Shown here: positions 1 through 64,000 of the stretch, piece by piece | Layout: every line of letters starts with the position of its first letter | Numbering within the stretch: position 1 is the first letter of the stretch | Source: Clostridia bacterium | GTDB lineage: Bacteria > Bacillota > Clostridia > Oscillospirales > CAG-272 | Assembly (NCBI GenBank): GCA_017517035.1 | Contig: JAFXAN010000121.1 | Location: 17,736 to 81,735, forward strand | Direction of reading: 5' to 3' | Length of the DNA stretch: 64,000 bases | Program-made: the position numbers and the translations under genes | Notes under the pieces: model-generated | Seen by the model: the letters and a program-made list of their open reading frames with translations, nothing else | What the model was told of the DNA's origin: nothing | Databases searched by the model: none

Positions 1-986
1 TTGACCATAATTCCGATCTCAACCTCGGTATCAAGCTTATATTTGCCCGAGAGAAGCTCATCTCGAACACACTCTCGTTCCCACAAATACCAATCGGGAA
101 TATGATCAAAGCGTGCATTTTCTCCGCCTTCAAGAGCCCCAAGCTCGGTCAGATAATGGGTACATCCGCATTTTTTGCATCTGATTTCCGTACCCATTCC
201 TATCATTTCACCCTCGGATTCACAAGATGAGCATTTATAAAGTATTCGCTCAAGTCCCTCTGCTCTGTCCTTTTCATCTATCACAACAGAATTTTCTCTT
301 TGCCAGCGGAAATTATCAAAATCATATGCATTATCAAGAATGTTCTGAATTTCATCGGCGGTTTTTGAGGTGATTTCATCGGCAGAAAGCAAGCATTCAA
401 CCTCTGCGCTGACATTTACCTTTCGTTTTTTAAGACAATTATAAAGCGGCTGACGGGCAAAGGCTCCGTATGTACGGATATTGACAACGGGCACGCCCAG
501 CTTCTTCACGAGCATACCAAGGCTTTTGGGAAGTGGTGTTGCAGTTCCGTCAAAGCTATAGCTCGCCTCGGGATACATAAGAACGCTTGTGTTTTTCTTT
601 TTGATCGTATAGATAATATCCCTTATAAGTGTCATATCGGTTACAAATTTCTGTGTTGGAATACAGCCTATAAATCGCATCAAAAGATCCATTCCCACAA
701 AGGCATCGGAGGTGCAGACTATACACATAGGGTGAGGATACATTATTCTGTGAGCGATCTCAAGATCAATAAAGCTGGAATGATTCATCAGAATAAGATA
801 TGGTCCTTTCCCTGCCTTCTCCATATTCTTTTTTGTAAAGGTAAAATTCGTTGCAATAAGGTCAAAAATAGAAATTACTCTTATAAGAGTTCTGAAAAAA
901 ATCGAGGGTTTTATCGGCTTTCTATGCTTTTCTCTCGGAAGAGATATCGCCTTCTCATATGAAAGCTTTTTAGTCTTTATCTTCAT
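1..986 (-). CDS. lysophospholipid (1-acylglycerol-3-phosphate) acyltransferase family protein; C-terminus cut by the window edge
   Basis: My own minus-strand translation from the ATG at 984-986 gives MKIKTKKLSYEK... It carries the HxxxxD acyltransferase box (NHSSFID), a PEASYSFDG block and a later CSSC...CKKCGC zinc-ribbon-like cluster. The ORF runs off position 1. Confidence 0.7.
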   Translation of the reverse strand, partial: MKIKTKKLSYEKAISLPREKHRKPIKPSIFFRTLIRVISIFDLIATNFTFTKKNMEKAGKGPYLILMNHSSFIDLEIAHRIMYPHPMCIVCTSDAFVGMDLLMRFIGCIPTQKFVTDMTLIRDIIYTIKKKNTSVLMYPEASYSFDGTATPLPKSLGMLVKKLGVPVVNIRTYGAFARQPLYNCLKKRKVNVSAEVECLLSADEITSKTADEIQNILDNAYDFDNFRWQRENSVVIDEKDRAEGLERILYKCSSCESEGEMIGMGTEIRCKKCGCTHYLTELGALEGGENARFDHIPDWYLWERECVRDELLSGKYKLDTEVEIGIMV

Positions 987-1013
987 TTTTCGACCTCTTT
1001 CGTTTTTTATGTA

Positions 1014-1042
1014 ATTATACTACATATAAAAGCTTATGTCAA
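1014..1042 (-). promoter_or_regulatory. sigma-A-type promoter candidate (TTGACA-17 nt-TATAAT) for the acyltransferase gene
   Basis: The minus strand reads TTGACA (complement of 1037-1042), a 17-nt spacer, then TATAAT (complement of 1014-1019). This lies about 30 nt upstream of the ATG. Confidence 0.5.
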
Positions 1043-1074
1043 GATACAAAATTAACCGTCTCATTGCATTGCAA

Positions 1075-2424
1075 TTATGCTTTTAATCTGTAAAAATAGC
1101 TGTTTCCTCTTTTTTCAAATGTCAAAATTTCTTCTGATGACAATTCCATTAAAATTTCCAACGCCTTTTCTCTTTTGATTCCAAGAAGATCGGCAATATC
1201 TCGGCTTGTAACCTCGATTTTCTCGGTTATATGATCAAGCACTGCCTTTTTTCTGCTTTCAATGAGAACATCGCTGCCCGAAAAATCCGTCTCACCGCCG
1301 AAAAAGCTCAAAATCACGGTAACCTTATCGGGAGAAAAGCTCTCGATGACTTTTGGAGGCTGCCATTTTTTCTTTCTCCAGACCTCATATATTCCCTTGA
1401 TGCCGCCCGAGCCGATCCCTGCAAATGACAAGAGCCTTGAAATAAACTCATTTCTACGGTCGGTTATTCCGCCTTCTATAATAGCGTCCTTTGAAAATCG
1501 AAGCGAGCCGGCATTGGAAAGTGAAATCTGATCATCTGAATATTCGATTTCAATGCTTGTCTTTGACCTGTAATCCGAATGTATCATTGCATTTGCGATA
1601 GCTTCCGAAATCGCATCAAAAACGATCTGTCTGTCTTTTGCGTTGAGACAAAGCTCGCATAGCCTCTGCATTATGATTTTTTCGGAAAGTAAATATAGCT
1701 CAAAAAGATTTTCGGATTCATGCCTTATGATACTGCCCTCGTGCTTCTCTATAAAGCACGGTGCAAAATAAGGAAAAAACTTCTTGATTTTTTCTTTTTT
1801 TCCAAACATAAGTAAAATCGCTGCGTTTATTTGATCAGCAAATTTACTCTCAATATCAGAATAATCTCTTAACGAAGCAACCTTTTTTCTAAATTTTTTA
1901 AGGGTTTCGGTTGAAATATCGGAAAGTGTCAGATCGGGATAAACAACCGAGTCTGCCGAGGCTCTTTCCGCATCCCGCTTCATACTCTCAATTTCCTCTT
2001 TTTTACACTTATAATCTCCCTCGCCGCCTCGTCTGTATGTTCCACCGTTAATATTCCCGTCGATATATAGGGGTTTATCAAATCTGCTTGCCTTTGGAAC
2101 ATTTATCGAGATAAACCTTTTTCCATTATATTTTTCGATTCTTATATCTCTTTCGGAAAGTATATTTGCGCTCACTCTTCTCTTATCGTTCAAAATTATT
2201 TTAAATTTTTCGATCATTCCTTCGGGGTCCGGCAGATCAAGCACATGAAAGGTCTTATCCCTATATTCCTCAACACCTAAAAGAATAACTCCGCCGAGAG
2301 TGTTGGCAAATGCCGAATATGTTTCCCATATGCTCTCCGGCAATCCTCCAAGGGCTTTTTTAGCTTCTATTCTGTTGTTTTCTCTATATTTCTCAACATT
2401 TTTAAAATCAATCAAAAAGCTCAC
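1075..2424 (-). CDS. AlbA_2/Schlafen-type putative DNA-binding protein with an ATPase-like middle region and a C-terminal winged-helix domain
   Basis: 449-aa ORF. The N-terminus (ENNRIEAKKALGGLPESIWETYSAFANTLGGVILLGVEE) matches the AlbA_2 'divergent AAA/RecG-like' family pattern. The C-terminus (ITSRDIADLLGIKREKALEILMEL) looks like a wHTH. Confidence 0.6.
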   Translation of the reverse strand: MSFLIDFKNVEKYRENNRIEAKKALGGLPESIWETYSAFANTLGGVILLGVEEYRDKTFHVLDLPDPEGMIEKFKIILNDKRRVSANILSERDIRIEKYNGKRFISINVPKASRFDKPLYIDGNINGGTYRRGGEGDYKCKKEEIESMKRDAERASADSVVYPDLTLSDISTETLKKFRKKVASLRDYSDIESKFADQINAAILLMFGKKEKIKKFFPYFAPCFIEKHEGSIIRHESENLFELYLLSEKIIMQRLCELCLNAKDRQIVFDAISEAIANAMIHSDYRSKTSIEIEYSDDQISLSNAGSLRFSKDAIIEGGITDRRNEFISRLLSFAGIGSGGIKGIYEVWRKKKWQPPKVIESFSPDKVTVILSFFGGETDFSGSDVLIESRKKAVLDHITEKIEVTSRDIADLLGIKREKALEILMELSSEEILTFEKRGNSYFYRLKA

Positions 2425-2486
2425 CTCTTCTCTGTTTTTAGTATAGCAGATTTTCGCAAAAAATTCAATAAAAAATTCTAAATTTA

Positions 2487-2515
2487 TTGACAGTTTTGAT
2501 CTGTCATGTTATAAT
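2487..2515 (+). promoter_or_regulatory. sigma-A consensus promoter candidate (TTGACA-17-TATAAT)
   Basis: TTGACA at 2487-2492, an exact 17-nt spacer, and TATAAT at 2510-2515. This lies about 35 nt upstream of the PHP phosphatase start. Confidence 0.55.
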
Positions 2516-2550
2516 TACTAAAGTCAAAAATAACACTTAAGGTGACTGAA

Positions 2551-3363
2551 ATGAATAACAAGCAAAATTTACATATGCACAGCACATACTGCGACGGAAA
2601 AAACACTCTCAGAGAAAGCGCAGAATGGGCGTTCTCTCACGGGTTTGATTCCATCGGCTTCTCAGGTCATTCCTTTATGTATTGGAACGGCAGAGGAATG
2701 AATCCCGATAAAATCGAAGACTATAAAAGCGAGATAAAACAACTAAAGGAAGAATTTAGCGGCAGACTTGGTATTTATACCGGAATTGAATTTGAAATGT
2801 TTTCCGAGGTCGATCTCACGGGGTATGATTACATAATCGGCTCAACTCATTATTTCAATATTAATGGAGATCTTATTGGCTTCGACAGTACACCTGAGTG
2901 GTCAGAAAAGCTTACAGACACCTATTTTGGCGGTGACGGAATGGCATTTGCGAAGGCTTATTACGAACTGATCCCGATGCTTGCAGAACGGGCAAAAATT
3001 AATATTCTCGGCCATTTTGATCTTTGCGCAAAGCACACCGAAAGCGTTTATCTTTTTGATCCCGACAGCAAAGAATACAAAAATGCAGCAATAGAAGCAC
3101 TTGAGGCTATTGCGGGCAAAATCCCTTTTTTCGAGGTCAATACGGGCGGTATGGCAAGGGGCTACAAATCAACTCCATACCCCGATGCATTTATTCTAAA
3201 GGAAATGAAGAGGCTTGGGTTTGGTGCTGTTATTTCATCCGATTGCCATGATATAACCAAAATGGATCACTGCTTTGATATGGCATCAGAGCTTCTCAGG
3301 TCCTGCGGATTTAAGGAGCGATATATTCTCACAGACAGTGGCTTCTCGGCTGTAAAACTTTGA
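2551..3363 (+). CDS. HisJ-family PHP-domain histidinol phosphatase-like protein
   Basis: Carries the NLHMHSTYCDGKN metal-binding N-terminal motif typical of PHP/HisJ phosphatases, plus later GHFD and SDCH motifs. I prefer the ATG at 2551 (AAGGTG Shine-Dalgarno) over the GTG at 2542. Confidence 0.7.
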   Translation: MNNKQNLHMHSTYCDGKNTLRESAEWAFSHGFDSIGFSGHSFMYWNGRGMNPDKIEDYKSEIKQLKEEFSGRLGIYTGIEFEMFSEVDLTGYDYIIGSTHYFNINGDLIGFDSTPEWSEKLTDTYFGGDGMAFAKAYYELIPMLAERAKINILGHFDLCAKHTESVYLFDPDSKEYKNAAIEALEAIAGKIPFFEVNTGGMARGYKSTPYPDAFILKEMKRLGFGAVISSDCHDITKMDHCFDMASELLRSCGFKERYILTDSGFSAVKL

Positions 3364-3371
3364 GGTGACTT

Positions 3372-4445
3372 ATGGTACTTAATTACATTATCGTGGCATT
3401 TTCCATGCTCGGAGCACTTGATCGGATTTTTGGAAACAAGCTCGGCATAGGCAAAGAATTTGAACGCGGGCTTTTGTTTTTCGGAAACATTGCACTTGCA
3501 ATGATCGGAATGCTTGTTATTGCCCCCTATCTTGTTGAGCTGATCAAGCCTGCACTTGGGAATTTCAAGGACATTTTTCATATTGATCCGTCAATCATTC
3601 CCGCATCTCTTTTTGCCAATGACATGGGCGGAGCTTCGCTTGCTACCGAGCTTGCGCTTGACGAAAAAATAGGTCTTTATAACGGTCTTGTGGTTTCATC
3701 AATGCTCGGATGCACGATCTCATTTACCATCCCCACATCACTGGGCTTGGTTAAGGACGAAAAGCAAAAGCCCCTTCTTATCGGCCTTCTCTGCGGAATA
3801 ATTACGATCCCCTTCGGGTGCTTTGTTGGAGGTCTTGTTTATAAAGTTCCTTTTGGAGAGCTGATGACGAACCTTTTGCCTATTATCATCTTTTCCGGCA
3901 TTCTTGCGATCGCACTTTTTCTTTTCCCAAACGGATGCGTTAAGGTTTTCAAGGTCTTTGGTATTTTTATAAAAATGCTTATAACAATAGGACTTGCTCT
4001 TGGTATTTTCACTTATCTTACGGATATCGAGCTTATAAAAGGACTTGATTCCTTTGAAAATGCGGCTGCGATATGCGTAAAAGCCGCTGTCGTTATGACC
4101 GGAACCTTCCCTCTGATTTTCGTTCTTTCAAAGCTTCTTGCCAATCCCCTAAGGTGGCTTGGAAGCAAAATGGGAATAAGCGGAAGTGCTGTCATGGCGA
4201 TGATCTCATCCCTTGCAACAAGCTATCCGACCTTCGAAATGATGAACAACATGGAAAACAAAGGAATTTTACTCAATGGTGCTTTTTCGGTCTCGGGCGC
4301 ATTTATACTTGCGGCGCATCTTGCTTTCACAATGTCCTTCGCTCCCGAGCTTTTACCTGCTGTTATGACAGGAAAGATCGTTGCAGGACTTCTTTCAATA
4401 TTCCTCGGTCTGTTCGTCTACAAAAAATTAAAAAAGGACTTATAA
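3372..4445 (+). CDS. eutH: ethanolamine permease EutH family
   Basis: 357-aa polytopic membrane protein. It is collinear with my recollection of E. coli EutH, sharing the blocks LGALDRIFG, NDMGG and ITIPFGCFVGGLV. Confidence 0.8.
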   Translation: MVLNYIIVAFSMLGALDRIFGNKLGIGKEFERGLLFFGNIALAMIGMLVIAPYLVELIKPALGNFKDIFHIDPSIIPASLFANDMGGASLATELALDEKIGLYNGLVVSSMLGCTISFTIPTSLGLVKDEKQKPLLIGLLCGIITIPFGCFVGGLVYKVPFGELMTNLLPIIIFSGILAIALFLFPNGCVKVFKVFGIFIKMLITIGLALGIFTYLTDIELIKGLDSFENAAAICVKAAVVMTGTFPLIFVLSKLLANPLRWLGSKMGISGSAVMAMISSLATSYPTFEMMNNMENKGILLNGAFSVSGAFILAAHLAFTMSFAPELLPAVMTGKIVAGLLSIFLGLFVYKKLKKDL

Positions 4446-5129
4446 GTCCTTTTTTAATTTTCTCAAATATTCTTTTTTATCGTCATCAATACGGTAGCTT
4501 TCAATAGCTTTCCTTATGGTTTTATTATGAACCCACAAGGAGAGCTTTTCTTCTTTTATGAAAGGTAATGTTTCATCATAATTCGTCGCAAGTGCTGTTG
4601 CAAAATACCATGCCTGCATCATTTTGACATAGTATTCATCACTCTTTACCGAGGCAACCCGCTCCGCATATTCAAATTTGAAGCTATCACCAAGAAAATG
4701 TCTCATAAGAAGTCCGATACCGTATCTGACGGTATATGTATGTCCCGATGAAATATATCGGTCTATAATCGGCAAAAGCTTTTCTTTATGCTTTGAAAGC
4801 ACCTTTGGATTCATTGAGTCACAGGTTGCCCAATTATCCACATAAGGCAAGAATTTATCCAGAGCTTTTACGGTTTCATCAAAATCTCCAATTCTTTCCA
4901 CAAGAAAGGCATGGAGATTATTTTCTTCATAATATTTATGAGGAAGCGAAAAAAGGAAATTTTCCGATTCCTCCTTTGTCAGCCCTTTTGCGTATTTACG
5001 AAGCACCGGAACTCTTATGCCTATTATATTTTCTTCGGGAACTGTTGGCATAAGTGCTGAATGAAAGCTCTTATAGTCTTCGTCCGCCATCGAAAGAAGC
5101 TCTTCTCTAATATCATGCAAGCTGCGCAT
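4440..5129 (-). CDS. DNA alkylation repair protein (AlkD-like HEAT-repeat)
   Basis: 229 aa. The MADEDYKSFHSALMPTV...IGIRVPVLRKYAK pattern is typical of the DNA_alkylation family. Confidence 0.7.
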   Translation of the reverse strand: MRSLHDIREELLSMADEDYKSFHSALMPTVPEENIIGIRVPVLRKYAKGLTKEESENFLFSLPHKYYEENNLHAFLVERIGDFDETVKALDKFLPYVDNWATCDSMNPKVLSKHKEKLLPIIDRYISSGHTYTVRYGIGLLMRHFLGDSFKFEYAERVASVKSDEYYVKMMQAWYFATALATNYDETLPFIKEEKLSLWVHNKTIRKAIESYRIDDDKKEYLRKLKKDL

Positions 5130-6480
5130 CTTTTTTTCTTAATTTTCTGAACTGCAAAGCAAAAGCAATTGTCAGTGCTGTGAATGTGAGTATCCATGTT
5201 ATGGGATAGACTATGTAAAGAGTCAAAAGACCGGGATAGAGCTTGAAAACAGTTTCTATCCACAAAACTCGAAGCACGCAAACTCCAAACACGGTGATAA
5301 TTGTTGCTGTCAAGGATTTTCCTATAGAGCGAAGCATTGCAGTTCCCGTGTCCATAAGTCCACAGGTGAAATAGAATATTCCCATGATGAACAATCTGTT
5401 TTTAGCTTCGGCAATAACCATGGGATCCGAATCAAATATGCCAATAAGGGTATCTGAAAAGAAAAAGCAAGCAAGTCCGATGGCAAGTCCGCACACAATA
5501 TTGCAAGCGCAGTTGAGTCCGAATACCTTCCACATTCGGTTGTATTTTTTCGCACCGTAATTCTGGGATGAAAAGTTCAGTGCAACATGATAAAATGCGG
5601 CAAGGACATTATAAATATATGAATCCACATTTGAAGCGGCAGTATTCGCATTAACATATACGGGACCGAGGCTGTTATAGCTTCCCTGAAGAAGCATATT
5701 CGAAAACGAGAACATCATTCCCTGCACTCCGGCAGGTATTCCGATTCTGACAAGACTTAAAATCATTGGAATATCCAAACGGAGCTTTCGCAGAACGAGC
5801 TTACATTGACCGTCAAGCTTTGTAAGATAAATAACAGCAAGAATTGCAGAAATATACTGCGAGATGATCGTTGCAATGGCAACGCCCTCAACACCCATTT
5901 TAAATACAAGCACAAAAATAAGATTGAGAACAACATTCACAACTCCTCCGACAGATGAAAACATCATAGGTCTGGTGGAATCACCGTTTGAACGCAATAT
6001 TCCCGAGCAGAAATTAAAGGTTGCACTTCCAATTGTTCCAAAGAAATAGATTTTAACATAGAGCGTTGATTGATTTATAAATTCCTCGGGAGTGTTCATA
6101 AGCTTCAGGAGTACAGGAGCCAAGAAGAGGCCCGTAATGCCAACGATCACACCAACAATAACAGCCATTACTATAGAAGTATGAACCGCTCTTTCAACAC
6201 GCCTTGAATCCTTTGAGCCGATGCTTTGGGAAACAGTTACGCTCACACCTGCGCTCATTCCAAGCATAAGCCCGAGAATAAGGTTGATTATTGAAGATGT
6301 GCATCCAACAGAGCCGAGAGCGTTTGGATCATCGCAAAAATTACCCACAACGAACATATCGGCAGAATGATAGAAAAGCTGAAGCAGATTTGTTAACACC
6401 AACGGTATCGCAAACTTTATCATTTTGCCGAGAAGCGGCCCTTCTGTCATATTGATCTTTTCTTTTTTTAACTTAAACAT
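5113..6480 (-). CDS. MATE family efflux transporter
   Basis: 12-TM-type sequence with a GPLLGKMIKFAIPLVLTNLLQ N-terminal MATE signature. I prefer the ATG at 6480, which follows GGGAGAAG, over the TTG at 6492. Confidence 0.85.
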   Translation of the reverse strand: MFKLKKEKINMTEGPLLGKMIKFAIPLVLTNLLQLFYHSADMFVVGNFCDDPNALGSVGCTSSIINLILGLMLGMSAGVSVTVSQSIGSKDSRRVERAVHTSIVMAVIVGVIVGITGLFLAPVLLKLMNTPEEFINQSTLYVKIYFFGTIGSATFNFCSGILRSNGDSTRPMMFSSVGGVVNVVLNLIFVLVFKMGVEGVAIATIISQYISAILAVIYLTKLDGQCKLVLRKLRLDIPMILSLVRIGIPAGVQGMMFSFSNMLLQGSYNSLGPVYVNANTAASNVDSYIYNVLAAFYHVALNFSSQNYGAKKYNRMWKVFGLNCACNIVCGLAIGLACFFFSDTLIGIFDSDPMVIAEAKNRLFIMGIFYFTCGLMDTGTAMLRSIGKSLTATIITVFGVCVLRVLWIETVFKLYPGLLTLYIVYPITWILTFTALTIAFALQFRKLRKKDAQLA

Positions 6481-6503
6481 TTCTTCTCCCAAAGATATTT
6501 CTT

Positions 6504-7586
6504 TTATTCTTCAATCGCAAGGCTGATCACATGATCGGAGCATCCATAATACAGCCTCCATTTTCCGTTCCATTTCACAAGAGAATTGCAAACCACGCAA
6601 GCTCTTGCAGAATGACCGTACATTTCAAAATCATATTCCGGTATAAGGAACGGATGATCAAGCTTGTCAACGACCTTTGTAAGATCGTTTGGGTCGATCA
6701 AAGCTTGAGAAAGTGTCCAAAACATTCCCCCGTCTCGCAGATGCTCGCATCCCGGCACAGCACCGTAAGCATTATAAAAATATACTATTCCGTCATCCGT
6801 CAGCAGCGCACAAGCACCCGCTTCATGAGAAATCGCATCATACCCCAAATCGTTTCCCTTTTCAAAAAGCTTTCTCGGCTCTCCCTTATCATCAAGCTCA
6901 ACATCCCATTTTATAAGATCGTCTGAGGAGAGCAAATATCCTTCATGAGTAGCATACATATAATACTTACCGTTTATCTTTGCGGCAACAAGCTTATCGC
7001 CAACTTCACGACAGATCACACATCCGCTTCGAGAATGATTATAATAGCTCTTCCATTTATCATTAAGAGCAGGTCCATGCTTTTTCCAATGAACAAGATC
7101 ATCGGACGAGGCACACATCAGAACATCCTCCCATTCTTTTGAGGAGCTTTTGCCAAAGCCTGATCCGTCGCGCTTGTAATGTCCGGTCCAGGTATCATAA
7201 TTCATATAGTACCTGCCGTCCTCACCCTCGACTATATGAGGATCGGAGCATCCGCCCCACCATTCAAACTCCTCAAATTTCTTTTCGGGATAAAGAACAG
7301 GCTCAGGATATCTTTCAAAACTAATTCCTTCTTCACTCACCGCATGGCCTATTCTGCAAACTACCTTTTTATTACCGAAAACATCATTTCCGCCAAGTGG
7401 CTTGCCGTCTGCACGGTAAAAGAAGTGTAGTTTTCCGTTTTTTATGATACAAGCGGGATTATAAACATTTGAAAATTCCCATCTGGTATCCTCCCCTTCA
7501 AATGGGCAATCAAAAGATGAGGCTCCATCCGGCTCAAATATCGGTCTGCCTACTTTCTTAAATGGACCAATTTCCCATTTTTTCAT
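6504..7586 (-). CDS. GH130-like beta-propeller glycosidase/phosphorylase (cytoplasmic)
   Basis: 360 aa with no signal peptide. Repeated blade-like blocks (VYNPACII.NGKLHFFYRA, DPHIVEGEDGRYYMNY, INGKYYMY, WRLYYG) recall GH130/GH43-type 5-bladed propellers. Confidence 0.5.
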   Translation of the reverse strand: MKKWEIGPFKKVGRPIFEPDGASSFDCPFEGEDTRWEFSNVYNPACIIKNGKLHFFYRADGKPLGGNDVFGNKKVVCRIGHAVSEEGISFERYPEPVLYPEKKFEEFEWWGGCSDPHIVEGEDGRYYMNYDTWTGHYKRDGSGFGKSSSKEWEDVLMCASSDDLVHWKKHGPALNDKWKSYYNHSRSGCVICREVGDKLVAAKINGKYYMYATHEGYLLSSDDLIKWDVELDDKGEPRKLFEKGNDLGYDAISHEAGACALLTDDGIVYFYNAYGAVPGCEHLRDGGMFWTLSQALIDPNDLTKVVDKLDHPFLIPEYDFEMYGHSARACVVCNSLVKWNGKWRLYYGCSDHVISLAIEE

Positions 7587-8755
7587 TTCATCGGCTCCGT
7601 TTCATATAGTGAGATATGTATTTCGTTGATCCGAGAGGCAAGTTCACGAATAAAGACATTATCCTCTCTGCTTCCGTTTTCAAGCTCTGTCATTATCACA
7701 AGCAGATACGGATGCTCATCAAATACAATTGCCATATCGTGATATGCATCGAGATCCCAGCCATATTTATTGGCGGCAACAGAAGGATTTACGGCAGAGG
7801 GAATCATGATTCTATGATTCGTGCCAAGCATCCAATTTTTAAAGGCTTCTGAATATTTTCCGCCACTCTCGAAATATTTATATATCTCGAGCATATATGC
7901 GCCCATTTCTCTCGCATTTGCGCTGAAAAGCTTTTTCTGCGGATTTATTACTCCGATGCTCTCGGAAAACTCATTGAAGCCTTTTCTGCCCCAAATATTG
8001 CGAATCTCGGAAAAAGCAACATTATCGCTATGTGTTATCGTCAGCTTTAGTAGGTCAAATGATGTATATGATGAACCAAAATCGCTGTTCTGAATTATTC
8101 CCGAACCGCTCTTGAATTTATCCTCGGTATATATGAATACCCTATCAATGTCAAATTTTGTGCCCTTGACATCGCCCTCCGACTCTGCTCTTTCAATCTC
8201 TTTCAATGCCCAAAGAACATAAGGCGCTTTGATCACGCTCGCCGTATAGAAAACATATTCGGAATTATATTCCATTATGTTTCCGCTTGCAATATCCATA
8301 TAATAGAATGCAACAGGCGGCTTATAGCTTTCGGGAGAGGAAAGCGTGTTTCCCGATTCATCGGTTTCAGCCTCCGTCTTATAAATTGGGGTAGATTCCT
8401 TTATCCATGCACCAAGCTCGGAAGCATATTCAACTAAAAGCTCACTGCGTTTCTCATCATATGAAAGCTCTGCTGTTTCGCTTTCAGGCGGAGATGTGGT
8501 TTCTATTATAGGAGGTTCTGTTTCTGTGTCAGAAGAAGTTTCCTCTTTAGTCTCATAAAAAGTCTCACTTTCTGTATCCGCAGTAACAGGAATATCGTCA
8601 CTGTTTTGCAAAAAAAGATAAATTCCGACAGAAAATGCCGCAATCACTATTACTATGAGTGCGGTGAAAAGTATTATATTGGATTTTTGAAAATTACTTA
8701 TTCTCATTTTATCAAAGTATTGCCGATGCGTGTCTGTGAACATGGCAGCAAACAT
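7583..8755 (-). CDS. membrane-anchored class A beta-lactamase-fold serine hydrolase
   Basis: One N-terminal TM helix, an acidic T/E/P-rich linker, then an SxxK box (TASVIKAP). The true start may be the internal Met at 8707 (MRISNFQK), which would remove the 44-nt overlap with the upstream gene. Confidence 0.6.
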   Translation of the reverse strand: MFAAMFTDTHRQYFDKMRISNFQKSNIILFTALIVIVIAAFSVGIYLFLQNSDDIPVTADTESETFYETKEETSSDTETEPPIIETTSPPESETAELSYDEKRSELLVEYASELGAWIKESTPIYKTEAETDESGNTLSSPESYKPPVAFYYMDIASGNIMEYNSEYVFYTASVIKAPYVLWALKEIERAESEGDVKGTKFDIDRVFIYTEDKFKSGSGIIQNSDFGSSYTSFDLLKLTITHSDNVAFSEIRNIWGRKGFNEFSESIGVINPQKKLFSANAREMGAYMLEIYKYFESGGKYSEAFKNWMLGTNHRIMIPSAVNPSVAANKYGWDLDAYHDMAIVFDEHPYLLVIMTELENGSREDNVFIRELASRINEIHISLYETEPMK

Positions 8756-9563
8756 TTACAGCCACGGGAAGACCCGCAATATGTGTTGGAAATTTTTCTA
8801 TTTTTACCGAAAGTGCAGTGGTGTCTCCGCCAAAGCCTTGAGGACCTATGTCGAGCTTATTAAGCTCAGAGAGTATCCTTTCTTCAAGTTTAGCATATTT
8901 TTCATCGGGATTGACATCATCAAGCTCTCTTGAGAGAGCTTTTTTTGCAAGCAAAGCTGATTTTTCAAAAGTTCCGCCGATTCCGATACCGAGCGTTACG
9001 GGTGGGCAAGGATTGGCACCTGCTTTTTTCACCGTTTCAACAACAAAGTCAATAATATTCTGTTCAGTTGCCGATGGATTGAACATTCTGATGGCGCTCA
9101 TGTTTTCACTGCCAAAGCCCTTTGGCAAAGCTGTTATCTTAACTCTGTCCCCGGGAACGATATCAATATTCACAATGGCAGGCGCATTATTCTCGGTATT
9201 TATTCTTTCATAGAGCGGGTCGCCGACAACCGAAAGACGAAGCTTACCATCAACATATGCTCTTTCAACGCCACGATTTATCGCTTCATTAAGTTCTCCG
9301 CCAACAAAATGCACATCTTGACCTATCTCAAGAAAAACAACAGCCATTCCCGTATCCTGGCAGATGGGGATATCAAGCTCCCTTGCTGCCTCGATATTCT
9401 CCTCCATAATAGAGAGCACATTTCTCGCCAGGTCATTTCTCTCCGAGCATCTTGAGCATCTGATCGCTTTGCAGGTACTTTCGGGCAATATCTGATTAGC
9501 CTTTACAAAAAGCTCTGAAATTTTATCTTCAATTATGCTTACATCAACTTCTCTTATATTCAT
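8712..9563 (-). CDS. Fe-S type hydro-lyase alpha subunit (class I fumarate hydratase / L-tartrate dehydratase alpha)
   Basis: MNIREVDV...CQDTGMAVVFLEIGQDVH...GPQGFGGDTTAL blocks are typical of FumA/TtdA alpha subunits. The start at 9563 follows a GGGGGA Shine-Dalgarno. Confidence 0.8.
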   Translation of the reverse strand: MNIREVDVSIIEDKISELFVKANQILPESTCKAIRCSRCSERNDLARNVLSIMEENIEAARELDIPICQDTGMAVVFLEIGQDVHFVGGELNEAINRGVERAYVDGKLRLSVVGDPLYERINTENNAPAIVNIDIVPGDRVKITALPKGFGSENMSAIRMFNPSATEQNIIDFVVETVKKAGANPCPPVTLGIGIGGTFEKSALLAKKALSRELDDVNPDEKYAKLEERILSELNKLDIGPQGFGGDTTALSVKIEKFPTHIAGLPVAVNVCCHVHRHASAIL

Positions 9564-9622
9564 TTTTCCCCCAAAGGTACAGACAGACCGCCCGACAAAA
9601 AGCGCGGGCGGTCTATGCATAT

Positions 9623-9913
9623 TTAATCAAGACCGTTATAATAAACGGCTTCGCTCGGCAAGCAAAGATTGAGCTTATCTTTCGCAATTCTTATAACATA
9701 TTCATCATCAAACTCGCACCCAAGCTCATATTCGATGCGTTCGATGCTTTCGGAATATTCGTTTTTCTTATATTCAAGCTCTTCTATCTTATCTCTGTAA
9801 TCATTATACTTCATAAGATTATGAGCCGAAAGGACAACAGAGACAGCTATAAATAAAACGATGGCAATTCTGACAAAAATATTCAGCTCAATATGCTTTG
9901 AAGAACCGTTCAT
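9623..9913 (-). CDS. divIC: septum formation initiator (FtsB/DivIC family)
   Basis: 96 aa with one TM helix followed by a coiled coil. It sits directly after yabP-yabQ, as in Bacillus. Confidence 0.7.
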   Translation of the reverse strand: MNGSSKHIELNIFVRIAIVLFIAVSVVLSAHNLMKYNDYRDKIEELEYKKNEYSESIERIEYELGCEFDDEYVIRIAKDKLNLCLPSEAVYYNGLD

Positions 9914-9914
9914 T

Positions 9915-10538
9915 TTAAGCGTCCTGTCCTTTCATAAAATTTTGGAGAAAGCCATTTGAAGCATCATTCAGCAATTTTTTCATTTTTCGCTCCGTTGATT
10001 TACGATGTATTTTGCACAGCAAAGGAGCAAAAACAATGCCAAAGAGCCAATTATATAGTTTAATAAGTATATTATACATAATTTTAAACGGAAATGCAAT
10101 AGAAAACAGAAAAATTTTTATAATTATTTTCAAAAAAATGCAAATTATTTCTGCGCAAGCAATTACAAGCCTTCCAAATGTTAGATAATAAGAAAAAAAA
10201 CCGACAATTACCGCAAGTAATGATTGAAAACGAAATGTGCCATCATTTGTATAATATATGAATACTGTGAATATTAATCCGCAAACAGTAAAATAGATTA
10301 TATCGCCGAATATCACCATTGCCGTTAAAAATCCGGTTTTAAACTTTCCCGTCTTTTTTTCAAGCTTGCCGATCAATGGGTATTCTCTCTCATAAAGATA
10401 TGCAGCACTTCTCCCGCCATAGCTATGTCCGATAAAAGCTCTTGAAATTCTGACAGCATCATAAAGAATACCAAAGACGATGCCAAGAAAAAAGGCTAAA
10501 AGAGTCATATTGGCAAGAGAGGACATTGATGCTACCAT
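9915..10538 (-). CDS. yabQ: spore cortex biosynthesis protein YabQ-like membrane protein
   Basis: 207-aa polytopic membrane protein. Its start overlaps the yabP stop, and its position between yabP and divIC is conserved. Confidence 0.55.
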   Translation of the reverse strand: MVASMSSLANMTLLAFFLGIVFGILYDAVRISRAFIGHSYGGRSAAYLYEREYPLIGKLEKKTGKFKTGFLTAMVIFGDIIYFTVCGLIFTVFIYYTNDGTFRFQSLLAVIVGFFSYYLTFGRLVIACAEIICIFLKIIIKIFLFSIAFPFKIMYNILIKLYNWLFGIVFAPLLCKIHRKSTERKMKKLLNDASNGFLQNFMKGQDA

Positions 10539-10810
10539 TAGCCCATCAGTCTCCCAAAAAATCCTTTTTGCGGTTTTGGTGTCGAAGTATTATAATAGAT
10601 ACCGTTTATCTTCCCGGTCAGCTTTACAACTCCTTTGTCCGTATCAAGAGTGCCAACATTAAGCTCTTCACCTTCGATCAAAAGCTCTCCCATAACACTT
10701 TCGAGACAAACGCTCTCCTCATCAAAGCTTACCACCGTTTCAACGCCGCATATTTCTATATACTCACGCGATCTTATAAGTATATCATGTTTATTTGCCT
10801 GCTCGTTCAT
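10538..10810 (-). CDS. yabP: sporulation protein YabP
   Basis: Sequence HDILIRSREYIEICGVETVVSFDEE...LIEGEELNVGTLDTDKGVVKLTGKINGIYY is the YabP pattern. The ATG at 10810 follows GGAGG. Confidence 0.75.
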   Translation of the reverse strand: MNEQANKHDILIRSREYIEICGVETVVSFDEESVCLESVMGELLIEGEELNVGTLDTDKGVVKLTGKINGIYYNTSTPKPQKGFFGRLMG

Positions 10811-10894
10811 ATTTACCTCCAAAACAAAGCTCCGCATCCACCGGATGCGGAGGCTTATTATTATATATGCGAGCAAACAAAATATTATGCCTTA

Positions 10895-11134
10895 TTAGAT
10901 TATTTCGTATAGTGACGAAGCGTCCGCCTTTGCAGCGTGCTCCTTTACATCAAGTACCTTTACTCTGAGCGGCTTTTGTCCGAATGATATTTCAATTATA
11001 TCCCCAACTTTGACATCATATGAAGCCTTTGCTTTTTTTCCGTTTACGCTGACATGCTCTGTATCACAAGCATCGTTCGCAACCGTTCTTCTTTTGATTA
11101 TTCTTGAAATCTTCAAATACTTATCGAGTCTCAT
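10895..11134 (-). CDS. S4-domain RNA-binding protein (YabO/Hsp15-like)
   Basis: MRLDKYLKISRIIKRRTVA is an S4 motif. The ATG at 11134 follows GGAGGA; the upstream TTG in the ORF track is probably not the start. Confidence 0.8.
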   Translation of the reverse strand: MRLDKYLKISRIIKRRTVANDACDTEHVSVNGKKAKASYDVKVGDIIEISFGQKPLRVKVLDVKEHAAKADASSLYEII

Positions 11135-11193
11135 TTTATCCTCCAAAATAAATTTGGCAGACTTTATTCAAAGCCTGCCGAATTTATGGGTAA

Positions 11194-11466
11194 TCAGTTT
11201 ACGGAATCCTTAAGAGCCTTGCCTGCAGTGAAGGTAGGATGCTTAGAAGCGGGAATTGTGAGAGTCTCACCTGTTCTGGGGTTTCTACCCTGTCTTGCTT
11301 CTCTGCTCTTAACCTCAAATGTACCAAAGCCAATGATCTGAACCTTTTCGCCTGCCTTGAGTGCGTCTGCGATAGCGGAAGTTACTGCGTTAACAGCCTT
11401 CTCTGCTTCGTTCTTCTTGAGACCTGCTGCTGCAGCAACTGCCTCTACGAGCTGTGTCTTGTTCAT
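11194..11466 (-). CDS. hup: DNA-binding protein HU
   Basis: MNKTQLVEAVA...GFGTFEVKSREARQGRNPRTGETLTIPASKHPTFTAGKALKD is a canonical HU sequence. Confidence 0.95.
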   Translation of the reverse strand: MNKTQLVEAVAAAAGLKKNEAEKAVNAVTSAIADALKAGEKVQIIGFGTFEVKSREARQGRNPRTGETLTIPASKHPTFTAGKALKDSVN

Positions 11467-11546
11467 AGTTTTGTCCAATCCTTTCGAATTTAAATTATTT
11501 TAACAACAATCGGCAAAATTTGCCGTCGCGTTTATTGACATTTCAT

Positions 11547-11575
11547 ATTATATCATCATTTTACACTAATTTCAA
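11547..11575 (-). promoter_or_regulatory. sigma-A-type promoter candidate for hup (TTGAAA-17-TATAAT)
   Basis: Minus strand reads TTGAAA (complement of 11570-11575), a 17-nt spacer, then TATAAT (complement of 11547-11552). Confidence 0.5.
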
Positions 11576-11610
11576 GGGGTTTTTCAAATATTTTTCTATA
11601 AAAACGATAA

Positions 11611-12417
11611 TTATTTGATTTTTTTTGCTTCCCAAAGCTCGTCAAGCTCTTTTTGTGACATTTTTTCGACATTTTTGTTATTTTTTATCGCTTCATTTTC
11701 GATCATTTCGAATCTGTCAACGAATTTTTTGGTAGCATTGTTCAGTGCAAGCTCCCCATCAATGCCGCATTTCCTTGCAAAATTGGCAACGGAGAACAAA
11801 AGATCACCGATTTCCTCTTCGAGCTTTTCCTTATCTCCAAGATCCAGTATCTCGGCAATTTCGTTCTTTTCCTCCTCGATTTTCATAAAAGCCGATGCTG
11901 CATCCGGAAAGTCAAAGCAGGAAGCTCTCTTTCCTACCTTTGCAGCCTTCATAAGCGCAGGAAGAGACGGAGGCACGCTGCGAAGTCTTGATGTGACGGT
12001 TTCTCTTTGCTTTTCCTCATTTTTTATCATATCCCAGTTGGAGAGAACCTTTTCGCTGGTCTCGGCAACAACATCGCCGAAAATATGAGGATGGCGGTGG
12101 ATAAGCTTGGCGCATATCTCTGTTGTAATGTCCTCCATAAGAAATGTACCCATTTCCTCTTCGATCCTTGCATGAAAAACCACCTGCAAAAGAAGATCAC
12201 CAAGCTCCTCGCGAAGAAGGTACGGATCCTTTATATCTATGGCTTCAATGACCTCATAGGTTTCTTCAATCAAGTCTCGTCTGATGCTCTCGTGTGTCTG
12301 CTCCCTGTCCCAAGGGCAGCCGCCCTCACTGCGCAGAAGCTCCATTATCATGCAGAGATCGTCAAAATTATATTTCTTTTTCTCATTAAGATATGAGATC
12401 TTTTCACTTCTGTTCAT
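11611..12417 (-). CDS. mazG: nucleoside triphosphate pyrophosphohydrolase MazG
   Basis: Tandem MazG domains with the EETYEVIEAI and EEIGDLLF EExxE/D motifs. Confidence 0.9.
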   Translation of the reverse strand: MNRSEKISYLNEKKKYNFDDLCMIMELLRSEGGCPWDREQTHESIRRDLIEETYEVIEAIDIKDPYLLREELGDLLLQVVFHARIEEEMGTFLMEDITTEICAKLIHRHPHIFGDVVAETSEKVLSNWDMIKNEEKQRETVTSRLRSVPPSLPALMKAAKVGKRASCFDFPDAASAFMKIEEEKNEIAEILDLGDKEKLEEEIGDLLFSVANFARKCGIDGELALNNATKKFVDRFEMIENEAIKNNKNVEKMSQKELDELWEAKKIK

Positions 12418-12430
12418 TTTAAATGTCCTT

Positions 12431-14071
12431 TCAGATAAGCTTCATTCTGTGAAGCAAAGAATAAACTCGCTCGCCCTTCGGAAGCATTTTTATATCATCC
12501 TCTTCAACCGCCTTAAATATCATTGCAGCAAAAACATACAAAACTGCCGCAAGTGCTATCGAAGCAACAGTAATAAGTCTTGAAGGTCCGAGACTTTGAA
12601 TTAAAATTATATAAATTCCAAACGCTGCTCCGATAGAAATAACGGCAGACAAAAAGGGTCTGTAAAGAAGCTTGAAAATTCCGTCAAAGCTCGAAGCATA
12701 TTTTTTGATGAAATAAAAATTCAGTATCATAACGGAGGCATTGCAAAGGAAAGTGCTTATGGGTGCTCCGTAAATATTGATCTTATCAATGCCGATGAGC
12801 AGATAATCAAAGACGATCTTAACAACAGCTCCCACCGCCATTGAGATTATCGGCTTTCTTTCCTGCTTATAAGCTTGAAGAATAGCATTTGTAACCGTCA
12901 TAAGGCAAGCAAAGATCACAGAAATACCAAGTATTGAAAGCAATGGATAAGCGATCTCTATCTCCTCATTTTGTCCCGAAAAGATAAGCTGAAGTATTGG
13001 CTTTGAGAAAAGACAAATTCCCACTGAGCAAGGCATCGCAAAAAGCGAGCAGATACGAAGAGAGGAAGAAAGAACCATTGATTCCTTTTCTCTGTTTTTT
13101 GCCTCTATTGCAGCGGTAAGCATAGGAACAAGGGAGAGCGCAATTCCTGTGATTATTGCCGGCGGAAGATTGAAAATCGGTACAACAAGCGTACTATAAA
13201 CTCCATAGAAAGAATTAGCAACATTGCTTGCATAACCGATATGCTGAAGTCTGTTTGAAATCATTGCCGTATCAACAAGGCGAGCGATTCCCATAACAGA
13301 TGAACTGATAGTAATCGGAATTGCAATTTTCACAAGATTTCCGATTATTGAAGAGCTTCTGTCAGGCAAAAGTCCGCTATCCTCGGTATAAAGAGATTGC
13401 TTTCCGCTCATTTTGTAAATAAGCTTTGTAAGCACGAGATAGAGCATCGAAACTGCAACGCCTATGGTCAGACCGAGAACGGCAAATGCAGCCACCATCG
13501 GCAATGAATAACCGTTTTTCTTTGCCCAAACAGCAAGAAGAAGACCGATGAGAAGCTTACCGAGAGCTTCTATGACCTGGGACACCGCTGTCGGAGTCAT
13601 GATCTGATGTCCTTGGAAATAACCTCTGAGCGCACTTGAAATACATATAAGGAACAGAGTTGGAGCTATGGCAATAATGCAATAAGAAGCATCTTCAATG
13701 CCAATTCGGTTAGAAAACCATTCCGAGCCAAGTATCATTGCGAGCATTCCGACAGTACCGATTATAAAGAATATAATAATCGCTATACGATATATGCGCT
13801 TGATATTCCTGACATTACCACGAACTCGGTTTTCTGAAATCAGAATCGACAGTGCCACGGGAAGACCCGCAGTTGACACCATATAGAACATAGTATAGAT
13901 ATCATAAGCAGCATTAAAGAAAGCCATTCCCTCCGCTCCAAGATATGAGAGCATCGGGATCTTATAAAGCAGTCCTATGATCTTCACTATTGCTGTTGAG
14001 AGCGTCATCACAGCAACGCCCGAGAAAAACAGCTTTTTAGAATTAGTTTTTAATGACTTATCTTCGGTCAT
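12431..14071 (-). CDS. MOP-superfamily polysaccharide/lipid II flippase (SpoVB / YabM-like)
   Basis: About 14-TM protein located next to mazG, as yabM is in Bacillus. The ATG at 14071 follows GGAGG. Confidence 0.8.
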   Translation of the reverse strand: MTEDKSLKTNSKKLFFSGVAVMTLSTAIVKIIGLLYKIPMLSYLGAEGMAFFNAAYDIYTMFYMVSTAGLPVALSILISENRVRGNVRNIKRIYRIAIIIFFIIGTVGMLAMILGSEWFSNRIGIEDASYCIIAIAPTLFLICISSALRGYFQGHQIMTPTAVSQVIEALGKLLIGLLLAVWAKKNGYSLPMVAAFAVLGLTIGVAVSMLYLVLTKLIYKMSGKQSLYTEDSGLLPDRSSSIIGNLVKIAIPITISSSVMGIARLVDTAMISNRLQHIGYASNVANSFYGVYSTLVVPIFNLPPAIITGIALSLVPMLTAAIEAKNREKESMVLSSSLRICSLFAMPCSVGICLFSKPILQLIFSGQNEEIEIAYPLLSILGISVIFACLMTVTNAILQAYKQERKPIISMAVGAVVKIVFDYLLIGIDKINIYGAPISTFLCNASVMILNFYFIKKYASSFDGIFKLLYRPFLSAVISIGAAFGIYIILIQSLGPSRLITVASIALAAVLYVFAAMIFKAVEEDDIKMLPKGERVYSLLHRMKLI

Positions 14072-14093
14072 TATGACCTCCGTAATTATAAAT

Positions 14094-15593
14094 TTACTCG
14101 GCAAAAAACTCCTCGAAAGCCCGTGTTATCTCATCGTTATTATCCTCTTTAAGATATTCAAATGGATATTTGGGGCTGAAAAGGCGCTTGATGCGCGTTG
14201 TTCCCTCTCCTGCCGGCTTATATTCAACAAGCTTTGTGACCGCACCTGCACCTGCCGCAAGAATAGTATGGACCTCCTCCATCATGTAGATATTATAAAG
14301 TCCTTCGGAGCCGGGCTTTGCAAAGCCTACATTTTCAAGATTTCCCACGGTATTCTTCTGGCGATACATATAATAAGGCTTATATCCCGCCTGCATAGCA
14401 CGAAGCTGAGAATAATCAACGCATTTAACAGCGTCACCGCCTTGCCTTGAAAATATGGATGGACCTTGATTCATAAGATCTGCAGATTTCTTTACGCAGA
14501 AGGTATGTACGGTTATATTATCGGGAGAAAGATCAACGATCCTATCAAAGGATGCAGAAAAAGTCTTGAATGTATCACCGGGCAATCCCGCAATAAGATC
14601 GGTATTGATATATTTTATGCCGGACTTTCTCGCAATATCATAAGCTCTGTAAAATTCATCAGCAGTATGATTTCTTCCGACACCCGAAAGAACATTATCA
14701 CAAAGTGTCTGAGGATTTACGCTCATTCTCGTAACACCGTATTTTGCCGCAACCGCAAGCTTTTCAGCATCAATGGTGTCCGGTCTGCCTGCTTCAAGAG
14801 TGTACTCCTCAAGGGATGAAACATCAAAGCATTCAGAAATTTTAGAAAGCAGAATTTCAAGCTGATATGCATCGAGTATAGTTGGTGTTCCGCCGCCTAT
14901 ATAGATCGTCTTTACATTAAGACCGAATCTTTTTGCTCTCATGGCTGTTTTCTCAATATCATGACAAAGCCTTATAAGATATTCGGGAATAAGAGAAAGC
15001 AGTTTTTTTGAGGTATAGGAAACAAAGGAACAATATGCACATCTTGTTGGGCAGAAAGGAATGGAAATATAAACACTGCAATCCTTTTTATCTGGATTTC
15101 CGATTATTTCCCGCTCTGCAAGTGCAACGTCTGTTGCAAGAGCCGCTTTTTTGACAGTTACAAAATAATCATTACGCAGCATCTTGCGAACCTTTGTTTT
15201 ACTGTTTCCTTCAAGAAGTCTTTCCATCGCAACCTTTGAAGGGCGAACACCTATGAGCATTCCCCAAGACGGCTTATAAGAAAGCATTTCTTCACCGACA
15301 GCAAGCATTGCCGCACCGATGGCGAGCTTTGTTGCTCTGTCAAGGGTCATCCCCTCGGATATCTCTCTTTCTCTTTTGGCACTTCCCTCTTTTCCCATTG
15401 CCGAAAGAGTGCATTCTGCTTCTATTGCATTTTCTTTTCTGAACACAGAAACAGAGAGTGCAAGTCCGTCATCCTCCGCATTCTCGTTTTCGGAAAACTT
15501 CACACCGGGAAAATAGATCATGCAGAGCATCTGCACATAATATCTGTTTATTGGAACCTCACCCGAAAGAATGAGCTTCATTTTTATGACCAT
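14094..15593 (-). CDS. hemZ: HemN-like radical SAM protein (coproporphyrinogen dehydrogenase HemZ-type)
   Basis: CPTRCAYCSF is a CxxxCxxC radical-SAM cluster, and a HemN-type C-terminal region follows. The start is uncertain (15593 or 15581). Confidence 0.75.
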   Translation of the reverse strand: MVIKMKLILSGEVPINRYYVQMLCMIYFPGVKFSENENAEDDGLALSVSVFRKENAIEAECTLSAMGKEGSAKREREISEGMTLDRATKLAIGAAMLAVGEEMLSYKPSWGMLIGVRPSKVAMERLLEGNSKTKVRKMLRNDYFVTVKKAALATDVALAEREIIGNPDKKDCSVYISIPFCPTRCAYCSFVSYTSKKLLSLIPEYLIRLCHDIEKTAMRAKRFGLNVKTIYIGGGTPTILDAYQLEILLSKISECFDVSSLEEYTLEAGRPDTIDAEKLAVAAKYGVTRMSVNPQTLCDNVLSGVGRNHTADEFYRAYDIARKSGIKYINTDLIAGLPGDTFKTFSASFDRIVDLSPDNITVHTFCVKKSADLMNQGPSIFSRQGGDAVKCVDYSQLRAMQAGYKPYYMYRQKNTVGNLENVGFAKPGSEGLYNIYMMEEVHTILAAGAGAVTKLVEYKPAGEGTTRIKRLFSPKYPFEYLKEDNNDEITRAFEEFFAE

Positions 15594-15713
15594 GGCTTTC
15601 TCTCGGAAAGCCTTCCTTTCTTTGGGAATTGTGGCAGGTTTTGCTCGCAAAATCGATGGTGTTCAGCCATCGAAAGCCACAAAACCATGTCTGAAAATTT
15701 ATTTTCAGACTTC

Positions 15714-16172
15714 TCACCTACTCTTTATAAGATCCGAGGAATCCATAACAATGGTAACCGGACCGTCATTAATAATGGTAACCTCCATATCCGCACCGAA
15801 AACACCGTTTCCAACATGTGAAAGCGAGGTGCGAAGAAGGGATGAAAAATATTCATAGAGCATATTTGCCCTCTCGGGCTTTTCGGATGCAAGATAGTCG
15901 GGGCGATTTCCGCTTTTATAATTTGCAAGCAGAGTGAATTGCGAAACAACAAGTGCCTCGCCGCCTATATCCATGATGCTTTTATTCATTTTTCCGTTTT
16001 CGTCCTCAAAAATGCGAAGCTTCAGTATTTTTGCGGCAAGCGCATCCGCATCTTGCTCAGTATCGCCCACGGCAACTCCAAGAAGGATCATAAGCCCCTT
16101 TTCGCAGCTTCCCACAAGCTCACCGTCAACTTTTACCTCGCTTTTTTTGACTCTTTGAAGTACAGCTTTCAT
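15714..16172 (-). CDS. dtd: D-aminoacyl-tRNA deacylase
   Basis: MKAVLQRV...VSQFTL...GADMEV is the canonical Dtd pattern. It lies directly after relA. Confidence 0.95.
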   Translation of the reverse strand: MKAVLQRVKKSEVKVDGELVGSCEKGLMILLGVAVGDTEQDADALAAKILKLRIFEDENGKMNKSIMDIGGEALVVSQFTLLANYKSGNRPDYLASEKPERANMLYEYFSSLLRTSLSHVGNGVFGADMEVTIINDGPVTIVMDSSDLIKSR

Positions 16173-16175
16173 TTT

Positions 16176-18425
16176 TTAAGAAAATCCTCTCGTTACATCC
16201 TCGACATTTTTAAGTCCCTTAAGCCTCGAAACGATAGATTTATAATGATCAACATTTTTACAGCTTATTTTGAGGTTGATTATCACCATGTCATCGGATT
16301 TTTTCTGTGAATTTATTGAAAGTATAGAGACCTTCATTTCCGCAAGCGTCATCGAAATATCCGCAAGAATACCGATCGCATCAAGGGCAAAGATCTGAAG
16401 AAGAGCTTCATAGCTCTCGCCCTCTCTGTTGACAGCACTCTTCTCCCATTCGGCACTGAGCCATCTTTCCCTGCTTTCGGGATTATTAAGCCCTGCAATT
16501 ACATTCGGACAATCCTTTTTATGGATAGAAATACCATATCCTTTTGTGACAAATCCGATAACAGGATCACCCGGAAGCGGATTACAGCATTTTGCAAACT
16601 TGACCATGCAACCGTCTGCACCGTCAACAACGATTCCGCTGTTTGAACGAATATGCTTTGTCTTCTTTGCGATCTGAACATTTGCCAGCTCATCTACAGG
16701 AGCAGGAGCCTCGGTTTTTACGATTCTATCAAGCTCATCATGAAGCTTGAGCGTGATCTTTGAAATCGAAAGACCGCCATATCCGATGGTGTTATAAAGA
16801 TCCTCAGCTGTCTGAACGCCGATCCTTTTTGCAACATTTGTTACGATCTCAAGTCTCTGCGCATCCGTATAGCTCTTGGCAAACTTCTTAAGCTCCGCAT
16901 CAATCATTGATTGACCGACAACGATATTCTCTTCTCTCTTTTCCTTCTTGAACCACTGCCTGATCTTGTTTTTTGCTTCACCTGTTTTAACTATCTTTAA
17001 CCAATCTCGGCTTGGTCCTTTTGACGCATTTGAGGTAAGAATTTCAACAATTTCACCGTTTTGCGGTGCTTTGTCAATCGGAACTATCATTCCGTTGATC
17101 TTCGCGCCGACCATCTTGTTTCCTACAGCGGAATGGATGGCATATGCAAAGTCGATAACTGTTGACCCCTGCGGAAGCGCTATGACATCACCTTTTGGGG
17201 TAAACACAAAGGTCTCATCATGGAAAATGTCAGTTTTAAAGGCGTGCATGAACTCCTCGGGGTCGCGTGTTCCGTCCTCTGTTTCGATAAGACGGGCGAT
17301 CCATTCGAGCTTTTTATCCATATCAGCCTTTGAACGCTCTCCGGATTTATATTTCCAATGGGCGGCAACACCATATTCTGCCACATGGTGCATCTCCCAT
17401 GTTCTTATCTGCACCTCAAACGGCACACCGTCACGACCGATAACGGTCGTATGGAGCGAACGGTACATATTGGGTTTAGGAGTTGATATATAATCCTTGA
17501 AGCGTCCGGGGATCGATTTGAACATCTCGTGGATGATACCGAGAACTGTATAGCATTCAAGCTCTGTATCAACGATCACTCGGAGCGCATAAAAATCGTA
17601 TATCTCGTCAAAGCTTTTATTCTGATTATACATCTTTTTATAGATGCTGTAAACAGACTTGATTCTACCTTCAAGGGTAAAGGAAATATTATTCTCTCTG
17701 AGCTTTGAATCAACTTGATTTCTGAGATTTTCGATAAGACCAAGATTCTGACCGTATTTTTCCTCTATATGTCCCGAAACCTCTTCATATCCGAACGGGT
17801 CAAGATACTGAAGCGACATATTTTCAAGCTCATGCTTGACCTTCTGCATACCGAGTCTATGTGCAAGAGGCGCATAGACCTGCATTGTTTCAAGGGCGAT
17901 TTTTCTTCTTTTTTCATCACCTTTTGCAGAAAGAGTTCTGATATTGTGAAGTCTATCGCAAAGCTTTATGAAGATAACCCTTACATCCTTTGACATTGCA
18001 AGAAGCATTTTACGAAGGTTCTCAATGTGAGCCTCTTCCTTATCCTCGACCTGCAGCTCAACAAGCTTTGTAAGACCATCCACAAGAAGTGCCACATCAT
18101 CGCCAAACATCTTTTTGATATCAGACAGGCAGGTTTTATCAGAGCAATCTTCAACAGTATCGTGAAGAAGCGCTGCGCAGATCGCATCGGTATCAAGCTC
18201 AAGCCCCGCAACTATCTCCGCAACTGCAATAGGATGTGAGATATAGGCATCTCCGCTTTGACGGAACTGCCCTGCATGAAGCTGATTTGCATATTCAAAG
18301 GCTCTTATGATCTTTTCGGTATCATAATTTTTGCCGGTTGCGCGAAGAATCCCAAGAAGCCTGTCAACATCGGTATGTACCGCTGTTGAACTTTTCTCTA
18401 TGGAATTAACATTATCACTGTTCAT
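16176..18425 (-). CDS. relA: bifunctional (p)ppGpp synthetase/hydrolase RelA/SpoT
   Basis: 749 aa with an HD domain (HDTVED), a synthetase block (YRSLHTTV), and TGS and ACT regions. Confidence 0.95.
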   Translation of the reverse strand: MNSDNVNSIEKSSTAVHTDVDRLLGILRATGKNYDTEKIIRAFEYANQLHAGQFRQSGDAYISHPIAVAEIVAGLELDTDAICAALLHDTVEDCSDKTCLSDIKKMFGDDVALLVDGLTKLVELQVEDKEEAHIENLRKMLLAMSKDVRVIFIKLCDRLHNIRTLSAKGDEKRRKIALETMQVYAPLAHRLGMQKVKHELENMSLQYLDPFGYEEVSGHIEEKYGQNLGLIENLRNQVDSKLRENNISFTLEGRIKSVYSIYKKMYNQNKSFDEIYDFYALRVIVDTELECYTVLGIIHEMFKSIPGRFKDYISTPKPNMYRSLHTTVIGRDGVPFEVQIRTWEMHHVAEYGVAAHWKYKSGERSKADMDKKLEWIARLIETEDGTRDPEEFMHAFKTDIFHDETFVFTPKGDVIALPQGSTVIDFAYAIHSAVGNKMVGAKINGMIVPIDKAPQNGEIVEILTSNASKGPSRDWLKIVKTGEAKNKIRQWFKKEKREENIVVGQSMIDAELKKFAKSYTDAQRLEIVTNVAKRIGVQTAEDLYNTIGYGGLSISKITLKLHDELDRIVKTEAPAPVDELANVQIAKKTKHIRSNSGIVVDGADGCMVKFAKCCNPLPGDPVIGFVTKGYGISIHKKDCPNVIAGLNNPESRERWLSAEWEKSAVNREGESYEALLQIFALDAIGILADISMTLAEMKVSILSINSQKKSDDMVIINLKISCKNVDHYKSIVSRLKGLKNVEDVTRGFS

Positions 18426-18440
18426 ATATAAACCTCAAAG

Positions 18441-20654
18441 TCAAATTCGGTCACTGCACTGTGCGCGCAGCTTCTTAAGTATATATGATTTATCAAGATT
18501 GGCTTTATCTGTTTTATAGAAGATCTCGAAGCGGTAATAACCGCCGTCTATCTCCTCAATTCCGCAAACATTAAGCTCACGGAAAACAGCCATCACAAAT
18601 TTCATCTTGATATATCCTATTCCACCGTCCGTGCCATGTAGCATCGAAAGAAGAATTTTTTCGTTTATTGTATCATGTCCGAGACGGTATTCACGACGAA
18701 GCACATTATATACAAGAGCAAAATCCTCTCTTGTCGGAATAACAACATCCGCATCGTCAAAATCTCCGCCGCCTCTTATGTATTCATATCTGTACATTTC
18801 GTTTTTAAGAGCATCCTCAAAGGCAATCGATGCCCTCATATCCTTAACGATCATCTGAACACTTTTGACATTCTGATATTCATTTATATCAATATTAAAG
18901 AACACATCAACTCGGTCGCCCTCGCAAAAATCAAATCTTTGGGAAGCCATTCCGAAATACATAGCAGTGATGCTCCTATTGTCCTTTGAGAGAGTAAGCT
19001 TTGTGTGCTTACCGGCACCGATCGAAAAAATACGCTCGATCTTAACATCTCTCAAAATAAATGCAGGAATGGGATTTGCTGTTCCAAATGGTTCAAGAAG
19101 TCCTATCTGAACTGCATTTTCAAGAGTTACATCGCTCATTTCAACCTCAAGATCTGCATCAAGGCGAATATTCATCATTTCCTCGGAAATATTCTTTATT
19201 GCAAATTCATTGATCTTACGCTTGAAATCCTCAAGCTTGCCTCTCTCAACAGTCAGACCCGCCGCAAGCTCATGACCTCCGTATTTTACAAGACAATCCG
19301 AGCAATAGCTGAGAGCTTCCACAAGATTCATGCCCTTGATACTTCTTCCCGAGCCTTTTCCGATATCATCATCTCCCGGAAATCCTCTCGTTGCTCCGTC
19401 GAAGGAAACAAGGATCGAGGGAAGTCCGAATTTTTCGGTTACTCTCGATGAAACGATACCTATGATTCCCTGCTGCCAGCTATCGTCATCAAGAACGATA
19501 ACTCTGCCGTTTTCAAAATCAAACTCCTGCTCTATCTTCTTATATGCCTGCTCTGCAATTCTGTTTTCCTCAACCTGTCTTTGCTTATTGATATCGCAAA
19601 GCTCAAGGGCAAGAGCCATGGCTCTCTCCTCGGAATCCGTAAGGAAAAGCTCAACAGCCTTTGAAGCGGAGCTGATCCTTCCGGCAGCGTTGATCCTTGG
19701 TGCAATACCAAATCCTATATATGAGGAAGTTATCTTTCTCTTCTTTTGAGGTAACTTAGCGGAAGGGACAACAGGTTTTACATCTCCCGATGTATAATTT
19801 GCAGATGCCTCGATAAGAGCTGAAAGACCAAGACGCTCGGTATTTCCAATCTTTTCAAGGCCATACATAACTATAAGTCTGTTCTCATCCTTAATAGGCA
19901 TAACATCGGCAATGGTACCGATCGCCGCCAGATCGGCATATTCTCTGAAAACCTTTCTGATTCCTCCGAGTCTCTCCTCTCCTCTTTCTTCAAAAAGTCT
20001 GCCCTCAAAGGCACAAAGGAGCTTAAAAACAACTCCAACGCCCGCAAGCTCTTTAAATGGGTAAGGGCAATCTGGTCTATGAGGATTCACAACAGCCGCT
20101 GCCTTTGGAAGCACATCTCTGCATTCATGGTGATCTGTTACAACAACATCAATGCCAAGCTCCGCAGCATATTCTGTTTCCTCGCAAGCAGTGATACCCG
20201 TATCAACGGTTATGATCAGCTTAACTCCTTCTTTTGCCAGCTTATCTATCGCTCCCACAGAAACTCCATATCCCTCGCCCTCTCTGCTTGGAATATAATA
20301 GGAAACATCTGCGCCCTTATCCTTAAGGTAAAGATAAAGACTGCTGACGGAGGTCACACCGTCAACATCATAATCTCCGTATATTACGATCTTCTCATTC
20401 TCAGAAAGACCTTTTTTGATTCTTGAAACCGCCTTATCCATATCAGCCATAAGGAACGGATCATAAAGTATAGTTGTTTCATTTCCGAGAAATTTTTTGA
20501 CCATCTGCGGAGTAGTATATCCGCGGTTATAAAGGAGCTTCGCTGTAACGTGGCTGAGATTTTCCGATTCGCAAATGCTCCTTACGGCAGAATCTGCGAC
20601 CTCTGAGCCATGATAGAGCGTGTTCCAGATTTTTTCACGCTTATTATTCATCAT
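18441..20654 (-). CDS. recJ: single-stranded-DNA-specific exonuclease RecJ
   Basis: DHH motifs (GDYDVDG, DTGI, TDHH) and a DHHA1 GGHxxAAG block. Confidence 0.95.
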   Translation of the reverse strand: MMNNKREKIWNTLYHGSEVADSAVRSICESENLSHVTAKLLYNRGYTTPQMVKKFLGNETTILYDPFLMADMDKAVSRIKKGLSENEKIVIYGDYDVDGVTSVSSLYLYLKDKGADVSYYIPSREGEGYGVSVGAIDKLAKEGVKLIITVDTGITACEETEYAAELGIDVVVTDHHECRDVLPKAAAVVNPHRPDCPYPFKELAGVGVVFKLLCAFEGRLFEERGEERLGGIRKVFREYADLAAIGTIADVMPIKDENRLIVMYGLEKIGNTERLGLSALIEASANYTSGDVKPVVPSAKLPQKKRKITSSYIGFGIAPRINAAGRISSASKAVELFLTDSEERAMALALELCDINKQRQVEENRIAEQAYKKIEQEFDFENGRVIVLDDDSWQQGIIGIVSSRVTEKFGLPSILVSFDGATRGFPGDDDIGKGSGRSIKGMNLVEALSYCSDCLVKYGGHELAAGLTVERGKLEDFKRKINEFAIKNISEEMMNIRLDADLEVEMSDVTLENAVQIGLLEPFGTANPIPAFILRDVKIERIFSIGAGKHTKLTLSKDNRSITAMYFGMASQRFDFCEGDRVDVFFNIDINEYQNVKSVQMIVKDMRASIAFEDALKNEMYRYEYIRGGGDFDDADVVIPTREDFALVYNVLRREYRLGHDTINEKILLSMLHGTDGGIGYIKMKFVMAVFRELNVCGIEEIDGGYYRFEIFYKTDKANLDKSYILKKLRAQCSDRI

Positions 20655-20705
20655 TTTCCACTTTCTTCGGTAGCAAAGTCATCTGCCCCTTGAACCGACA
20701 ATTCA

Positions 20706-21143
20706 TTATTGATTCTTTCTTGAAATAATATTTACGATCTCAACATCGTATTTTTTTGATACACGGAATTTTGAATATAACCAGATACCGAGAAAAGTCA
20801 GCACAAAGCCAAGAAGGGTTACACCGTATCTTATCGGCTCGGTAACATCAAATAATCCCATGAGAGCATAAATGCAAAGCATCACCAAGAGAGGAAGAAC
20901 AAATACGATCATTGCATAGAAAAGCACCGTTTTGGTTTCGGTCTCAATCTCAACAACATCACCCACATCAGCATGAGCGGTATTTTTAGCCTTTGCGGTA
21001 ATCTTGTTGTTACCGCCCATAAGTGAGCACACAGAGCATCCTTCGGCATGCTTGTGGCATCCTTCACAGGCTGAAAGTCTCTCGCTTTCAACTATTGCAA
21101 TTTTTCCCTCAACACTTTTTACTGTTGCTTTAACTCTCATCAA
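20706..21143 (-). CDS. rseC: RseC/MucC (SoxR-reducing system) family protein
   Basis: N-terminal Cys-rich OB-like region (CEGCHKHAEGCSVC) followed by two TM helices. Confidence 0.7.
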   Translation of the reverse strand: MMRVKATVKSVEGKIAIVESERLSACEGCHKHAEGCSVCSLMGGNNKITAKAKNTAHADVGDVVEIETETKTVLFYAMIVFVLPLLVMLCIYALMGLFDVTEPIRYGVTLLGFVLTFLGIWLYSKFRVSKKYDVEIVNIISRKNQ

Positions 21144-21156
21144 TTTTCTCCGTTTT

Positions 21157-22749
21157 TTATTCTATTGGGGCATATTTTGCCATAATGGCAAGAGCGGTTT
21201 TGATTCCATCGACAGCCGCACTTGTAATTCCGCCCGCATATCCTGCACCCTCACCGCATGGATAAACGCCTTCTCTGCCGATGGCGCACATATCTTCTCC
21301 TCGAAGAATACGCAAAGGTGCGGAGGTTCTTGTTTCAAATCCCGAAAGGACAGCATCGCGGGCAGAAAAGCCCTCGATTTTTCTTTCAAATCCCATAATT
21401 CCGCTTTTAAGCTCTCTTGTCACAAATCTCGGAAAAAGTGCGCCAAGCTCGGCTATCTTGAATTTACCGCCGCCCATATAGGTCGGCATGATCCTCTTCG
21501 GCTCACTTATCGCTTTATCTTCAATAAAATCCCCAAAGGTCTGGATCGGAACATTATAGTTTTCACCGCCTGCACGAAAAGCAGCTCTTTCAAGATTTCG
21601 CTGAAATTCAATAGCTCCCATAACGCTTCCGCCATAGTCCTCTGTTTTAACAGATACAGCAACTGCAGAATTGGCATTTTTTCCGTCTCGCTTAAAACGG
21701 CTCATTCCGTTTACAACAACACCGCCCTCTTCACTTGCTGCTGCGACCACCTCGCCGCCCGGACACATACAGAATGTATAAACTCCTCTCTCTCCCGTAG
21801 TATCAGAAAGAGTATATTCGCCCCTGCCAAGCTTTGGGTGACCTGCATATTTTCCGAAAAGTGCCTTATCTATATCAGCTTGAAGATGCTCGATTCTGAC
21901 ACCCACGGAGAATGGCTTCGGTTCTATCACAAAGCCCTGCTCTAAAAGCATTTTATAGGTATCCCTTGCGCTATGCCCAAGGGCAAGAACGATAGCACCG
22001 CAGTCTATGCTTCCGTCTGTGGTTTCGGCACGGAGACCCGAAAGCGAAGTGAGTCTTGTATTATATCTTATCTCACCACCGCACTCAACGATCCTTGCAG
22101 CTGCACGCTCAACAACATCACGGAGGATATCTGTTCCGATATGAGGCTTTGCTTTATATAATATCTCATCGGGTGCGCCAAATTCATGAAGTCTGCGCAG
22201 CACATATGAGCATTTTTCGTCGCTAATTCTCGTTACAAGCTTTCCGTCGGAAAATGTTCCTGCACCGCCCGCACCGAATTGAATATTTGTATTTACATCA
22301 AGCCCTTCCCCACGGTAAAATGCCTCAACCGTCTTGGTTCGCTCGGCAACGCAAGAGCCTCTTTCAAGAACGATCGGAGCATATCCGTTTTCGGCTAGCA
22401 AAAGCGCACAGAATATTCCCGCCGGACCAAGTCCTACGACAACAGGTCTTGAATTTAGTCTTTTTGAACCCTTGAGGATCTCAAGATCATCATTTGCCGC
22501 CTCGGAGATACCGTACTTTTGCAATCTCTCAAGCGGGATCGAAATATTCGATTCACTTTCAGCAAGAACCGAGCAGACACAAACGATGGCATCTCTCTTC
22601 CTCGCATCAATAGAACGCTTATAAAGCCTGAAAGAAAAATCACGGCTGTTCATTCCCGCTCTTTTGACCTTAAGCTTGGCTTCACTTAAAAAATCGTCAT
22701 CCGGAGCATCAAACGGCTTCTTAATATTGTTAATTACAAGCTTTTTCAT
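21157..22749 (-). CDS. FAD-dependent oxidoreductase (COG2509-like)
   Basis: VVVGLGPAGIFCALLLAENG Rossmann motif. The 530-aa architecture is typical of uncharacterised FAD dehydrogenases. Confidence 0.75.
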   Translation of the reverse strand: MKKLVINNIKKPFDAPDDDFLSEAKLKVKRAGMNSRDFSFRLYKRSIDARKRDAIVCVCSVLAESESNISIPLERLQKYGISEAANDDLEILKGSKRLNSRPVVVGLGPAGIFCALLLAENGYAPIVLERGSCVAERTKTVEAFYRGEGLDVNTNIQFGAGGAGTFSDGKLVTRISDEKCSYVLRRLHEFGAPDEILYKAKPHIGTDILRDVVERAAARIVECGGEIRYNTRLTSLSGLRAETTDGSIDCGAIVLALGHSARDTYKMLLEQGFVIEPKPFSVGVRIEHLQADIDKALFGKYAGHPKLGRGEYTLSDTTGERGVYTFCMCPGGEVVAAASEEGGVVVNGMSRFKRDGKNANSAVAVSVKTEDYGGSVMGAIEFQRNLERAAFRAGGENYNVPIQTFGDFIEDKAISEPKRIMPTYMGGGKFKIAELGALFPRFVTRELKSGIMGFERKIEGFSARDAVLSGFETRTSAPLRILRGEDMCAIGREGVYPCGEGAGYAGGITSAAVDGIKTALAIMAKYAPIE

Positions 22750-22751
22750 AA

Positions 22752-24059
22752 TTATTTATCTTCATCCTCAAAAATCTCAACATCCATCTTTCCTGTTGCG
22801 ATAGGATAAAGAGTGAATCCAACATCCATAGGCTTCACACTCGGATAACCGGAATATGTGCCATCCGGGTTCTTTTTCAATGTTGACAAATCAAACTCGA
22901 TTCCAAAATTATCAAGCTTCACCTTCTTCGCAGAGCTGGAATCAACTATATATCTGAAAGAAAAACCGCTATCTATAAGCTTGAAATCGTATCCCTCGGG
23001 ATTCTTTATCGCGATCTTATCTGCAGGAACTTCGATAGAAGCACCCACATAATTTTTAAGCTCTATATCAACCGAAAAATTCGTTGTCTGATTCACATCG
23101 ACAACTCCATTCGGAAGCTTCACACCAACGAGCATTTCGGTGTTTCCGCCTATCTTGGTTTCATCTATCTCGGTAAGATGAATGTTATCTATCTGACCGA
23201 GAATGGTCGGATCGCCCCTGAGAGTAATTTCAGAGGGTGTCAAATTGACCTTGATATTTTTATCGTAAATATATCCGTATTTATAGCTATAGGTCAAAGG
23301 CACTGTCTTTTCGGTGAAAACATCAACCTTAACAAAAAGTGTTTTAAGCGAAGATGTTATGTAGGTTGAATTAATTTCCGAACCGTTTTCATCGAGAAGT
23401 ACTATAGGTGCGCTCGCTGTTGTGCTGGTAGTAAGCTCACCGAGATCAGGAGCACTGCGAGCTTCTTTCACCTTTTCAGCAATGCTCTTTGCACCGGAAA
23501 CCGTCACGCTGTCCACATTGGCGCTCAGAACATGGGAATATTCTGAAATGATAGAATATGTGGGTATTACCGACACAGGAACATCTATTTCCACTCTCTG
23601 ATCGATGAAAGTTTTGACACTTGACGGAGAGACAACAGTATCAAGCTTATCTGTTCCCTTTACAGAAACCGATAGTCTGACAGTTCCGGCTTTGTCAACA
23701 TCACCAACATTTATATATGCAACGATATCATCCTCATCAAGAGAATCAACCTTATTTTTTGAACCTGATGCGGTTACGCTGACAGTCTTATCTATAAGCT
23801 CAAAAACTGCAAGATCATTTTTGGAAAGTGCCGCTTCACCTTCTATCACAACGCTGACATTGTCAAACTTACGGGTTGCCGTTTCAGCATTCTCATCATA
23901 AACATTCAGCCATATAAAAACCGCACAAAGAAGGCAAACAACATATGTCAGGATCGACGCAAGCTTTATATAAAGCTTTCCGATCTTAAAGGTCTGCTTT
24001 TCGAAGCGTGACTTCACCTGATCGACCTTTTCACGAAGATTATTATTCTGATTCTTCAT
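22752..24059 (-). CDS. cdaR: YbbR-domain protein, CdaA regulator CdaR
   Basis: N-terminal TM helix followed by repeated YbbR-like beta modules. It lies immediately downstream of cdaA. Confidence 0.8.
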   Translation of the reverse strand: MKNQNNNLREKVDQVKSRFEKQTFKIGKLYIKLASILTYVVCLLCAVFIWLNVYDENAETATRKFDNVSVVIEGEAALSKNDLAVFELIDKTVSVTASGSKNKVDSLDEDDIVAYINVGDVDKAGTVRLSVSVKGTDKLDTVVSPSSVKTFIDQRVEIDVPVSVIPTYSIISEYSHVLSANVDSVTVSGAKSIAEKVKEARSAPDLGELTTSTTASAPIVLLDENGSEINSTYITSSLKTLFVKVDVFTEKTVPLTYSYKYGYIYDKNIKVNLTPSEITLRGDPTILGQIDNIHLTEIDETKIGGNTEMLVGVKLPNGVVDVNQTTNFSVDIELKNYVGASIEVPADKIAIKNPEGYDFKLIDSGFSFRYIVDSSSAKKVKLDNFGIEFDLSTLKKNPDGTYSGYPSVKPMDVGFTLYPIATGKMDVEIFEDEDK

Positions 24060-24074
24060 ATTATTGCCCCTTTC

Positions 24075-24956
24075 TTATTTATTTGATGACATCTGTTCCT
24101 TGTTTCTTTGCTTATTTTCATCATTTGAAACAATAAGATTCTTTCTAAGCACCTGAAATAATGAATCAGCGGTCACATCCTGTTTAAGGTCACCGTCAAT
24201 GGCATATGAAATACGACCCGTCTCCTCGGAAACCATGATAGCTATGCAATCATTGCCGCCCTCTGTTGCTCCGACGCCTGCCTTATGTCTTGATCCGAGG
24301 TCAAGAGGAAGCAATGGGTTATTTGAAATCTCATCAAAAAGCACTCTTGCCTTTGCTATTCTGAAATCATTTATTACAACTGCTCCGTCATGCAGTGGCG
24401 AATTTTTAAAAAATATGTTTTCAATAAGCTCGCTTGTAACATCACTGTTGAGGCTGACAGCCTTCATCTCGTCATAAGCATTAAGCTCCTTCTCCTTTTG
24501 GAAAATGATAAGCGCCCCAACCGAATGCTTTGACATATTATGAATGGCACGGCAAATATTTCCGATCACAGAAAGCCTTTCATCGTCCCCAACAGAAGCC
24601 TTCTTTGAACCAAATCTTTTGCTGGCATATCCAACATTTTCAAGAAGAGTTCTGATCTCCGGCTGGAAAATGACAACGATCGCAATAAGACCGAACTGCA
24701 TAACCGTTTCAAGGACATAAAATGTAGCCTTTAGATTAAGCAAATACGATATTAGTGTGAGAAGCAAAACGGCAATGATACCAACGAGAAGCCTGCCGGA
24801 TCTTTTCTTCATGATTCCGATGAGGAACTTTGCGCAAATATAGAGGAGCACCGAAAGCACAAAAATATCAAAAACATTCAAAACCGCACGAAGAATTGCG
24901 GAGCTTGAGCTTATCTCCGATATCCAATATGACAAATTATCCCTGATACTTAGCAT
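24075..24956 (-). CDS. cdaA: diadenylate cyclase CdaA
   Basis: Three N-terminal TM helices plus a DAC domain (DGAVVI...GSRHKAGVG...VSEETG). Confidence 0.9.
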   Translation of the reverse strand: MLSIRDNLSYWISEISSSSAILRAVLNVFDIFVLSVLLYICAKFLIGIMKKRSGRLLVGIIAVLLLTLISYLLNLKATFYVLETVMQFGLIAIVVIFQPEIRTLLENVGYASKRFGSKKASVGDDERLSVIGNICRAIHNMSKHSVGALIIFQKEKELNAYDEMKAVSLNSDVTSELIENIFFKNSPLHDGAVVINDFRIAKARVLFDEISNNPLLPLDLGSRHKAGVGATEGGNDCIAIMVSEETGRISYAIDGDLKQDVTADSLFQVLRKNLIVSNDENKQRNKEQMSSNK

Positions 24957-25080
24957 TTGTACACCTCCAAAATAAGGATATAATATGCGATTATAATTAT
25001 ATAATATATATTATATCACATATTACTCAATTTTTCAAATAAATATTTAAAATTTTTTTGATTTTTTCAAAAAAATAATA

Positions 25081-25108
25081 TCCGACCCACAAATTAATGC
25101 GGGTCGGA
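25081..25108 (-). terminator. rho-independent terminator after the giant LRR gene (bidirectional shape)
   Basis: 8-bp GC-rich stem TCCGACCC/GGGTCGGA with T-runs on both strands. Confidence 0.6.
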
Positions 25109-25128
25109 CTGAATTATTTTTTAGAAAA

Positions 25129-28100
25129 TTATTTAACGAGATTTTCTCTGAATTTCTGAACATCGAGCCAAGAGATGTTAGCTGAAAGATCTCTGCCGTC
25201 ATCTATCATGCCCTGACATACAAATTCGAGATTTGTGCTGTTATAAATTGCGTCGTCATCACCTATAAGGTCAGCATAAACAACATAGTCATTGCCTTCC
25301 TTATCCTCATATACGATATAGCCTCTGAAGGTTACATTCTTTGTATAGTTGGATTCGTTGAAATATGTAACAGTACAAGCATACTTAATTGCTGTCTCGC
25401 TCTCGGAGAGGATCTTGCCAACTCTGAAGCCCTTCTGATAGATGGGAGAAACAACCGCAAAGCCGTGAGAAGCATATTCTCCGTCAGCATTCTTTGCAAT
25501 GGTAAGCTCAACACCTGCATCATTCAGTTTATCTGTTGAAGCAAGCAAGCTACCGTATTCAACGACCTTAAGTCCCTTTGCCTCAAGAGCCGCCATTGCA
25601 GCGGGATTTGCAGTGAAGATAGAACGGAGACCGTTATAGTCCTTTTCTCTGATCTCATAGCCATCAAAGGTGAGGAGACTCTCTGTTTCAAGAGGAATAA
25701 ACTCAAGACCGTTAGCATTTGCATATGTTTCAGCGGTCGATCCTCTATAACCGATGATTGTCTTAAGACCTGTACAACCTGAGAATGCAGATGCACCAAT
25801 CACAGTTGTCTTGCTCTCAAACAGAACGGTATTAAGCTTGCTGCTATTATAGAATGTTGTTCCGTCAAGAGAAGTTACGCCTGTGGGAACTCTGATATAG
25901 AGGAGATTATCGCAACGGAAGAACAGATTCTGTCCCCACGCACCGGAAAGGTCATCATTAAGAAGGATCGTATGAGCCTTAGCGGAAGCCATGCACATTG
26001 AACCGAGAGAAGTGATATTGCTAAGATCGATAACACCTTCTTTTATGGCATTACCTGTGATATAAAGCGTAGTAAGTCCGGAACCGTTAAAGCCGCTATC
26101 AGTAATTGCTGTTACAGATGCAGGGATTTCAACGGTTTTGAGATTCGCATGAGTAGCAAATGATGAATCGATCTTTGTAAATCCAGGATTTACATAAATA
26201 GCTTTTGTGATGAGGCTCTTATACTTATCCCAAACACGCAGATGACCGTTCTTATCCTTATTTACAGCGGTATCATAGTCAGTATAGCCCATATTAAAGT
26301 ATGTTGCAGAGCCTGTCGCATATGCTGTGACATTCTTATCATCAACCTTATCAAGAAGGATAACGGAATTGCCATTTGAATAAACTGCAACTATTTCGTT
26401 GATATAAGCACTATCAATGAACTGAACTCCTTTTTCTTCGGCCAAAGTTACAGCGGTTGAACCGGTCTTTCCTGCGATTGTTACATCAGCACAAATTCCG
26501 GAGAATGAGCTTGATGAATATGTAAAGCTGTCAGCACCAAAACTAATATATTTAAGTTTCGAAGCATTAATAAAGGCATTAGCACCTATAGATGTAACCT
26601 TTGCGGGAATCTCAATCATTTCAAGCTTTGTAGCATTACCGAAGGTATATGTTCCAATGCTTGTTAGATTTTCATTGAGAAGAATCTTAACAAATTTGTT
26701 TTGATAGAAAACATATCCGCCAATTTTAGGAACATTTGTAAGATTAGCAACTCCGATTTCAGGTGTCTGTCCTGTAGTATATACGGTTGTAAGCGTTGTG
26801 AGACCATTGAACGCATCATTATTAATGTTTGTCATATTGGGATGAAGCTCAAGAATCTGTGCTCCCATCGCCTGGAACAGGTAGCCTGAAATTTTTGTCA
26901 AATTAGGGGCACTGAATTTGATCTTTGAAACCTTACCGCAGTACTGATAATAATTGGTCTCTTCATATTTTTTATTTTCAACAAAATTAGGATATCCGCC
27001 GGCCAGATATTCACCAGATGTACTCATAGCCTGGGCGGTTGTACCTGTACCGTAAATGTCAAAGATATATTTTCCGTTACCATCATCAAGAATGCGGAAA
27101 TAAAGATCTTCACCGATAGGCATTCCGCTTGCAACGGTGCCAATTGCCTCGAATGTGATGGTTCTGTCGATCTCATTCTCTGCAAAATACTCATTTGCCC
27201 AGTTTACAAAGGTCTCTGCTGTTGAACCTACAGTACCCTTAACAGTCTTAAGGGCAGACATCCATGTTACAAAACCTTCATAGTCATTTGCCGTTGCATT
27301 TGTTGCAATGGCAAAGAGAGCATTAGGATTCTTAACTGTGATCTCAACAACTACATTATTGGGGAATTTACCGCTATCTGATGTACCGTTATTTCCGTAG
27401 AAGGATTCTGCAGGAATAACAGACATACTTGCCGGGAATTCAACAGAAGCTTTTTCCCAAACTCTGTCATCTGATGCATAATTGTTGGTACCACTTACAA
27501 AGGACATTTTACCTATCTTTGCACCTTCAGAAATGATAACCTTGGAAAGGTTTCCTTGCCAGAACAGTGCATTTGAGGAGAAGTTACAATTTTCACCAAC
27601 AATAATAGTATCCATCATGTTGCGTACAAGAGCATATGATGCAACACTTGTGATGTTGGAAAGATTGAATGTTCCCTCTACCATTTCCTGACCGGTTGTG
27701 TAAACGGTATGGAGCTTACGGGCATCATTAAGAGCACTACCACCGATAGATTTGCAGCTTGTTGGAAGCTCAAGTATCAGGGCATTGGCAAACATATCCT
27801 TAACTGTGGCATTAAGGCTTGTTATAGGAGCTTCAATAACAACCTTTGTTACATCAGCCTTATAGGAATCAAGTCCCCAATCGGAGGATGCAGCAGGAAG
27901 CGATGTGACATCACCACCAATTGTGATAACATACTTTCCGTCTTCGCCTGTTGTGAGAGTCCAAGTTGCACCGCTGTAGCTACCGCTTGCAACATTTGCT
28001 CCGCCAATGCTTACAAACTCGATCTCTCTGCCGTTTGCATTAGCCCATTCTACCATAGCCTCTGCAGTTGAGCCGGAATAGCCCTTAACTGTTGTGAGTG

Positions 28101-31100
28101 CGCCCATAGCATTAAGGAATGCGGAATAATCACTTGTTGTGCATCCTTCAAATGTTGCATCGGGATTTTTAATAGTTATTTCCAAAACATATGCGTTTGG
28201 AGAGAACGTACTGTTATTATCAGTCATCTGGAAAGGAGCATAAGGAATTGTTGCAAGGCTTTCGGGGAAGCTGATACTTGTAAGCTTGTTTTTAGACGAA
28301 GAAGTATAGAAGCCGAAAGCTCTTGAGCCGATAGTTACGCCCTCGGGAAGTTCGAGAGTTTCAAGACCGGTGTTCCACACAAAAGCATAATTTCCGATTT
28401 GAACATTTTCTTTCAAAATCACCTTCTTGAATGCGCTCTTAACAAGCGCATAATCAGAAAGTGAAGTAATATTTGAAAGATTTGCAGTTCCAGCCTCGGG
28501 AGTCTGACCCTTAGTATAAATGGTTGTAAGCTTATCCATATCGTTGAAGCAACTTGCACTTGACAGAGTTGTCATAGATGTCGGAAGCTCAAGAGTATGA
28601 CAATTATCAAATTTAGCGAAGGTGTATCCAAGAACCTTTGTTACAGGAGCTTCGATAACCAACTTCTTGACCTGAGAAGCGTAATCTTTCCAGTCATATT
28701 GAGTGTGATCTTCGTTCCAAGCTATACTTGTGTCGAATGATCCGGTTGCAGTAATATAGGGCTGTACATATGTTCCTGTACCCTGAATGTACATTACATA
28801 TTCGCCATTCTCATTCATGATCTTCCATGTGAGGTTCACGCCTGCCTTACCTTCGGCAACAGCCGGCTCTTCGAGTGCAGAAAATGATACTCTGTGGGTA
28901 ACGCCAATTTCTTCATATTTAGCATTGGCAGTATCTACCCAAGTCTGGATACTTGTTCCCTCTTTAGCATAAATAGTATCAATATATGTCTTATATCCCT
29001 TTGAAATATTATTCTTATCTACCTGTTCATCGGCGTTAAGAAGGAAATTGTCCGGAATTGTAGGATTGCCAAGGAATGTTACTTCCTTAAGTGCAGTGCA
29101 CTGATTAAAGGTTCTATATGAGAAGCTTGTGACACCTGCAGGAATAGTGATACTCTTAAGCGAGGAGTTATAGCTGATAAATTTATCGCCAAGTCCTCCT
29201 GTAAGGTTATCGGAAAGCTTAACTTCCTTAAGAGTTGTCTTGCCCGAGCCGTCAAATTGATAACCGCCCGTCATACTTGTTACATATGTAAGGTCATATG
29301 TTCCCGTAACAGGCTCATTTCCCTTAACATAAATTGTTGAAAGGTTAGCACAGTTACCGAATGCATTGTTTTCTATAGTCTTTATATTGGGAGTAAGCTC
29401 AACTGTTGTAAGACCACCGATATAATAGAAAGTTTTTGAACCAATATTGGTTACAGAATCACAGAATTTGATAGTCTTAATCTGATCTTTATAAGGATAG
29501 AATACAGAAAGCTTTTCCTTAGAACCATCAGAACTCCATCCGCCTGAACCGGAATATGTCTTTGTTCCTGTACCTTCGATGGTAAGAACACCCGAATCAA
29601 TATCGAGAAGCCATGTAAGATCCGTACCTGCTGAGCCTGTTGCACCAAGGTTCGTAAATTTAATACTATTCTCTTTTGCAAAGGTCTTTGCATATGCGTT
29701 ATCATATGAAACGATCGTTGCGTCAGCACTTACTGCACCTACCTCAATTGCAGCTACAGAAAGAGGAAGATTTACAGTTACTCCGCTGATTGCAAAAGCA
29801 TTTGCACCGATAGCTGTTATGCCATCGGAAACAACAACACTTGTAACAGTGCTTCCTGCCCAAGGAGTAGAAGCATAGCTATCATATGCAGGGATAGCAC
29901 CTGCACCCTTAATGGTGAGAGTGCCATCATTGCCCATAACCCAAAGTCCAACGCCTTCGATATTACCGTAATCAGCCGCATCGCCAACTCCGGTCATATT
30001 GTAGGATGCGGAATATGCGGGTGCGGAGAATGTTACGCTTGCTTCATCAACGCTTGTTGAAAGCATACCGTCCTTAAGTGTTACATTTTCAGCATCAACG
30101 AGTATTCCCTGTGCGGAAACCCAAAGAGGTGTTGCGATAACTGCATAAGGAACATTTGCGCCGAGAACAGAGGTCTGTCCAAGCTCACCATCCTCGGTAT
30201 AGAGCTTGATAGAACCGTCAGCTGTGGGTCTGTCGCCCCAGTTCATGCAGGCATCAAATGTGATTGCCGCATTTTCGCCGTCAAGGGCATTATTATTCTC
30301 AATTACCCAAACCTTGCTGTTCACATCATTATGAAGTGCATATATTTCAGCAAGCTTTGCATTGATATTTGTAAGTCCTTCGCCTGTGAGAACGATACCG
30401 ATTCCGTCAGCTGCGCTTGAAGCTGCGAGTGCCTTGAAATCTATATCGGTGTTCTTATCAGCCTTATAAAGATCGACGCTTACTACATTTGTATCGCAAA
30501 CCTTTTCCCATGCAGCCTCAAAATCATCCTTGAAGGAAGCTTCAAAATCGGAAACATAGTTGATAGTATGTGATTTTTCGGAAGTATCGACGGTCTTTGA
30601 GATCGACTGAGAATACTGACCGCTACCGCCATGTCCCATATTCTGATTGAACTTAAGTGTAACATTACAGTTAAGAAGATCATAGATAGACATTACAGTT
30701 GAGGGAGGAACAAGAGTGTCTTTAAGACCTGCGTTGATCGTAACACTACAATCCTTGCTGATTCTTGTTGCAAGATTTGCTGTATCAACATAGCGAAGTC
30801 CCTCGCCATAGGGGAAGTTTCTGGGAGATGTGGGCTTATATCTGTCAGAATCCGCACTTGTAACGCCCTGGTCAGCAAACCACGGAACACCTGCGGAAAC
30901 CGAATTTACATCTGAATCAAGACCTGCAACAGCAAGAGCCTGATAACCACCCTGGCTGCTTCCGCTTGTGAGGATGTTCGCTCCATCCCAAACACCTGCA
31001 AACACGGATGTATCAACACCGTTTACCGTGCTTGTAACGCCTGTTTCGTTAAAATACAGCTTAAGGAAGTTTACAGCCTGAACATCACGCATGAGCATAT

Positions 31101-32127
31101 ACTTGAAATATGTAGTATAGGGACTTGCGTTCTCTGTTTCATTCTTACCGTGATTATTGGTATATTTATATGTATCGTAAAGATATCCGCCGGAGCTGTT
31201 CTTATAATAGCTACCAATATATGCTCCGTCTGAAACCCAAGTTGATGAAGCATCAGCCTCTGCAACATTATGAGGAGCGGGAATAGAATGAGGCGAAACG
31301 CTGATGGTAATATAGTTAGGGTTACAAATACCCGACTGCGGCACAATTGAGGTATGCGAGCCGCTTGCACTTATCCAGTCATAGCCCTTATAGAGGAACT
31401 GTGCTTTAAGGTCTGTTTTTCCCTGAGGAATGGTAAGATAAGCCGCAACATGGTTGTCGCCGCCCCAAGAATCCTTATAGTTTGTGTCCTTCGGGCAGTT
31501 GATCTCAAGCTCATAGCAATCGTATGTCACGCCGCTGTATGTAACATCAGCGCATTTATAAATATAATTGATGCTTGCTTCGCCGCCATCGGCATCGAGT
31601 TGAGCGAGAGTTTCATCCCAAAAGGCATTAAATTCACCGAAATCACTGTATTCATCCGGAACACCGTATATTGACTGTATCTTATCAACATCAGCACCGG
31701 CACCAAAACCGTAAGGCTCGATTTTAGGAGTTGTGTTCTTTGTATACTTATTACCGTTTGCATCGCAAGCGCTGACAGTCATAAGCACAAAGCCGGGACG
31801 GCGAAGTCCGCCCTTAAGCGTGATGGTGTAAACACCGTCAACGGGAGAAACATTACCTGTGAGGGTTCTGCCGTCGTCCATAACAGCACTGTAATGAACC
31901 GAAGGTGCCGTCAGAACTGTTGAACCGTTCTTGATTTGGAATTGGGCAACGATATCCTCGCCCACCTCATAATCAAGAGGGTTACCTGTGTTGATTTCAC
32001 TGATAGTTGCGCTTGACACCGTTGAAACATCGGCATAGCTTGCAGCTGCTGCAGTGAAAGTGAATGATGCGACCACCATCAATACTGCGAGAACGCAGGA
32101 CAGCAGTCTTTTGAAATTTGCTTTCAT
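25129..32127 (-). CDS. 2332-aa secreted multidomain protein: signal peptide, Ig-like region, AXE1/CE7-like alpha/beta-hydrolase domain, about 6-7 BspA-type leucine-rich-repeat modules, and an unassigned C-terminal domain
   Basis: Signal peptide LLSCVLAVLMVVASFTFTAAAA. FNAFWDETLAQL followed by GSSQGG (complement of 30946-30963) and GLKDTLVPPSTV...MGHG resemble acetyl-xylan esterase/cephalosporin deacetylase. Repeated IPxxVTSIGxxAFxxCxxL units recur. Recurring module starts (W.L...G.L.I.G.G) and ends (GSTAE..A...G..F) are visible. Confidence 0.8.
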   Translation of the reverse strand: MKANFKRLLSCVLAVLMVVASFTFTAAAASYADVSTVSSATISEINTGNPLDYEVGEDIVAQFQIKNGSTVLTAPSVHYSAVMDDGRTLTGNVSPVDGVYTITLKGGLRRPGFVLMTVSACDANGNKYTKNTTPKIEPYGFGAGADVDKIQSIYGVPDEYSDFGEFNAFWDETLAQLDADGGEASINYIYKCADVTYSGVTYDCYELEINCPKDTNYKDSWGGDNHVAAYLTIPQGKTDLKAQFLYKGYDWISASGSHTSIVPQSGICNPNYITISVSPHSIPAPHNVAEADASSTWVSDGAYIGSYYKNSSGGYLYDTYKYTNNHGKNETENASPYTTYFKYMLMRDVQAVNFLKLYFNETGVTSTVNGVDTSVFAGVWDGANILTSGSSQGGYQALAVAGLDSDVNSVSAGVPWFADQGVTSADSDRYKPTSPRNFPYGEGLRYVDTANLATRISKDCSVTINAGLKDTLVPPSTVMSIYDLLNCNVTLKFNQNMGHGGSGQYSQSISKTVDTSEKSHTINYVSDFEASFKDDFEAAWEKVCDTNVVSVDLYKADKNTDIDFKALAASSAADGIGIVLTGEGLTNINAKLAEIYALHNDVNSKVWVIENNNALDGENAAITFDACMNWGDRPTADGSIKLYTEDGELGQTSVLGANVPYAVIATPLWVSAQGILVDAENVTLKDGMLSTSVDEASVTFSAPAYSASYNMTGVGDAADYGNIEGVGLWVMGNDGTLTIKGAGAIPAYDSYASTPWAGSTVTSVVVSDGITAIGANAFAISGVTVNLPLSVAAIEVGAVSADATIVSYDNAYAKTFAKENSIKFTNLGATGSAGTDLTWLLDIDSGVLTIEGTGTKTYSGSGGWSSDGSKEKLSVFYPYKDQIKTIKFCDSVTNIGSKTFYYIGGLTTVELTPNIKTIENNAFGNCANLSTIYVKGNEPVTGTYDLTYVTSMTGGYQFDGSGKTTLKEVKLSDNLTGGLGDKFISYNSSLKSITIPAGVTSFSYRTFNQCTALKEVTFLGNPTIPDNFLLNADEQVDKNNISKGYKTYIDTIYAKEGTSIQTWVDTANAKYEEIGVTHRVSFSALEEPAVAEGKAGVNLTWKIMNENGEYVMYIQGTGTYVQPYITATGSFDTSIAWNEDHTQYDWKDYASQVKKLVIEAPVTKVLGYTFAKFDNCHTLELPTSMTTLSSASCFNDMDKLTTIYTKGQTPEAGTANLSNITSLSDYALVKSAFKKVILKENVQIGNYAFVWNTGLETLELPEGVTIGSRAFGFYTSSSKNKLTSISFPESLATIPYAPFQMTDNNSTFSPNAYVLEITIKNPDATFEGCTTSDYSAFLNAMGALTTVKGYSGSTAEAMVEWANANGREIEFVSIGGANVASGSYSGATWTLTTGEDGKYVITIGGDVTSLPAASSDWGLDSYKADVTKVVIEAPITSLNATVKDMFANALILELPTSCKSIGGSALNDARKLHTVYTTGQEMVEGTFNLSNITSVASYALVRNMMDTIIVGENCNFSSNALFWQGNLSKVIISEGAKIGKMSFVSGTNNYASDDRVWEKASVEFPASMSVIPAESFYGNNGTSDSGKFPNNVVVEITVKNPNALFAIATNATANDYEGFVTWMSALKTVKGTVGSTAETFVNWANEYFAENEIDRTITFEAIGTVASGMPIGEDLYFRILDDGNGKYIFDIYGTGTTAQAMSTSGEYLAGGYPNFVENKKYEETNYYQYCGKVSKIKFSAPNLTKISGYLFQAMGAQILELHPNMTNINNDAFNGLTTLTTVYTTGQTPEIGVANLTNVPKIGGYVFYQNKFVKILLNENLTSIGTYTFGNATKLEMIEIPAKVTSIGANAFINASKLKYISFGADSFTYSSSSFSGICADVTIAGKTGSTAVTLAEEKGVQFIDSAYINEIVAVYSNGNSVILLDKVDDKNVTAYATGSATYFNMGYTDYDTAVNKDKNGHLRVWDKYKSLITKAIYVNPGFTKIDSSFATHANLKTVEIPASVTAITDSGFNGSGLTTLYITGNAIKEGVIDLSNITSLGSMCMASAKAHTILLNDDLSGAWGQNLFFRCDNLLYIRVPTGVTSLDGTTFYNSSKLNTVLFESKTTVIGASAFSGCTGLKTIIGYRGSTAETYANANGLEFIPLETESLLTFDGYEIREKDYNGLRSIFTANPAAMAALEAKGLKVVEYGSLLASTDKLNDAGVELTIAKNADGEYASHGFAVVSPIYQKGFRVGKILSESETAIKYACTVTYFNESNYTKNVTFRGYIVYEDKEGNDYVVYADLIGDDDAIYNSTNLEFVCQGMIDDGRDLSANISWLDVQKFRENLVK

Positions 32128-32251
32128 GTCTGAATTTCCTTTCCTTTTTTATATATTTTACTAAAAATGGGAACAAAATGTAAAGATATTATATCATATG
32201 AGCAAAAAAACAAACTATAAAAAATTTGTTCTCTTTGTGTCATCTGTTGAC

Positions 32252-32280
32252 ATTATACCGATAATATATATTTTTTACAA
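32252..32280 (-). promoter_or_regulatory. promoter candidate for the giant gene (TTGTAA-17-TATAAT)
   Basis: Minus strand reads TTGTAA (complement of 32275-32280), a 17-nt spacer, then TATAAT (complement of 32252-32257). This lies about 125 nt upstream of the ATG. Confidence 0.35.
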
Positions 32281-32368
32281 TGCAAATTAGGGAAATACTG
32301 AAAAAAAGAGAAAAATACTTATTATATTGTATCACAAAGGGCAATTTTTTACAATAATATTTATTAAA

Positions 32369-32422
32369 TTTTGCGCAAAAACCGCATTTTGCACAAAATG
32401 CTATACAAAAATTCGTGCAAAA
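32369..32422. promoter_or_regulatory. cluster of TTTTGC(G/A)CAAAA palindromic motifs (possible operator)
   Basis: Perfect palindrome TTTTGCGCAAAA at 32369-32380. Near-palindrome TTTTGCACAAAA at 32387-32398, with centres 18 nt apart. A half-site GTGCAAAA lies at 32415-32422. Confidence 0.3.
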
Positions 32423-32431
32423 AAGCAAAAA

Positions 32432-32457
32432 AGAGGAAGGCATAAAAACCTTCCTCT
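32432..32457 (-). terminator. rho-independent terminator after the cohesin-like lipoprotein gene
   Basis: 9-bp stem AGAGGAAGG/CCTTCCTCT followed by a T-run on the minus strand (TTTTTTGCTTTTTT). Confidence 0.65.
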
Positions 32458-32470
32458 AATTTTTTGTTAT

Positions 32471-33031
32471 TTAACCAAGATTAACTGTGCATCCTTCAAG
32501 TGTGAAGATAACATCCTCAAGGTTCTGATTTGTGTTATCTCCGATGTTAGAAACGAGGCTCAGCTCTGTTTCGCCGCTTGCACCCTCAAGGATCTCAAAG
32601 GACATAACATAAAGAACACCGTCACCCGTGAAATCGGTGGGGTTAATATATAGAGCGGTTGCAAATTCAAGATTAGCAACAACATCGCCGCCCTGCTGAA
32701 TATTTGAAACGATATTCGAGGGTTCAACAAGCTCTGAATCAGTGATCTCAACGGGTCTCAGCTTTGTGTTGTCATAATGAAGCTGAATGTTGAATGCCGC
32801 AAGACCCTGATTACCGGAAATCGCAACGCTTGCAAAAAGCTGATTTCCAACAACCTCTGCCGAAACGGAAACAACGCCGCCATCAACCTTTGCATCGGTT
32901 TCGGGAACATTTCCTGTTATCGCATCTGTGTCGGTACTGTCTGCTCCGCCTTCAACCTTTTCTCCGCAGGAAACAAAGCAGGAAAGCATAAGAACGAGCG
33001 CAAGAAGAAGTACAAAAATTCTTGTTTTCAT
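32471..33031 (-). CDS. small lipoprotein with a cohesin-like beta-sandwich domain
   Basis: Lipobox MKTRIFVLLLALVLMLSCFVSCG. The rest (LFASVAISGNQGLAAFNIQLHYDNTKLRPVEI...GDGVLYVMSFEILEGASGETEL) follows the cohesin pattern. The ATG at 33031 follows GGAGGA. Confidence 0.5.
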   Translation of the reverse strand: MKTRIFVLLLALVLMLSCFVSCGEKVEGGADSTDTDAITGNVPETDAKVDGGVVSVSAEVVGNQLFASVAISGNQGLAAFNIQLHYDNTKLRPVEITDSELVEPSNIVSNIQQGGDVVANLEFATALYINPTDFTGDGVLYVMSFEILEGASGETELSLVSNIGDNTNQNLEDVIFTLEGCTVNLG

Positions 33032-33064
33032 AATAAATCCTCCAAAATTTTCTTCTGTTTTTTC

Positions 33065-33093
33065 ATTATAACATATTTTTTTGTATTTTGCAA
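33065..33093 (-). promoter_or_regulatory. promoter candidate for the cohesin-like gene (TTGCAA-17-TATAAT, with TG-extended -10)
   Basis: Complement of 33088-33093 and of 33065-33070, with an exact 17-nt spacer. Confidence 0.45.
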
Positions 33094-33118
33094 TAGGAAT
33101 ATTGATTTTTGATAAAAT

Positions 33119-33143
33119 CGGCTGATCCAAAAGCAGATCAGCC
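33119..33143 (-). terminator. hairpin after GH26 paralog 1
   Basis: 9-bp stem CGGCTGATC/GATCAGCCG. The U-tract on the minus strand is weak. Confidence 0.4.
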
Positions 33144-33150
33144 GAAAAAA

Positions 33151-34188
33151 TCATATCAATTTTGCAACATCTTCAAGTCCGAGAATGCCTTCTGCAGACA
33201 TGAATTTTTCACCTCTGCCCATTTCGTTGAGTGTCCAAGGGGATGTCCATGTAAGCATATATGCTGCGCTATATCCGTCTTCCGACATACGGCGAACAAG
33301 AGACAAAAGATCCTCACCGTTAAAGAGATCTTCCTGCTTTGTTCCAATCTCGGCATTTGCCCTTATCGCCCCGGAAGGCCCCCATTCTGCAATCGAAACG
33401 GGCTTTCCGGTGGATGCGAGATCCTTATATGTGCTGTTGAGGGAAATCTCATAATTTCCGCCGCTGTACCAGTCCATTGCAACAAAATCGCACATATCAC
33501 CCGGATAACCGTAAAGCGCACGAACCATGCCTTGGCTATCGTCTGCAACAATATTGGGACTGAATTCCCAGAGAAGATTGTCAAGCTTTCTTTCGCTTGT
33601 GAAATAATCATAGATATATTTCCATGCTGCAACAAATGTTTCTTCCTTAATCGCTCTTCTCTCCTCTGTTTCGGGATCTCTTTGAACCATGCAGAACCAG
33701 AACCAGCCGCCGTTTGTTTCATGGAGAGGTCTCCAGATAACGGGGACATTGTTGTCATTCAGCTTTTCAAGAAAGTCAGCAATTGCAGACAGCTCGATCT
33801 TGAAATACCTGTTAAGCTCTGTTCCATCGCTTATCATTTCGAGCCAAGTTTCATCAAATCCGAAAAAGCCGCGGTATCCATCGACATCGGGGTTTTTATT
33901 TTTGGGATTTGCAAAATGGGCACTGCAAGTGACAAGTCCGCCCTTTTCGGCATATGCTGTGATCTCCGAAACAACCTGCTCGATTCCCGCCTCTCCAAGT
34001 CTTGTCAGATTGGATTTTCTTATATCAAATCCGAGTATGCCCGGATATTTTCCGTTGTTTTTTTTGAATCTTTCAAGTGTTGCATTTACCATTGCGGGAT
34101 GATTTCCCATTTCCTCGCCAAAAATCAGAAGATCTTTATCGGCATATACTTTTTTAAATAATTCAACAAGTTGCTGCTTGGTATACAT
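33151..34188 (-). CDS. GH26-family glycoside hydrolase, catalytic domain only, no signal peptide (paralog 1)
   Basis: GH26 blocks AHFANP, VIWRPLHETNGGWFWF (acid/base Glu), WEFSPN, DFVAMDWY and SIAEWGP (nucleophile Glu). Confidence 0.8.
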   Translation of the reverse strand: MYTKQQLVELFKKVYADKDLLIFGEEMGNHPAMVNATLERFKKNNGKYPGILGFDIRKSNLTRLGEAGIEQVVSEITAYAEKGGLVTCSAHFANPKNKNPDVDGYRGFFGFDETWLEMISDGTELNRYFKIELSAIADFLEKLNDNNVPVIWRPLHETNGGWFWFCMVQRDPETEERRAIKEETFVAAWKYIYDYFTSERKLDNLLWEFSPNIVADDSQGMVRALYGYPGDMCDFVAMDWYSGGNYEISLNSTYKDLASTGKPVSIAEWGPSGAIRANAEIGTKQEDLFNGEDLLSLVRRMSEDGYSAAYMLTWTSPWTLNEMGRGEKFMSAEGILGLEDVAKLI

Positions 34189-34200
34189 AGCTATTTCTCC

Positions 34201-35082
34201 TTATTTCAGATTCTTTTCCATAAATATGCTCACATTATCATATGTAAGCTTATTGGCGATTTTTCTGCCAAATCTGCTGCAAAGCATTTCATATATCATC
34301 GGGATGCTTTCGATGCCCGAGACACCGCACGGCATAGGTGCTCCGTCCATATCAGCTCCAAAGCAGGTGAAATCTTCCCCACTGAGTGAAAGATAATGTT
34401 CGAAATGGCGCATGATATCATCTGCCGTACATTTTTCTTTCTTTTCCGTAAGATGGTAAGCGCAAAGGCTCAAACCGACTATTCCGCCAAGCTCTTTTAT
34501 TCGCAAAAATTGCTCGTCACGAAGATTTCTCGGGTGTGAATAAACAGAATAAGAGCAGGAATGTGATGCAATTACCACACCTCCCTTTTCTTCAGCCATA
34601 TTCAATATTTCATCAGCGCTTTTTAAAGAGCAATGTGAAATATCGGGGATGATTCCAATTTCAAAGCATCTTTCGATGACAGCTTTGCCGAAATCGGTAA
34701 GCCCCGTGTCTGTATCAAATGCACCGCCTATTATGCTCTCGCCCTTCCACATGGGGATGAGAAATTTAATTCCCATTGAGTGAAGCAGATCAAGTCTTTC
34801 AAGATCACCGCAGAGAAGCCTTGCGTCCTCAAGAGAAAAGGCAAAAGGACCGAAAGAAGCGGGAACGGGACTATGGCGAAGAAAATTTTCGTGCATTTCG
34901 AGAAAATCCGCAAAGCATTCCTCATCCGTGCGATCATTTCTGCACCACAGCGCCATCACCTGCTTATATTCACCTAGACATTTTGCTCTCTCAAGAGAAA
35001 TTGCAAGATCGTTTTGTTTGAATCCTTTGTTTTGAGCATACATTTCATACGCTGTATCGCAATGCAGATCAAAAAACCTCAT
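34201..35082 (-). CDS. M19 (renal-type) dipeptidase family protein
   Basis: MRFFDLHCDT N-terminal metal motif plus GIIPDISHCS, ASHSCSYSVYSHPRNLRDEQ and GGIVGLSL blocks. The ATG at 35082 follows GGAGGA. The Shine-Dalgarno of paralog 1 overlaps this gene's stop. Confidence 0.75.
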   Translation of the reverse strand: MRFFDLHCDTAYEMYAQNKGFKQNDLAISLERAKCLGEYKQVMALWCRNDRTDEECFADFLEMHENFLRHSPVPASFGPFAFSLEDARLLCGDLERLDLLHSMGIKFLIPMWKGESIIGGAFDTDTGLTDFGKAVIERCFEIGIIPDISHCSLKSADEILNMAEEKGGVVIASHSCSYSVYSHPRNLRDEQFLRIKELGGIVGLSLCAYHLTEKKEKCTADDIMRHFEHYLSLSGEDFTCFGADMDGAPMPCGVSGIESIPMIYEMLCSRFGRKIANKLTYDNVSIFMEKNLK

Positions 35083-35092
35083 TTTTCCTCCG

Positions 35093-37015
35093 TTATTTAA
35101 GAGCGTCAAACATCGCCTTGACATCAGATAGACCGAGAGTCATTTCATGATCCATAAATTCTTTTGATTTTCCAAGCTCGGGAATTGACCACTGCCCTGT
35201 CCATGTGAGGAAATATCCGAATTTATAATCGCCCATACGCTTCATTTCGTCAAGCATTGCAAGAATAGATTCGCAGGAGAATATATCCTCTTGTATTTCG
35301 CCCTCTTCATCGGCAATAAGATCTCCCGATGGTCCAAATTCATTGATATTGATCACCATTCCGAGGGACTTCAAGTCACGATATGTAGAGGATTCTTCAA
35401 TATCATAAGCATCTCCGCTTCCGGTATACCAGTCAAAGCCTACAAGATCTACATATTCCTTTCCGGGAAAACCGTAAAGAGGTGCTGTCATATACTGACT
35501 TTCGTTTCCGATATTGGGGCCGTACTCCCAAAGAAGATTATCAAGTCCACGCTCAATTGTAAAATAATCATGAATATATTTCCAAAGATTACTGAAGGAA
35601 GCCTCGCTTACCTTTGTGTCGCCCTGAACCATGCAGAACCAGAACCAGTTACCGTTCGCCTCGTGCAACGGACGCCAGATGACGGGAACCCCATTTTCCT
35701 TAAGTGCTTCAAAGAAATCAGCAATGCCCGCAAGCTCTTTTTTAAAGGCTGTATTATAATCCGTCCCCTCGGTTATAAGCTTTGCCCAGGCATCATCACC
35801 ACCAAGTCGCCCTCTGTAATTTTCAATTGACGGGTCGCCGCCATTCTCTATCGGATTTGAAAAATGTGCGCTTGCAGTTATAATTCCGCCACCTACCGCA
35901 TAATTTGTCAGGTCCGCTATCACCTTTGTTCTTCCGGCTTCGCCAAGCTTATGAAGATTTGCATATCTCACATCAAGACCGAGTATTCCCGGATACTGAC
36001 CGGATTTTTCATAGTAGTTCTGAAGTGTTTTTGAAACTTGATTTGCTCCGTTTGAGATCTCCGTACCAACGATGATCTGATCGGAATTATATACCTTTTC
36101 GAGAACGGTCATAACATCTTCCTTTGAATATATGCTGTCGATCTCAATCACAGCATCGGTATTATGATATGATGTTATATCAAGCTTTCTGTCAACCGCA
36201 CCGGAAAGAAGCATTTCGATATATTCTGTGCTCCAATCGGCATCATAATATGAAGGAGTTATCTCAATATTGCCGTTATTTACAACAAAGGATGACTTTT
36301 TAACCTCGCTTCCCGGCTCACCTATTTTGATCACATGAGCACCTTTGGAAATTGTTGATTTAACCTCAAGCTTTATATCGGCTATATCAAATATGACATT
36401 TGAAATCTCAATTGCTACATCAGCGAAAATATCCGATTCATAAACAATATAATAATCAGAGATAGGATTTCCTTCAATTGTAAGCTGATCCAGCTTCTTT
36501 GTCTCGGGAGAATAGATATATCCCTTTTCGTCACCGGGAATGCAAAGTTTGCCGGATTTATTCACCATTTTTGTTGTCCAAAGTTCGATTGCGTTCATGA
36601 AAGCCTCGTCCGAGCCTGCGCAGATAACGATTTTGTCGCCGACTCTGCGAATCAGATATTCACTATATGATGTGATATCTTCCATCGCCTTCTTACTCTC
36701 GGCACGCTTGGTTTCACCTATAAGAATTTCTTTTGGCTTCGTTCCGCTATAATCTGTTCCAAGCTTGATATCCACACCGAATTTTTCGTTCAGAGTTTTG
36801 CGAAGAGAAACAGCAACATTTTTCTCTTCCTCTGTCGCCTTGTCACTTCTAACGATCGTAAACTCTGCAAGATCATCGATGGCACCAAGTGCTGCGGTAT
36901 TATTCTTCTTTGGTTCATCTTTGTTTACATTTGGAGTTTCCTCACCGCAAGAGCTTAGAAAAGCGGCACAGAAAACCATAGCAAGAGTGAGAAGAAAGGG
37001 TAAAAATCTCTTCAT
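35093..37015 (-). CDS. lipoprotein: N-terminal modules plus a C-terminal GH26 domain (paralog 2)
   Basis: Lipobox LAMVFCAAFLSSCG. GH26 blocks AHFSNP, VIWRPLHEANGNWFWF, WEYGPN, DLVGFDWY and NINEFGP. Confidence 0.8.
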   Translation of the reverse strand: MKRFLPFLLTLAMVFCAAFLSSCGEETPNVNKDEPKKNNTAALGAIDDLAEFTIVRSDKATEEEKNVAVSLRKTLNEKFGVDIKLGTDYSGTKPKEILIGETKRAESKKAMEDITSYSEYLIRRVGDKIVICAGSDEAFMNAIELWTTKMVNKSGKLCIPGDEKGYIYSPETKKLDQLTIEGNPISDYYIVYESDIFADVAIEISNVIFDIADIKLEVKSTISKGAHVIKIGEPGSEVKKSSFVVNNGNIEITPSYYDADWSTEYIEMLLSGAVDRKLDITSYHNTDAVIEIDSIYSKEDVMTVLEKVYNSDQIIVGTEISNGANQVSKTLQNYYEKSGQYPGILGLDVRYANLHKLGEAGRTKVIADLTNYAVGGGIITASAHFSNPIENGGDPSIENYRGRLGGDDAWAKLITEGTDYNTAFKKELAGIADFFEALKENGVPVIWRPLHEANGNWFWFCMVQGDTKVSEASFSNLWKYIHDYFTIERGLDNLLWEYGPNIGNESQYMTAPLYGFPGKEYVDLVGFDWYTGSGDAYDIEESSTYRDLKSLGMVININEFGPSGDLIADEEGEIQEDIFSCESILAMLDEMKRMGDYKFGYFLTWTGQWSIPELGKSKEFMDHEMTLGLSDVKAMFDALK

Positions 37016-37062
37016 TTTAAATCCTCCGTTTGAGACATAAATTGGATTATAAATACCAATAA

Positions 37063-37091
37063 AATTATACATTAATAAAAGTGAAATGTCA
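37063..37091 (-). promoter_or_regulatory. sigma-A consensus promoter candidate (TTGACA-17-TATAAT) for the paralog 2 / dipeptidase / paralog 1 operon
   Basis: Complement of 37086-37091 (TTGACA) and of 37063-37068 (TATAAT), with a 17-nt spacer. This lies about 48 nt upstream of the ATG at 37015. Confidence 0.55.
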
Positions 37092-37260
37092 AGTTTTGAA
37101 CCGTTTCTTTCTTTTTGAAAAATTAGTCGAAAGAAACAAAGTATGCTCTGATTTTTTATTGATATTTTCCCGTTTTTTCAATCAAAAATCCTGCCCAAAA
37201 GCAATTTTTGTAACTTTTTAACATTATATGCTCGACTTATTTGTTTGTTTTTACAAAAAT

Positions 37261-37283
37261 ACGCGGAATCAAAGATTCCGCGT
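37261..37283 (-). terminator. rho-independent terminator after paralog 3
   Basis: 10-bp stem ACGCGGAATC/GATTCCGCGT with a 3-nt loop, followed by ATTTTTGT on the minus strand. Confidence 0.7.
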
Positions 37284-37294
37284 ATATAATTTTA

Positions 37295-39265
37295 TCAATT
37301 TTCAGCCCAGTATTTTGCAAGGTCTTCTCTTGAATACATAATAGGATCCTGCATAAGCTCCTTACCGTTTTCAAGATTATAAACAGTTCTGCTTACCCAT
37401 GTTGCAAAATATGTCACATTGAGACCTTCATCGAGCATGCTCTTTATATCATTGAGCATATCGATAGCGGTATAAGTATAATATGTGCTGCCGTCAACAC
37501 GCTTCTTTGCAAGAGAATCGCCGGGGCCCATTTCAGTAAGCGCTGTAGGCTTACCGAGGCTCATAAGGTCGCTATAGCTATTCTTGCTGTTATATTCCTG
37601 CTTTCCGCTTGTATACCAGTCGATACCGACAATATCCACATATTCATCGCCGGGATATGCGTATTTTACATCGAAAGCGCCGTTGAATGTGGTTGAATAT
37701 ACCCATATTGCATCCTTGACGCCTCGTTCCTCTGTGACGATCTTATAAAGATATTTCCACATATCGTTCATAGCAGATGCGCTGAGGCTTCTTCCGCCAC
37801 CCTGATTTGCTGTCCACCAGAACCAATCTGCATTGATCTCATGGAAAGGTCTGATAAGAACCGGAACGCCGTTCTTTGAGAGTTCTTCGACAACTCTCAC
37901 AGAATCCTCAAATGATGCTCTGAATTTTTCATTAAGCTCTGTTCCCTCAGTGAGCATTTCCTTCACAACATCGTCATTTCCAAGATAGCCTCTGTACCAT
38001 TTACCGTCATCGGCATTCATCAGAGGATTTCCCGCATGGATAACGATCGCCATAATACCACCGTTTGCAGCATGAACAGTTCCCTCTGAAACGAGCTGAG
38101 AAAGATCGTACTGAAGAAGCACATCCTCACCCTCATGCTTGAGATTGAACGGACCGAACTGACCAACATCTATTTCCATGATAGCGCAGGATTCGCCTGT
38201 AGCATCAATGCAATTTTGAACTGTTGCGGCAATACCGCTTCCGTTTGTCTGATCACCGTAGGTATGTGTTCCTGTGATCACCATGTCCTTTCGGCTGTCG
38301 GCTTCGGCAAAGAGAGCAAGAAGCTCATCCTTTGTATATGGAATGGTAAGTCCCATTGTTCCTTCATATGTTTGGGCTGCAACATCAAGAGTTTTCGCCT
38401 CTTCCTCCGCTTCAGCTCCCTCTTTATAGCCGAAAATTTCGGAAATAAGATAGTCTGCAGCTGCGTCAACCGATGCAAAGCTTCCCGTAAGATAAACATT
38501 TCCGTTTTCTATCTTAACAGAATACTTATTTACATCAAGAGATGCGGAGCTGACGATGATCTGCTTGCCTTCCTTATTCTTTGTCTTTGCAATCTCAAGG
38601 CTTCTACCGAAAAGCTTGCCCGCAAACAGCTCATTGAGCCTTTCAGCAAGCTTCTTTGTTTTCTTATTATAGTTGATGGTGGAATAATCGCTCTCATCCT
38701 CATAGAATGTGAATTCTGTTATATCCGCGCCCTCGATCGTAAGCTTATCAAAATAGTAATCAAGCTCATAGCTATATGCTGTATCTGTCGGAACAAGTAA
38801 AGAGCTTTCCTTTCCTCTTATGAAGTTGCGAATGAACATATCCGCCGCCTTTGTGAGAGCTTCAACCGAGCCACCGGAAAGGTAAATCTTACTGTTTTTA
38901 GCCGTGATGTTATATTCAGGCTCGCCAAGACTCTTATCAATCTTAAGAACGATCTGCTTTGCCCCCGGGCCGCCGAGATTTGTCTTGATATCAAGCGCTG
39001 CGCCCGCTTTGTTCTGAATATCGGCACGCATTCTGACAACAAGATCTACAACCTTTTTTTCGGCATTATCATCACGGACAAGAGTATATGAAGCAAGCTC
39101 TTTATCCTCGATAAATTCCACAGAGACAGACTCTCCGCTCTCCCCCTCAAAGGTAACTTTTCCGTCAAAAGCCACCTTATTATCGGTCACAGTGCTTTCT
39201 CCGCATCCGAAAAGAGCCAAAAGAGAAAGGACAAGTACAAAAGAAATCAAAATAAATCTTTTCAT
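37295..39265 (-). CDS. lipoprotein: two GH20b-like N-terminal modules plus a GH26 domain (paralog 3)
   Basis: Lipobox LSLLALFGCG. GH26 blocks HAGNPL, LIRPFHEINADWFWW, WVYSTT, DIVGIDWY and ALTEMGP. Confidence 0.8.
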   Translation of the reverse strand: MKRFILISFVLVLSLLALFGCGESTVTDNKVAFDGKVTFEGESGESVSVEFIEDKELASYTLVRDDNAEKKVVDLVVRMRADIQNKAGAALDIKTNLGGPGAKQIVLKIDKSLGEPEYNITAKNSKIYLSGGSVEALTKAADMFIRNFIRGKESSLLVPTDTAYSYELDYYFDKLTIEGADITEFTFYEDESDYSTINYNKKTKKLAERLNELFAGKLFGRSLEIAKTKNKEGKQIIVSSASLDVNKYSVKIENGNVYLTGSFASVDAAADYLISEIFGYKEGAEAEEEAKTLDVAAQTYEGTMGLTIPYTKDELLALFAEADSRKDMVITGTHTYGDQTNGSGIAATVQNCIDATGESCAIMEIDVGQFGPFNLKHEGEDVLLQYDLSQLVSEGTVHAANGGIMAIVIHAGNPLMNADDGKWYRGYLGNDDVVKEMLTEGTELNEKFRASFEDSVRVVEELSKNGVPVLIRPFHEINADWFWWTANQGGGRSLSASAMNDMWKYLYKIVTEERGVKDAIWVYSTTFNGAFDVKYAYPGDEYVDIVGIDWYTSGKQEYNSKNSYSDLMSLGKPTALTEMGPGDSLAKKRVDGSTYYTYTAIDMLNDIKSMLDEGLNVTYFATWVSRTVYNLENGKELMQDPIMYSREDLAKYWAEN

Positions 39266-39279
39266 TTTTCCTCCAAAAA

Positions 39280-40758
39280 TCATTTGTTTATCTTCCTCCA
39301 ATATTCCGAAATATCCTCAAGGTTCATAACGATATCACTCTCAAGAAGAGCCTTAGAATCAGGCATCGTTCCCGTGGAGCGATTATATGTCCACGTGAGG
39401 AAATAGCATATCTTCTTGCCTCGGCTTCTGAGATTTTCGAGAATTTCAAGGAAATCATATCCTGTAAAATTGAAGCTGACAAGCTTTCCTTCTTCATTTC
39501 TCACCGCATATTTACTATAATCACCGGGGCCAAATTCAGTGAGCGCAATGGGCTTATCGGTAGAGGCGAGATTTTCATATGTGCTGTTCATTTCGATCTC
39601 ATAATTTCCGCCCGTGTACCAGTCACAGCCAACAACATCAACATATTCGTCACCGGGATATGCATAAAGGTTGCTTGGTTTATAGGAAGCATCCTTATCG
39701 TTTCCGCTGGGAGAATATATCCAGACCGCATTGTCAATGCCAAGCTCCTCTGTTACAAGAGTATAGAAGAACTTCCAGAATCTCACCATTATCTCTCTTG
39801 AAAGGTAAACATCTTCTTTCTGGTTTATGCACCACCAGAACCAGTCACCGTTGATCTCATGAAGGGGACGGAACATAAAAGGAAGTCCGTTTTGCTTAAA
39901 AGCTTTAAGAAGTCTTATTGTGGGGTCAAGTGTTTCATAAAGCTTTTTATTGAGGTCTGTTCCCTTTGTAAGAAGCTCATCCGCTACCTCGTTGCTTCCG
40001 AGCCTGCCACGGTAGAATACATTATCTGCCGCATTCATCAGAGGGTTCGACATATGGATACAGATGGAGATGATGCCGCCTGCATCAATGAATTTTGCGC
40101 TTTCCGCAACCATCATTGAAAGGTCAAAATCCGAAAGAGTATCAACGCCTGCATGAGGAGGACAGTAAACGCTGAATCTGCCCAAATCAAGCTCAAGAAT
40201 TGCAGCACAGTGACCGCATTTCTCGATGCTATATCCCCAAGTATCACCAACCTGTGATCCATTGCCCCAAGAGCCCCATGTGTGAGTTCCCGAGATTATC
40301 ATATCTCCTCTTTCCTGTGAAAGCTTGAAAAGATCCTTAAGCTGCTCGGCACTATAAGGAACGGTATATCCCATCGAACCTTCAAAGCTATCTTTTTCGG
40401 AAAGATCAAGCTCTCTTCCTTCTCCATCTCCGAGCATTTTCTCGGTAAAATACTCAAAGGCTTTTGTTACGGAAAGGAAATTTCCTTCGATATGAATATT
40501 TCCTTCTGCGATCCTTACAGAATAAGCATTTGCATCGGTGCTATGACCTGATAAAACGATATAGTTTCCGCCATCCATCTTATCGGCAATGGGAAGCGAG
40601 ACACCAATATATTTTTCTTCAAAAAGCACAGAAAGCTTTTCCGCATATGTAACTGTCTTTATCGGAACTTTTGAATTTACCGATGAATCTCCGTCAACAT
40701 AAATTGAAAATTTTTCAATATCCGTACCGCAAACCGTAAGCTTCTTAAAAACACTCAT
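39280..40758 (-). CDS. GH26-family protein with one N-terminal module and no signal peptide (paralog 4)
   Basis: Starts MSVFKKLTVCGTDIEKFSIY after a GGAGAAGAG Shine-Dalgarno. GH26 blocks HMSNPL, MFRPLHEINGDWFWW, WIYSPS, DVVGCDWY and ALTEFGP. Confidence 0.8.
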   Translation of the reverse strand: MSVFKKLTVCGTDIEKFSIYVDGDSSVNSKVPIKTVTYAEKLSVLFEEKYIGVSLPIADKMDGGNYIVLSGHSTDANAYSVRIAEGNIHIEGNFLSVTKAFEYFTEKMLGDGEGRELDLSEKDSFEGSMGYTVPYSAEQLKDLFKLSQERGDMIISGTHTWGSWGNGSQVGDTWGYSIEKCGHCAAILELDLGRFSVYCPPHAGVDTLSDFDLSMMVAESAKFIDAGGIISICIHMSNPLMNAADNVFYRGRLGSNEVADELLTKGTDLNKKLYETLDPTIRLLKAFKQNGLPFMFRPLHEINGDWFWWCINQKEDVYLSREIMVRFWKFFYTLVTEELGIDNAVWIYSPSGNDKDASYKPSNLYAYPGDEYVDVVGCDWYTGGNYEIEMNSTYENLASTDKPIALTEFGPGDYSKYAVRNEEGKLVSFNFTGYDFLEILENLRSRGKKICYFLTWTYNRSTGTMPDSKALLESDIVMNLEDISEYWRKINK

Positions 40759-40774
40759 TTCTCTTCTCCGTTTC

Positions 40775-42190
40775 TTATTTTTTCCAAAATTTTGACATAA
40801 TGTCATCACGCGTCAGGATCAGATCATCTTTCATAAGAACATCTCCATCTCCAAGTCCCGCAATTGAGCCTTTCCCCGTCCATGTAAGAAAATATGATAT
40901 CTTGAAGCCATCCGAGAGCATTCTCTTCATGGATGATAACAGATCAAGGCACGTCCAATTATAGCCGATGATCTTTCCTTCCTCATTCTTTATCGCAAGA
41001 GGACCGCCCGATGCGGGGCCTACCTCGGTAAGCGCACTTATCTTACCCGTTGACATGACGCCCGAATAAGAATTATTATTATTCACCTCATAATTTCCGC
41101 ATGTATACCAATCACAGCCAACGATATCAACATATTCGTCACCTGGATAAGCATAGAGAACATCAGCACAGCTTCCTGTATTATAGTTTGGCGAATAGAC
41201 CCAAAGAACATCCTTTATATCAAGCTCATCAGAAACAACCTTATAAAAGAATTTCCAGAATTCAGCCATTGTTTCTCTTTGCAGCTTTATATCGCCGCCT
41301 TGATTCACACACCACCAGAACCATCCGCCATTCATCTCATGAAGAGGTCTGAACATAAACGGTATACCGTTCTGCTTCAATGCTTTAAGAAGCATAAATG
41401 TGGATTCAAGAGTTTTGCGAAGTGCGCCATGAAGCTCGGTTCCCTCTGTGAGCATTTCTCTTGCAAGCTCATCGCTTCCAAGCTTTCCTCTGTACCAAAC
41501 CTTATCTTTTGCATTATTCAAGGGATTTGACATATGGATGCAAACCGATATGATGCCACCCTTTGAAGCATGCTCAAGGCATTCTGAAACATAAACAGAA
41601 AGATCATATGGGCTGATTGTATCGCCCTTATAATAAAAGTCAAAATAAACGCTGTGAAGTCCGAGATCAATCTCGATGATTGCGGGAAATTCACCGCATT
41701 TCTCCTTTGTCTGAAGAAGCGTTGAGCCGATCTTTCCCTGCTCTTTTCCCACCTGATATGCGTGAGTTCCGGAAATTATCATTTTGTCGCTCTCGGATGC
41801 AGTCTCAAAAAGCCTGTAAAGATCATCCTTGTTATAAGGAACACCAAGCTCAAGCGAGCCGCTGAAGGAATCTCCCTCACAAAGATCAGACTTTTCTTCG
41901 ATCAGCTTCAAAAATCCTTCAAATGCTCTATCCACCGAAAGGAAGCTTCCGCCGATCTCGATTTTCATTTCCGAAATTTTGACCGAATATGAATTTACAT
42001 CGGTGGATGAGGCTGAAACAACTATATATTTTCCATCTCCCATCTCCTCGGAGATCGTGAGTGAAAGCAGCTCTGAAAGCTTTTCGGCACATACCTTTGA
42101 TTTGATCACTTTATTATCGCAGCTGATCTTGTCTGCGCAATATACGGAAAATTCTCGGATATCAAAACCGCAAACAGTTATGTTTTTCAT
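40775..42190 (-). CDS. GH26-family protein with one N-terminal module and no signal peptide (paralog 5)
   Basis: Starts MKNITVCGFDIREFSVY after a GGAGG Shine-Dalgarno. GH26 blocks HMSNPL, MFRPLHEMNGGWFWW, WVYSPN, DIVGCDWY and ALTEVGP. Confidence 0.8.
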   Translation of the reverse strand: MKNITVCGFDIREFSVYCADKISCDNKVIKSKVCAEKLSELLSLTISEEMGDGKYIVVSASSTDVNSYSVKISEMKIEIGGSFLSVDRAFEGFLKLIEEKSDLCEGDSFSGSLELGVPYNKDDLYRLFETASESDKMIISGTHAYQVGKEQGKIGSTLLQTKEKCGEFPAIIEIDLGLHSVYFDFYYKGDTISPYDLSVYVSECLEHASKGGIISVCIHMSNPLNNAKDKVWYRGKLGSDELAREMLTEGTELHGALRKTLESTFMLLKALKQNGIPFMFRPLHEMNGGWFWWCVNQGGDIKLQRETMAEFWKFFYKVVSDELDIKDVLWVYSPNYNTGSCADVLYAYPGDEYVDIVGCDWYTCGNYEVNNNNSYSGVMSTGKISALTEVGPASGGPLAIKNEEGKIIGYNWTCLDLLSSMKRMLSDGFKISYFLTWTGKGSIAGLGDGDVLMKDDLILTRDDIMSKFWKK

Positions 42191-42207
42191 TAAAGAAGCC
42201 TCCGTTT

Positions 42208-44208
42208 TTATTTTTCGGAATTCCATCTTTCCATAAGGTCTTCTCTTGAAACAACGATATCATCATACATGAGAACATCTGCCATTCCAAGCTCTGCTAT
42301 AGAGAGTTTATTAGTCCATGTGAGGAAATAGCTGACTTTCATGCCGTCCTTTGCCATGCGCTTGATGGACGCAAGAAGATCCTCATTTGTCCAGAGATAA
42401 TATGTGTTACCCTCCGCATCGGTTGCAGCAAGACCGCCGCCCGAAACAGGGCCGACCTCGGTAAGTGCAGCAGGCTTGCCTGTTGACATCACCTTGGTAT
42501 ATGAATCCTTGTTATTTATTTCATAGTTACCGTTTGTATACCAGTCACATCCGACGATGTCAACATATTCGTCGCCGGGATAAGCATAAAGAACATCTGC
42601 GATAGAACCCGAATTATAGTTCGGGGCATATACCCAGATAGCATCTTCAATTCCCATTTCTTCTGTTACAACCTTATAGAAGAACTTCCAAAAATCAGCC
42701 ATTGTCTCCTGGGAAAGGTTGAACCCGCCCTGACCGACGCACCACCAGAACCAGCCACCGTTCATCTCATGGAGCGGTCTGAACATAAAGGGGATTCCGT
42801 TATCGTCAAGTGCTTTAATGAGCATGAATGTGGATTCAAGGGTCTTGCGGAGTGCCTTATTCATCTCGGTGCCGTCCGTGAGCATATCCTTTGCCATCGC
42901 TTCACTATCGAGATGACCTCTGTACCAAACCTTATCCTCTGCATTGTTAAGAGGATTTGCCATGTGAATACAAACGCTGACGATACCGCCGTTTGATACA
43001 TGCTCCGCACATTCAGCCACATTTGCTGAAAGGTCATAGGGAGAAATTGTATCGCCCTTGCTATAAAAATCATAATAGACACTGTGACGACCGATATCTA
43101 CCTCAATGATAGCAGGGCTTTGACCTCCGCTTGCCTCATAAACCGCATCAACCGTCGAAGCTACCCAGCTCTTGCCCTTAAAGCCCTTATAGGCATGAGT
43201 TCCCGAAATCACCATTTCATCATTCTCATAGGCCTCTGCGAAAAGGTCAAGAAGATCCTGCTTTGTATAAGGAACTGTATAATTCAGCGAGCCTTCGATA
43301 TTATTCTTTGCATCAATGGAAAGCGTGTCTCCGCTATGCGCTCTATCCTCGGTATAGCCGAGAATTTCGGTCAAAAATGCGTCATAAGCATTATTTACCG
43401 TTGTGAAGCTACCATCAATATAGACATTTCCGTTTTCTATTTTTACAGAATATCCGTCGGGATCAATATTTGATGCGGTGAGGACGATATAATGCCCATC
43501 GCCCATCTCTTCTGCAACGGGAATATCAATTCCAACAAGCTTTTCCTTCATCAGAAGAGAAAGCTCCTCAGCCATTTTATGAGTTTTTATGTTGGAATGG
43601 TCGACTGTGACCTTATCTGTGCAATAAACAGAAAACTCGGAAATATCAACACCGTCAATTGTAAGCTTATCGAAAATAAAGCTTTTAAGGAAAGTATATC
43701 CCTCGTCGGCCGGAACAAGAATAGATTTATTCTCTCCGTAAATAAAGCATTTGACAAACAGCGCTGCTGCCTCACCCAGTGCCTCATCCGAGCCACCGAG
43801 AATATAAATCTTTCCGTTTTTCTCTGCGATCTTGAAATCATAATATCCAAGTCCCTCTGAAAGCGAAGATGAGTTTGCGTCCTTTGTCACGCCAACAACG
43901 ATCTCCTTAGATGAGCTTCCGCTTGCATTCCAGTCGGTAACAAGATCAAGCTTAATGCCTGTTTTTTCAAGAACAGCCATTCTGATCTCAGTTGCAGCAT
44001 TCTTGACAGCATCTCTTTCAGTGTCGGAGCGGATGATTCTATATGAGGAAACATCGATATCCTCATTCACATCAATATCCGCCTTTTCACCGTTAAGATC
44101 TGTAAGAGTTATTGTTGCATCCGATGTGGGTGCGCTGATGCTTTCTCCGCATGATATGAGAACCAAAGCCAAAACAGATATAAAAACTAAACAAACCAAT
44201 CTTTTCAC
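42208..44208 (-). CDS. lipoprotein: two GH20b-like N-terminal modules plus a GH26 domain (paralog 6)
   Basis: GTG start after a GGAGGTG Shine-Dalgarno. Lipobox LALVLISCG. GH26 blocks HMANPL, MFRPLHEMNGGWFWW, WVYAPN, DIVGCDWY and ALTEVGP. The catalytic domain is very similar to that of paralog 5. Confidence 0.8.
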   Translation of the reverse strand: MKRLVCLVFISVLALVLISCGESISAPTSDATITLTDLNGEKADIDVNEDIDVSSYRIIRSDTERDAVKNAATEIRMAVLEKTGIKLDLVTDWNASGSSSKEIVVGVTKDANSSSLSEGLGYYDFKIAEKNGKIYILGGSDEALGEAAALFVKCFIYGENKSILVPADEGYTFLKSFIFDKLTIDGVDISEFSVYCTDKVTVDHSNIKTHKMAEELSLLMKEKLVGIDIPVAEEMGDGHYIVLTASNIDPDGYSVKIENGNVYIDGSFTTVNNAYDAFLTEILGYTEDRAHSGDTLSIDAKNNIEGSLNYTVPYTKQDLLDLFAEAYENDEMVISGTHAYKGFKGKSWVASTVDAVYEASGGQSPAIIEVDIGRHSVYYDFYSKGDTISPYDLSANVAECAEHVSNGGIVSVCIHMANPLNNAEDKVWYRGHLDSEAMAKDMLTDGTEMNKALRKTLESTFMLIKALDDNGIPFMFRPLHEMNGGWFWWCVGQGGFNLSQETMADFWKFFYKVVTEEMGIEDAIWVYAPNYNSGSIADVLYAYPGDEYVDIVGCDWYTNGNYEINNKDSYTKVMSTGKPAALTEVGPVSGGGLAATDAEGNTYYLWTNEDLLASIKRMAKDGMKVSYFLTWTNKLSIAELGMADVLMYDDIVVSREDLMERWNSEK

Positions 44209-44313
44209 TTATCGACACCTCCGTTATTATGTTAATTATACATTACCATCCACAAAAAAACAAGCAGATTTGAACAAAAAAACGATTTAAAACATCTACT
44301 TTTTGTTTATTTA

Positions 44314-44342
44314 ATTATACATCCGAAAAAAGACAATTTCAA
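44314..44342 (-). promoter_or_regulatory. promoter candidate for the paralog 6-5-4-3 operon (TTGAAA-17-TATAAT)
   Basis: Complement of 44337-44342 and of 44314-44319, with a 17-nt spacer. Confidence 0.45.
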
Positions 44343-44384
44343 GAGCCGATTGAATGCAATAATATAAATAATCAACACTAAAAA

Positions 44385-44412
44385 ACAGAACCCAGCAAAA
44401 GCTCGGTTCTGT
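44385..44412 (-). terminator. rho-independent terminator after the sugar phosphate isomerase gene
   Basis: 8-bp stem ACAGAACC/GGTTCTGT followed by TTTTTT on the minus strand. Confidence 0.6.
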
Positions 44413-44419
44413 AAAAATT

Positions 44420-45298
44420 TTATTTTTCTATTCTGTCTATCATAACTCTTCCGGTTTCACACATAAAGCGAAGCCCTGCCGGAAGCAATTCATCAGGCAT
44501 TCTGATAAGGAAACTCGATGCTTCAAAGGTGAAATCACCGTCATAATCAATATCTTTGAGTGCACTTAGAACAGCATCCCAATCAATCTTTGAAAGATAA
44601 GGAAGAGTATGAAGATCGGAATGACCGTCAACATCATGAACATGAAGAGCCTTCAGTCTGTCATGACCGAGAGCGTAAATTATATCCTCTACCTTTTCAT
44701 CTACAAGTGCTGCGTGACCAACATCAAGGCAAGCGATAAGATATGGACTGCCGATACTGTCAATATAATCAACAAATTCATCGGGAGAAGCGCAGGTGCT
44801 GTGAACGATTTTGTCAAATCTTGAATCGTGCTGCCACATATTTTCACAAGCAACTCTTATATTGTATTTCTCCGCAAAAGGAAGCAGTCTGCGATAAAAA
44901 TCAATATTTATATCCTTGAGGATCTCCGGGTTTCCCTTCTCGGCATAGGTAAGGTGCTGGCAAGGATGAACAACGATATCACCGGCTCCAAGAATTGATG
45001 CGCACTCCATCGCACGAACTATAAGATCGAATCTGTCCGCATCCTTCTGGGGATCACCGAAGCTTGATCCGAAGGGGGCATGAGCCTGATTGCATTTGAT
45101 TCTGATCTTATCGGCATAGGCACGAAGCTCCTTTGCGTATTCAAGATATCCTTCACTGTAAAAAGGATTTTCATCCACATTCTGATTGTCAAAAAAGGAC
45201 ATATCATATGCATCAAATCCGGCATCAGCGATCATTTCTATGGCCTTTTTATGACCGAATTTTCTGGCTAAAAAGCTTGTGTTTGTTGACAAAATCAT
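44420..45298 (-). CDS. xylose isomerase-like TIM-barrel sugar phosphate isomerase/epimerase
   Basis: 292 aa. The CENM, LDVGHA and HVHD metal-ligand blocks are typical of the AP_endonuc_2 family. Confidence 0.75.
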   Translation of the reverse strand: MILSTNTSFLARKFGHKKAIEMIADAGFDAYDMSFFDNQNVDENPFYSEGYLEYAKELRAYADKIRIKCNQAHAPFGSSFGDPQKDADRFDLIVRAMECASILGAGDIVVHPCQHLTYAEKGNPEILKDINIDFYRRLLPFAEKYNIRVACENMWQHDSRFDKIVHSTCASPDEFVDYIDSIGSPYLIACLDVGHAALVDEKVEDIIYALGHDRLKALHVHDVDGHSDLHTLPYLSKIDWDAVLSALKDIDYDGDFTFEASSFLIRMPDELLPAGLRFMCETGRVMIDRIEK

Positions 45299-45426
45299 GT
45301 TATTTCTCCTTTAATTTCCGTGATTCTATTCAATTTTACAACAAAATGTCCCCATTGTCAATAGATTTTCTGAAAAAGTATTTACATATGCAAAAAAATA
45401 TTGTATAATAAGGAAGAGGTGATAAG

Positions 45427-46191
45427 ATGGAATTCAAGGATCTGAGAGTAAAAAACATAGGGGCTGTTCTCTATCATAACACTAAAAATGCCAAGTGGAA
45501 AGAGGATAGAAAAAAATATTCAACCCTTCAAATCAAGATAAAAGGAAAAGCCATTCATGATTTTGGAGACAGGAAGATCGTTGCCACCGACAACTGCATA
45601 TATTTTTTAAACCAATATGAAGACAATGATGTTCAGACCTTTGCATGCGACACCGATGTTTCATCAATTGCCGTTTCCTTTACGACCTATGAGCCGATTG
45701 AAACACCGAGCTTTTGCATAAAACTCAATAATATCACCGAATGTGTCAATCTCTTCAACAAGATGAAAACACAAAGGGCACTTTCAGACAGAGGAGATGC
45801 CATGGCTCTCAGCTATTTTTACAGACTCTGCGCAATTTTTGAGGAGCACAGGCAAAAAGAATATTCTCCGAGAGATCCGAGAATGATCGCAGCAAAGGAA
45901 TATATTGATCTTCATTTTGAGCAAAAGGACTGTCTTGACAGATCTGCTGATGAAAGCAAGATATCCCGCAGAAGATTCAATGAGCTCTTCAAAAAGCAAT
46001 TCGGAACAACACCGAATAAATATTTGACAACCAAAAGAATAGAAAACGCTATAATTCTTCTTACTGAACACAAAATTTCAATATCGGAAATCTCTGATAT
46101 GTGCGGATTTGGAGATGTTTATTATTTCAGCAAGGTGTTTAAGGCTGAAACGGGTTACACTCCGGGAAAATACAAGAAAATATATAACTGA
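45427..46191 (+). CDS. AraC family transcriptional regulator
   Basis: C-terminal double HTH (ISEISDMCGFGDVYYFSKVFKAETGYTPGKY) with an N-terminal cupin-like sensor. Confidence 0.85.
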   Translation: MEFKDLRVKNIGAVLYHNTKNAKWKEDRKKYSTLQIKIKGKAIHDFGDRKIVATDNCIYFLNQYEDNDVQTFACDTDVSSIAVSFTTYEPIETPSFCIKLNNITECVNLFNKMKTQRALSDRGDAMALSYFYRLCAIFEEHRQKEYSPRDPRMIAAKEYIDLHFEQKDCLDRSADESKISRRRFNELFKKQFGTTPNKYLTTKRIENAIILLTEHKISISEISDMCGFGDVYYFSKVFKAETGYTPGKYKKIYN

Positions 46192-46196
46192 AAAGG

Positions 46197-46211
46197 TCGG
46201 GCAATGCCCGA
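46197..46211 (+). terminator. short hairpin terminator after the AraC gene
   Basis: Stem TCGGGC/GCCCGA with a 3-nt loop, followed by TCTTTTC. Confidence 0.45.
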
Positions 46212-46360
46212 TCTTTTCAGTTCAGACTGTCGAAAAAGCTGTAATACCACAAGTAGATAATAGTAAGAATAAAAAAGTTAAAAATAAGAGAAAAAATTCA
46301 AAAAGAAGCACAAGGCAATCTAAAGGAAAGCCTTGTGCTTACTTGTTTTTTCCGACCTTT

Positions 46361-47116
46361 TCAGTTCCTTTTATACAAAAAGCTCTGTCCTCTTTTTTCA
46401 TTGGTCTTCTCAATAAACCCAAGACGGCAAAGAATTTTGAGAGCCGCATATCCACCATATGTGCGGATTCCCGATGCCTTCATATATTCACTTGCGGTAA
46501 AATTATCCCCAAGAGCTTCAGGCAGAAATTCAAGATAATCCTCTGCCCTGCCGTACACCTTTTCATCAATCAGACCAAGCGGCATCCTCTGATATCTCCT
46601 TGATCCTCGCTTTTTATCTGCACTCCAGCCGCAAAGAAAACGATATTCTTCCTCCTCGAGCAGTAAAAATGTTATCTTTAAACGCTCGTTTCCGAGAAAG
46701 TCGCATAGAAACAGCCAGTCACGCATAACATCCTTTGGCAAAGTCTTTTTGCTTGACTTTCTTCTCGACCTTATCTCACCGCTATCAGGGTCTATCCATA
46801 TGCACCATTTTATATACGGCAACGGTCTGATAATGTTTATAGAATAATCTGTTTCCTCAAGATAATATTTAATCTTTTCCTTCATCGGAAAAAAGCTTCC
46901 CGTCTGTATCTCATAGATCTCGTTTTCTCTCAAAACATCGGCAACATATGGTCCTATCGCCCTCTCATGCATGGTTTCATCCTCCTCAATAAATTTTTTG
47001 AGGATCTGATGAAGCCTTTTTTCTTTATATGTTCCGATATTTTCTCCGTCCCGTCGCTCGGAGAGTATATTTTCTCTTATGCAAAGCTCAAAGCGCAACT
47101 TATCAGACTCTATCAT
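46361..47116 (-). CDS. hypothetical protein with a PD-(D/E)xK-like (CoiA-like D...EIQ) core and a C-terminal winged-helix-like tail
   Basis: YVADVLRENEIYEIQTGSF...KEKIKYYL resembles the CoiA-type nuclease core. The C-terminus (YGGYAALKILCRLGFIEK) looks like a wHTH. An ATGA overlap links it to the upstream ABC gene. Confidence 0.35.
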   Translation of the reverse strand: MIESDKLRFELCIRENILSERRDGENIGTYKEKRLHQILKKFIEEDETMHERAIGPYVADVLRENEIYEIQTGSFFPMKEKIKYYLEETDYSINIIRPLPYIKWCIWIDPDSGEIRSRRKSSKKTLPKDVMRDWLFLCDFLGNERLKITFLLLEEEEYRFLCGWSADKKRGSRRYQRMPLGLIDEKVYGRAEDYLEFLPEALGDNFTASEYMKASGIRTYGGYAALKILCRLGFIEKTNEKRGQSFLYKRN

Positions 47117-48972
47117 GTTGCGATACCTGCAAACTGGTTGCTATAAAGCTTTGAATATTCTCCTCCGAGCGCAAGAAGCTCCTCATGATTGCCGCTTTCA
47201 ACGATAACACCGCCCGAAAGAACAACTATCACATCCGCATCACGAATGGTAGAAAGTCTGTGTGCAATAATTAGTGATGTTCTGTTCTTCATCAGATTTA
47301 CCATTGCCTGCTGAATGTGCATTTCTGTTCGTGTATCAACGGATGATGTTGCCTCGTCGAGAATGAGGATTTTCGGATCTGCAAGCACGGCACGGGATAT
47401 GGCAAGAAGCTGTCTCTGTCCCTGTGAGAGATTCGAACCCGCTTCGGTAAGCTCCGTATCATAGCCTTCAGGCAAACGCTCAATAAACCTATCGGCATTT
47501 GAGGTTTTTGTTGCTTTTTTGATATCCTCCTCTGTGGCATTATCATTTCCGTATTTAATATTAGTCCTTATAGTGTCGCAGAAAAGCACGGTATCCTGAA
47601 GAACAATGCCGATAAACTTTCTGAGAACATCCTTCGGGATATCTTTTATATCCACACCGTCAACAGTGATAGTACCGCTGTTTATCTCATAAAACCTGGT
47701 GAGAAGATTAACAATTGTGGTCTTGCCCGAGCCTGTTGCGCCGACAATTGCTATTTTTTGTCCCGGCTCAACTTTAAGATTCAGCTTTTTAAGGACAGGC
47801 TTACCTTCAACATAAGAAAAATCGACATCCTTAAATACGATCTCACCCTTCATGTTCTCTGCATCAAACTCGGTTTTGCCTTCGTCCACCTCGTTTTCAC
47901 TGTCCATTATCTCAAAGATTCTCTCTGCCGCTGCAAGTGCTGTCAGAATTGCAGAATACTGATTTGCGATCTGATTTATGGGATGGGTGAACTTCTTTGA
48001 ATACTGAAGCATTGCCTGAATTGCACCGATGGTAATTCCAAGACCCTTCAGCATCATAAATCCACCGCTTGCGGCAATGAGAACATACTGGAAATTTCCA
48101 AGGAAATTCATAACAGGTCCCATAACCGAGCCCCAAACTCTTGCGGAGATACTGTTTTTGCGAAGTGCTTCGCTCTCTGATGCAAAATTGTTTACTGCTT
48201 TTTCCTCTTTACCGTATGCAACAACGGTTTTATATGAGGTTACCATTTCTTCAACCTCACCGTTTAGCTTTCCGAGAAGCTTTTGCTGACGAATGAAATA
48301 TTTTCGCATGAATTTTGCGAGATTGGTCGATACTAAAATTGTTATCGGAATTGTCAGAATGGCAATAAGTGTTATCTGCCAGCTGTAATATATCATCATT
48401 GCAAATGCGCCGCAAAGCGTCATAATGCTTGAAAACAGCATTGTTATTGACGAGGAAACAGCATTTGAAACATTTTCAACATCATTTGTCATTCTTGACA
48501 TGATGTCTCCATGTCTGTGATTATCGGTATAGCTTATGGGAAGCCTCGATATCTTTCTGAAAAGATCGTTTCTCATTATAAATACTGTACTTTGGGAAAG
48601 CTTTGCGGAAAGAAGTCCCTGAGCGTAAAACAAAACAGAGCTTATAACGAATATAATAGCCATTATGACAAGATAAACTGTCAGTGATTCAAAATCAACT
48701 ATGGTTTTATCTCCGACTATCTTAAAGGTATCAATTGCCTTTTGCTGAAAAAACGGGCCTAAAAGGTCGATAACGGTAACACAGATCATAATTCCGAGCA
48801 GTGCCACAAGAATTGCGCTGCTTTTTCCGATATATCGGAAAAGTCTGCCGATTGTGCGCTTCAAGTTTTTCGGCTTTTCACGGTTGATCCTTGCGTTCAT
48901 CGGACCTCCGCCGCCTCTGCCGGGACCTTGACCTCCCGGTCTTCCCATCTGCGGTCCTCTCTGATTATTCAC
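47113..48972 (-). CDS. ABC exporter, fused permease/ATPase (heterodimer partner B)
   Basis: Six-TM domain followed by Walker A GATGSGKTT, signature LSQGQRQ and Walker B ILILDEATS. A Gly-rich N-terminal tail is present. The GTG start overlaps the upstream stop by 8 nt. Confidence 0.9.
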   Translation of the reverse strand: MNNQRGPQMGRPGGQGPGRGGGGPMNARINREKPKNLKRTIGRLFRYIGKSSAILVALLGIMICVTVIDLLGPFFQQKAIDTFKIVGDKTIVDFESLTVYLVIMAIIFVISSVLFYAQGLLSAKLSQSTVFIMRNDLFRKISRLPISYTDNHRHGDIMSRMTNDVENVSNAVSSSITMLFSSIMTLCGAFAMMIYYSWQITLIAILTIPITILVSTNLAKFMRKYFIRQQKLLGKLNGEVEEMVTSYKTVVAYGKEEKAVNNFASESEALRKNSISARVWGSVMGPVMNFLGNFQYVLIAASGGFMMLKGLGITIGAIQAMLQYSKKFTHPINQIANQYSAILTALAAAERIFEIMDSENEVDEGKTEFDAENMKGEIVFKDVDFSYVEGKPVLKKLNLKVEPGQKIAIVGATGSGKTTIVNLLTRFYEINSGTITVDGVDIKDIPKDVLRKFIGIVLQDTVLFCDTIRTNIKYGNDNATEEDIKKATKTSNADRFIERLPEGYDTELTEAGSNLSQGQRQLLAISRAVLADPKILILDEATSSVDTRTEMHIQQAMVNLMKNRTSLIIAHRLSTIRDADVIVVLSGGVIVESGNHEELLALGGEYSKLYSNQFAGIAT

Positions 48973-50770
48973 TTATATCACCACCGTTCTTCATCTGGGA
49001 ATCATAGATATCTCTATATGTTTCACTTATGCGCATAAGCTCTTCATGAGGCGCACAATGCTTTATCGTGCCATCTTCGATAACAGCGATTCTGTCTGCC
49101 TCCTTGACCGATGCGATCCTCTGTGCGATCATTATGACGGTCGTATCCTTCATTTTTTCGTGAAGTGCCTTTCTCAGCTTTGCCTCGGTCACAAGGTCGA
49201 GAGCAGATGTTGCATCGTCAAAAATCAAAATTTCGGGCTTTCTGATAACGCCTCTTGCAATTGAAAGTCTCTGTTTCTGACCGCCGCTGAGCGAAGCACC
49301 CTTTTCGGCAATATAATCATCATATCCATTCGGCAGGTTTTCAACAAAGTCCTTTGCCTGCGCCGTTTCAACCGCATCTTTTATTTCTTCAAGCGTGGCA
49401 TCCTCTTTACCCCAGCGAATGTTATTTGCAACGGTGTCCGAGAAAAGCTCACTCTTTTGCATAACATAGCTAATCTTGTTTCTGAGAACAGAAAGCTTAT
49501 AATCCTTTACATCAATACCGCCGACTTTGACTTTTCCGGCACTCGGATCATAAAATCTCGGAACAAGGCTCACAAGCGAAGTTTTACCGCATCCCGTTGA
49601 ACCGATGATGGCAAGTGTTTCACCTCGTTTTATATTGAGGTTTATATCATGAAGAACATCTTCGCCTGCAGTTCCCGGATAACGGAAGCTGACGTTCTCA
49701 AAGGAAACCGCAATATCGTCGGATGAGCCGTCAGAGAGTCCGCTCTTTACGGTAGGATCAGAATCCATGATCTCATTTATTCTCTTACCCGATGCAATGG
49801 CACGGGAAATGGAATTGAACATCATAGTCACCATCATAATAGACATTATAACCTGAGTTACATATGTTATTCCTGCCATGACGCTTCCGACGCTCATTCC
49901 CGCTATGCCGTTTTTAATATCAATTCCACCAATAAGAATTATGGCTATGATTGCAAGATTCTGGAGGATATTTAGAACAGGATGAATTATCGCCATAAGG
50001 CGAAGTACTCGGAGATTTATGTCTTTTAGCTCACCGTTTGCAGTCGAAAAACGGTTTGTTTCATAATCTTCTCTTACATATGCTTTTACAACTCTTGCGC
50101 CGCTTACATTTTCCTGCACAACAGAATTTACTCTGTCAAGCTTTTTCTGAACTGTGCTGAATAGCGGTATTGATTTTGAAAGAACGAGAATGAGAGTTGC
50201 AAGAAGCAGTGGCAGAGAGCAAAGAAGAACAACTCCGAATTTCAAATTCAGCGAAAGAAGCATAACAGTTCCGCCAATGAGGAACATAGGCGATCTCACG
50301 CACATTCTGAGTATCATTTCAACAAGCTCGATGAGCATTGCAATATCATTCGTCATTCTTGTAACAAGAGAGCCTGTTGTAAATTTGTCTGTCTGCTCAA
50401 TTGAGAGGGACATTACTCTTCTGTATGCATCGCAGCGCAGATCGTGTCCAAATCCCTGAGAAGCTTTTGCGGCGGTATATGCACACATTGTTCCGAAAAA
50501 TCCACCAACAAGAACTATCAGCAGCATCATAACACCGAAAGTAATAATTACATTCATTTGTGTAAAATCGCTGCCAAAAAGAGCTGTCATTATTTCATAT
50601 GGCATCCCGGAATCCACGATCTCCTCAAGACCGCCCTCGGCAATTCCGAAGTCAACTATATATGACATGAGCTTCGGAAGTGATAGGTCTGCCATTACTT
50701 CACCTATCATAAGGATCGGTGAGATTATAGCAAAAAACAAATACGGTTTTAAATATTTTGCAAGCTTCAT
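48965..50770 (-). CDS. ABC exporter, fused permease/ATPase (heterodimer partner A)
   Basis: Walker A GSTGCGKTS, signature LSGGQKQR and Walker B ILIFDDATS. An ATGA overlap links it to marR. Confidence 0.9.
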   Translation of the reverse strand: MKLAKYLKPYLFFAIISPILMIGEVMADLSLPKLMSYIVDFGIAEGGLEEIVDSGMPYEIMTALFGSDFTQMNVIITFGVMMLLIVLVGGFFGTMCAYTAAKASQGFGHDLRCDAYRRVMSLSIEQTDKFTTGSLVTRMTNDIAMLIELVEMILRMCVRSPMFLIGGTVMLLSLNLKFGVVLLCSLPLLLATLILVLSKSIPLFSTVQKKLDRVNSVVQENVSGARVVKAYVREDYETNRFSTANGELKDINLRVLRLMAIIHPVLNILQNLAIIAIILIGGIDIKNGIAGMSVGSVMAGITYVTQVIMSIMMVTMMFNSISRAIASGKRINEIMDSDPTVKSGLSDGSSDDIAVSFENVSFRYPGTAGEDVLHDINLNIKRGETLAIIGSTGCGKTSLVSLVPRFYDPSAGKVKVGGIDVKDYKLSVLRNKISYVMQKSELFSDTVANNIRWGKEDATLEEIKDAVETAQAKDFVENLPNGYDDYIAEKGASLSGGQKQRLSIARGVIRKPEILIFDDATSALDLVTEAKLRKALHEKMKDTTVIMIAQRIASVKEADRIAVIEDGTIKHCAPHEELMRISETYRDIYDSQMKNGGDISE

Positions 50771-51240
50771 TCTGTTTCTTCCTCACATAAAAGGTTCTTT
50801 CTCATTTTTAAAAGTATTTCGGTTGCAGTTTTTATCTCTTCATCACTAAGTCCTCGCATAACATATCTGTCTATGCTCTGAAGATTTTCAAAATTCTGTC
50901 TCTCAAGTGTCTTTCCCTTTTCGGTCAGATATATTTTGGAAATTCTTGCATCATCGGGATCGCTTTCCCTTGAAACAAGCCCCATCTCTTCCATTTTTTT
51001 GATCCCAAGGCTTACGGTCGGCTTGCTCAGATGAGTATATTCCACAAGATCTATCATGGAAACTCCTTCGCATTTCGAAAGTATCCTCATAAGCCTTCTG
51101 CTGCTATGCGGAAGCGAATCGGGAAAAACTCCGGAGCTTCTGGCTCTTGCATCAAAAAGCCTTGCGATACTATTGAGGATCATCACAGGATTTTCTTCAA
51201 TTTTTCCATGGCAGGAGCATTTGCATTCCATTTTTTTCAT
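50767..51240 (-). CDS. MarR family transcriptional regulator
   Basis: 157 aa with a wHTH block SMIDLVEYTHLSKPTVSLGIKKMEEMGLV...DPDDARI. Confidence 0.85.
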   Translation of the reverse strand: MKKMECKCSCHGKIEENPVMILNSIARLFDARARSSGVFPDSLPHSSRRLMRILSKCEGVSMIDLVEYTHLSKPTVSLGIKKMEEMGLVSRESDPDDARISKIYLTEKGKTLERQNFENLQSIDRYVMRGLSDEEIKTATEILLKMRKNLLCEEETE

Positions 51241-51252
51241 ATATATCCTCCA

Positions 51253-51276
51253 AATTAGTTTGTTTGCAAACTAATT
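51253..51276. promoter_or_regulatory. perfect 10-bp inverted repeat (AATTAGTTTG-4 nt-CAAACTAATT), likely the MarR operator
   Basis: Lies directly upstream of the marR Shine-Dalgarno and ATG. Its size and symmetry are typical of MarR auto-operators. Confidence 0.45.
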
Positions 51277-51424
51277 ATATCATAAAAGCCCGAAAAGTCA
51301 ATATATTTTATACTTTTTACATTTTGTTCAAAACATATTATGGTGCAAAAAATATTTTTTGTAACACATTAAATGTCTTTTTTTGAGCAAATTAAGCACA
51401 GACAAAGTCAAAGCAAAGGAAGTA

Positions 51425-52639
51425 ATGAAAATGCAAGCAAAAATTTTAAAAATAACATCGGTCACTCTGACCGTTCTCATGGTTATGACCGCTTTTATAA
51501 TGGGAATAGCGGATCTGCTTGTTCCCGAAAGACTGTCATATCATTTCGGAGAGAAACCAACGGAAAATGTATTCATTAAAATTGAAACAGACAATGCTCT
51601 TCCCGTTTCCGCAACACCTGAGCACAAGATGACTTTGAAGGGCGAAGCAAAGCTCTTCGGATTTCTGCCGCTGAAAAAAGTCAGTATAGATTATTATGAT
51701 GATCTTTGCCTTTATGTTGGCGGTTTTCCCTTCGGTGTTAAATTCTATACCGAAGGAATAGTTGTTGTGGATATTTCAGCGGTTGAAACAGAAAACGGCA
51801 ATTCAAATCCCGCACATGATGCCGGGATCAGAGAAAACGACATAATAATAAAATGCAACGGCGAGCCGCTTTCGGGCGCAGAATCACTTACAAAAATGAT
51901 AGAAAGCTGTAATGGTAATTCTCTCACACTCACCTGCAAAAGAAACGGAGAGGAATTTGAAGCCTCGGTAACTCCTGTGAAATCCAAGGAAGATGGACTT
52001 TATAAGACCGGAATGTGGATAAAGGACAGCGGAGCCGGAATCGGCACAGTTACCTATCTCTCCCCCGATGACAACAGCTTTGGTGGGCTTGGTCACGGAA
52101 TTTGCGATCCCGTGAGCGGTGCTCTTATGCCCATGGAAAAAGGGAATCTGATGGGTGTGAGCATAAACGGTGTAAAAAAAGGGCTTGTGGGAGAGCCTGG
52201 TGAGATCAAAGGATTTTTTGACGGAGAAAAGCTTGGTGCCGTGCTGAAAAACACAAATTGCGGTGTTTTCGGGATCTATACAGAAAAACCGAGAGAAGCT
52301 CAAACACTTCTCCCGATAGGACTAAAAAGTGAAATACAAAGCGGAAAGGCAACCGTTATCTGTACTCTCGATGAGAGCGGTGCAAAGGAATATGAAATAG
52401 AGCTTTCCGCCATCAACTATTCCGCCTCGCAAGAATCAAATAAATGCTTCACCGTAAAGGTGACAGACCCTGCTCTACTTGAGATCACAGGCGGCATAGT
52501 TCAGGGCATGTCAGGTTCACCCATCCTGCAAAATGGCCGAATTGTGGGAGCTGTGACACACGTATTTGTGAATGATCCAACAAGAGGTTATGGCATATTT
52601 ATAGAAAATATGCTTGCCGAAGCGGAGAAAATCAAATAG
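51425..52639 (+). CDS. spoIVB: stage IV sporulation protein B (S55 signalling serine peptidase)
   Basis: N-terminal TM helix, a PDZ region, and a peptidase S55 C-terminus with the GMSGSPI catalytic box. The ATG at 51425 follows AAGGAAG. Confidence 0.9.
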   Translation: MKMQAKILKITSVTLTVLMVMTAFIMGIADLLVPERLSYHFGEKPTENVFIKIETDNALPVSATPEHKMTLKGEAKLFGFLPLKKVSIDYYDDLCLYVGGFPFGVKFYTEGIVVVDISAVETENGNSNPAHDAGIRENDIIIKCNGEPLSGAESLTKMIESCNGNSLTLTCKRNGEEFEASVTPVKSKEDGLYKTGMWIKDSGAGIGTVTYLSPDDNSFGGLGHGICDPVSGALMPMEKGNLMGVSINGVKKGLVGEPGEIKGFFDGEKLGAVLKNTNCGVFGIYTEKPREAQTLLPIGLKSEIQSGKATVICTLDESGAKEYEIELSAINYSASQESNKCFTVKVTDPALLEITGGIVQGMSGSPILQNGRIVGAVTHVFVNDPTRGYGIFIENMLAEAEKIK

Positions 52640-52650
52640 CAAAAATGCTC
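52607..52650 (+). repeat. 44-nt core repeat, copy 1 (spoIVB last codons, stop codon and left terminator arm)
   Basis: AATATGCTTGCCGAAGCGGAGAAAATCAAATAGCAAAAATGCTC recurs at 61494-61537 with 2 mismatches, counted by eye. Confidence 0.85.
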
Positions 52651-52678
52651 ACTTATATTTCATAGGTGAGCATTTTTT
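52641..52678 (+). terminator. spoIVB terminator hairpin
   Basis: Stem AAAAATGCTCAC / GTGAGCATTTTT followed by a T-run. It overlaps the 3' end of the convergent AraC gene. Confidence 0.7.
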
Positions 52679-53460
52679 ATGTATTCAGACGGACTGCAAC
52701 CAATATTATTTTTAAAAACTCTGCTGAAATAATACACATTTGAAAAACCGGCAATTTCAGATATTTCGTTTATATTATAATGCCTTGTATTGATCAATTC
52801 GCATGCGTATTGCAGTTTTTTTGACATGATATATTTTACAGGAGTTATGCCAAATCGTTTTTTAAATAACTTTGTCATATATGTGTGGCTTATATTGCAC
52901 AAATTTGCAAGGTGGTAACAGTCAATATTTTGATTAGTAAAGTTGTTGTCAATATATTCTATAGCAGGTTGGATTTTACTATATATGTGTGAGGGCAGAT
53001 AGTTTGTTTCTGCCTTTGAAATTTCAGCAAAAATATCATACAAGACAGACATAGACTTATAATAATAACCGTCAGGTTTATAATACCAATATTTTTGCAG
53101 TTTCTGAAACAGTTGTTTTAATATCAGGGAATTGTCATATTTTTTTACTGTTATCTCATTAGGAAGCGGAGAATCTGAGGTGAAACCTATATTAATGCTT
53201 TCTCCCTGTTCAATAACTTCTGCAGTATAGAGAGGAGCATACCTGAAATGAGCCGGATTTGGTAAAAAACGTAGGCAGTCAGCTTTTTCTGTTACTTGTT
53301 TTCGGTCAAAGGTAATAATAGCTTCTCCGGAGAGTTTATACAATAACTGATAATGAAAAACATAATCAGTTTCAAATTTTGTGTAACTTCCTTTTTTATT
53401 ACCGATACGGTGGTTAACGAAAATAATATCGTTTATTTTAATCTTGTCATGTTGAATCAT
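52660..53460 (-). CDS. AraC family transcriptional regulator (cupin sensor)
   Basis: C-terminal HTH ISEIAGFSNVYYFSRVFKNNIGCSPSEY. The ATG at 53460 follows GAGGAGGAG. It is divergent from the GRE gene. Confidence 0.85.
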   Translation of the reverse strand: MIQHDKIKINDIIFVNHRIGNKKGSYTKFETDYVFHYQLLYKLSGEAIITFDRKQVTEKADCLRFLPNPAHFRYAPLYTAEVIEQGESINIGFTSDSPLPNEITVKKYDNSLILKQLFQKLQKYWYYKPDGYYYKSMSVLYDIFAEISKAETNYLPSHIYSKIQPAIEYIDNNFTNQNIDCYHLANLCNISHTYMTKLFKKRFGITPVKYIMSKKLQYACELINTRHYNINEISEIAGFSNVYYFSRVFKNNIGCSPSEYIKNAHL

Positions 53461-53609
53461 ACTTCTCAACTCCTCCTCAAGATTATATCATACTTTTAAA
53501 ACATATGCAATATTTTTGTTTGAAAAAGTATAAAATTATGGTTTTGTTTATTTACTTATTTAAATAATTGTGATATCCTTAATTTGTCAATAATACAGGA
53601 GGTGATTTT

Positions 53610-55748
53610 ATGACAGAACGAATTGAGAATATGGTAAATTATGTTTTAAAAAAGACAATTTATCCCGAACCAAGAGAAATCGAATATGACAGAGCAGATT
53701 ATTTATTGTCCGAAAGATGTAGAGAAACTAAAAGATTATGTGAGTATATGCTTGCACAAGAGGTTGCAATTCCTGACGGAGCATTAATGGTTGGTATGAT
53801 AAGGTTTGACAAATGCCCATATCCTTCGGATTTTATGAAGAAAAAAGGATTTAAGCATACCAAAGAAATTCAGCAACATTTCTTTGATCTCCAAAATGGA
53901 CCTTTTGATTACTTTAAATTTTGGGGATGGCAACACGCAACCGCAGATTTTGGCAAAATCATTGAAGTAGGTATAGAAGGAATAAAAGAGCAGATATACA
54001 AATCATTGGAAAAGTTTTCTGAAGATGAAGATAAAACTGATTTCTTAAATGCATGTCTTATGGTATGTGATGGTATAATTGCATGGGAAAACAAATGCGT
54101 AGATGAGTGCTACAACAGATCATTGACAGAGAACACCCCCGAAAGAAAACAACAGCTTTTAAAAATGTCTGAAAACTTGAAGCGTGTGCCACGTTATCCT
54201 GCAACAAGCTTTTATGAAGCAATACAGAGCTTGTATTTTTGCTTTGACTTTTTATCTGACAGTCTTGGGTTGCCTGACCGTTGGTTATACAAATATTATA
54301 AGCAAGATATAGAAAATGGAAGCATAACAGATGAGTTTGCAAAGGAACTCCTGCAGGAGCTTTTCATCCGCGTTCAGAGTTGTACACCTGTTGAGAGTGC
54401 TGCTTTTACAAAAGGTGGAGAAAGTAATTTTTCTCTTGGCGGATATACGGCAGACGGAGAGGATGGATATAACGAATTATCAGAACTTATTTTAACCTCG
54501 CTTCTGGAACTGCCGTTATACATACCACAGGTAACCTTCAGATGGACAAAAAAAACTCCATTTGATACTTTTTACCACGTTATGGATTTGGAAAGAAAAG
54601 ACCCTCATCAAAGAATTGCCTTTGTAAATGACGATGTAAAAATTGAATGTCTTATGAAAAATTGCAATGTATCATGGGAAGAGGCCATAAGTTATGTAAC
54701 AATAGGTTGCAATATGATTGCTCTATCAGGCGGATTATGGTACGGAACAGGATATGCAAATCAGGTTAAACCGTTAAACGATACTCTGTATAACAGGAAA
54801 GAAGATATAATAAAAGCAAAAAACTTTGATGAATTTTTTGAAATATACAAAGACGAGCTTCACAAACATCTAACAAGAGATATGGAAGTCGGAAATATGC
54901 TTCATGCTTATGCATCAAAGGATGAATGTATACTCGGAAGCCTTTTTATGACAGGCTGTATAGAAAAAGGATTGTCAATGCATAAAGGCGGTGCCTCCGG
55001 TTTTTCTGAAATGGGCGGTGGTGCAGGTCTTATGTGTACAATAGATTCTCTTGCAATTATTAAACAGTTCGTATTTGATGAAAAAATTGTATCTGCAGAA
55101 GAAATGCTGAATGCTCTGGAAAATAACTGGGATGGTTACGAACATCTTCACAGTATGATTTTAAAAAAAGGCAATTTTTTTGGCAACGACTATGAATTGT
55201 CAGACGAGGTTGCAAAAAGAGTTACAACAGCAATAAATGAGTTCGCAAAAGATAAAACCGATATATTCGGCAAACATTATATAGGTGTTGTTGCACCGGG
55301 ATACAGAGAATATCATAAAGTCTTTGGAGCGGTTACAGGTGCTACTCCCGACGGAAGATTTAAAGGAGAGCCTTTCAAAACTATAGGAGTAGGTCAGACA
55401 GAAGGCAGGGACAGAGAAGGTCTTACAGCTCTTTTAAATTCTGTTGCAAATTATGATCCCAGCCGTCACTTTGCAGGAGTTACCGTAACAAATATAAATG
55501 TGGATTCTGCCTTGATTGATAATGATGAAAATTTTAAAAAGACTGCAATACTAATAGAAACATACTTCAAAAACGGGGGTGCGCAAATTCAAATTAACTC
55601 TGTTTCAGCAGAAGAATTGATTGCTGCAAAAGAAAATCCCGAAAAGTACAAAAGTTTGAGAGTAAGAGTCAGCGGTTTTTCAGATTATTTTGTAAATTTA
55701 TCTGAGCCACTTCAGGATAACATTATTAAAAGAACATCATTAAAGTAA
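53610..55748 (+). CDS. glycyl radical enzyme, PFL2/glycerol-dehydratase-like fold, short form (712 aa)
   Basis: C-terminal glycyl-radical motif [11 protein letters not shown] (Gly689, codon 55674-55676). Cys loop VTIGCNM (Cys367, codon 54708-54710). PFL2-type N-terminal blocks ([30 protein letters not shown]). Confidence 0.85.
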
Positions 55749-55774
55749 ATTGTTGTCCCCTATTGACAACAGTC

Positions 55775-55906
55775 GTGAGCGGTTCTCCAATAATTCAGAA
55801 CGGAAGACTCATCGGAGCCATAACTCATGTCATGGTCAACGACCCAAGCACCGGCTACGGGATTTTTATTGAGAATATGCTGGCAGCGGTTGATGAAATC
55901 AAATAA
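55775..55906 (+). pseudogene. orphan 3' fragment of a spoIVB allele (43 codons plus stop)
   Basis: In-frame reading gives [43 protein letters not shown]. It aligns with the last 43 residues of the intact SpoIVB (about 12 differences by eye). No upstream coding continuation is visible. Confidence 0.85.
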
Positions 55907-55910
55907 AACA

Positions 55911-55942
55911 AGTGGGGCTTCACAACTGTGAACTGCCCCACT
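55911..55942. terminator. strong hairpin after spoIVB fragment 2 (bidirectional position)
   Basis: Stem AGTGGGGC...GCCCCACT with an inner TTCACA/TGTGAA extension. It sits between the fragment's stop and the stop of the convergent PocR-AraC gene. Confidence 0.6.
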
Positions 55943-55950
55943 TATCTATT

Positions 55951-56760
55951 TTAATTTATATTTTGTGTTTTTCGATATTGCGTTGGAGTAATGCCATTCT
56001 TTTCTTTAAATAATCTGCAAAAATATGCGTAATTTTCTATGCCCGCATTCCGTGATATCATATAAACAGGATCTTTTGTTTTAAGAAGAAGCTCCTTTGC
56101 GCAGTTCAATCTCTGCTCAGTAATGTACATATTTACTGTGCTACCCAAATTATCATTAAAAGCCTTATACAGACTGTTTTTTGATACATGAAACCTCGAG
56201 CACAAATCATTGATGGTCAGTTTTTCACATAAATTCGCCTCTATAAAATTTATAATTTCACTTGTAAGAGGGTCATACACAATCTGAATTGCACTGTCAA
56301 ATATAACAAAGGACAAAAGGTCATATAATGACATCAATTTTTCCTCTGTTATAAACGGCAGTTCGTTATATAGTTTCTGTAATTTTTCAGTTGTTTTATC
56401 ATCTATGTCAGAAGGAAGATGAGGGACTATGGGGGAATTTGAAGAGCGAATTCTTCCCATAATCGCAAAGCAAACGATAGTATCATTTTTGATAATCGGC
56501 ATTGCAGCATCATAAAGCCCCGCAAAGCAAATGTGCTTCTCAAGTTTCATTGAATTTCTGCATTTTTCCAATATTTTCATATCACATTCACGGCAATGAA
56601 GTCTTTCTGTCTTTTGCAAAACAGAGCAATAGTCATAAGCTTTTTTGCAATTTGCCAGCAGGTTATATTTTGTATCAAGTACGGATATTGAAACACCTGT
56701 AAGGTCATATATATTTTTAATAATTCTGTTTAACAGCACAGTATTATATTTTATAATCAT
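55951..56760 (-). CDS. AraC family regulator with a PocR-type sensor domain
   Basis: The N-terminus (CSVLQKTERLHCRECDMKILEKC...HICFAGLYDAAMPII...IMGRIR) matches the PocR ligand-domain pattern. A C-terminal AraC HTH follows. Confidence 0.7.
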   Translation of the reverse strand: MIIKYNTVLLNRIIKNIYDLTGVSISVLDTKYNLLANCKKAYDYCSVLQKTERLHCRECDMKILEKCRNSMKLEKHICFAGLYDAAMPIIKNDTIVCFAIMGRIRSSNSPIVPHLPSDIDDKTTEKLQKLYNELPFITEEKLMSLYDLLSFVIFDSAIQIVYDPLTSEIINFIEANLCEKLTINDLCSRFHVSKNSLYKAFNDNLGSTVNMYITEQRLNCAKELLLKTKDPVYMISRNAGIENYAYFCRLFKEKNGITPTQYRKTQNIN

Positions 56761-56912
56761 AAGAACACCTCTGCTAAAATTATACCACAGTCGGGAAGAT
56801 ATTGCAATATATAAAGAAAAAAATTCATTTACAAAAACGCATTAAATGTTGTATAATATGTGTAATCTGACAGGAGTTTTTATTCCGTCAGTAAAAATCA
56901 AGAGGTAAAACA

Positions 56913-57761
56913 ATGCATGTTTTATATTTGTTAATTATCATTTTCGGCATTTCCGGACAAAATGTTTTCAAAAAAATGTATACAGAAAAAACCGGAGGGG
57001 GCGGCTCTATGACCTTCGCCGCTCTCACATCGTTTTTCTCGATGTTGTTTTTTATCGTTACATCAACAAAATTTCTTTGGAATCCGAAAATCATTCCATA
57101 TGCAATTACCTTTGCAGTGTCTTTTGCAGCCGCTACATTGTTCGGACTGCTTGCTGTTGCCAATGGCCCGTTATCCCTCTCGTCGCTCATGATTTCATAT
57201 TCTCTTATGCTTCCAACCTTTTACGGAATCATTTTTCTAAAGGAAACAATGAGCGTATATTTTATTATCGGACTCTGTCTGCTTGCTGTTTCACTTTTCC
57301 TTGTAAACAAGAAAAATGACAAGTACCCTGTTACACCGAAATGGCTTTTATTTGTTTTTCTTTCGTTTTTAGGCAATGGACTTTGTTCAACCTTTCAGAA
57401 AATGCAGCAGCTTACGTTTGACAGTGAATACAAAAATGAATTTATGATACTTTCCCTTGTAATCGTTACTTTAATTTTTATAGCGGCAGTGCCGATATCA
57501 GACAAATCCAATTTTATGGAATATCTGTATCATGCTCGGTTTACTGCTGTTCTTTCAGGCGCTATGAATGGTGTCGTTAATTTACTTGTTATGGTATTAT
57601 CGGGAATGATGGCAGTATCCGTTATGTTTCCGTTGATTTCTGCAGGCGGAATTATTGTTACATATATCATTTCAAAGATTTTTTATAAAGAAAATCTTAC
57701 AAAAATACAGTTTGTAGGCTTCTTAACAGGGCTTGCATCCATAGTATTTTTAAATATTTAA
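56913..57761 (+). CDS. DMT-superfamily (EamA-like) 10-TM transporter
   Basis: 282-aa, highly hydrophobic protein with two-fold 5-TM organisation. AAGAGG Shine-Dalgarno. Confidence 0.6.
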   Translation: MHVLYLLIIIFGISGQNVFKKMYTEKTGGGGSMTFAALTSFFSMLFFIVTSTKFLWNPKIIPYAITFAVSFAAATLFGLLAVANGPLSLSSLMISYSLMLPTFYGIIFLKETMSVYFIIGLCLLAVSLFLVNKKNDKYPVTPKWLLFVFLSFLGNGLCSTFQKMQQLTFDSEYKNEFMILSLVIVTLIFIAAVPISDKSNFMEYLYHARFTAVLSGAMNGVVNLLVMVLSGMMAVSVMFPLISAGGIIVTYIISKIFYKENLTKIQFVGFLTGLASIVFLNI

Positions 57762-57781
57762 AACTTAAAGGAGAAGATTTT

Positions 57782-58990
57782 ATGAGTTATTCACCTTATA
57801 TTACCGTTGCTGCATCAAATTCAATATTCAACGAAAATGATGACATAGATTTTGTTTGTTCCGGAAAAAACGATGAGCTTGTCATAAATCAAGCAATCAA
57901 TGCCGCCGCAGAATCAAAAAAAGGCATTTATTTTCTGAATGGCAATTATTCGATCGATGGGTTTTATGATTTCGGTGACGGTGGACCTATGGCAGCAATT
58001 CGGACACCTGCACTTTATAAAGAGCTGGAGCTCATTGGACAAACCTCTCCCTTTACGCAGAACCATGAAGGAGTTGAGTTCGACGTGTCCGAAGAGGCAC
58101 TCGCCACGATAGAAAACGGTGAATACTCGGTTTTTCGTACCCAATGGAAGGAAAACGGGCTTTACAGCGGCTCTATATTGAAGCTTGAAAATTTTGTATT
58201 AGCACTTGCCCATAATCAAAAGGCTGTCCGTTGCATTGATCTTCGCAGATGCGACCGTGTTCAAATGAAAAACGTCTTTCTTAGCGGAAAATCCCAAAAT
58301 ACATATCTTGGAGTTGCCGATCGTGCGGTAGAGGGATGCATTGGTTTGACGATGACCGACGGAAGCAATAACTTTATCGTACGCTATGATAACGTTTCAG
58401 CATCTGATTTCTATGAGGGAATACAGGTAGGCGGTGAACACGTTGTTATGATAAATTGCGCTGCTGTACATAGCGTTTATGGCTACACTTTCGGCAACTA
58501 CGGTTTTCATTGCGGTTACAACCATCCTATAACGATGATCAACTGCTGCGACGAGAGAAATGTAAATTTACCTTTGTTTAATCTGTGCGGTGATCATGCA
58601 CGCGATGGCAGTATTCTGATTGGCGGACAGGAAGTTTCTATGATAAGCTTTAACATCGAGCGTTTAGCTTCTCAAACACCCGGTGGAAAGCTCGGTGATG
58701 CCATGCGTGAGATTCACCCGGGAGCTTTTTGCGGAAGAATTGAATACACTCTTCAGCCTGATTGGAACCATACCAATGAAACAAATTTTAAGCTTTTTGA
58801 AAACGGCTCGGGCGTAGGATTCCGCACAATCAATATGACTCACAAAACTGTTTGCAGCACTGCAGAAAGATTGAGCTATTATCCATCCTTGGGACAGCAG
58901 ATTTTCGATACTGATTTAAACAAATTATTGATTTGTGTCGACGCAGATACAAAAAAATGGGTCGATGCCAACGGTTGTGAGGTCGATTGA
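57782..58990 (+). CDS. cytoplasmic right-handed beta-helix (pectate-lyase-superfamily-like) protein
   Basis: The N-terminus (DDIDFVCSGKNDELVINQAINAAAESKKGIYFLNGNYSI) resembles the Pectate_lyase_3 entry motif. Cys/Asn-rich repetitive coils follow. The C-terminal motif LGQQIFDTDLNKLLICVD...KKWVDANG resembles the tail of beta-helix depolymerase/tail-fibre-like proteins. No signal peptide. Confidence 0.45.
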   Translation: MSYSPYITVAASNSIFNENDDIDFVCSGKNDELVINQAINAAAESKKGIYFLNGNYSIDGFYDFGDGGPMAAIRTPALYKELELIGQTSPFTQNHEGVEFDVSEEALATIENGEYSVFRTQWKENGLYSGSILKLENFVLALAHNQKAVRCIDLRRCDRVQMKNVFLSGKSQNTYLGVADRAVEGCIGLTMTDGSNNFIVRYDNVSASDFYEGIQVGGEHVVMINCAAVHSVYGYTFGNYGFHCGYNHPITMINCCDERNVNLPLFNLCGDHARDGSILIGGQEVSMISFNIERLASQTPGGKLGDAMREIHPGAFCGRIEYTLQPDWNHTNETNFKLFENGSGVGFRTINMTHKTVCSTAERLSYYPSLGQQIFDTDLNKLLICVDADTKKWVDANGCEVD

Positions 58991-59098
58991 CAAAAAACAA
59001 AAACATCCCTTGTTTTTCAAGTTTATGAGTACACCTATCGTAAACACGTTTTAGGATATTCAATAAAAATATCTTTACAAAGCTATAATTATAAAAAA

Positions 59099-59130
59099 GG
59101 CAACATCACGTCAAACGACATGATATTGCC
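59099..59130 (-). terminator. hairpin terminator after the AraC gene 59137-59922
   Basis: 14-bp stem GGCAATATCATGTC/GACGTGATGTTGCC on the minus strand (two G-U pairs), followed by a T-run. Confidence 0.45.
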
Positions 59131-59136
59131 TTTATT

Positions 59137-59922
59137 TTATATTCGCTTGCTTTTTGCATATTGCGTGGGAGTCATGCCGGTGTGAGAACGAAACACTTTA
59201 CAAAAGTATGCCGCATCAAAAAACGACAGATACTCTGCAATTTCGCTCACGGTCATATTTGTCGATTCGATCAGATATGCGGCTTGTCTCATTTTCATCT
59301 CCGTTCGATATTGTATCGGAGAAATCCCAAGCTTCTCAAGGAAGCTTTGACGCAGTAAGCTTGTGCTTACCGCGCAGTTTTTTGCGATTTGCTCAATCGT
59401 AATCTTTTCGTTTTTTTGTAAAAACTCACACGCGCGTTTCACGATTTGGGTATGCTCGTCACTATCGTTTTTAACCGATTCCACCATACTGTCCAAAAGC
59501 AACAAAAAGGAGCCTTTGTTATACAACTGTGTCCGTGTGGTATATTTGTTTTCGTCAGATAAGTTGCGAAATTTTTCATAGCATGCAACGTCAGCCGATT
59601 CGGATAAAATCATCGGTGAATATGACAAAGAACCGTTCTCGTTCGTGTCAAAGCAAATAAGATAATCATCGGCTGTATCCGAAAAAAAAGCCTCATATCG
59701 AGAATGCTTCGGTAAAAAAACAAGATTTCCGGCGTGAGCAGACACCGTCCCCTGTTCAGTTAAAAAATCTACTCTTCCACTCACAAGAAGCATTAACCCA
59801 AAATCCGGTCTCGGATCGTTCAAATAGCTGTATTTACTTTTATACCAGTGTTGCTTCAGCACCTTCGTGACACGAAAATCAACATCGGAGCAAAACCATC
59901 TCAGTACATTTTCCTTATCCAT
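59137..59922 (-). CDS. AraC family transcriptional regulator (cupin sensor)
   Basis: C-terminal HTH VSEIAEYLSFFDAAYFCKVFRSHTGMTPTQY. It is divergent from the GH30 gene. Confidence 0.85.
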   Translation of the reverse strand: MDKENVLRWFCSDVDFRVTKVLKQHWYKSKYSYLNDPRPDFGLMLLVSGRVDFLTEQGTVSAHAGNLVFLPKHSRYEAFFSDTADDYLICFDTNENGSLSYSPMILSESADVACYEKFRNLSDENKYTTRTQLYNKGSFLLLLDSMVESVKNDSDEHTQIVKRACEFLQKNEKITIEQIAKNCAVSTSLLRQSFLEKLGISPIQYRTEMKMRQAAYLIESTNMTVSEIAEYLSFFDAAYFCKVFRSHTGMTPTQYAKSKRI

Positions 59923-60056
59923 ACGCACCTCCCGCTTATATTATCCTTATTATACCATGAAATATTGAAAAATACAATAATTAAAACAAAAAATCTAATG
60001 TTTGTTGATCATAATCGTAGTATAATATTAAAAAATACAATTATGGAGGAATCAAT

Positions 60057-61406
60057 ATGATTGGAAAAATTATATTTACAGATCAAAATCATTCCCTTTT
60101 TGAACGTGAAATATTTGCTTCACAATACGTTCCCGGCGCAGAGATACTTCAGGTTGCCGATCATGGTTGCAGCGGATTTATGGGGTTTGGTGTTGCCATT
60201 ACGCCTTCATCCTGCTATGAACTAAATTTGATGGATCCTTTGAAGAGAAAAGAGCTTCTGCGCCACATCTATTCAAAGAATGAACTGGGGTTGTCCGTCG
60301 GTAGAATTTGTGTTGGTTCAAGTGATTATTCCCCCGAGATATATTCGTATGACGATCATCCCTTTGACACATCTCTTGAGCATTTTTCGGTTGAGCGTGA
60401 TGAAAAATACATCATACCGATCATCAAGGAAATCATTGAAATCAATCCCGATATATATCTTTTCGCTTCCCCGTGGAGCCCTCCCGGATGGATGAAGACG
60501 GGAGGCTTGATGTGCGGAGGCTATATGCGTGAGCAGTATGTGGATTGCTATGCCGACTATATCGTCAGATTTATCAAGGCGTACGCCGGATACGGCATTC
60601 GAATTTCGGCGATCACGCCGCAAAACGAGCCTGAAACACAGCAAGGCGGAAAAATGCCTGCTTGCATCTGGCATCCCGAAACGGAAGCACGCTTTATCAA
60701 GATCTTGCGTAAAAAGATCACAGAGGAAGCTCTTGACACAAAGATATGGATGTATGACCACAACTTTAGAGGTACGGACAGAGTACTTTGGTCTCTGCAA
60801 AATTGCAAGGGTTTACCTGAAGCTTGCGATGGAATCGCTTTTCATTACTATGCAGGAACGATAGAGCAGACGAAGATCGTAAAAGACGCATTCCCGAACC
60901 TCCCTCTGCACTTTACCGAGGGCGGTCCGAGACTGACCGATAATTATGATACCGATTGGTGCAAATGGGGGCTTATGATGATCAAAGCGTTGAAAGCGGG
61001 ATATCGTTCGTTCACGGGGTGGAATCTTATGCTTGACGAAACGGGCGGTCCGAATGTTGGTCCATTTTTGGGCATATGCGGCGGTTTAATAACAAGAGAT
61101 TCAAGAAACGGCGAGCTGACCTACAGCGGTCAGTACAAAGCCTTTTCCCATATCGCACCTTATATAACCTCAAACTCACAGATTTATCCTATCTCAACAA
61201 GCAACGCTTATAATCTGAATATGAGCAGTTACCCTAAATATCCAAGAGAGATCGAGGGCGTATTGATCGATAATCGGGACGGCAAAAAAATTGCGGTGAT
61301 CATCAATCCTAACAGTTATGGATGTCAGGCACAGATGAAAATTGACGATAAGCTTTGGTATATGGAATTGTATGCAGACAGCATATCTACCATAGAAATA
61401 GAATAA
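60057..61406 (+). CDS. GH30-family glycoside hydrolase (glucosylceramidase-like), cytoplasmic
   Basis: GFGVAIT, GSSDYS, ASPWSPPGWMKT, ITPQNEP (acid/base), FHYYAG and HFTEGG (nucleophile) blocks. No signal peptide. Confidence 0.85.
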   Translation: MIGKIIFTDQNHSLFEREIFASQYVPGAEILQVADHGCSGFMGFGVAITPSSCYELNLMDPLKRKELLRHIYSKNELGLSVGRICVGSSDYSPEIYSYDDHPFDTSLEHFSVERDEKYIIPIIKEIIEINPDIYLFASPWSPPGWMKTGGLMCGGYMREQYVDCYADYIVRFIKAYAGYGIRISAITPQNEPETQQGGKMPACIWHPETEARFIKILRKKITEEALDTKIWMYDHNFRGTDRVLWSLQNCKGLPEACDGIAFHYYAGTIEQTKIVKDAFPNLPLHFTEGGPRLTDNYDTDWCKWGLMMIKALKAGYRSFTGWNLMLDETGGPNVGPFLGICGGLITRDSRNGELTYSGQYKAFSHIAPYITSNSQIYPISTSNAYNLNMSSYPKYPREIEGVLIDNRDGKKIAVIINPNSYGCQAQMKIDDKLWYMELYADSISTIEIE

Positions 61407-61442
61407 CAAATCAATGATTCATCTATGCAGTATCATCATTTT

Positions 61443-61526
61443 ACTCACGTTTTCGTAAATGACCCGACCAGAGGATATGGGGTATTTATTGAGAATATGC
61501 TTACCGAAGCGGAGAAAATCAAATAG
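61443..61526 (+). pseudogene. orphan 3' fragment of spoIVB (27 codons plus stop)
   Basis: In-frame reading gives THVFVNDPTRGYGVFIENMLTEAEKIK*. Compared with 52556-52639 there are about 13 of 84 nt differences by eye, 11 of them synonymous. A terminator-like hairpin homologous to the spoIVB terminator follows. Confidence 0.85.
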
Positions 61527-61537
61527 GAAAAATGCTC
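61494..61537 (+). repeat. 44-nt core repeat, copy 2
   Basis: AATATGCTTACCGAAGCGGAGAAAATCAAATAGGAAAAATGCTC, compared with 52607-52650. Confidence 0.85.
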
Positions 61538-61539
61538 GT

Positions 61540-62403
61540 CTATCCAATTATAGGCGGGCATTTTTTATATTTTCCGGGAGTGATACCATAATGCTTTTTG
61601 AACCGGAAGATAAACGCGGAGCAATCGGAAAAGCCGCTTGAGTAACAGGCTTCAGTAACAGAACTGCCGTTTTGCAGTTGTTTTCGAGCATTCTCCAAGC
61701 GTCTCTCTGTGAGATAATTATGAATGCTTTTCCCTGTGTACTTGCGGAAGGTTTGTGTTAGGTATGTAACGCTGCAACCACAGTGAGTTGCCAGCTTGTC
61801 CAAACCTGAAAAATCAGGGAAATCATCTTCAATTTTGCGCATTGTCTCGTTCACAACAAATGGAACAGCAGGCGCCTGTGTATAGCTCTTTTGGGACAAA
61901 TAGTGCTTGTTGCAAATATCGAGCGCTTCTATCAGTTTTGCAAATATGAGAATGTCGCAAGATTTAGAATCGATATCGTCTTTTATAATATCAAGCAGCT
62001 CTTCTGCGAGCATAATTAGTTTTCTCTTTTCTTTTTCGGGGAGTTTAATCAGATTTATTTTGTTATTGCTGTTGTCGAGAAAAGGTGCGATGATGTTTTT
62101 ACTTGTGGTGAAGAAATTATCAAAAAAATCAACGGGAATCAGAAAAGACAGAAATTTGTATTCGCAACAATCGGGGAATCTGCCGAAATGCACCTCGTTA
62201 GGACGAAATATTACGATATCCCCACGTTTGGGGAATATCAAATTATCTCCGATTACTGCTCCACAGTTGTCGGTAAGAACAAGACTGATTTTGTAGTCGT
62301 CATATATCGTTATGACTGTGTCACCGGAGAAGGTGTCGTTGTTACTGTATCCCAGGCTGATGGGCTTTGTAAATTTGTCGATGTAAATTTTTTTATAATG
62401 CAT
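61540..62403 (-). CDS. AraC family transcriptional regulator (cupin sensor)
   Basis: C-terminal HTH VTEACYSSGFSDCSAFIFRFKKHYGITPGKY. Its stop abuts the hairpin that follows spoIVB fragment 3. Confidence 0.85.
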   Translation of the reverse strand: MHYKKIYIDKFTKPISLGYSNNDTFSGDTVITIYDDYKISLVLTDNCGAVIGDNLIFPKRGDIVIFRPNEVHFGRFPDCCEYKFLSFLIPVDFFDNFFTTSKNIIAPFLDNSNNKINLIKLPEKEKRKLIMLAEELLDIIKDDIDSKSCDILIFAKLIEALDICNKHYLSQKSYTQAPAVPFVVNETMRKIEDDFPDFSGLDKLATHCGCSVTYLTQTFRKYTGKSIHNYLTERRLENARKQLQNGSSVTEACYSSGFSDCSAFIFRFKKHYGITPGKYKKCPPIIG

Positions 62404-62536
62404 CAAACCACCACTTTCGGAATTTTGTATTTTTTATGTTATTTTCAACTATATTTTGGCAAATATATGCGATATTATAAGTATAGCACTATATTTGATA
62501 TCTGTCAATACATAACAAAATGTGAGGAGAGAAAAT

Positions 62537-62767
62537 ATGTTTAAAAACGGGGACGTAATATGTTTTTTTGGAGATAGCATAACGGCAAACGGACTGTGGA
62601 TGGCTGAGGTTTATCAAACTCTTAGGAAAAAATATGGTGTAAAGTGTTATAACTGCGGTGTTTCCGGAGCGACAGCACAAAACGCGCTGTTGTATCTGCA
62701 TAGTCAATGTTTGATTTTTAATCCTGACTATGTTGTAATGAGCATGAGTACACATTTGAAAGTATGA
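62537..62767 (+). pseudogene. truncated SGNH/GDSL hydrolase remnant (76 codons)
   Basis: Block I (FFGDSIT) and block II (CGVSGATA) are present. The ORF stops at NPDYVVMSMSTHLKV*, before blocks III and V. Its stop lies inside the Shine-Dalgarno region of the next gene. Confidence 0.6.
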
Positions 62768-62780
62768 AAGGAGAAAGATT

Positions 62781-64000
62781 ATGAGTAATTTAGAGAAATT
62801 AGGCAATAAGTGTTGTGATTATTTTAAAATGTTAGAGCAGGTTTCATACGGAGACGACCATCCGATAAAGGTTTTGTTAAACCAATATGATGCAGAGCAC
62901 CCGGGATTGAACTCTTTTGAATTAAAAGCGGTACAATATGATATTCTGGCTGAAAACATTGATGTAGTCGTTTTTGAAGAAACTCCGTTTTATTTTATAA
63001 ACAATATTACACTGTGTCCCGGTTTAATTGGTAATTCCTGTGCCGATTGGCTGCATAGAAGAAATTATCATATATATGAAGATGCTGATCCTGAAACATG
63101 GAGAAAATTTAACAAGCAACAACGTTTAAGGGTGTTTTTGTGTTGCGGACCATACACCGATAATGTTCATTACACAGTGCCTGTTGAAAATATTGTAAAA
63201 TATGGCATGAAGAAATACTATTCAGACGCAGAAAAAGCAAAAATCGGAGCAACGAAAGAAGAGTTAGATTTCTTAAATTGTGCGCAAAGAGGATTGCTGG
63301 CCGCAAAACGTATTTGCGAACGCTACGCAGCAGCAGCGGAAGAAAAACTAAAGAATATTGCGGATTCAAAGCTTCGCAAAAATATGGAGATGTTAATCGC
63401 ATCAGCAAAACATGCTCCGTGGGAGGCACCCAAAACCTTTTTTGAGGGACTCAACACCTGTTGGTTTGCGCGTAATGTATTAGGTGCAATGGAAGGCGTT
63501 GGTAATTCTACGCTTGGAAGAGTTGACTACATACTCTACGATTTATACAAAACAGATATTGAAAACGGCAATTTAACAAAAGATGAAGCTTATGAGCTTA
63601 TCAAGCAGTTTATGCTGTTAGGCGATATGCAATATGATAAGGATACCATTGTTAAGAGTGGCAATGATCACGAGTTGGAAATGGGAATCTGTATCGGAGG
63701 ATGTGACACGGAAGGAAATCCGGTATATAATGAATTGACTAGTATGTTTATTCAGGCACAGTATGAATTGAAATGTATTTTCCCCAAAATACATGCTCGC
63801 TTTGGTTCTAATTCTCCAAAAGAATATCTCGAGGAGCTTTCGCAGGGATTTGTGAATGGACACAGCGCGATCGGCTTAAGCTGTGACGACGGTATTATTC
63901 CGGGTTTATTGCACGCAGGCAAGACAACTGAAGATGCGCGCAATTATGAAACCGTAGGTTGTTGGGAGAATAAGGTTGCAAGTAAAGAGTCTATGGCAGG
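62781..64000 (+). CDS. second glycyl-radical-enzyme-family protein (PFL2-like N-terminal 406 codons; continues past the window end)
   Basis: My own translation gives MSNLEKLGNKCCDYF...APKTFFEGLNTCWF...DIENGNLTKDEAYELI...EDARNYETVGCWENK. The Cys394-Trp-Glu396 loop is at 63960-63968. No stop codon occurs before 64000. Confidence 0.75.
   Translation, partial: MSNLEKLGNKCCDYFKMLEQVSYGDDHPIKVLLNQYDAEHPGLNSFELKAVQYDILAENIDVVVFEETPFYFINNITLCPGLIGNSCADWLHRRNYHIYEDADPETWRKFNKQQRLRVFLCCGPYTDNVHYTVPVENIVKYGMKKYYSDAEKAKIGATKEELDFLNCAQRGLLAAKRICERYAAAAEEKLKNIADSKLRKNMEMLIASAKHAPWEAPKTFFEGLNTCWFARNVLGAMEGVGNSTLGRVDYILYDLYKTDIENGNLTKDEAYELIKQFMLLGDMQYDKDTIVKSGNDHELEMGICIGGCDTEGNPVYNELTSMFIQAQYELKCIFPKIHARFGSNSPKEYLEELSQGFVNGHSAIGLSCDDGIIPGLLHAGKTTEDARNYETVGCWENKVASKESMA

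What the first reader, a model, noticed from the sequence alone, without database searches (positions are those of the whole stretch)
33151..44208. Six tandem GH26-family paralogs in two operons, with modular N-terminal domains and no transporter or dedicated regulator
Six consecutive minus-strand genes all carry the GH26 blocks (H..NP, RP(L/F)HE.N..WFW(W/F), W.Y.PN, D.VG.DWY, (T/A/N)E.GP). Both catalytic glutamates are intact in every copy.

They fall into two sequence subgroups. Paralogs 1-2 share ...VIWRPLHE.NG.WFWFCMVQ. Paralogs 3-6 share ...FRP(L/F)HE.N..WFWW.

There are two transcription units: 6-5-4-3 ending at the terminator at 37261-37283, then a consensus promoter at 37063-37091 driving paralog 2 / dipeptidase / paralog 1.

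The long forms carry two tandem roughly 120-150-aa N-terminal modules. Their pattern (charged beta-alpha unit, then ...Y.V.I.NG.I.I.G.S...V..A...F...) is reminiscent of the GH20b/GH89-type N-terminal domain. I have not seen that domain described in combination with GH26.

Such dense GH26 amplification suggests specialisation on a complex mannan or beta-glycan, or on a non-canonical substrate.
Basis: partly seen in the sequence, partly recalled or inferred. Interest (0 to 1): 0.65.

Follow-up and report, generated by a model that had tools for sequence, protein, structure and literature searches.

The report
Tandem GH26 array with GH20b-like modules
An uncultured spore-forming gut Clostridia bacterium carries six neighbouring, intact genes for mannanase-type (GH26) sugar-cutting enzymes, three anchored on the cell surface and three kept inside the cell, most of them carrying N-terminal domains of a fold known from other glycosidase families that I did not find described with GH26; their substrate is untested.

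Summary
Six minus-strand genes (33151-44208) all match Pfam GH26 (E 1e-34 to 1e-38). Both catalytic glutamates are invariant. A 12/12 consensus promoter and two strong terminators separate two operons.

- P2, P3 and P6 are lipoproteins with two N-terminal modules (A+B).
- P4 and P5 have no signal peptide and carry module B only. P1 is a bare, signal-less catalytic domain.
- An AraC regulator lies 1.2 kb upstream.

AlphaFold models and Foldseek place the modules in the GH20b/GH67N/GH84/GH115 N-terminal-domain fold. Pfam GH20b itself is sub-threshold on the window's proteins.

The module is not specific to GH26. An exhaustive profile search finds 3341 representative proteins, mostly lipoproteins fused to nucleases, phosphodiesterases, esterases and other glycosidases.

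At the same chromosomal site, relatives carry 2, 6 or at least 8 GH26 copies, and one shows deletion scars. All six window genes are under purifying selection (dN/dS 0.03-0.16).

Closest characterised enzymes are endo-beta-1,4-mannanases. The likeliest function is surface depolymerisation plus intracellular trimming of a beta-mannan-type glycan, but specificity is untested.

Verdict: new architectural variant of a known family, moderate interest.

The parts
44314..44342 (-). Promoter-like site upstream of P6 (TTGAAA-17-TATAAT, 11/12). A second TGTATAAT lies about 44240.
42208..44208 (-). P6, 666 aa. Lipoprotein signal (LISC, Cys20), module A (aa ~45-168; nt 43705-44076), module B (aa ~178-290; nt 43339-43677), GH26 domain (aa 314-666).
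40775..42190 (-). P5, 471 aa from the RBS-preceded ATG. No signal peptide. Module B (aa 1-~100; nt 41891-42190) plus GH26 domain (aa 119-471).
39280..40758 (-). P4, 492 aa from the RBS-preceded ATG. No signal peptide. Module B (aa 1-~112; nt 40423-40758) plus GH26 domain (aa 135-492).
37295..39265 (-). P3, 656 aa. Lipoprotein signal (LFGC), module A (nt 38771-39103), module B (nt 38396-38734), GH26 domain (aa 310-656). Module A gives the weak Pfam GH20b hit.
37259..37285 (-). Intrinsic terminator (12-bp stem, 6 GC pairs, T run) ending the P6-P5-P4-P3 unit.
37064..37092 (-). Consensus sigma-70-type promoter TTGACA-17-TATAAT (12/12) for P2-M19-P1.
35093..37015 (-). P2, 640 aa. Lipoprotein signal (LSSC, Cys23), module A (nt 36536-36898), module B (nt 36161-36508), GH26 domain (aa 296-640). 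The full-length AF2 model has pLDDT 94 and pTM 0.86.
34201..35082 (-). Peptidase_M19 (membrane dipeptidase family) gene, 293 aa, HxD motif at the N-terminus, no signal peptide. Lies between P2 and P1 and is conserved there in three relatives (L001, L002, L010), absent in L006.
33151..34188 (-). P1, 345 aa. GH26 catalytic domain only, no signal peptide.
33118..33145 (-). Intrinsic terminator (12-bp stem) ending the P2-M19-P1 unit.
32471..33031 (-). Cohesin-domain lipoprotein with its own promoter (33093-33065). Follows the GH26 array in every syntenic relative examined.
44420..45298 (-). Xylose-isomerase-like TIM-barrel (AP_endonuc_2) gene with its own promoter and a hairpin before the P6 promoter. 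Recurs beside GH26 arrays in L002, L005 and L010. Possibly linked.
45427..46191 (+). AraC-family regulator, divergent from the TIM-barrel gene. Candidate regulator of the locus, unproven.

Best explanation
**What it is.** The locus is a real, functional six-gene array of GH26 retaining glycoside hydrolases in an uncultured, spore-forming gut Clostridia bacterium (same species as MAG GCA_045540725.1). It is organised as two sigma-70-type operons: P6-P5-P4-P3 and P2-M19 dipeptidase-P1.

**Proposed division of labour (inferred).**
- P2, P3 and P6 are exported and lipid-anchored on the outer face of the membrane. There they make endo-cuts in a beta-mannan-type polysaccharide (glucomannan or galactomannan being the default expectation).
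- P1, P4 and P5 lack signal peptides and stay in the cytoplasm. There they shorten oligosaccharides imported by a transporter encoded elsewhere.

**The modules.** The N-terminal modules A and B are divergent members of the GH20b / GH67N / NAGLU_N-type alpha/beta domain superfamily.
- Module B stays with the barrel even in the cytoplasmic forms, so it is probably a structural partner of the (beta/alpha)8 barrel, as in GH20, GH67 and GH84 enzymes.
- Module A, found only in the lipoproteins, more likely serves as a stalk or binding module for surface display. The same tandem modules head thousands of unrelated lipoprotein hydrolases.

**Evolution.** The array evolves by birth and death at a fixed chromosomal site next to a cohesin lipoprotein gene and cdaA.

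**Shown:** family, fold, catalytic residues, signals, operon signals, synteny, selection.

**Inferred:** substrate, localisation, role of the modules.
For: - **GH26 family.** Pfam E 1e-34 to 1e-38. PDB sequence hits to endo-beta-1,4-mannanases: 2WHK/2QHA/3CBW at E 2e-32 for P6, and a P2-family profile at E 6e-54. The AF2 full-length P2 model (pLDDT 94, pTM 0.86) has B. subtilis Man26, KMAN and Muricauda GH26A as its best Foldseek matches (E 1e-19, TM 0.77-0.80 on the target).
- **Catalytic residues.** Both glutamates and the GH26 signature residues are invariant.
- **Signals.** Lipoboxes in P2, P3 and P6. No signal in P1, P4 or P5, whose ORFs are closed by upstream stops. Independent gene calls and relatives start at the same Met.
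- **Operon signals.**
- **Module fold.** AF2 model of the N-terminal region (pLDDT 82). All top-50 Foldseek PDB hits are N-terminal domains of GH20, GH84, GH67 or GH115 enzymes (E 1e-5 to 4e-4, prob 1.0). Supporting Pfam hits.
- **Module family size and partners.** 3341 representatives. Of the top 143, 39 carry GH26 and 104 carry other hydrolase domains. 123 of the 143 have a lipobox.
- **Functionality.** dN/dS 0.03-0.16 for all six genes against a second strain and a second species. Modules are at 0.08-0.25.
- **Birth and death.** 6 copies in L001 and L010. 2 copies in L002, with the first 50 codons of P6 left as a scar. 2 copies in L006. At least 8 copies in L008 at the same cohesin-cdaA site.
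- **Reference model.** A surface GH26 followed by import and intracellular breakdown is the accepted model for Bacillota beta-mannan use (PMC13278490, citing La Rosa et al. 2019).
Against: - No enzyme of this clade has been assayed.
- The usual partners of beta-mannan utilisation were not found among the window's ORFs of 150 aa or more. These partners are a solute-binding protein with ABC permeases, GH36, GH113, GH130 phosphorylases, an epimerase, and CE2/CE17 esterases.
- The only GH130 in the window (6504-7586) is closest to the Bacteroides GH130 group represented by 5A7V, 3R67 and 4ONZ. From my own knowledge these are beta-1,2-mannosidase-type hydrolases. It is not closest to beta-1,4-mannooligosaccharide phosphorylases.
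- One distant homologue sits among GH92, GH2, ROK and SIS genes. Others are isolated among housekeeping genes.
- The nearest solved relatives of the P1/P2 subgroup (12nx, 12nq, 12oa) are deposited only as 'Glycoside hydrolase family 26', with no stated activity.
- I know of few precedents for cytoplasmic GH26 enzymes.
- Localisation rests on sequence rules only.
- No RNA data were available.
Confidence: 0.6

Rival explanations
1. The GH26 array targets a non-plant beta-mannoside, for example fungal or yeast cell-wall mannan, host N-glycan cores, or another microbial glycan. Some paralogs would then have a specificity new to GH26.
For: - The GH130 gene in the window resembles the 5A7V/3R67 Bacteroides group rather than beta-1,4-mannoside phosphorylases.
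- A homologous lipoprotein GH26 in L007 lies between GH2, ROK, SIS, an esterase and two GH92 alpha-mannosidase genes.
- No plant-mannan accessory genes or sugar transporter lie in 64 kb.
- The P1/P2 subgroup is closest to three solved GH26 proteins of undisclosed activity.
- The six paralogs are deeply divergent (30-67% identity), which suggests different specificities.
Against: - Every characterised close relative is an endo-beta-1,4-mannanase.
- The invariant GH26 signature residues are canonical.
- The GH130 gene is 27 kb away.
- The L007 context is a single case.
Confidence: 0.2
2. The enzymes remodel or recycle the bacterium's own cell-envelope or extracellular polysaccharide rather than acquire nutrients.
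For: - The array sits at a conserved position directly beside cdaA-ybbR.
- A lone homologue lies among housekeeping genes in L003.
- In L005 a three-gene GH26 array is followed by a GT4 / pyruvyl-transferase gene.
- There is no transporter, and signal-less copies are present.
Against: - Copy number ranges from 2 to at least 8, and four genes are cleanly deleted in a close relative. That is typical of accessory nutrient-acquisition genes, not housekeeping ones.
- The same N-terminal modules head nucleases, phosphodiesterases, phosphatases and esterases, which look like surface scavenging enzymes.
- The AXE1-type esterase giant protein next door suggests plant-fibre deacetylation.
Confidence: 0.1
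3. Most copies are redundant or decaying duplicates of no individual importance.
For: - P4 is split over two reading frames in the L001 MAG.
- Four genes are lost in L002.
Against: - All six window genes are intact.
- dN/dS is 0.03-0.16 in two independent comparisons, with no stop codons.
- The catalytic residues are invariant.
- The paralogs are old (30-67% identity), not recent copies.
Confidence: 0.05

Closest known systems
GH26 endo-beta-1,4-mannanases of the Bacillus subtilis Man26/YdhT type (PDB 2WHK, 2QHA, 3CBW), Klebsiella KMAN (7EET), Muricauda GH26A (6Q75)
   Same: - Same Pfam family and (beta/alpha)8 fold.
- Same HE acid/base and TE.GP nucleophile motifs.
- They are the best sequence and structure matches.
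   Different: - Only about 25-30% identical.
- Those enzymes are secreted single-domain proteins.
- Here the catalytic domain is preceded by one or two GH20b-like modules. It is either lipid-anchored or signal-less.
- Six paralogs sit in tandem.
PDB 12nx/12ny, 12nq-12nw, 12nu, 12oa ('Glycoside hydrolase family 26', 2026 depositions)
   Same: - Closest solved relatives of the P1/P2 subgroup. E is 8e-31 for P1 and 5e-63 for the P2-family profile.
- Catalytic-domain-only size, like P1.
   Different: - 35-45% identity to members of this clade.
- Organism and activity are not stated in the data available.
- No paper was found.
Roseburia intestinalis-type beta-mannan utilisation in Bacillota (surface GH26, ABC import, intracellular GH130, esterases and others)
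   Same: A cell-surface GH26 followed by intracellular processing is the working model adopted here (PMC13278490).
   Different: - That system has one GH26, with CBM27 and CBM23.
- It has a co-located transporter, regulator, esterases and phosphorylases.
- Here there are six GH26 genes, no transporter in 64 kb, and the presumed intracellular steps are also GH26.
Bacteroides ovatus BoMan26B (surface lipoprotein) plus BoMan26A (periplasmic) in one PUL
   Same: Two GH26 paralogs in one locus are divided between the surface and an inner compartment (PMC6556568, PMC5217682).
   Different: - That is a Gram-negative Sus-type PUL with SusC/D.
- It has no GH20b-like modules.
- It has two copies, not six.
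N-terminal domains of GH20 (Pfam Glyco_hydro_20b), GH67 (Glyco_hydro_67N), GH89 (NAGLU_N), GH84 and GH115 enzymes
   Same: - Same alpha/beta fold and the same position directly before a TIM-barrel catalytic domain.
- Distant homologues of the modules reach these Pfam models.
   Different: - The window's own modules are below the Pfam gathering score (21.2 bits against 26.1).
- They have no PDB hit at sequence level.
- They occur in tandem, up to 10 matched stretches in one protein, and precede many non-glycosidase domains.
BcWH2_GH26 with internal CBM112 (Bacteroides cellulosilyticus)
   Same: A recent example of a GH26 with an unconventional accessory module (PMC13357471).
   Different: - CBM112 is inserted inside the catalytic domain and binds beta-mannan.
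- It is unrelated in position to the N-terminal modules here.

Membership tests
CAZy GH26 | Sequence match to the family model above the curated threshold | tested here: met
   PF02156 at 118-131 bits against a cut-off of 20.2 for all six proteins.
CAZy GH26 | (beta/alpha)8 clan GH-A fold superposable on solved GH26 structures | tested here: met
   The P2 model (pLDDT 94) has 38 GH26 chains as its top Foldseek hits, E down to 1e-19. Tested for P2 only. The other paralogs are inferred from alignment A1.
CAZy GH26 | Acid/base Glu in the (R)P.HE.N motif and nucleophile Glu in the .E.GP motif | tested here: met
   E157 and E268 (P1 numbering) are invariant in A1. They align to the same motifs of 2WHK.
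CAZy GH26 | Retaining hydrolysis of beta-1,4-mannosidic (or, for minority clades, beta-1,3-xylosidic or mixed-linkage glucosidic) bonds | not testable with these tools
   Needs enzyme assays. By profile, the family is near mannanases (E 6e-54), far from lichenase CtLic26A (1e-14) and far from beta-1,3-xylanases (above 1e-3).
GH20b-like N-terminal domain superfamily (Pfam Glyco_hydro_20b / Glyco_hydro_67N / NAGLU_N) | Match to one of the Pfam models above its gathering score | tested here: not met
   - Best on the window's proteins is P3 at 21.2 bits against 26.1.
- Isolated modules give E 1.5e-5 (GH20b), 0.005 (NAGLU_N) and 0.021.
- Met only transitively. Homologous modules in other proteins hit GH20b at 5e-10 and GH67N at 1e-11, and the GH67N hit of P0136 overlaps the region matched by the module profile.
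- Two P6 homologues carry a precomputed PF02838 annotation. The one whose strength was shown (P0266) is marked 'faint'.
GH20b-like N-terminal domain superfamily (Pfam Glyco_hydro_20b / Glyco_hydro_67N / NAGLU_N) | Alpha/beta fold (beta-alpha-beta-beta-beta-beta-alpha-beta) superposable on those domains | tested here: met
   The AF2 model gives this order of elements for both modules. All top-50 Foldseek PDB hits are GH20, GH84, GH67 or GH115 N-terminal domains. This rests on a predicted model, not on a solved structure.
GH20b-like N-terminal domain superfamily (Pfam Glyco_hydro_20b / Glyco_hydro_67N / NAGLU_N) | Located immediately N-terminal to a TIM-barrel glycosidase domain | tested here: met
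   Module B ends about 20-25 residues before the GH26 domain in P2-P6.
Known carbohydrate-binding modules reported with GH26 (e.g. CBM23, CBM27, CBM35, CBM59, CBM112) | Sequence match of the accessory region to a CBM model | tested here: not met
   No CBM family among the Pfam hits of the full proteins or of the isolated modules, even at E up to 10. dbCAN was not available. CBM112 is an internal insertion (PMC13357471).
Gram-positive polysaccharide utilisation locus | Co-located sugar transporter (SBP plus permeases) and regulator alongside the glycosidases | tested here: not met
   No SBP or sugar permease among the window's ORFs of 150 aa or more. The only ABC proteins are exporter-type with a MarR gene. 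An AraC regulator is present 1.2 kb upstream.
Cellulosome-type complex | Dockerin on the enzymes matching a neighbouring cohesin | tested here: not met
   A cohesin-domain lipoprotein lies downstream (E 7e-9). No dockerin hit in any GH26 protein, and the GH26 domain runs to the C-terminus.

The most novel reading that the evidence does not exclude
The tandem GH20b-like modules define a large family (more than 3000 representative clusters) of N-terminal modules of Clostridia surface lipoproteins, mostly unannotated by Pfam in the 67 members sampled. The family would have its own function, such as a new carbohydrate- or cell-wall-binding module, or a wall-spanning pedestal. In addition, at least one of the two GH26 subgroups in this variable-copy array would have a substrate specificity not yet known in GH26, for example a fungal, host or microbial beta-mannoside. 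The repeatedly generated signal-less copies would form an intracellular GH26 pathway without precedent.
Probability: 0.2. Interest if true: 0.7.

Novelty: new variant of a known kind. Interest (0 to 1): 0.5.

Why it matters
- **Unrecognised architecture.** GH26 is a well-studied mannanase family used in feed and biomass processing. This locus shows that a widespread uncultured lineage of animal-gut Clostridia uses an architecture I did not find in the literature searched: lipoprotein signal, two GH20b-like modules, then GH26.
- **Copy-number dynamics.** The lineage expands and contracts this gene at one chromosomal hot spot, with 2 to at least 8 copies.
- **Surface and cytoplasmic pairs.** The copies are repeatedly split into surface and cytoplasmic versions.
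- **A general module.** The same modules head thousands of other surface hydrolases. Working out what they do would apply well beyond GH26.
- **If mannanases.** The organism is a candidate primary degrader of dietary mannans in livestock guts.
- **If not.** The family gains a new specificity.

Tried and rejected
- **Source of PDB entries 12nx, 12nq and 12oa.** A search by entry code found only unrelated papers. A scan of 2026 GH26 papers gave nothing. The mannanase-probe paper does not contain them. They are absent from the Foldseek PDB copy, which ends in April 2026. They are 35-45% identical to members of this clade. Their activity stays unknown.
- **Word-indexed search with the N-terminal region alone.** It gave only 2 hits, which wrongly suggested rarity. 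The exhaustive profile search corrected this to 3341 representatives.
- **Sequence-level link of the modules to solved structures.** None was found, either with single proteins or with an 87-sequence profile.
- **Homology of module A to module B.** Only weakly supported by hhalign (probability 63%, E 7e-5). Both match the same fold.
- **Shared operator.** I looked for one between the P6, P2, TIM-barrel/AraC and cohesin promoter regions, using 13-mers with up to 2 mismatches. None was found beyond the -10 region. Co-regulation by the AraC protein is therefore unsupported.
- **RNA evidence for the operons.** No RNA run holds the locus.
- **Short contig 'joints' between paralogs.** These lie at shared conserved motifs, with only 24-46 letters on the shorter side of each joint. 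I read them as assembly-graph branches, not recombinants.
- **CBM112 as an explanation for the modules.** Rejected. It is an insertion inside the catalytic domain.
- **Decaying duplicates.** Rejected by dN/dS.
- **Cellulosomal assembly via the neighbouring cohesin.** No dockerin was found.

Full report
**1. What is there**

The region 33151-44208 holds seven minus-strand genes. Six match Pfam PF02156 (Glyco_hydro_26) at 118-131 bits, E 1e-34 to 1e-38. The gene between paralogs 2 and 1 matches Peptidase_M19 at E 3e-45.

In the six-way alignment the GH26 signature residues are invariant. In P1 numbering these are H91, N94, P95, R153, P154, H156, E157, N159, W162-F163-W164, W207, D239-W240-Y241, E268, G270, P271 and W314. 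E157 and E268 align with the HE and TE.GP motifs of the Bacillus subtilis mannanase 2WHK.

Identity over the catalytic domain is 49% for P1-P2, 40-67% within P3-P6 and 30-35% between the two groups.

**2. Gene starts, signals and operons**

The mechanically listed starts are too long for four of the GH26 genes and for the M19 gene. The ATG of P2 at 37072 lies inside the -10 hexamer of its own promoter. RBS-preceded starts (GGAGG-type, 6-10 nt upstream) are:
- P6 at 44208
- P5 at 42190
- P4 at 40758
- P3 at 39265
- P2 at 37015
- M19 at 35082
- P1 at 34188

Independent gene calls in a second strain give the same lengths for P6, P5, P4 and P1, and nearly the same for P3 and P2. The database representative of P4 starts at the same Met.

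With these starts:
- P2, P3 and P6 begin with K/R-rich, hydrophobic lipoprotein signals ending in LSSC, LFGC and LISC.
- P1, P4 and P5 have no hydrophobic N-terminus, and their ORFs are closed by upstream stop codons.
- Gaps between genes inside each unit are 10-17 nt.

The regulatory signals are as follows:
- A 12-bp-stem terminator at 37285-37259 follows P3.
- A perfect TTGACA-17-TATAAT promoter at 37092-37064 precedes P2.
- A second 12-bp terminator at 33145-33118 follows P1.
- An 11/12 promoter at 44342-44314 precedes P6.

The two-operon reading is supported by sequence signals only. No RNA run holds the locus.

**3. The N-terminal modules**

P2, P3 and P6 carry module A (about 110-125 aa) and module B (about 105-115 aa). 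P4 and P5 carry B only. P1 carries none.

Sequence-level evidence:
- No PDB chain matches the modules by sequence, even with an 87-sequence profile.
- Pfam gives only sub-threshold hints. GH20b scores 21.2 bits against a cut-off of 26.1 on P3. A module A scores E 1.5e-5, NAGLU_N scores 0.005, and a module B scores GH20b at 0.021.

Structure-level evidence:
- An AlphaFold2 model of the P6 N-terminal region has mean pLDDT 82. It gives each module the order beta-alpha-beta-beta-beta-beta-alpha-beta.
- All top 50 Foldseek PDB hits are N-terminal domains of glycosidases, at E 1e-5 to 4e-4 and probability 1.0. They include GH20 (lacto-N-biosidase 4H04, hexosaminidase 3GH7), GH84 (NagJ 2CBI), GH67 (1L8N, 1K9D) and GH115 (4ZMH, 4C90).
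- The full-length P2 model, built on 87 homologues, has pLDDT 94 and pTM 0.86. This suggests a defined arrangement of the three domains.

Strict Pfam membership is not met for the window's own proteins.

**4. The modules are a large, promiscuous family**

- A word-indexed search with the N-terminal region found only two proteins.
- The exhaustive HMMER search with the module profile found 3341 representative proteins at E<=1e-3 and 1184 at E<=1e-10.
- Among the 143 best new representatives, 39 carry GH26. Of these, 32 have a lipobox and 7 are module-B-only forms without a signal.
- The other 104 carry other domains, and 91 of them have a lipobox.
- Pfam on 67 of the non-GH26 members shows Exo_endo_phos (15), GDPD (11), GDSL lipases (4), beta-helix (4), metallo-beta-lactamase (4), alkaline phosphatase (2), BNR sialidase-like (2), GH16 (2), GH43 and CE2_N.
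- Ten of the 67 reach GH20b (best 5e-10), GH67N (1e-11) or NAGLU_N in the region aligned to the module profile.
- The modules occur up to 10 times in one protein.
- Both modules are under purifying selection in this locus. dN/dS is 0.08-0.25 against 0.03-0.09 for the catalytic domains.

My reading (inference) has two parts. Module B is kept even by the cytoplasmic forms, so it is a structural partner of the barrel, as in GH20, GH67 and GH84 enzymes. Module A is restricted to lipoproteins and shared with unrelated surface hydrolases, so it serves display or binding.

**5. Relatives and evolution**

The organism is an uncultured spore-former; YabQ and SpoIVB are present. It occurs in animal gut metagenomes, including bovine ones.

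A MAG contig (GCA_045540725.1) is 96-98% identical in DNA and has the same gene order. The full A+B+GH26 architecture occurs in about 100 clusters at 90% identity. All named ones are from 'Clostridia bacterium' MAGs and labelled 'hypothetical protein'.

Synteny at the site next to a cohesin-domain lipoprotein gene and cdaA-ybbR:

| Locus | GH26 content |
|---|---|
| Window, L010, L001 | Six GH26 genes. P4 lies in two frames in L001. |
| L002 | Only P2-M19-P1, with the first 50 codons of P6 and the last 97 codons of the giant LRR gene left as deletion scars. |
| L006 | Two genes (P2-like and P1-like). |
| L008 | At least eight. |

A further copy lies about 15 kb away in the same genome as L008.

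A neighbour-joining tree without bootstrap puts P1 and P2 with their L006 orthologues. It puts P3 with the long forms of L008. It pairs long P6 with short P5, and it pairs a long with a short gene in L009. This pattern suggests either repeated loss of the signal and module A after tandem duplication, or gene conversion.

All six genes have dN/dS 0.03-0.16 against both L010 and L001, with no stop codons. They are functional genes.

**6. Function**

Evidence for a beta-mannan substrate:
- By sequence and predicted structure, the closest characterised enzymes are endo-beta-1,4-mannanases: B. subtilis Man26, KMAN, Muricauda GH26A and others.
- The lichenase CtLic26A (E 1e-14) and the beta-1,3-xylanases (E above 1e-3) are much further away.
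- The default is therefore a beta-mannan-type substrate. Three surface-anchored enzymes would do the first cuts and three cytoplasmic ones would process imported oligosaccharides. This matches the general Bacillota model of a surface GH26 followed by import (PMC13278490).

Points that keep this at about 0.6:
- No transporter and none of the usual accessory enzymes lie in the 64-kb window. The ABC pair at 47113-50770 is exporter-type, with a MarR gene.
- The window's GH130 gene is nearest to the Bacteroides group of 5A7V and 3R67. From my own knowledge these are beta-1,2-mannosidase-type hydrolases.
- One homologue sits among GH92, GH2, ROK and SIS genes. Others are isolated.
- The nearest solved relatives of P1/P2 are unannotated 2026 entries.

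An AraC regulator (45427-46191) and a xylose-isomerase-like TIM-barrel gene (44420-45298) lie directly upstream. Both are syntenic with the GH26 genes in L002 and L010, and an AP_endonuc_2 gene also follows a three-gene GH26 array in L005. No shared operator was found.

**7. Comparison and verdict**

- **Membership in GH26:** met on sequence, predicted fold and catalytic residues. Activity is untestable here.
- **Membership of the modules in the GH20b-like superfamily:** met by predicted fold and position, and transitively by sequence. It is not met by the Pfam threshold on these proteins.
- **Other classifications:** it is not a classical Gram-positive PUL because there is no transporter. It is not cellulosomal because there is no dockerin. 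The modules are not a known CBM.
- **Literature:** I found no paper describing a GH20b-like domain with GH26.

This is a new architectural variant of a known enzyme family, in a copy-number-variable array. Interest is moderate (0.5). It would rise if a new specificity or a function for the module family were shown.

Noticed in passing
window 25129-32127 (-): A giant 2332-aa secreted protein with an N-terminal AXE1/CE7-like esterase domain (E 6e-14) followed by many BspA-type leucine-rich repeats (LRR_5, E 5e-69). It lies just downstream of the GH26 array. It is conserved in L001 and L010 and reduced to a 97-codon C-terminal remnant in L002.
   Followed up: partly
window 32471-33031 (-): A cohesin-domain lipoprotein (Pfam Cohesin, E 7e-9) with its own promoter. 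It always follows the GH26 array and precedes cdaA in L001, L002, L006, L008 and L010. No dockerin partner was detected in the neighbouring proteins.
   Followed up: partly
window 6504-7586 (-) and 7583-8755 (-): A GH130 gene overlaps by 4 nt with a Beta-lactamase2-family gene. The GH130 is closest to the Bacteroides structures 3R67, 4ONZ and 5A7V (E 5e-58), not to beta-1,4-mannooligosaccharide phosphorylases. In the L011 genome a GH26 lipoprotein gene lies one gene (adh_short) beyond the orthologous beta-lactamase-like gene, roughly where the window has the GH130.
   Followed up: partly
L008 1-14024 and L011 10001-12034 (scaffold_3 of ERZ28594082): A relative has at least eight tandem GH26 genes (four long, four short) at the same cohesin-cdaA site, plus a ninth GH26 lipoprotein about 15 kb away.
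   Followed up: partly
L002 3869-4018 and 9244-9534: Deletion scars. The first 50 codons of P6 (signal peptide and lipobox, 66% identity) and the last 97 codons of the giant LRR gene survive, while the rest of the P6-P3 operon and of the giant gene is gone.
   Followed up: yes
L001 3060-4531: The P4 orthologue aligns in two different reading frames (aa 1-88 and 89-492). This is either a frameshifted pseudogene or a MAG assembly error.
   Followed up: no
proteins P0136-P0255, e.g. P0140 (3270 aa, 10 module copies): The same N-terminal module family heads lipoproteins with Exo_endo_phos, GDPD, GDSL, metallo-beta-lactamase, alkaline phosphatase, BNR, GH16 and GH43 domains. It shares a nearly invariant 'EIL.G.T.R' motif that is degenerate in P3 and P6. 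In the 67 members scanned with Pfam, only 10 reached any GH20b, GH67N or NAGLU_N hit.
   Followed up: partly
window 45427-46191, 52660-53469, 55951-56760, 59137-59928, 61540-62406: Five AraC-family regulators lie in 64 kb. One has a PocR sensor domain and lies next to a glycyl-radical enzyme (53610-55748). One lies beside a GH30 gene (60057-61406).
   Followed up: no
window 46361-47116 (-): A 251-aa protein with no Pfam hit in my scan. Its orthologues are annotated DUF8091 in L006 and L010. It is translationally coupled to the ABC exporter pair with its MarR gene, and it lies between that unit and the AraC gene.
   Followed up: no
window 42208-44208, P6 aa 1-136: A weak NCBIfam hit to the 'Lmo2079 family surface lipoprotein' model (E 0.004, 16 bits against a cut-off of 150). 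This may hint that this Listeria lipoprotein family shares the signal-plus-module-A N-terminus.
   Followed up: no
window 33700-42600, contigs of runs X1, X6, X7, X9: Short assembly 'joints' connect different paralogs at conserved GH26 motifs (for example 33757 to 37931 and 37657 to 39832). I read these as k-mer graph branches, but recombination between paralogs cannot be excluded from contigs alone.
   Followed up: partly

Follow-up and report, generated by a model that had tools for sequence, protein, structure and literature searches.

Why should one stretch of clostridial DNA carry the end of the sporulation gene spoIVB three times over? The window analysed here is a 64,000-nt stretch from a Clostridia bacterium (CAG-272; contig JAFXAN010000121.1, positions 17,736–81,735, forward strand). 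An earlier note had claimed that two in-frame orphan copies of the spoIVB 3′ end lie downstream of the intact gene, and that they arose by serial site-specific insertion of DNA supplying a surrogate gene end. The three copies are indeed present (Table 1; E1 is the end of the live gene, E2 and E3 are the orphans). Using the 418-aa SpoIVB as a tblastn query against the window, we recovered the gene itself and two extra matches in the same orientation, covering residues 376–418 (55775–55903, 72% identity) and 392–418 (61443–61523, 92.6% identity), and an independent repeat search of the window returned the same three-copy family (repeat D1). The true start of spoIVB is probably at 51431, because the gene is called at 402 aa in identical contigs.

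Table 1. Features of the spoIVB array, in coordinates of the window.
Feature	Position	Strand	Basis
Intact spoIVB (Peptidase_S55 and PDZ)	51383–52639	+	Pfam
Putative attB-type site within live spoIVB	52488–52535	+	strain breakpoint and site consensus
E1, last 42 codons and stop of live gene, with catalytic Ser	52511–52639	+	identity comparisons
Terminator-like hairpin 3′ of E1, common to convergent spoIVB and AraC1	52641–52677		−19.2 kcal/mol, z −7.3
Cassette 1 cargo	52660–55748		Pfam
Cassette 1 AraC-family regulator	52660–53469	−	Pfam
Cassette 1 PFL-like glycyl-radical enzyme	53610–55748	+	Pfam
P arm, element-derived half-site GTTGTCCCCTATTGACAACAGTCGTG	55752–55777	+	same arm at 29 Ser-codon junctions
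E2, orphan spoIVB end, 42 codons and stop	55778–55906	+	tblastn, E 2e-16
Hairpin 3′ of E2	55910–55943		−21.1 kcal/mol, z −6.5
Cassette 2 cargo	55951–61406		Pfam
Cassette 2 PocR-AraC regulator	55951–56760	−	Pfam
Cassette 2 EamA-type transporter	56913–57761		Pfam
Cassette 2 402-aa protein, no Pfam match	57782–58990		
Cassette 2 AraC regulator	59137–59928	−	Pfam
Cassette 2 GH30 hydrolase	60057–61406		Pfam
E3, 5′-truncated orphan spoIVB end, 27 codons and stop, begins THV	61443–61526	+	tblastn, E 1.6e-11
Hairpin 3′ of E3, homologous to E1 hairpin (repeat D6)	61527–61566		−21.2 kcal/mol, z −6.6
Cassette 3 cargo	61540–64000		Pfam and gene calls on extended contig
Cassette 3 AraC regulator	61540–62406	−	Pfam
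Cassette 3 GDSL/SGNH lipase fragment	62522–62767		Pfam
Cassette 3 second PFL-like glycyl-radical enzyme, 742 aa	62782 to beyond window		gene calls, extended contig

Pairwise divergence among the three copies is 15–35%. The estimate of about 13 differences in 84 nt between E1 and E3 proved exact (11 synonymous, 2 non-synonymous), as did the 44-nt core shared by 52607–52650 and 61494–61537 with 2 mismatches, and the nucleotide homology of these two copies extends further, to 52716 and 61602, spanning the terminator and entering the convergent AraC genes at their 3′ ends. E1 and E2 differ at 46 of 129 nt, in 24 synonymous and 11 non-synonymous codons. By the Nei–Gojobori method dN/dS is 0.02 between E1 and E3 and 0.06 between E2 and E3, synonymous sites being saturated in the comparison of E1 with E2. 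Such values, far below 1, support the proposal that the fragments were once translated as functional spoIVB ends, and imply that the orphans diverged while still working gene ends. The hairpins reported 3′ of the copies are found at all three (−19 to −21 kcal/mol, z < −6.4). For E2, the in-frame end stands but the start at 55775 does not: homology begins at 55778, exactly where the catalytic-Ser codon starts, and the GTG codon at 55775 is part of a foreign arm and contains the putative crossover TG (55776–55777).

This arm, which we term the P arm, is a conserved, non-spoIVB segment of 26 nt directly 5′ of E2, and its last two bases are that TG. The window has one occurrence of it, where chance alone would give 0.06, and in 1.34 Mb of related loci it is found downstream of spoIVB only. 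Of 80 species-level loci in related species, 12 yielded a further 13 orphan copies, all of which begin at the same Ser codon as in the window; the arm consensus 5′ of that codon, taken over the window and these 13 copies, is AAA..TGTTGTCCcTacTTGAcCACACTCgTG. With 15 metagenome contigs that also carry the arm and junction, the total is 29 such junctions. We take the P arm and E2 to be a candidate attR-type junction (P|B′), in which E2 would be the end displaced by cassette 1. Nucleotide identity of E2 is 91% with the L086 live end and 87% with that of L002, both genus-level relatives, and 61% with E1.

A second strain of the same species (L081) provides the variant site that the earlier note had hoped to see, with a sharp breakpoint at the TG and different cassette content. 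L081 and the window are identical over 129 nt ending in CAGGGCATG (ATG), after which 47 of 129 nt are mismatched from 52511 onwards. Both flanks in L081 are 97–98% identical to the window, and between them lies a 3.6-kb insert with other genes where the window has 12.6 kb. The 2-bp crossover would accordingly be placed at TG 52509–52510, in the Met codon just 5′ of the catalytic Ser codon (52511–52513).

The live gene end itself bears the marks of exchange. The first 96 nt of E1 are 67% identical to the conspecific strain, against 97% just upstream, and E1 shares 88% identity with the L043 live end, although the whole L043 SpoIVB is only 44% identical; over E1 positions 21–96, identity to this distant species reaches ∼95%. 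Similarly, E3 over its first 59 nt has 95% identity with the live end of L078, a distant species. The live ends nearest to E1 and E3 both belong to species whose overall SpoIVB is only 41–44% identical. Judged by these identities, E1 is of foreign, mosaic origin and serves as a surrogate end. The E segments are mosaics when compared with the live ends of other species, and homologous recombination therefore shapes them too. We looked for a P arm upstream of E3 in the window and found none; because E3 is without an arm and 5′-truncated, its site-specific origin is something we infer only.

The reciprocal junction is present elsewhere: spoIVB is interrupted at the same TG in at least 23 metagenome contigs, SpoIVB homology stopping exactly at residue 376. 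The arm fused to the interrupted gene is GTAGTGAGTTATAATAGGGACAAC (the B|P′ junction), and it is followed in L162 by three tandem large serine recombinases (LSRs; Resolvase, Recombinase and Zn_ribbon_recom domains), in L152 by a TraG/VirB4-like ATPase, and in L191 by ParB and Bro-N genes. These LSR- and ICE-junction contigs belong to taxa further away, their SpoIVB being 33–50% identical to that of the window. Assignment of the L162 LSRs to the CcrB family was rejected by NCBIfam cut-offs, since their scores of 43–72 bits with the Ccr models lie below the cut-offs of 700–900 bits. In several loci, including L081, both arms are joined in a 50-nt imperfect palindrome (attP-like) right after the spoIVB stop. 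In no contig does an ICE body adjoin the P|B′ junction, and the P arm of the cassettes would be linked to the P′ arm of the ICEs through the palindromic sites that combine both.

As the earlier note had said, all three segments carry accessory AraC-controlled catabolic genes: Pfam shows AraC regulators, glycyl-radical enzymes (GRE) and a GH30 hydrolase. Pfam annotation finds no activase gene in cassette 1, while a truncated activase lies just past the window in the cassette 3 region of the extended contig. Orthologous AraC and GRE cassettes occupy the equivalent position in L066 and L062 (34–45% aa identity) and in L167 (68% nt identity), and in L146 DNA resembling the 402-aa gene of cassette 2 (∼68% nt identity over 440 nt) adjoins another P|B′ junction. 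On the extended contig we found no fourth spoIVB end beyond 64 kb; on the right, the variable region stops inside the 3′ end of a DeoR gene just outside the window, at an ordinary junction that is not an att site. The 64 kb hold no recombinase, as claimed, and neither an LSR nor another recombinase was found in the 5 kb beyond. Nor do recombinase genes precede the P|B′ junctions examined, accessory cargo being found each time. Because there is no recombinase in the window or the 5 kb beyond, we assume for this species an LSR supplied in trans.

The junction is fixed, its arm is conserved, the reciprocal junction lies beside LSR genes, and the strain polymorphism breaks at the TG; the window is therefore, in our reading, an array of non-autonomous cassettes. 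Together with the dN/dS values, these results support the claim of serial insertion with a surrogate gene end, and we consider it likely that a family of LSR-moved mobile elements has its chromosomal attachment site in the spoIVB 3′ region, and that the window holds recombinase-less cassettes stacked at that site.

The strongest competitor, though an unlikely one, is that the conserved spoIVB end acts as a homology anchor, circular or linear foreign DNA with a piece of that end integrating by Campbell-type or double crossover and so duplicating it with no site-specific recombinase. The mosaic E segments (∼95% identity of E1 positions 21–96 to L043, 95% over the 59-nt block of E3 to L078), the near-identical 44-nt core in E1 and E3, and a third copy that begins at THV without an arm would all suit such a process. 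Its crossovers should scatter, however, whereas one nucleotide position is common to 29 orphan junctions and to the breaks in at least 23 interrupted genes, the breakpoint between the window and L081 is exact, and a conserved non-homologous arm adjoins every junction. Homologous recombination is thus disfavoured as the main mechanism, and probably has a secondary role through gene conversion between E copies.

We give very little credence to a local tandem duplication of spoIVB end, AraC and catabolic gene that diverged in place without a mobile element. A layout of gene end, hairpin and convergent AraC common to all units, PFL-like enzymes in units 1 and 3, and homology of E1 and E3 reaching ∼77 nt beyond the stop are what it would predict, but the cargo is not paralogous (AraC1 and AraC4 share 27% identity over partial length; GRE1 and GRE3 do not match), E2 is nearer to live ends of other species than to E1, the foreign arm is conserved between species, and the content of the conspecific strain differs. 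Equally improbable is an integron-like or tyrosine-recombinase system with the hairpins as attC-like sites. Although a strong hairpin follows each copy, cassettes lack recombinases, and palindromic sites lie 3′ of the stop codon in related loci, the junction is at the Ser codon, 129 nt 5′ of the hairpins, and the three hairpins of the window are ordinary terminators, one of unrelated sequence. Moreover, a motif scan placed no tyrosine recombinase beside any junction, its few candidates (L011, L042, L052) being upstream of spoIVB and away from the cassettes, and the enzymes beside the reciprocal junction are serine recombinases. An assembly artefact, from chimeric or collapsed reads across spoIVB, has in its favour the metagenomic origin of the sequence as its sole point and is refuted by 9 contigs that show the same arrangement (99.97–99.99% identity) and derive from two assembler sources and 8 independent samples, and by the 15–35% divergence of the copies, which makes collapsed repeats impossible. 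The 9 contigs with this array all show it in identical form, and it may therefore have become fixed and immobile.

Returning to LSR-mediated insertion, we infer which LSR is active in this species, by what route the cassettes came in and in what order the events took place. Strand exchange would occur at the TG within the Met codon that immediately precedes the catalytic-serine codon. Autonomous conjugative elements, as in the other metagenome contigs, use this site and split spoIVB rather than restore it. A recombinase-less cassette would carry its own E copy (42 codons and stop) at its left end and the P arm at its right, so that its insertion would keep spoIVB intact, with the catalytic C-terminus then encoded by incoming DNA (E1) and the former end shifted downstream as an orphan behind the P arm (E2). 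Repeated insertion would give a tandem array, in which E3 would be an older orphan, by now without its arm and first 15 codons, and the cassettes, with their AraC-regulated catabolic genes, would rely on an LSR in trans. Entry may be direct, a circular cassette with a P|B′ site recombining with attB as in SCC or the Dehalococcoides ssrA islands, or it may be by accretion, the cassette riding in and being left behind as a neighbouring ICE excises via an inner attR. Canonical serine integrases are limited to two reactions, attP with attB and, in the presence of an RDF, attL with attR, while Ccr/SCC recombinases show relaxed site pairing (PMC3783163); a direct reaction of P|B′ with attB would thus need SCC-like relaxed behaviour.

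Several known systems resemble this one in part. The skin element in sigK (SpoIVCA) and SPbeta in spsM (SprA) are intervening elements of sporulation genes, and an LSR-carrying element within a sporulation-gene coding sequence is the state of the B|P′ contigs. Both sigK and spsM are expressed in the mother cell, a terminal cell line in which excision is harmless; spoIVB of Bacillus subtilis is expressed in the forespore. In contrast to those genes, spoIVB is intact in the window, and surrogate-end cassettes are not known as a feature of skin or SPbeta. In ICE/CIME accretion-mobilisation, for example of ICESt1 and ICESt3 at the fda 3′ end of Streptococcus thermophilus, att-flanked non-autonomous elements likewise pile up in tandem with an ICE at a gene 3′ end and can remain after ICE excision; the recombinases there are tyrosine recombinases, whereas the enzymes linked here are LSRs and the ICE form disrupts its target. 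Staphylococcal SCCmec, pseudo-SCC and composite islands, moved by CcrAB or CcrC at the 3′ end of rlmH (orfX), share with spoIVB an LSR-mediated insertion hotspot within the 3′ end of a conserved gene, an element-borne gene end that preserves the reading frame, and tandem arrays that include recombinase-less elements mobilised in trans. They differ in target gene and host clade, and the duplicated end is far longer at spoIVB, where the cassettes are without resistance cargo.

In anatomy the spoIVB array matches the ssrA islands of Dehalococcoides, which lie in tandem 3′ of an essential gene present in single copy. A direct repeat of the gene 3′ end marks off each island, with a conserved motif unlike the target gene directly 5′ of the repeat, and the islands carry strain-specific catabolic genes (McMurdie et al. 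2011, PMC3146451). Autonomous islands there have serine-recombinase genes on the reverse strand adjoining attL, and about half of the islands, without an integration module, are read as cis-mobilizable elements (PMC3146451). At spoIVB, by comparison, none of the 29 restoring cassettes has a recombinase, the LSRs fall outside the CcrB family by NCBIfam cut-offs, and the autonomous elements interrupt the target without restoring the gene. Here a protein-coding sporulation gene takes the place of tmRNA as the target, and the repeat is 129 nt (42 codons and stop, catalytic serine included) rather than 20 bp.

The window carries one complete spoIVB, the gene of a forespore-expressed sporulation checkpoint protease, and two further copies of its 3' end. 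Using SpoIVB as a tblastn query against the window returned two same-strand, in-frame matches, one to residues 376-418 (72% identity, E 2e-16) and one to residues 392-418 (92.6% identity, E 1.6e-11), and an independent repeat search of the window returned the same three-copy family. This confirms the observation of an earlier note, whose counts for the live end (copy 1) and copy 3 also prove exact: 13 of 84 nucleotides differ, 11 of the differences being synonymous and 2 non-synonymous, and the two copies have a 44-nt core with 2 mismatches. That the fragments were once working gene ends, as the note had proposed, is borne out by Nei-Gojobori dN/dS ratios of 0.02 (copies 1 and 3) and 0.06 (copies 2 and 3), low values which indicate that the orphans diverged under selection as functional gene ends; between copies 1 and 2, synonymous sites are saturated. 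A strong hairpin lies 3' of each of the three copies (-19 to -21 kcal/mol, z below -6.4). An assembly artefact is ruled out, given that the same arrangement recurs in nine contigs from eight samples at 99.97-99.99% identity.

Scanning for SpoIVB with one genome per species gave 80 loci, all from Oscillospiraceae or Eubacteriales MAGs (the closest SpoIVB proteins being 84% and 83% identical), and in 12 of the 80 a single orphan SpoIVB end, or a pair of them, follows downstream in the same orientation. We compared copy 2 with the 13 orphans from these 12 loci by in-frame translation and nucleotide alignment. The orphans start at the first base of the catalytic serine codon (SGSP), and directly 5' of them is a conserved stretch of non-spoIVB sequence, with the consensus AAA..TGTTGTCCcTacTTGAcCACACTCgTG, which we term the P arm; in the window it reads GTTGTCCCCTATTGACAACAGTCGTG. 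Where the orphans carry this arm, intact spoIVB genes read ...GGCGGCATnGTnCAGGGnATG. By weight-matrix scan of 1.34 Mb of loci, the P arm is present only downstream of spoIVB, and the window holds one against 0.06 expected by chance. We also considered a second attachment site at THV, the start common to copy 3 and to copy 2 of locus L070, and rejected it: the upstream sequences are unconserved, and the two boundaries lie one codon apart, and we therefore treat both as independent truncations.

Metagenomes were scanned with a degenerate arm pattern, which gave many chance matches as well as a tandem repeat in contig L188; these were removed by a position weight matrix and junction classes, leaving three site classes. 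Fifteen contigs contain further junctions of the P arm with the serine codon, SpoIVB homology starting at residue 376 or 377, and the metagenome junctions of this type that we examined always have accessory cargo on the 5' side (AraC regulators, EamA transporters, sugar genes), never recombinase genes. In at least 23 contigs SpoIVB homology stops exactly at residue 376 and the sequence goes on as ...CAGGGnATG/GTAGTGAGTTATAATAGGGACAAC (a slash marks the junction); these spoIVB genes are interrupted at the same TG by a second, reciprocal half-site, the P' arm. Writing B and B' for the spoIVB halves on either side of the TG, the sites are attB, ...CAGGGnATG/TCnGGC, in live genes; attR (P/B'), ...CACACTCGTG/TCnGGC (n=29); attL (B/P'), ...CAGGGnATG/GTAGTGAG..., in the interrupted genes; and an attP-like class of about ten 50-nt imperfect palindromes that join the P arm to the second arm. 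The TG is common to attB (A-TG-TC), attL (A-TG-GT) and attR (G-TG-TC or G-TG-AG). Thus every site type of a serine-integrase system exists, the four sharing one 2-bp crossover position, and the attP-type site of about 50 bp has imperfect dyad symmetry around the crossover.

L081, L029, L046, L050, L062, L021, L167 and L125 have palindromes whose arms are 23 nt long, the L081 site folding at -33 kcal/mol; many of the palindromic sites may be inactive because their centre is other than TG. In several related loci, not in the window, the spoIVB stop is followed by an attP-like palindrome, a spacer of about 40 nt and a P-like arm fused to a reversed B, that is, to the reverse complement of the 17-20 nt of spoIVB that directly precede the crossover. 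Such composite sites often have a centre that is not TG, and our attempt to derive the combination of palindrome and inverted short-B site from canonical reactions of large serine recombinases (LSRs) was without success. Those palindromes that lie directly after the spoIVB stop resemble bidirectional terminators as well. In L050 one of the P-like arms is split into GTTGTCCCTATTC and ATAACACACTACTC by an insertion of about 110 nt, which may be a small non-autonomous insertion element. Three contigs (L179, L175, L143) have the P' arm joined to non-spoIVB sequence, perhaps at secondary or pseudo attachment sites that this element family uses.

A protein search returned a 98%-identical SpoIVB on contig L081, from a conspecific strain whose left flank has 97-98% nucleotide identity to the window. 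The two sequences are the same for 129 consecutive bases up to ...CAGGGCATG, after which, from the first base of the serine codon, 47 of 129 bases differ. L081 then has a 3.6-kb insert (a cupin-AraC regulator, a BNR sialidase-like gene and an MFS transporter) where the window has 12.6 kb, and homology resumes at 98.4% in the 3' end of a DeoR gene just beyond the window. The comparison answers the earlier note's request for variant sites in related strains: the two strains differ in content at this site, and the left breakpoint can be placed to the single nucleotide. On the right, the break is an ordinary junction within the 3' end of DeoR. The fourth spoIVB-end copy for which the note had proposed a search beyond the window is absent from the right edge of the variable region, and we found no att site there. 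At the right end of the L081 insert, directly after the MFS gene, a 17-mer, GGAATCATCCAAGGAAT, matches 15 of 17 positions of spoIVB just upstream of the crossover; local alignment found no wider spoIVB homology around it.

Comparing the three gene ends with those of other species points to their origins. Of the three, it is copy 2 that resembles the genus-level relatives of the window: its identity is 91% with the live end of L086 and 87% with that of L002, but only 61% with the live end of the window itself. The latter shares 88% identity with its counterpart in L043, a locus whose SpoIVB is 44% identical overall, and an internal 75-nt block reaches about 95%; in copy 3, the first 59 nt match the live end of L078 at 95% identity, the complete SpoIVB of that locus being 41% identical. 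To judge from these identities, the last 42 codons of the working spoIVB, catalytic serine included, are of foreign and mosaic origin. The gene appears to have been restored by an element-borne end, in that the live copy is unbroken, its final 129 nt are foreign when set against the conspecific strain, and the previous end is kept downstream. Copy 3, which has neither a P arm nor the first 15 codons, we take to be an orphan of greater age that has eroded. Mosaic blocks in the live end and copy 3, together with the near-identical core of copies 1 and 3, show that gene ends also undergo homologous exchange.

After its attL, contig L162 carries three tandem LSRs (Resolvase, Recombinase, Zn_ribbon_recom and DUF4368) on the reverse strand, starting 264 nt from the site. 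The attL-type junction is followed by a TraG/VirB4-type ATPase in L152 and by ParB and Bro-N genes in L191, and L127 has a weak LSR-like match near attL. The L162 recombinases score 43-72 bits against NCBIfam Ccr models with cut-offs of 700-900 bits, far under the cut-offs for CcrA/B/C and XisF, and are generic LSRs. Neither the P nor the P' arm is present in IMG/VR viral contigs, which gives no evidence for a phage carrier. No contig was found in which an ICE body adjoins a P/B' junction, and equating the cassette arm with the arm at the far end of the ICE therefore rests on the palindromic sites. In the 64-kb window itself, tblastn with LSRs and Pfam searches of all large ORFs detected no recombinase of any class, as had been reported from reading the sequence by eye.

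We consider it likely, on this comparative evidence, that the spoIVB end is an LSR hotspot holding an array of cassettes. The junctions argue firmly for site-specific recombination at one dinucleotide of spoIVB, the predicted crossover, with an element-derived half-site at each displaced end, and for the use of the same predicted crossover by LSR-bearing conjugative elements; the cassettes are without a recombinase. The serial site-specific insertion with a surrogate gene end put forward in the earlier note is supported, and to it we add the enzyme class, the exact crossover and population evidence. We infer the route by which a recombinase-less cassette enters and restores the gene. By direct capture, a circular cassette with a P/B' site (arm, TG and its own gene end) would recombine with attB, a geometry shared with SCC elements at rlmH and with the ssrA islands of Dehalococcoides. 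By accretion, an ICE and a neighbouring unit of end, cargo and arm would excise together via the outer attR, the composite would integrate in a new host, and the ICE would depart via the inner attR while the unit remained. Canonical serine integrases perform only attP x attB and, with a directionality factor, attL x attR, and Ccr enzymes are more promiscuous than these (PMC3783163). For accretion the canonical reactions suffice, whereas direct capture would require SCC-like behaviour, a requirement compatible with the presence of three LSRs in tandem in L162. Any one of these routes is proposed tentatively.

The table lists the genes of the three units. Tandem segmental duplication in situ would have left units that are paralogous along their whole length; the cargo proteins have no relation beyond a common HTH domain, which argues against duplication in place. 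An integron (IntI, attI) does not fit either: crossover would be expected at an attC hairpin, and the junctions lie at the serine codon, 129 nt upstream of the hairpins; no tyrosine recombinase was found by motif scan adjoining any junction. The template and variable repeats of a DGR and a shufflon-like switch are both dismissed: the copies repeat in direct orientation, their divergence is not adenine-specific, and no recombinase was detected by motif scan beside the array.

Both glycyl-radical enzymes (GREs) of the array are without a usable activase alongside. The P arm begins 3 nt after the GRE of unit 1, and in its homologue in L066 an activase gene separates GRE and arm; the activase that follows the GRE of unit 3 has been cut by the right junction of the variable region. 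Elsewhere the window consists of ordinary core chromosomal genes (relA, recJ, dtd, cdaA, yabQ and others) with glycoside hydrolases, and tRNA and Rfam scans found no tRNA genes or Rfam families in the window.

Features of the window and of related loci or metagenome contigs (L-numbers; L081 is the conspecific strain, L211 reaches beyond the window). Longest-ORF start codons of SpoIVB and of the AraC regulator of unit 3 differ from the starts of the called genes.
Feature	Sequence	Coordinates	Remarks
Complete spoIVB	window	51383-52639	418-aa ORF; Peptidase_S55 and PDZ, all domains present (Pfam)
Live spoIVB end (copy 1)	window	52511-52639	
Copy 2	window	55778-55906	tblastn match 55775-55903
Copy 3	window	61443-61526	tblastn match 61443-61523
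P arm	window	55752-55777	
Unit 1	window		AraC regulator (minus strand); PFL-like glycyl-radical enzyme (Pfam)
Unit 2	window		PocR-AraC regulator; EamA transporter; 402-aa protein of unknown function; second AraC regulator; GH30 hydrolase (Pfam)
Unit 3	window		AraC regulator; GDSL fragment; second PFL-like enzyme running off the window (Pfam)
GRE of unit 1	window	53610-55748	
GRE of unit 3	window	62782-64000	
Short ORF in unit 3	window	62522-62767	matches GDSL/SGNH lipases in N-terminal part only; gene call of 76 aa in identical contigs; probable gene fragment within the cassette
Activase after GRE of unit 3	L211	17233-17343	just past window; 36 codons left in window-type allele, cut through CxxxCxxC motif
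2332-aa protein	window	25129-32127	minus strand; BspA-type leucine-rich repeats (LRR_5, LRR_8) and acetyl-xylan-esterase domain
Cohesin-domain protein	window	32471-33154	upstream of the six GH26 genes
Six GH26 (mannanase-family) genes	window	33151-44208	minus strand; five in direct tandem
Sixth GH26 gene	window	33151-34188	set apart from the other five by M19 dipeptidase gene
Intergenic repeat, ~136 nt	window	15577-15712	between radical-SAM gene and dtd; recurs at 96-100% identity
Intergenic repeat, second copy	L211	20993-21128	~53 kb off, near HAD/ROK genes right of array
Intergenic repeat	L081	16020-16067	
17-mer	L081	12246-12262	
Palindrome/composite	L081	8940-8988	
Palindrome/composite	L029	11027-11075	
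Palindrome/composite	L046	10967-11015; 12942	
Palindrome/composite	L062	11226-11275; 11315	
Palindrome/composite	L022	3225-3271; 3310	
Insertion in P-like arm	L050	~11060-11175	
P' arm joined to non-spoIVB sequence	L179	5812	
Tandem ~63-nt repeats	L188	3320-4250	contain ATTGTCCTyTATTArCCACACTCCCAGAGTTACCACAGTCACT; unrelated to spoIVB

In the literature searched, the spoIVB end is without description as an integration hotspot or attachment site: full-text searches found no paper joining spoIVB with attB or 'serine recombinase', and with 'integrase' or 'conjugative' only papers unrelated by title and abstract. The host group, uncultured gut Oscillospiraceae/Eubacteriales, is one whose mobile-element biology is poorly known. 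The hotspot would account for strain differences in carbohydrate and GRE genes beside a core sporulation gene, and a catalytic end of SpoIVB that can be xenologous matters for phylogenies and annotation of spoIVB. ICEs interrupting the gene at its catalytic serine codon offer a possible path to sporulation loss or conditional control in gut commensals, and the att sites and LSRs are candidate genome-engineering tools for Clostridia. A broader reading, which we regard as rather unlikely, is that the spoIVB end is a dedicated gene-capture platform of gut Clostridia, analogous in function to an integron or SCC. If so, the enzyme would come from conjugative elements that carry several LSRs, and a large pool of recombinase-less cassettes, each bringing its own catalytic C-terminal SpoIVB module, would move between species whose SpoIVB proteins are only about 40-50% identical. 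The same enzymes would also make gene-splitting insertions that turn sporulation off until excision; the catalytic serine of an essential sporulation checkpoint protease would routinely be encoded by mobile DNA, and sporulation capacity and accessory catabolism would be coupled via one recombination site.

Like tandem islands of the SCC and ssrA-GI types, the array consists of direct repeats of a gene end with units that have no recombinase: arrays of three gene ends are present in the window, L062, L066 and L070, with no recombinase in any cassette. SCC elements, at rlmH, have a whole half-site in common between element site and target. The recombinases of SCC and ssrA islands belong to the CcrA/B/C (or DsiB) family, to which the L162 enzymes, by their scores, do not belong, and the array therefore works like SCC yet is no SCC element. 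The ssrA islands of Dehalococcoides, whose element site and target likewise have a whole half-site in common, are tandem and bounded by gene-end repeats with a conserved foreign motif upstream of each, have LSR genes on the reverse strand beside attL, and in many cases are without an integration module (PMC3146451). The spoIVB array functions like these islands and like SCCmec/pseudo-SCC arrays, and its logic is in common with ICE/CIME accretion. In its gene-splitting form the system is similar to the intervening elements skin and SPbeta; that form is a feature of other contigs, spoIVB being complete in the window, and an element of that type is thereby rejected for the window itself. What sets the present case apart from ssrA islands, SCC, ICE/CIME and skin/SPbeta is that the target is the gene of a forespore-expressed checkpoint protease, that the duplication spans 129 nt, catalytic serine included, that the recombinases are not of the Ccr family, and that disruptive and restoring insertions share one crossover site.
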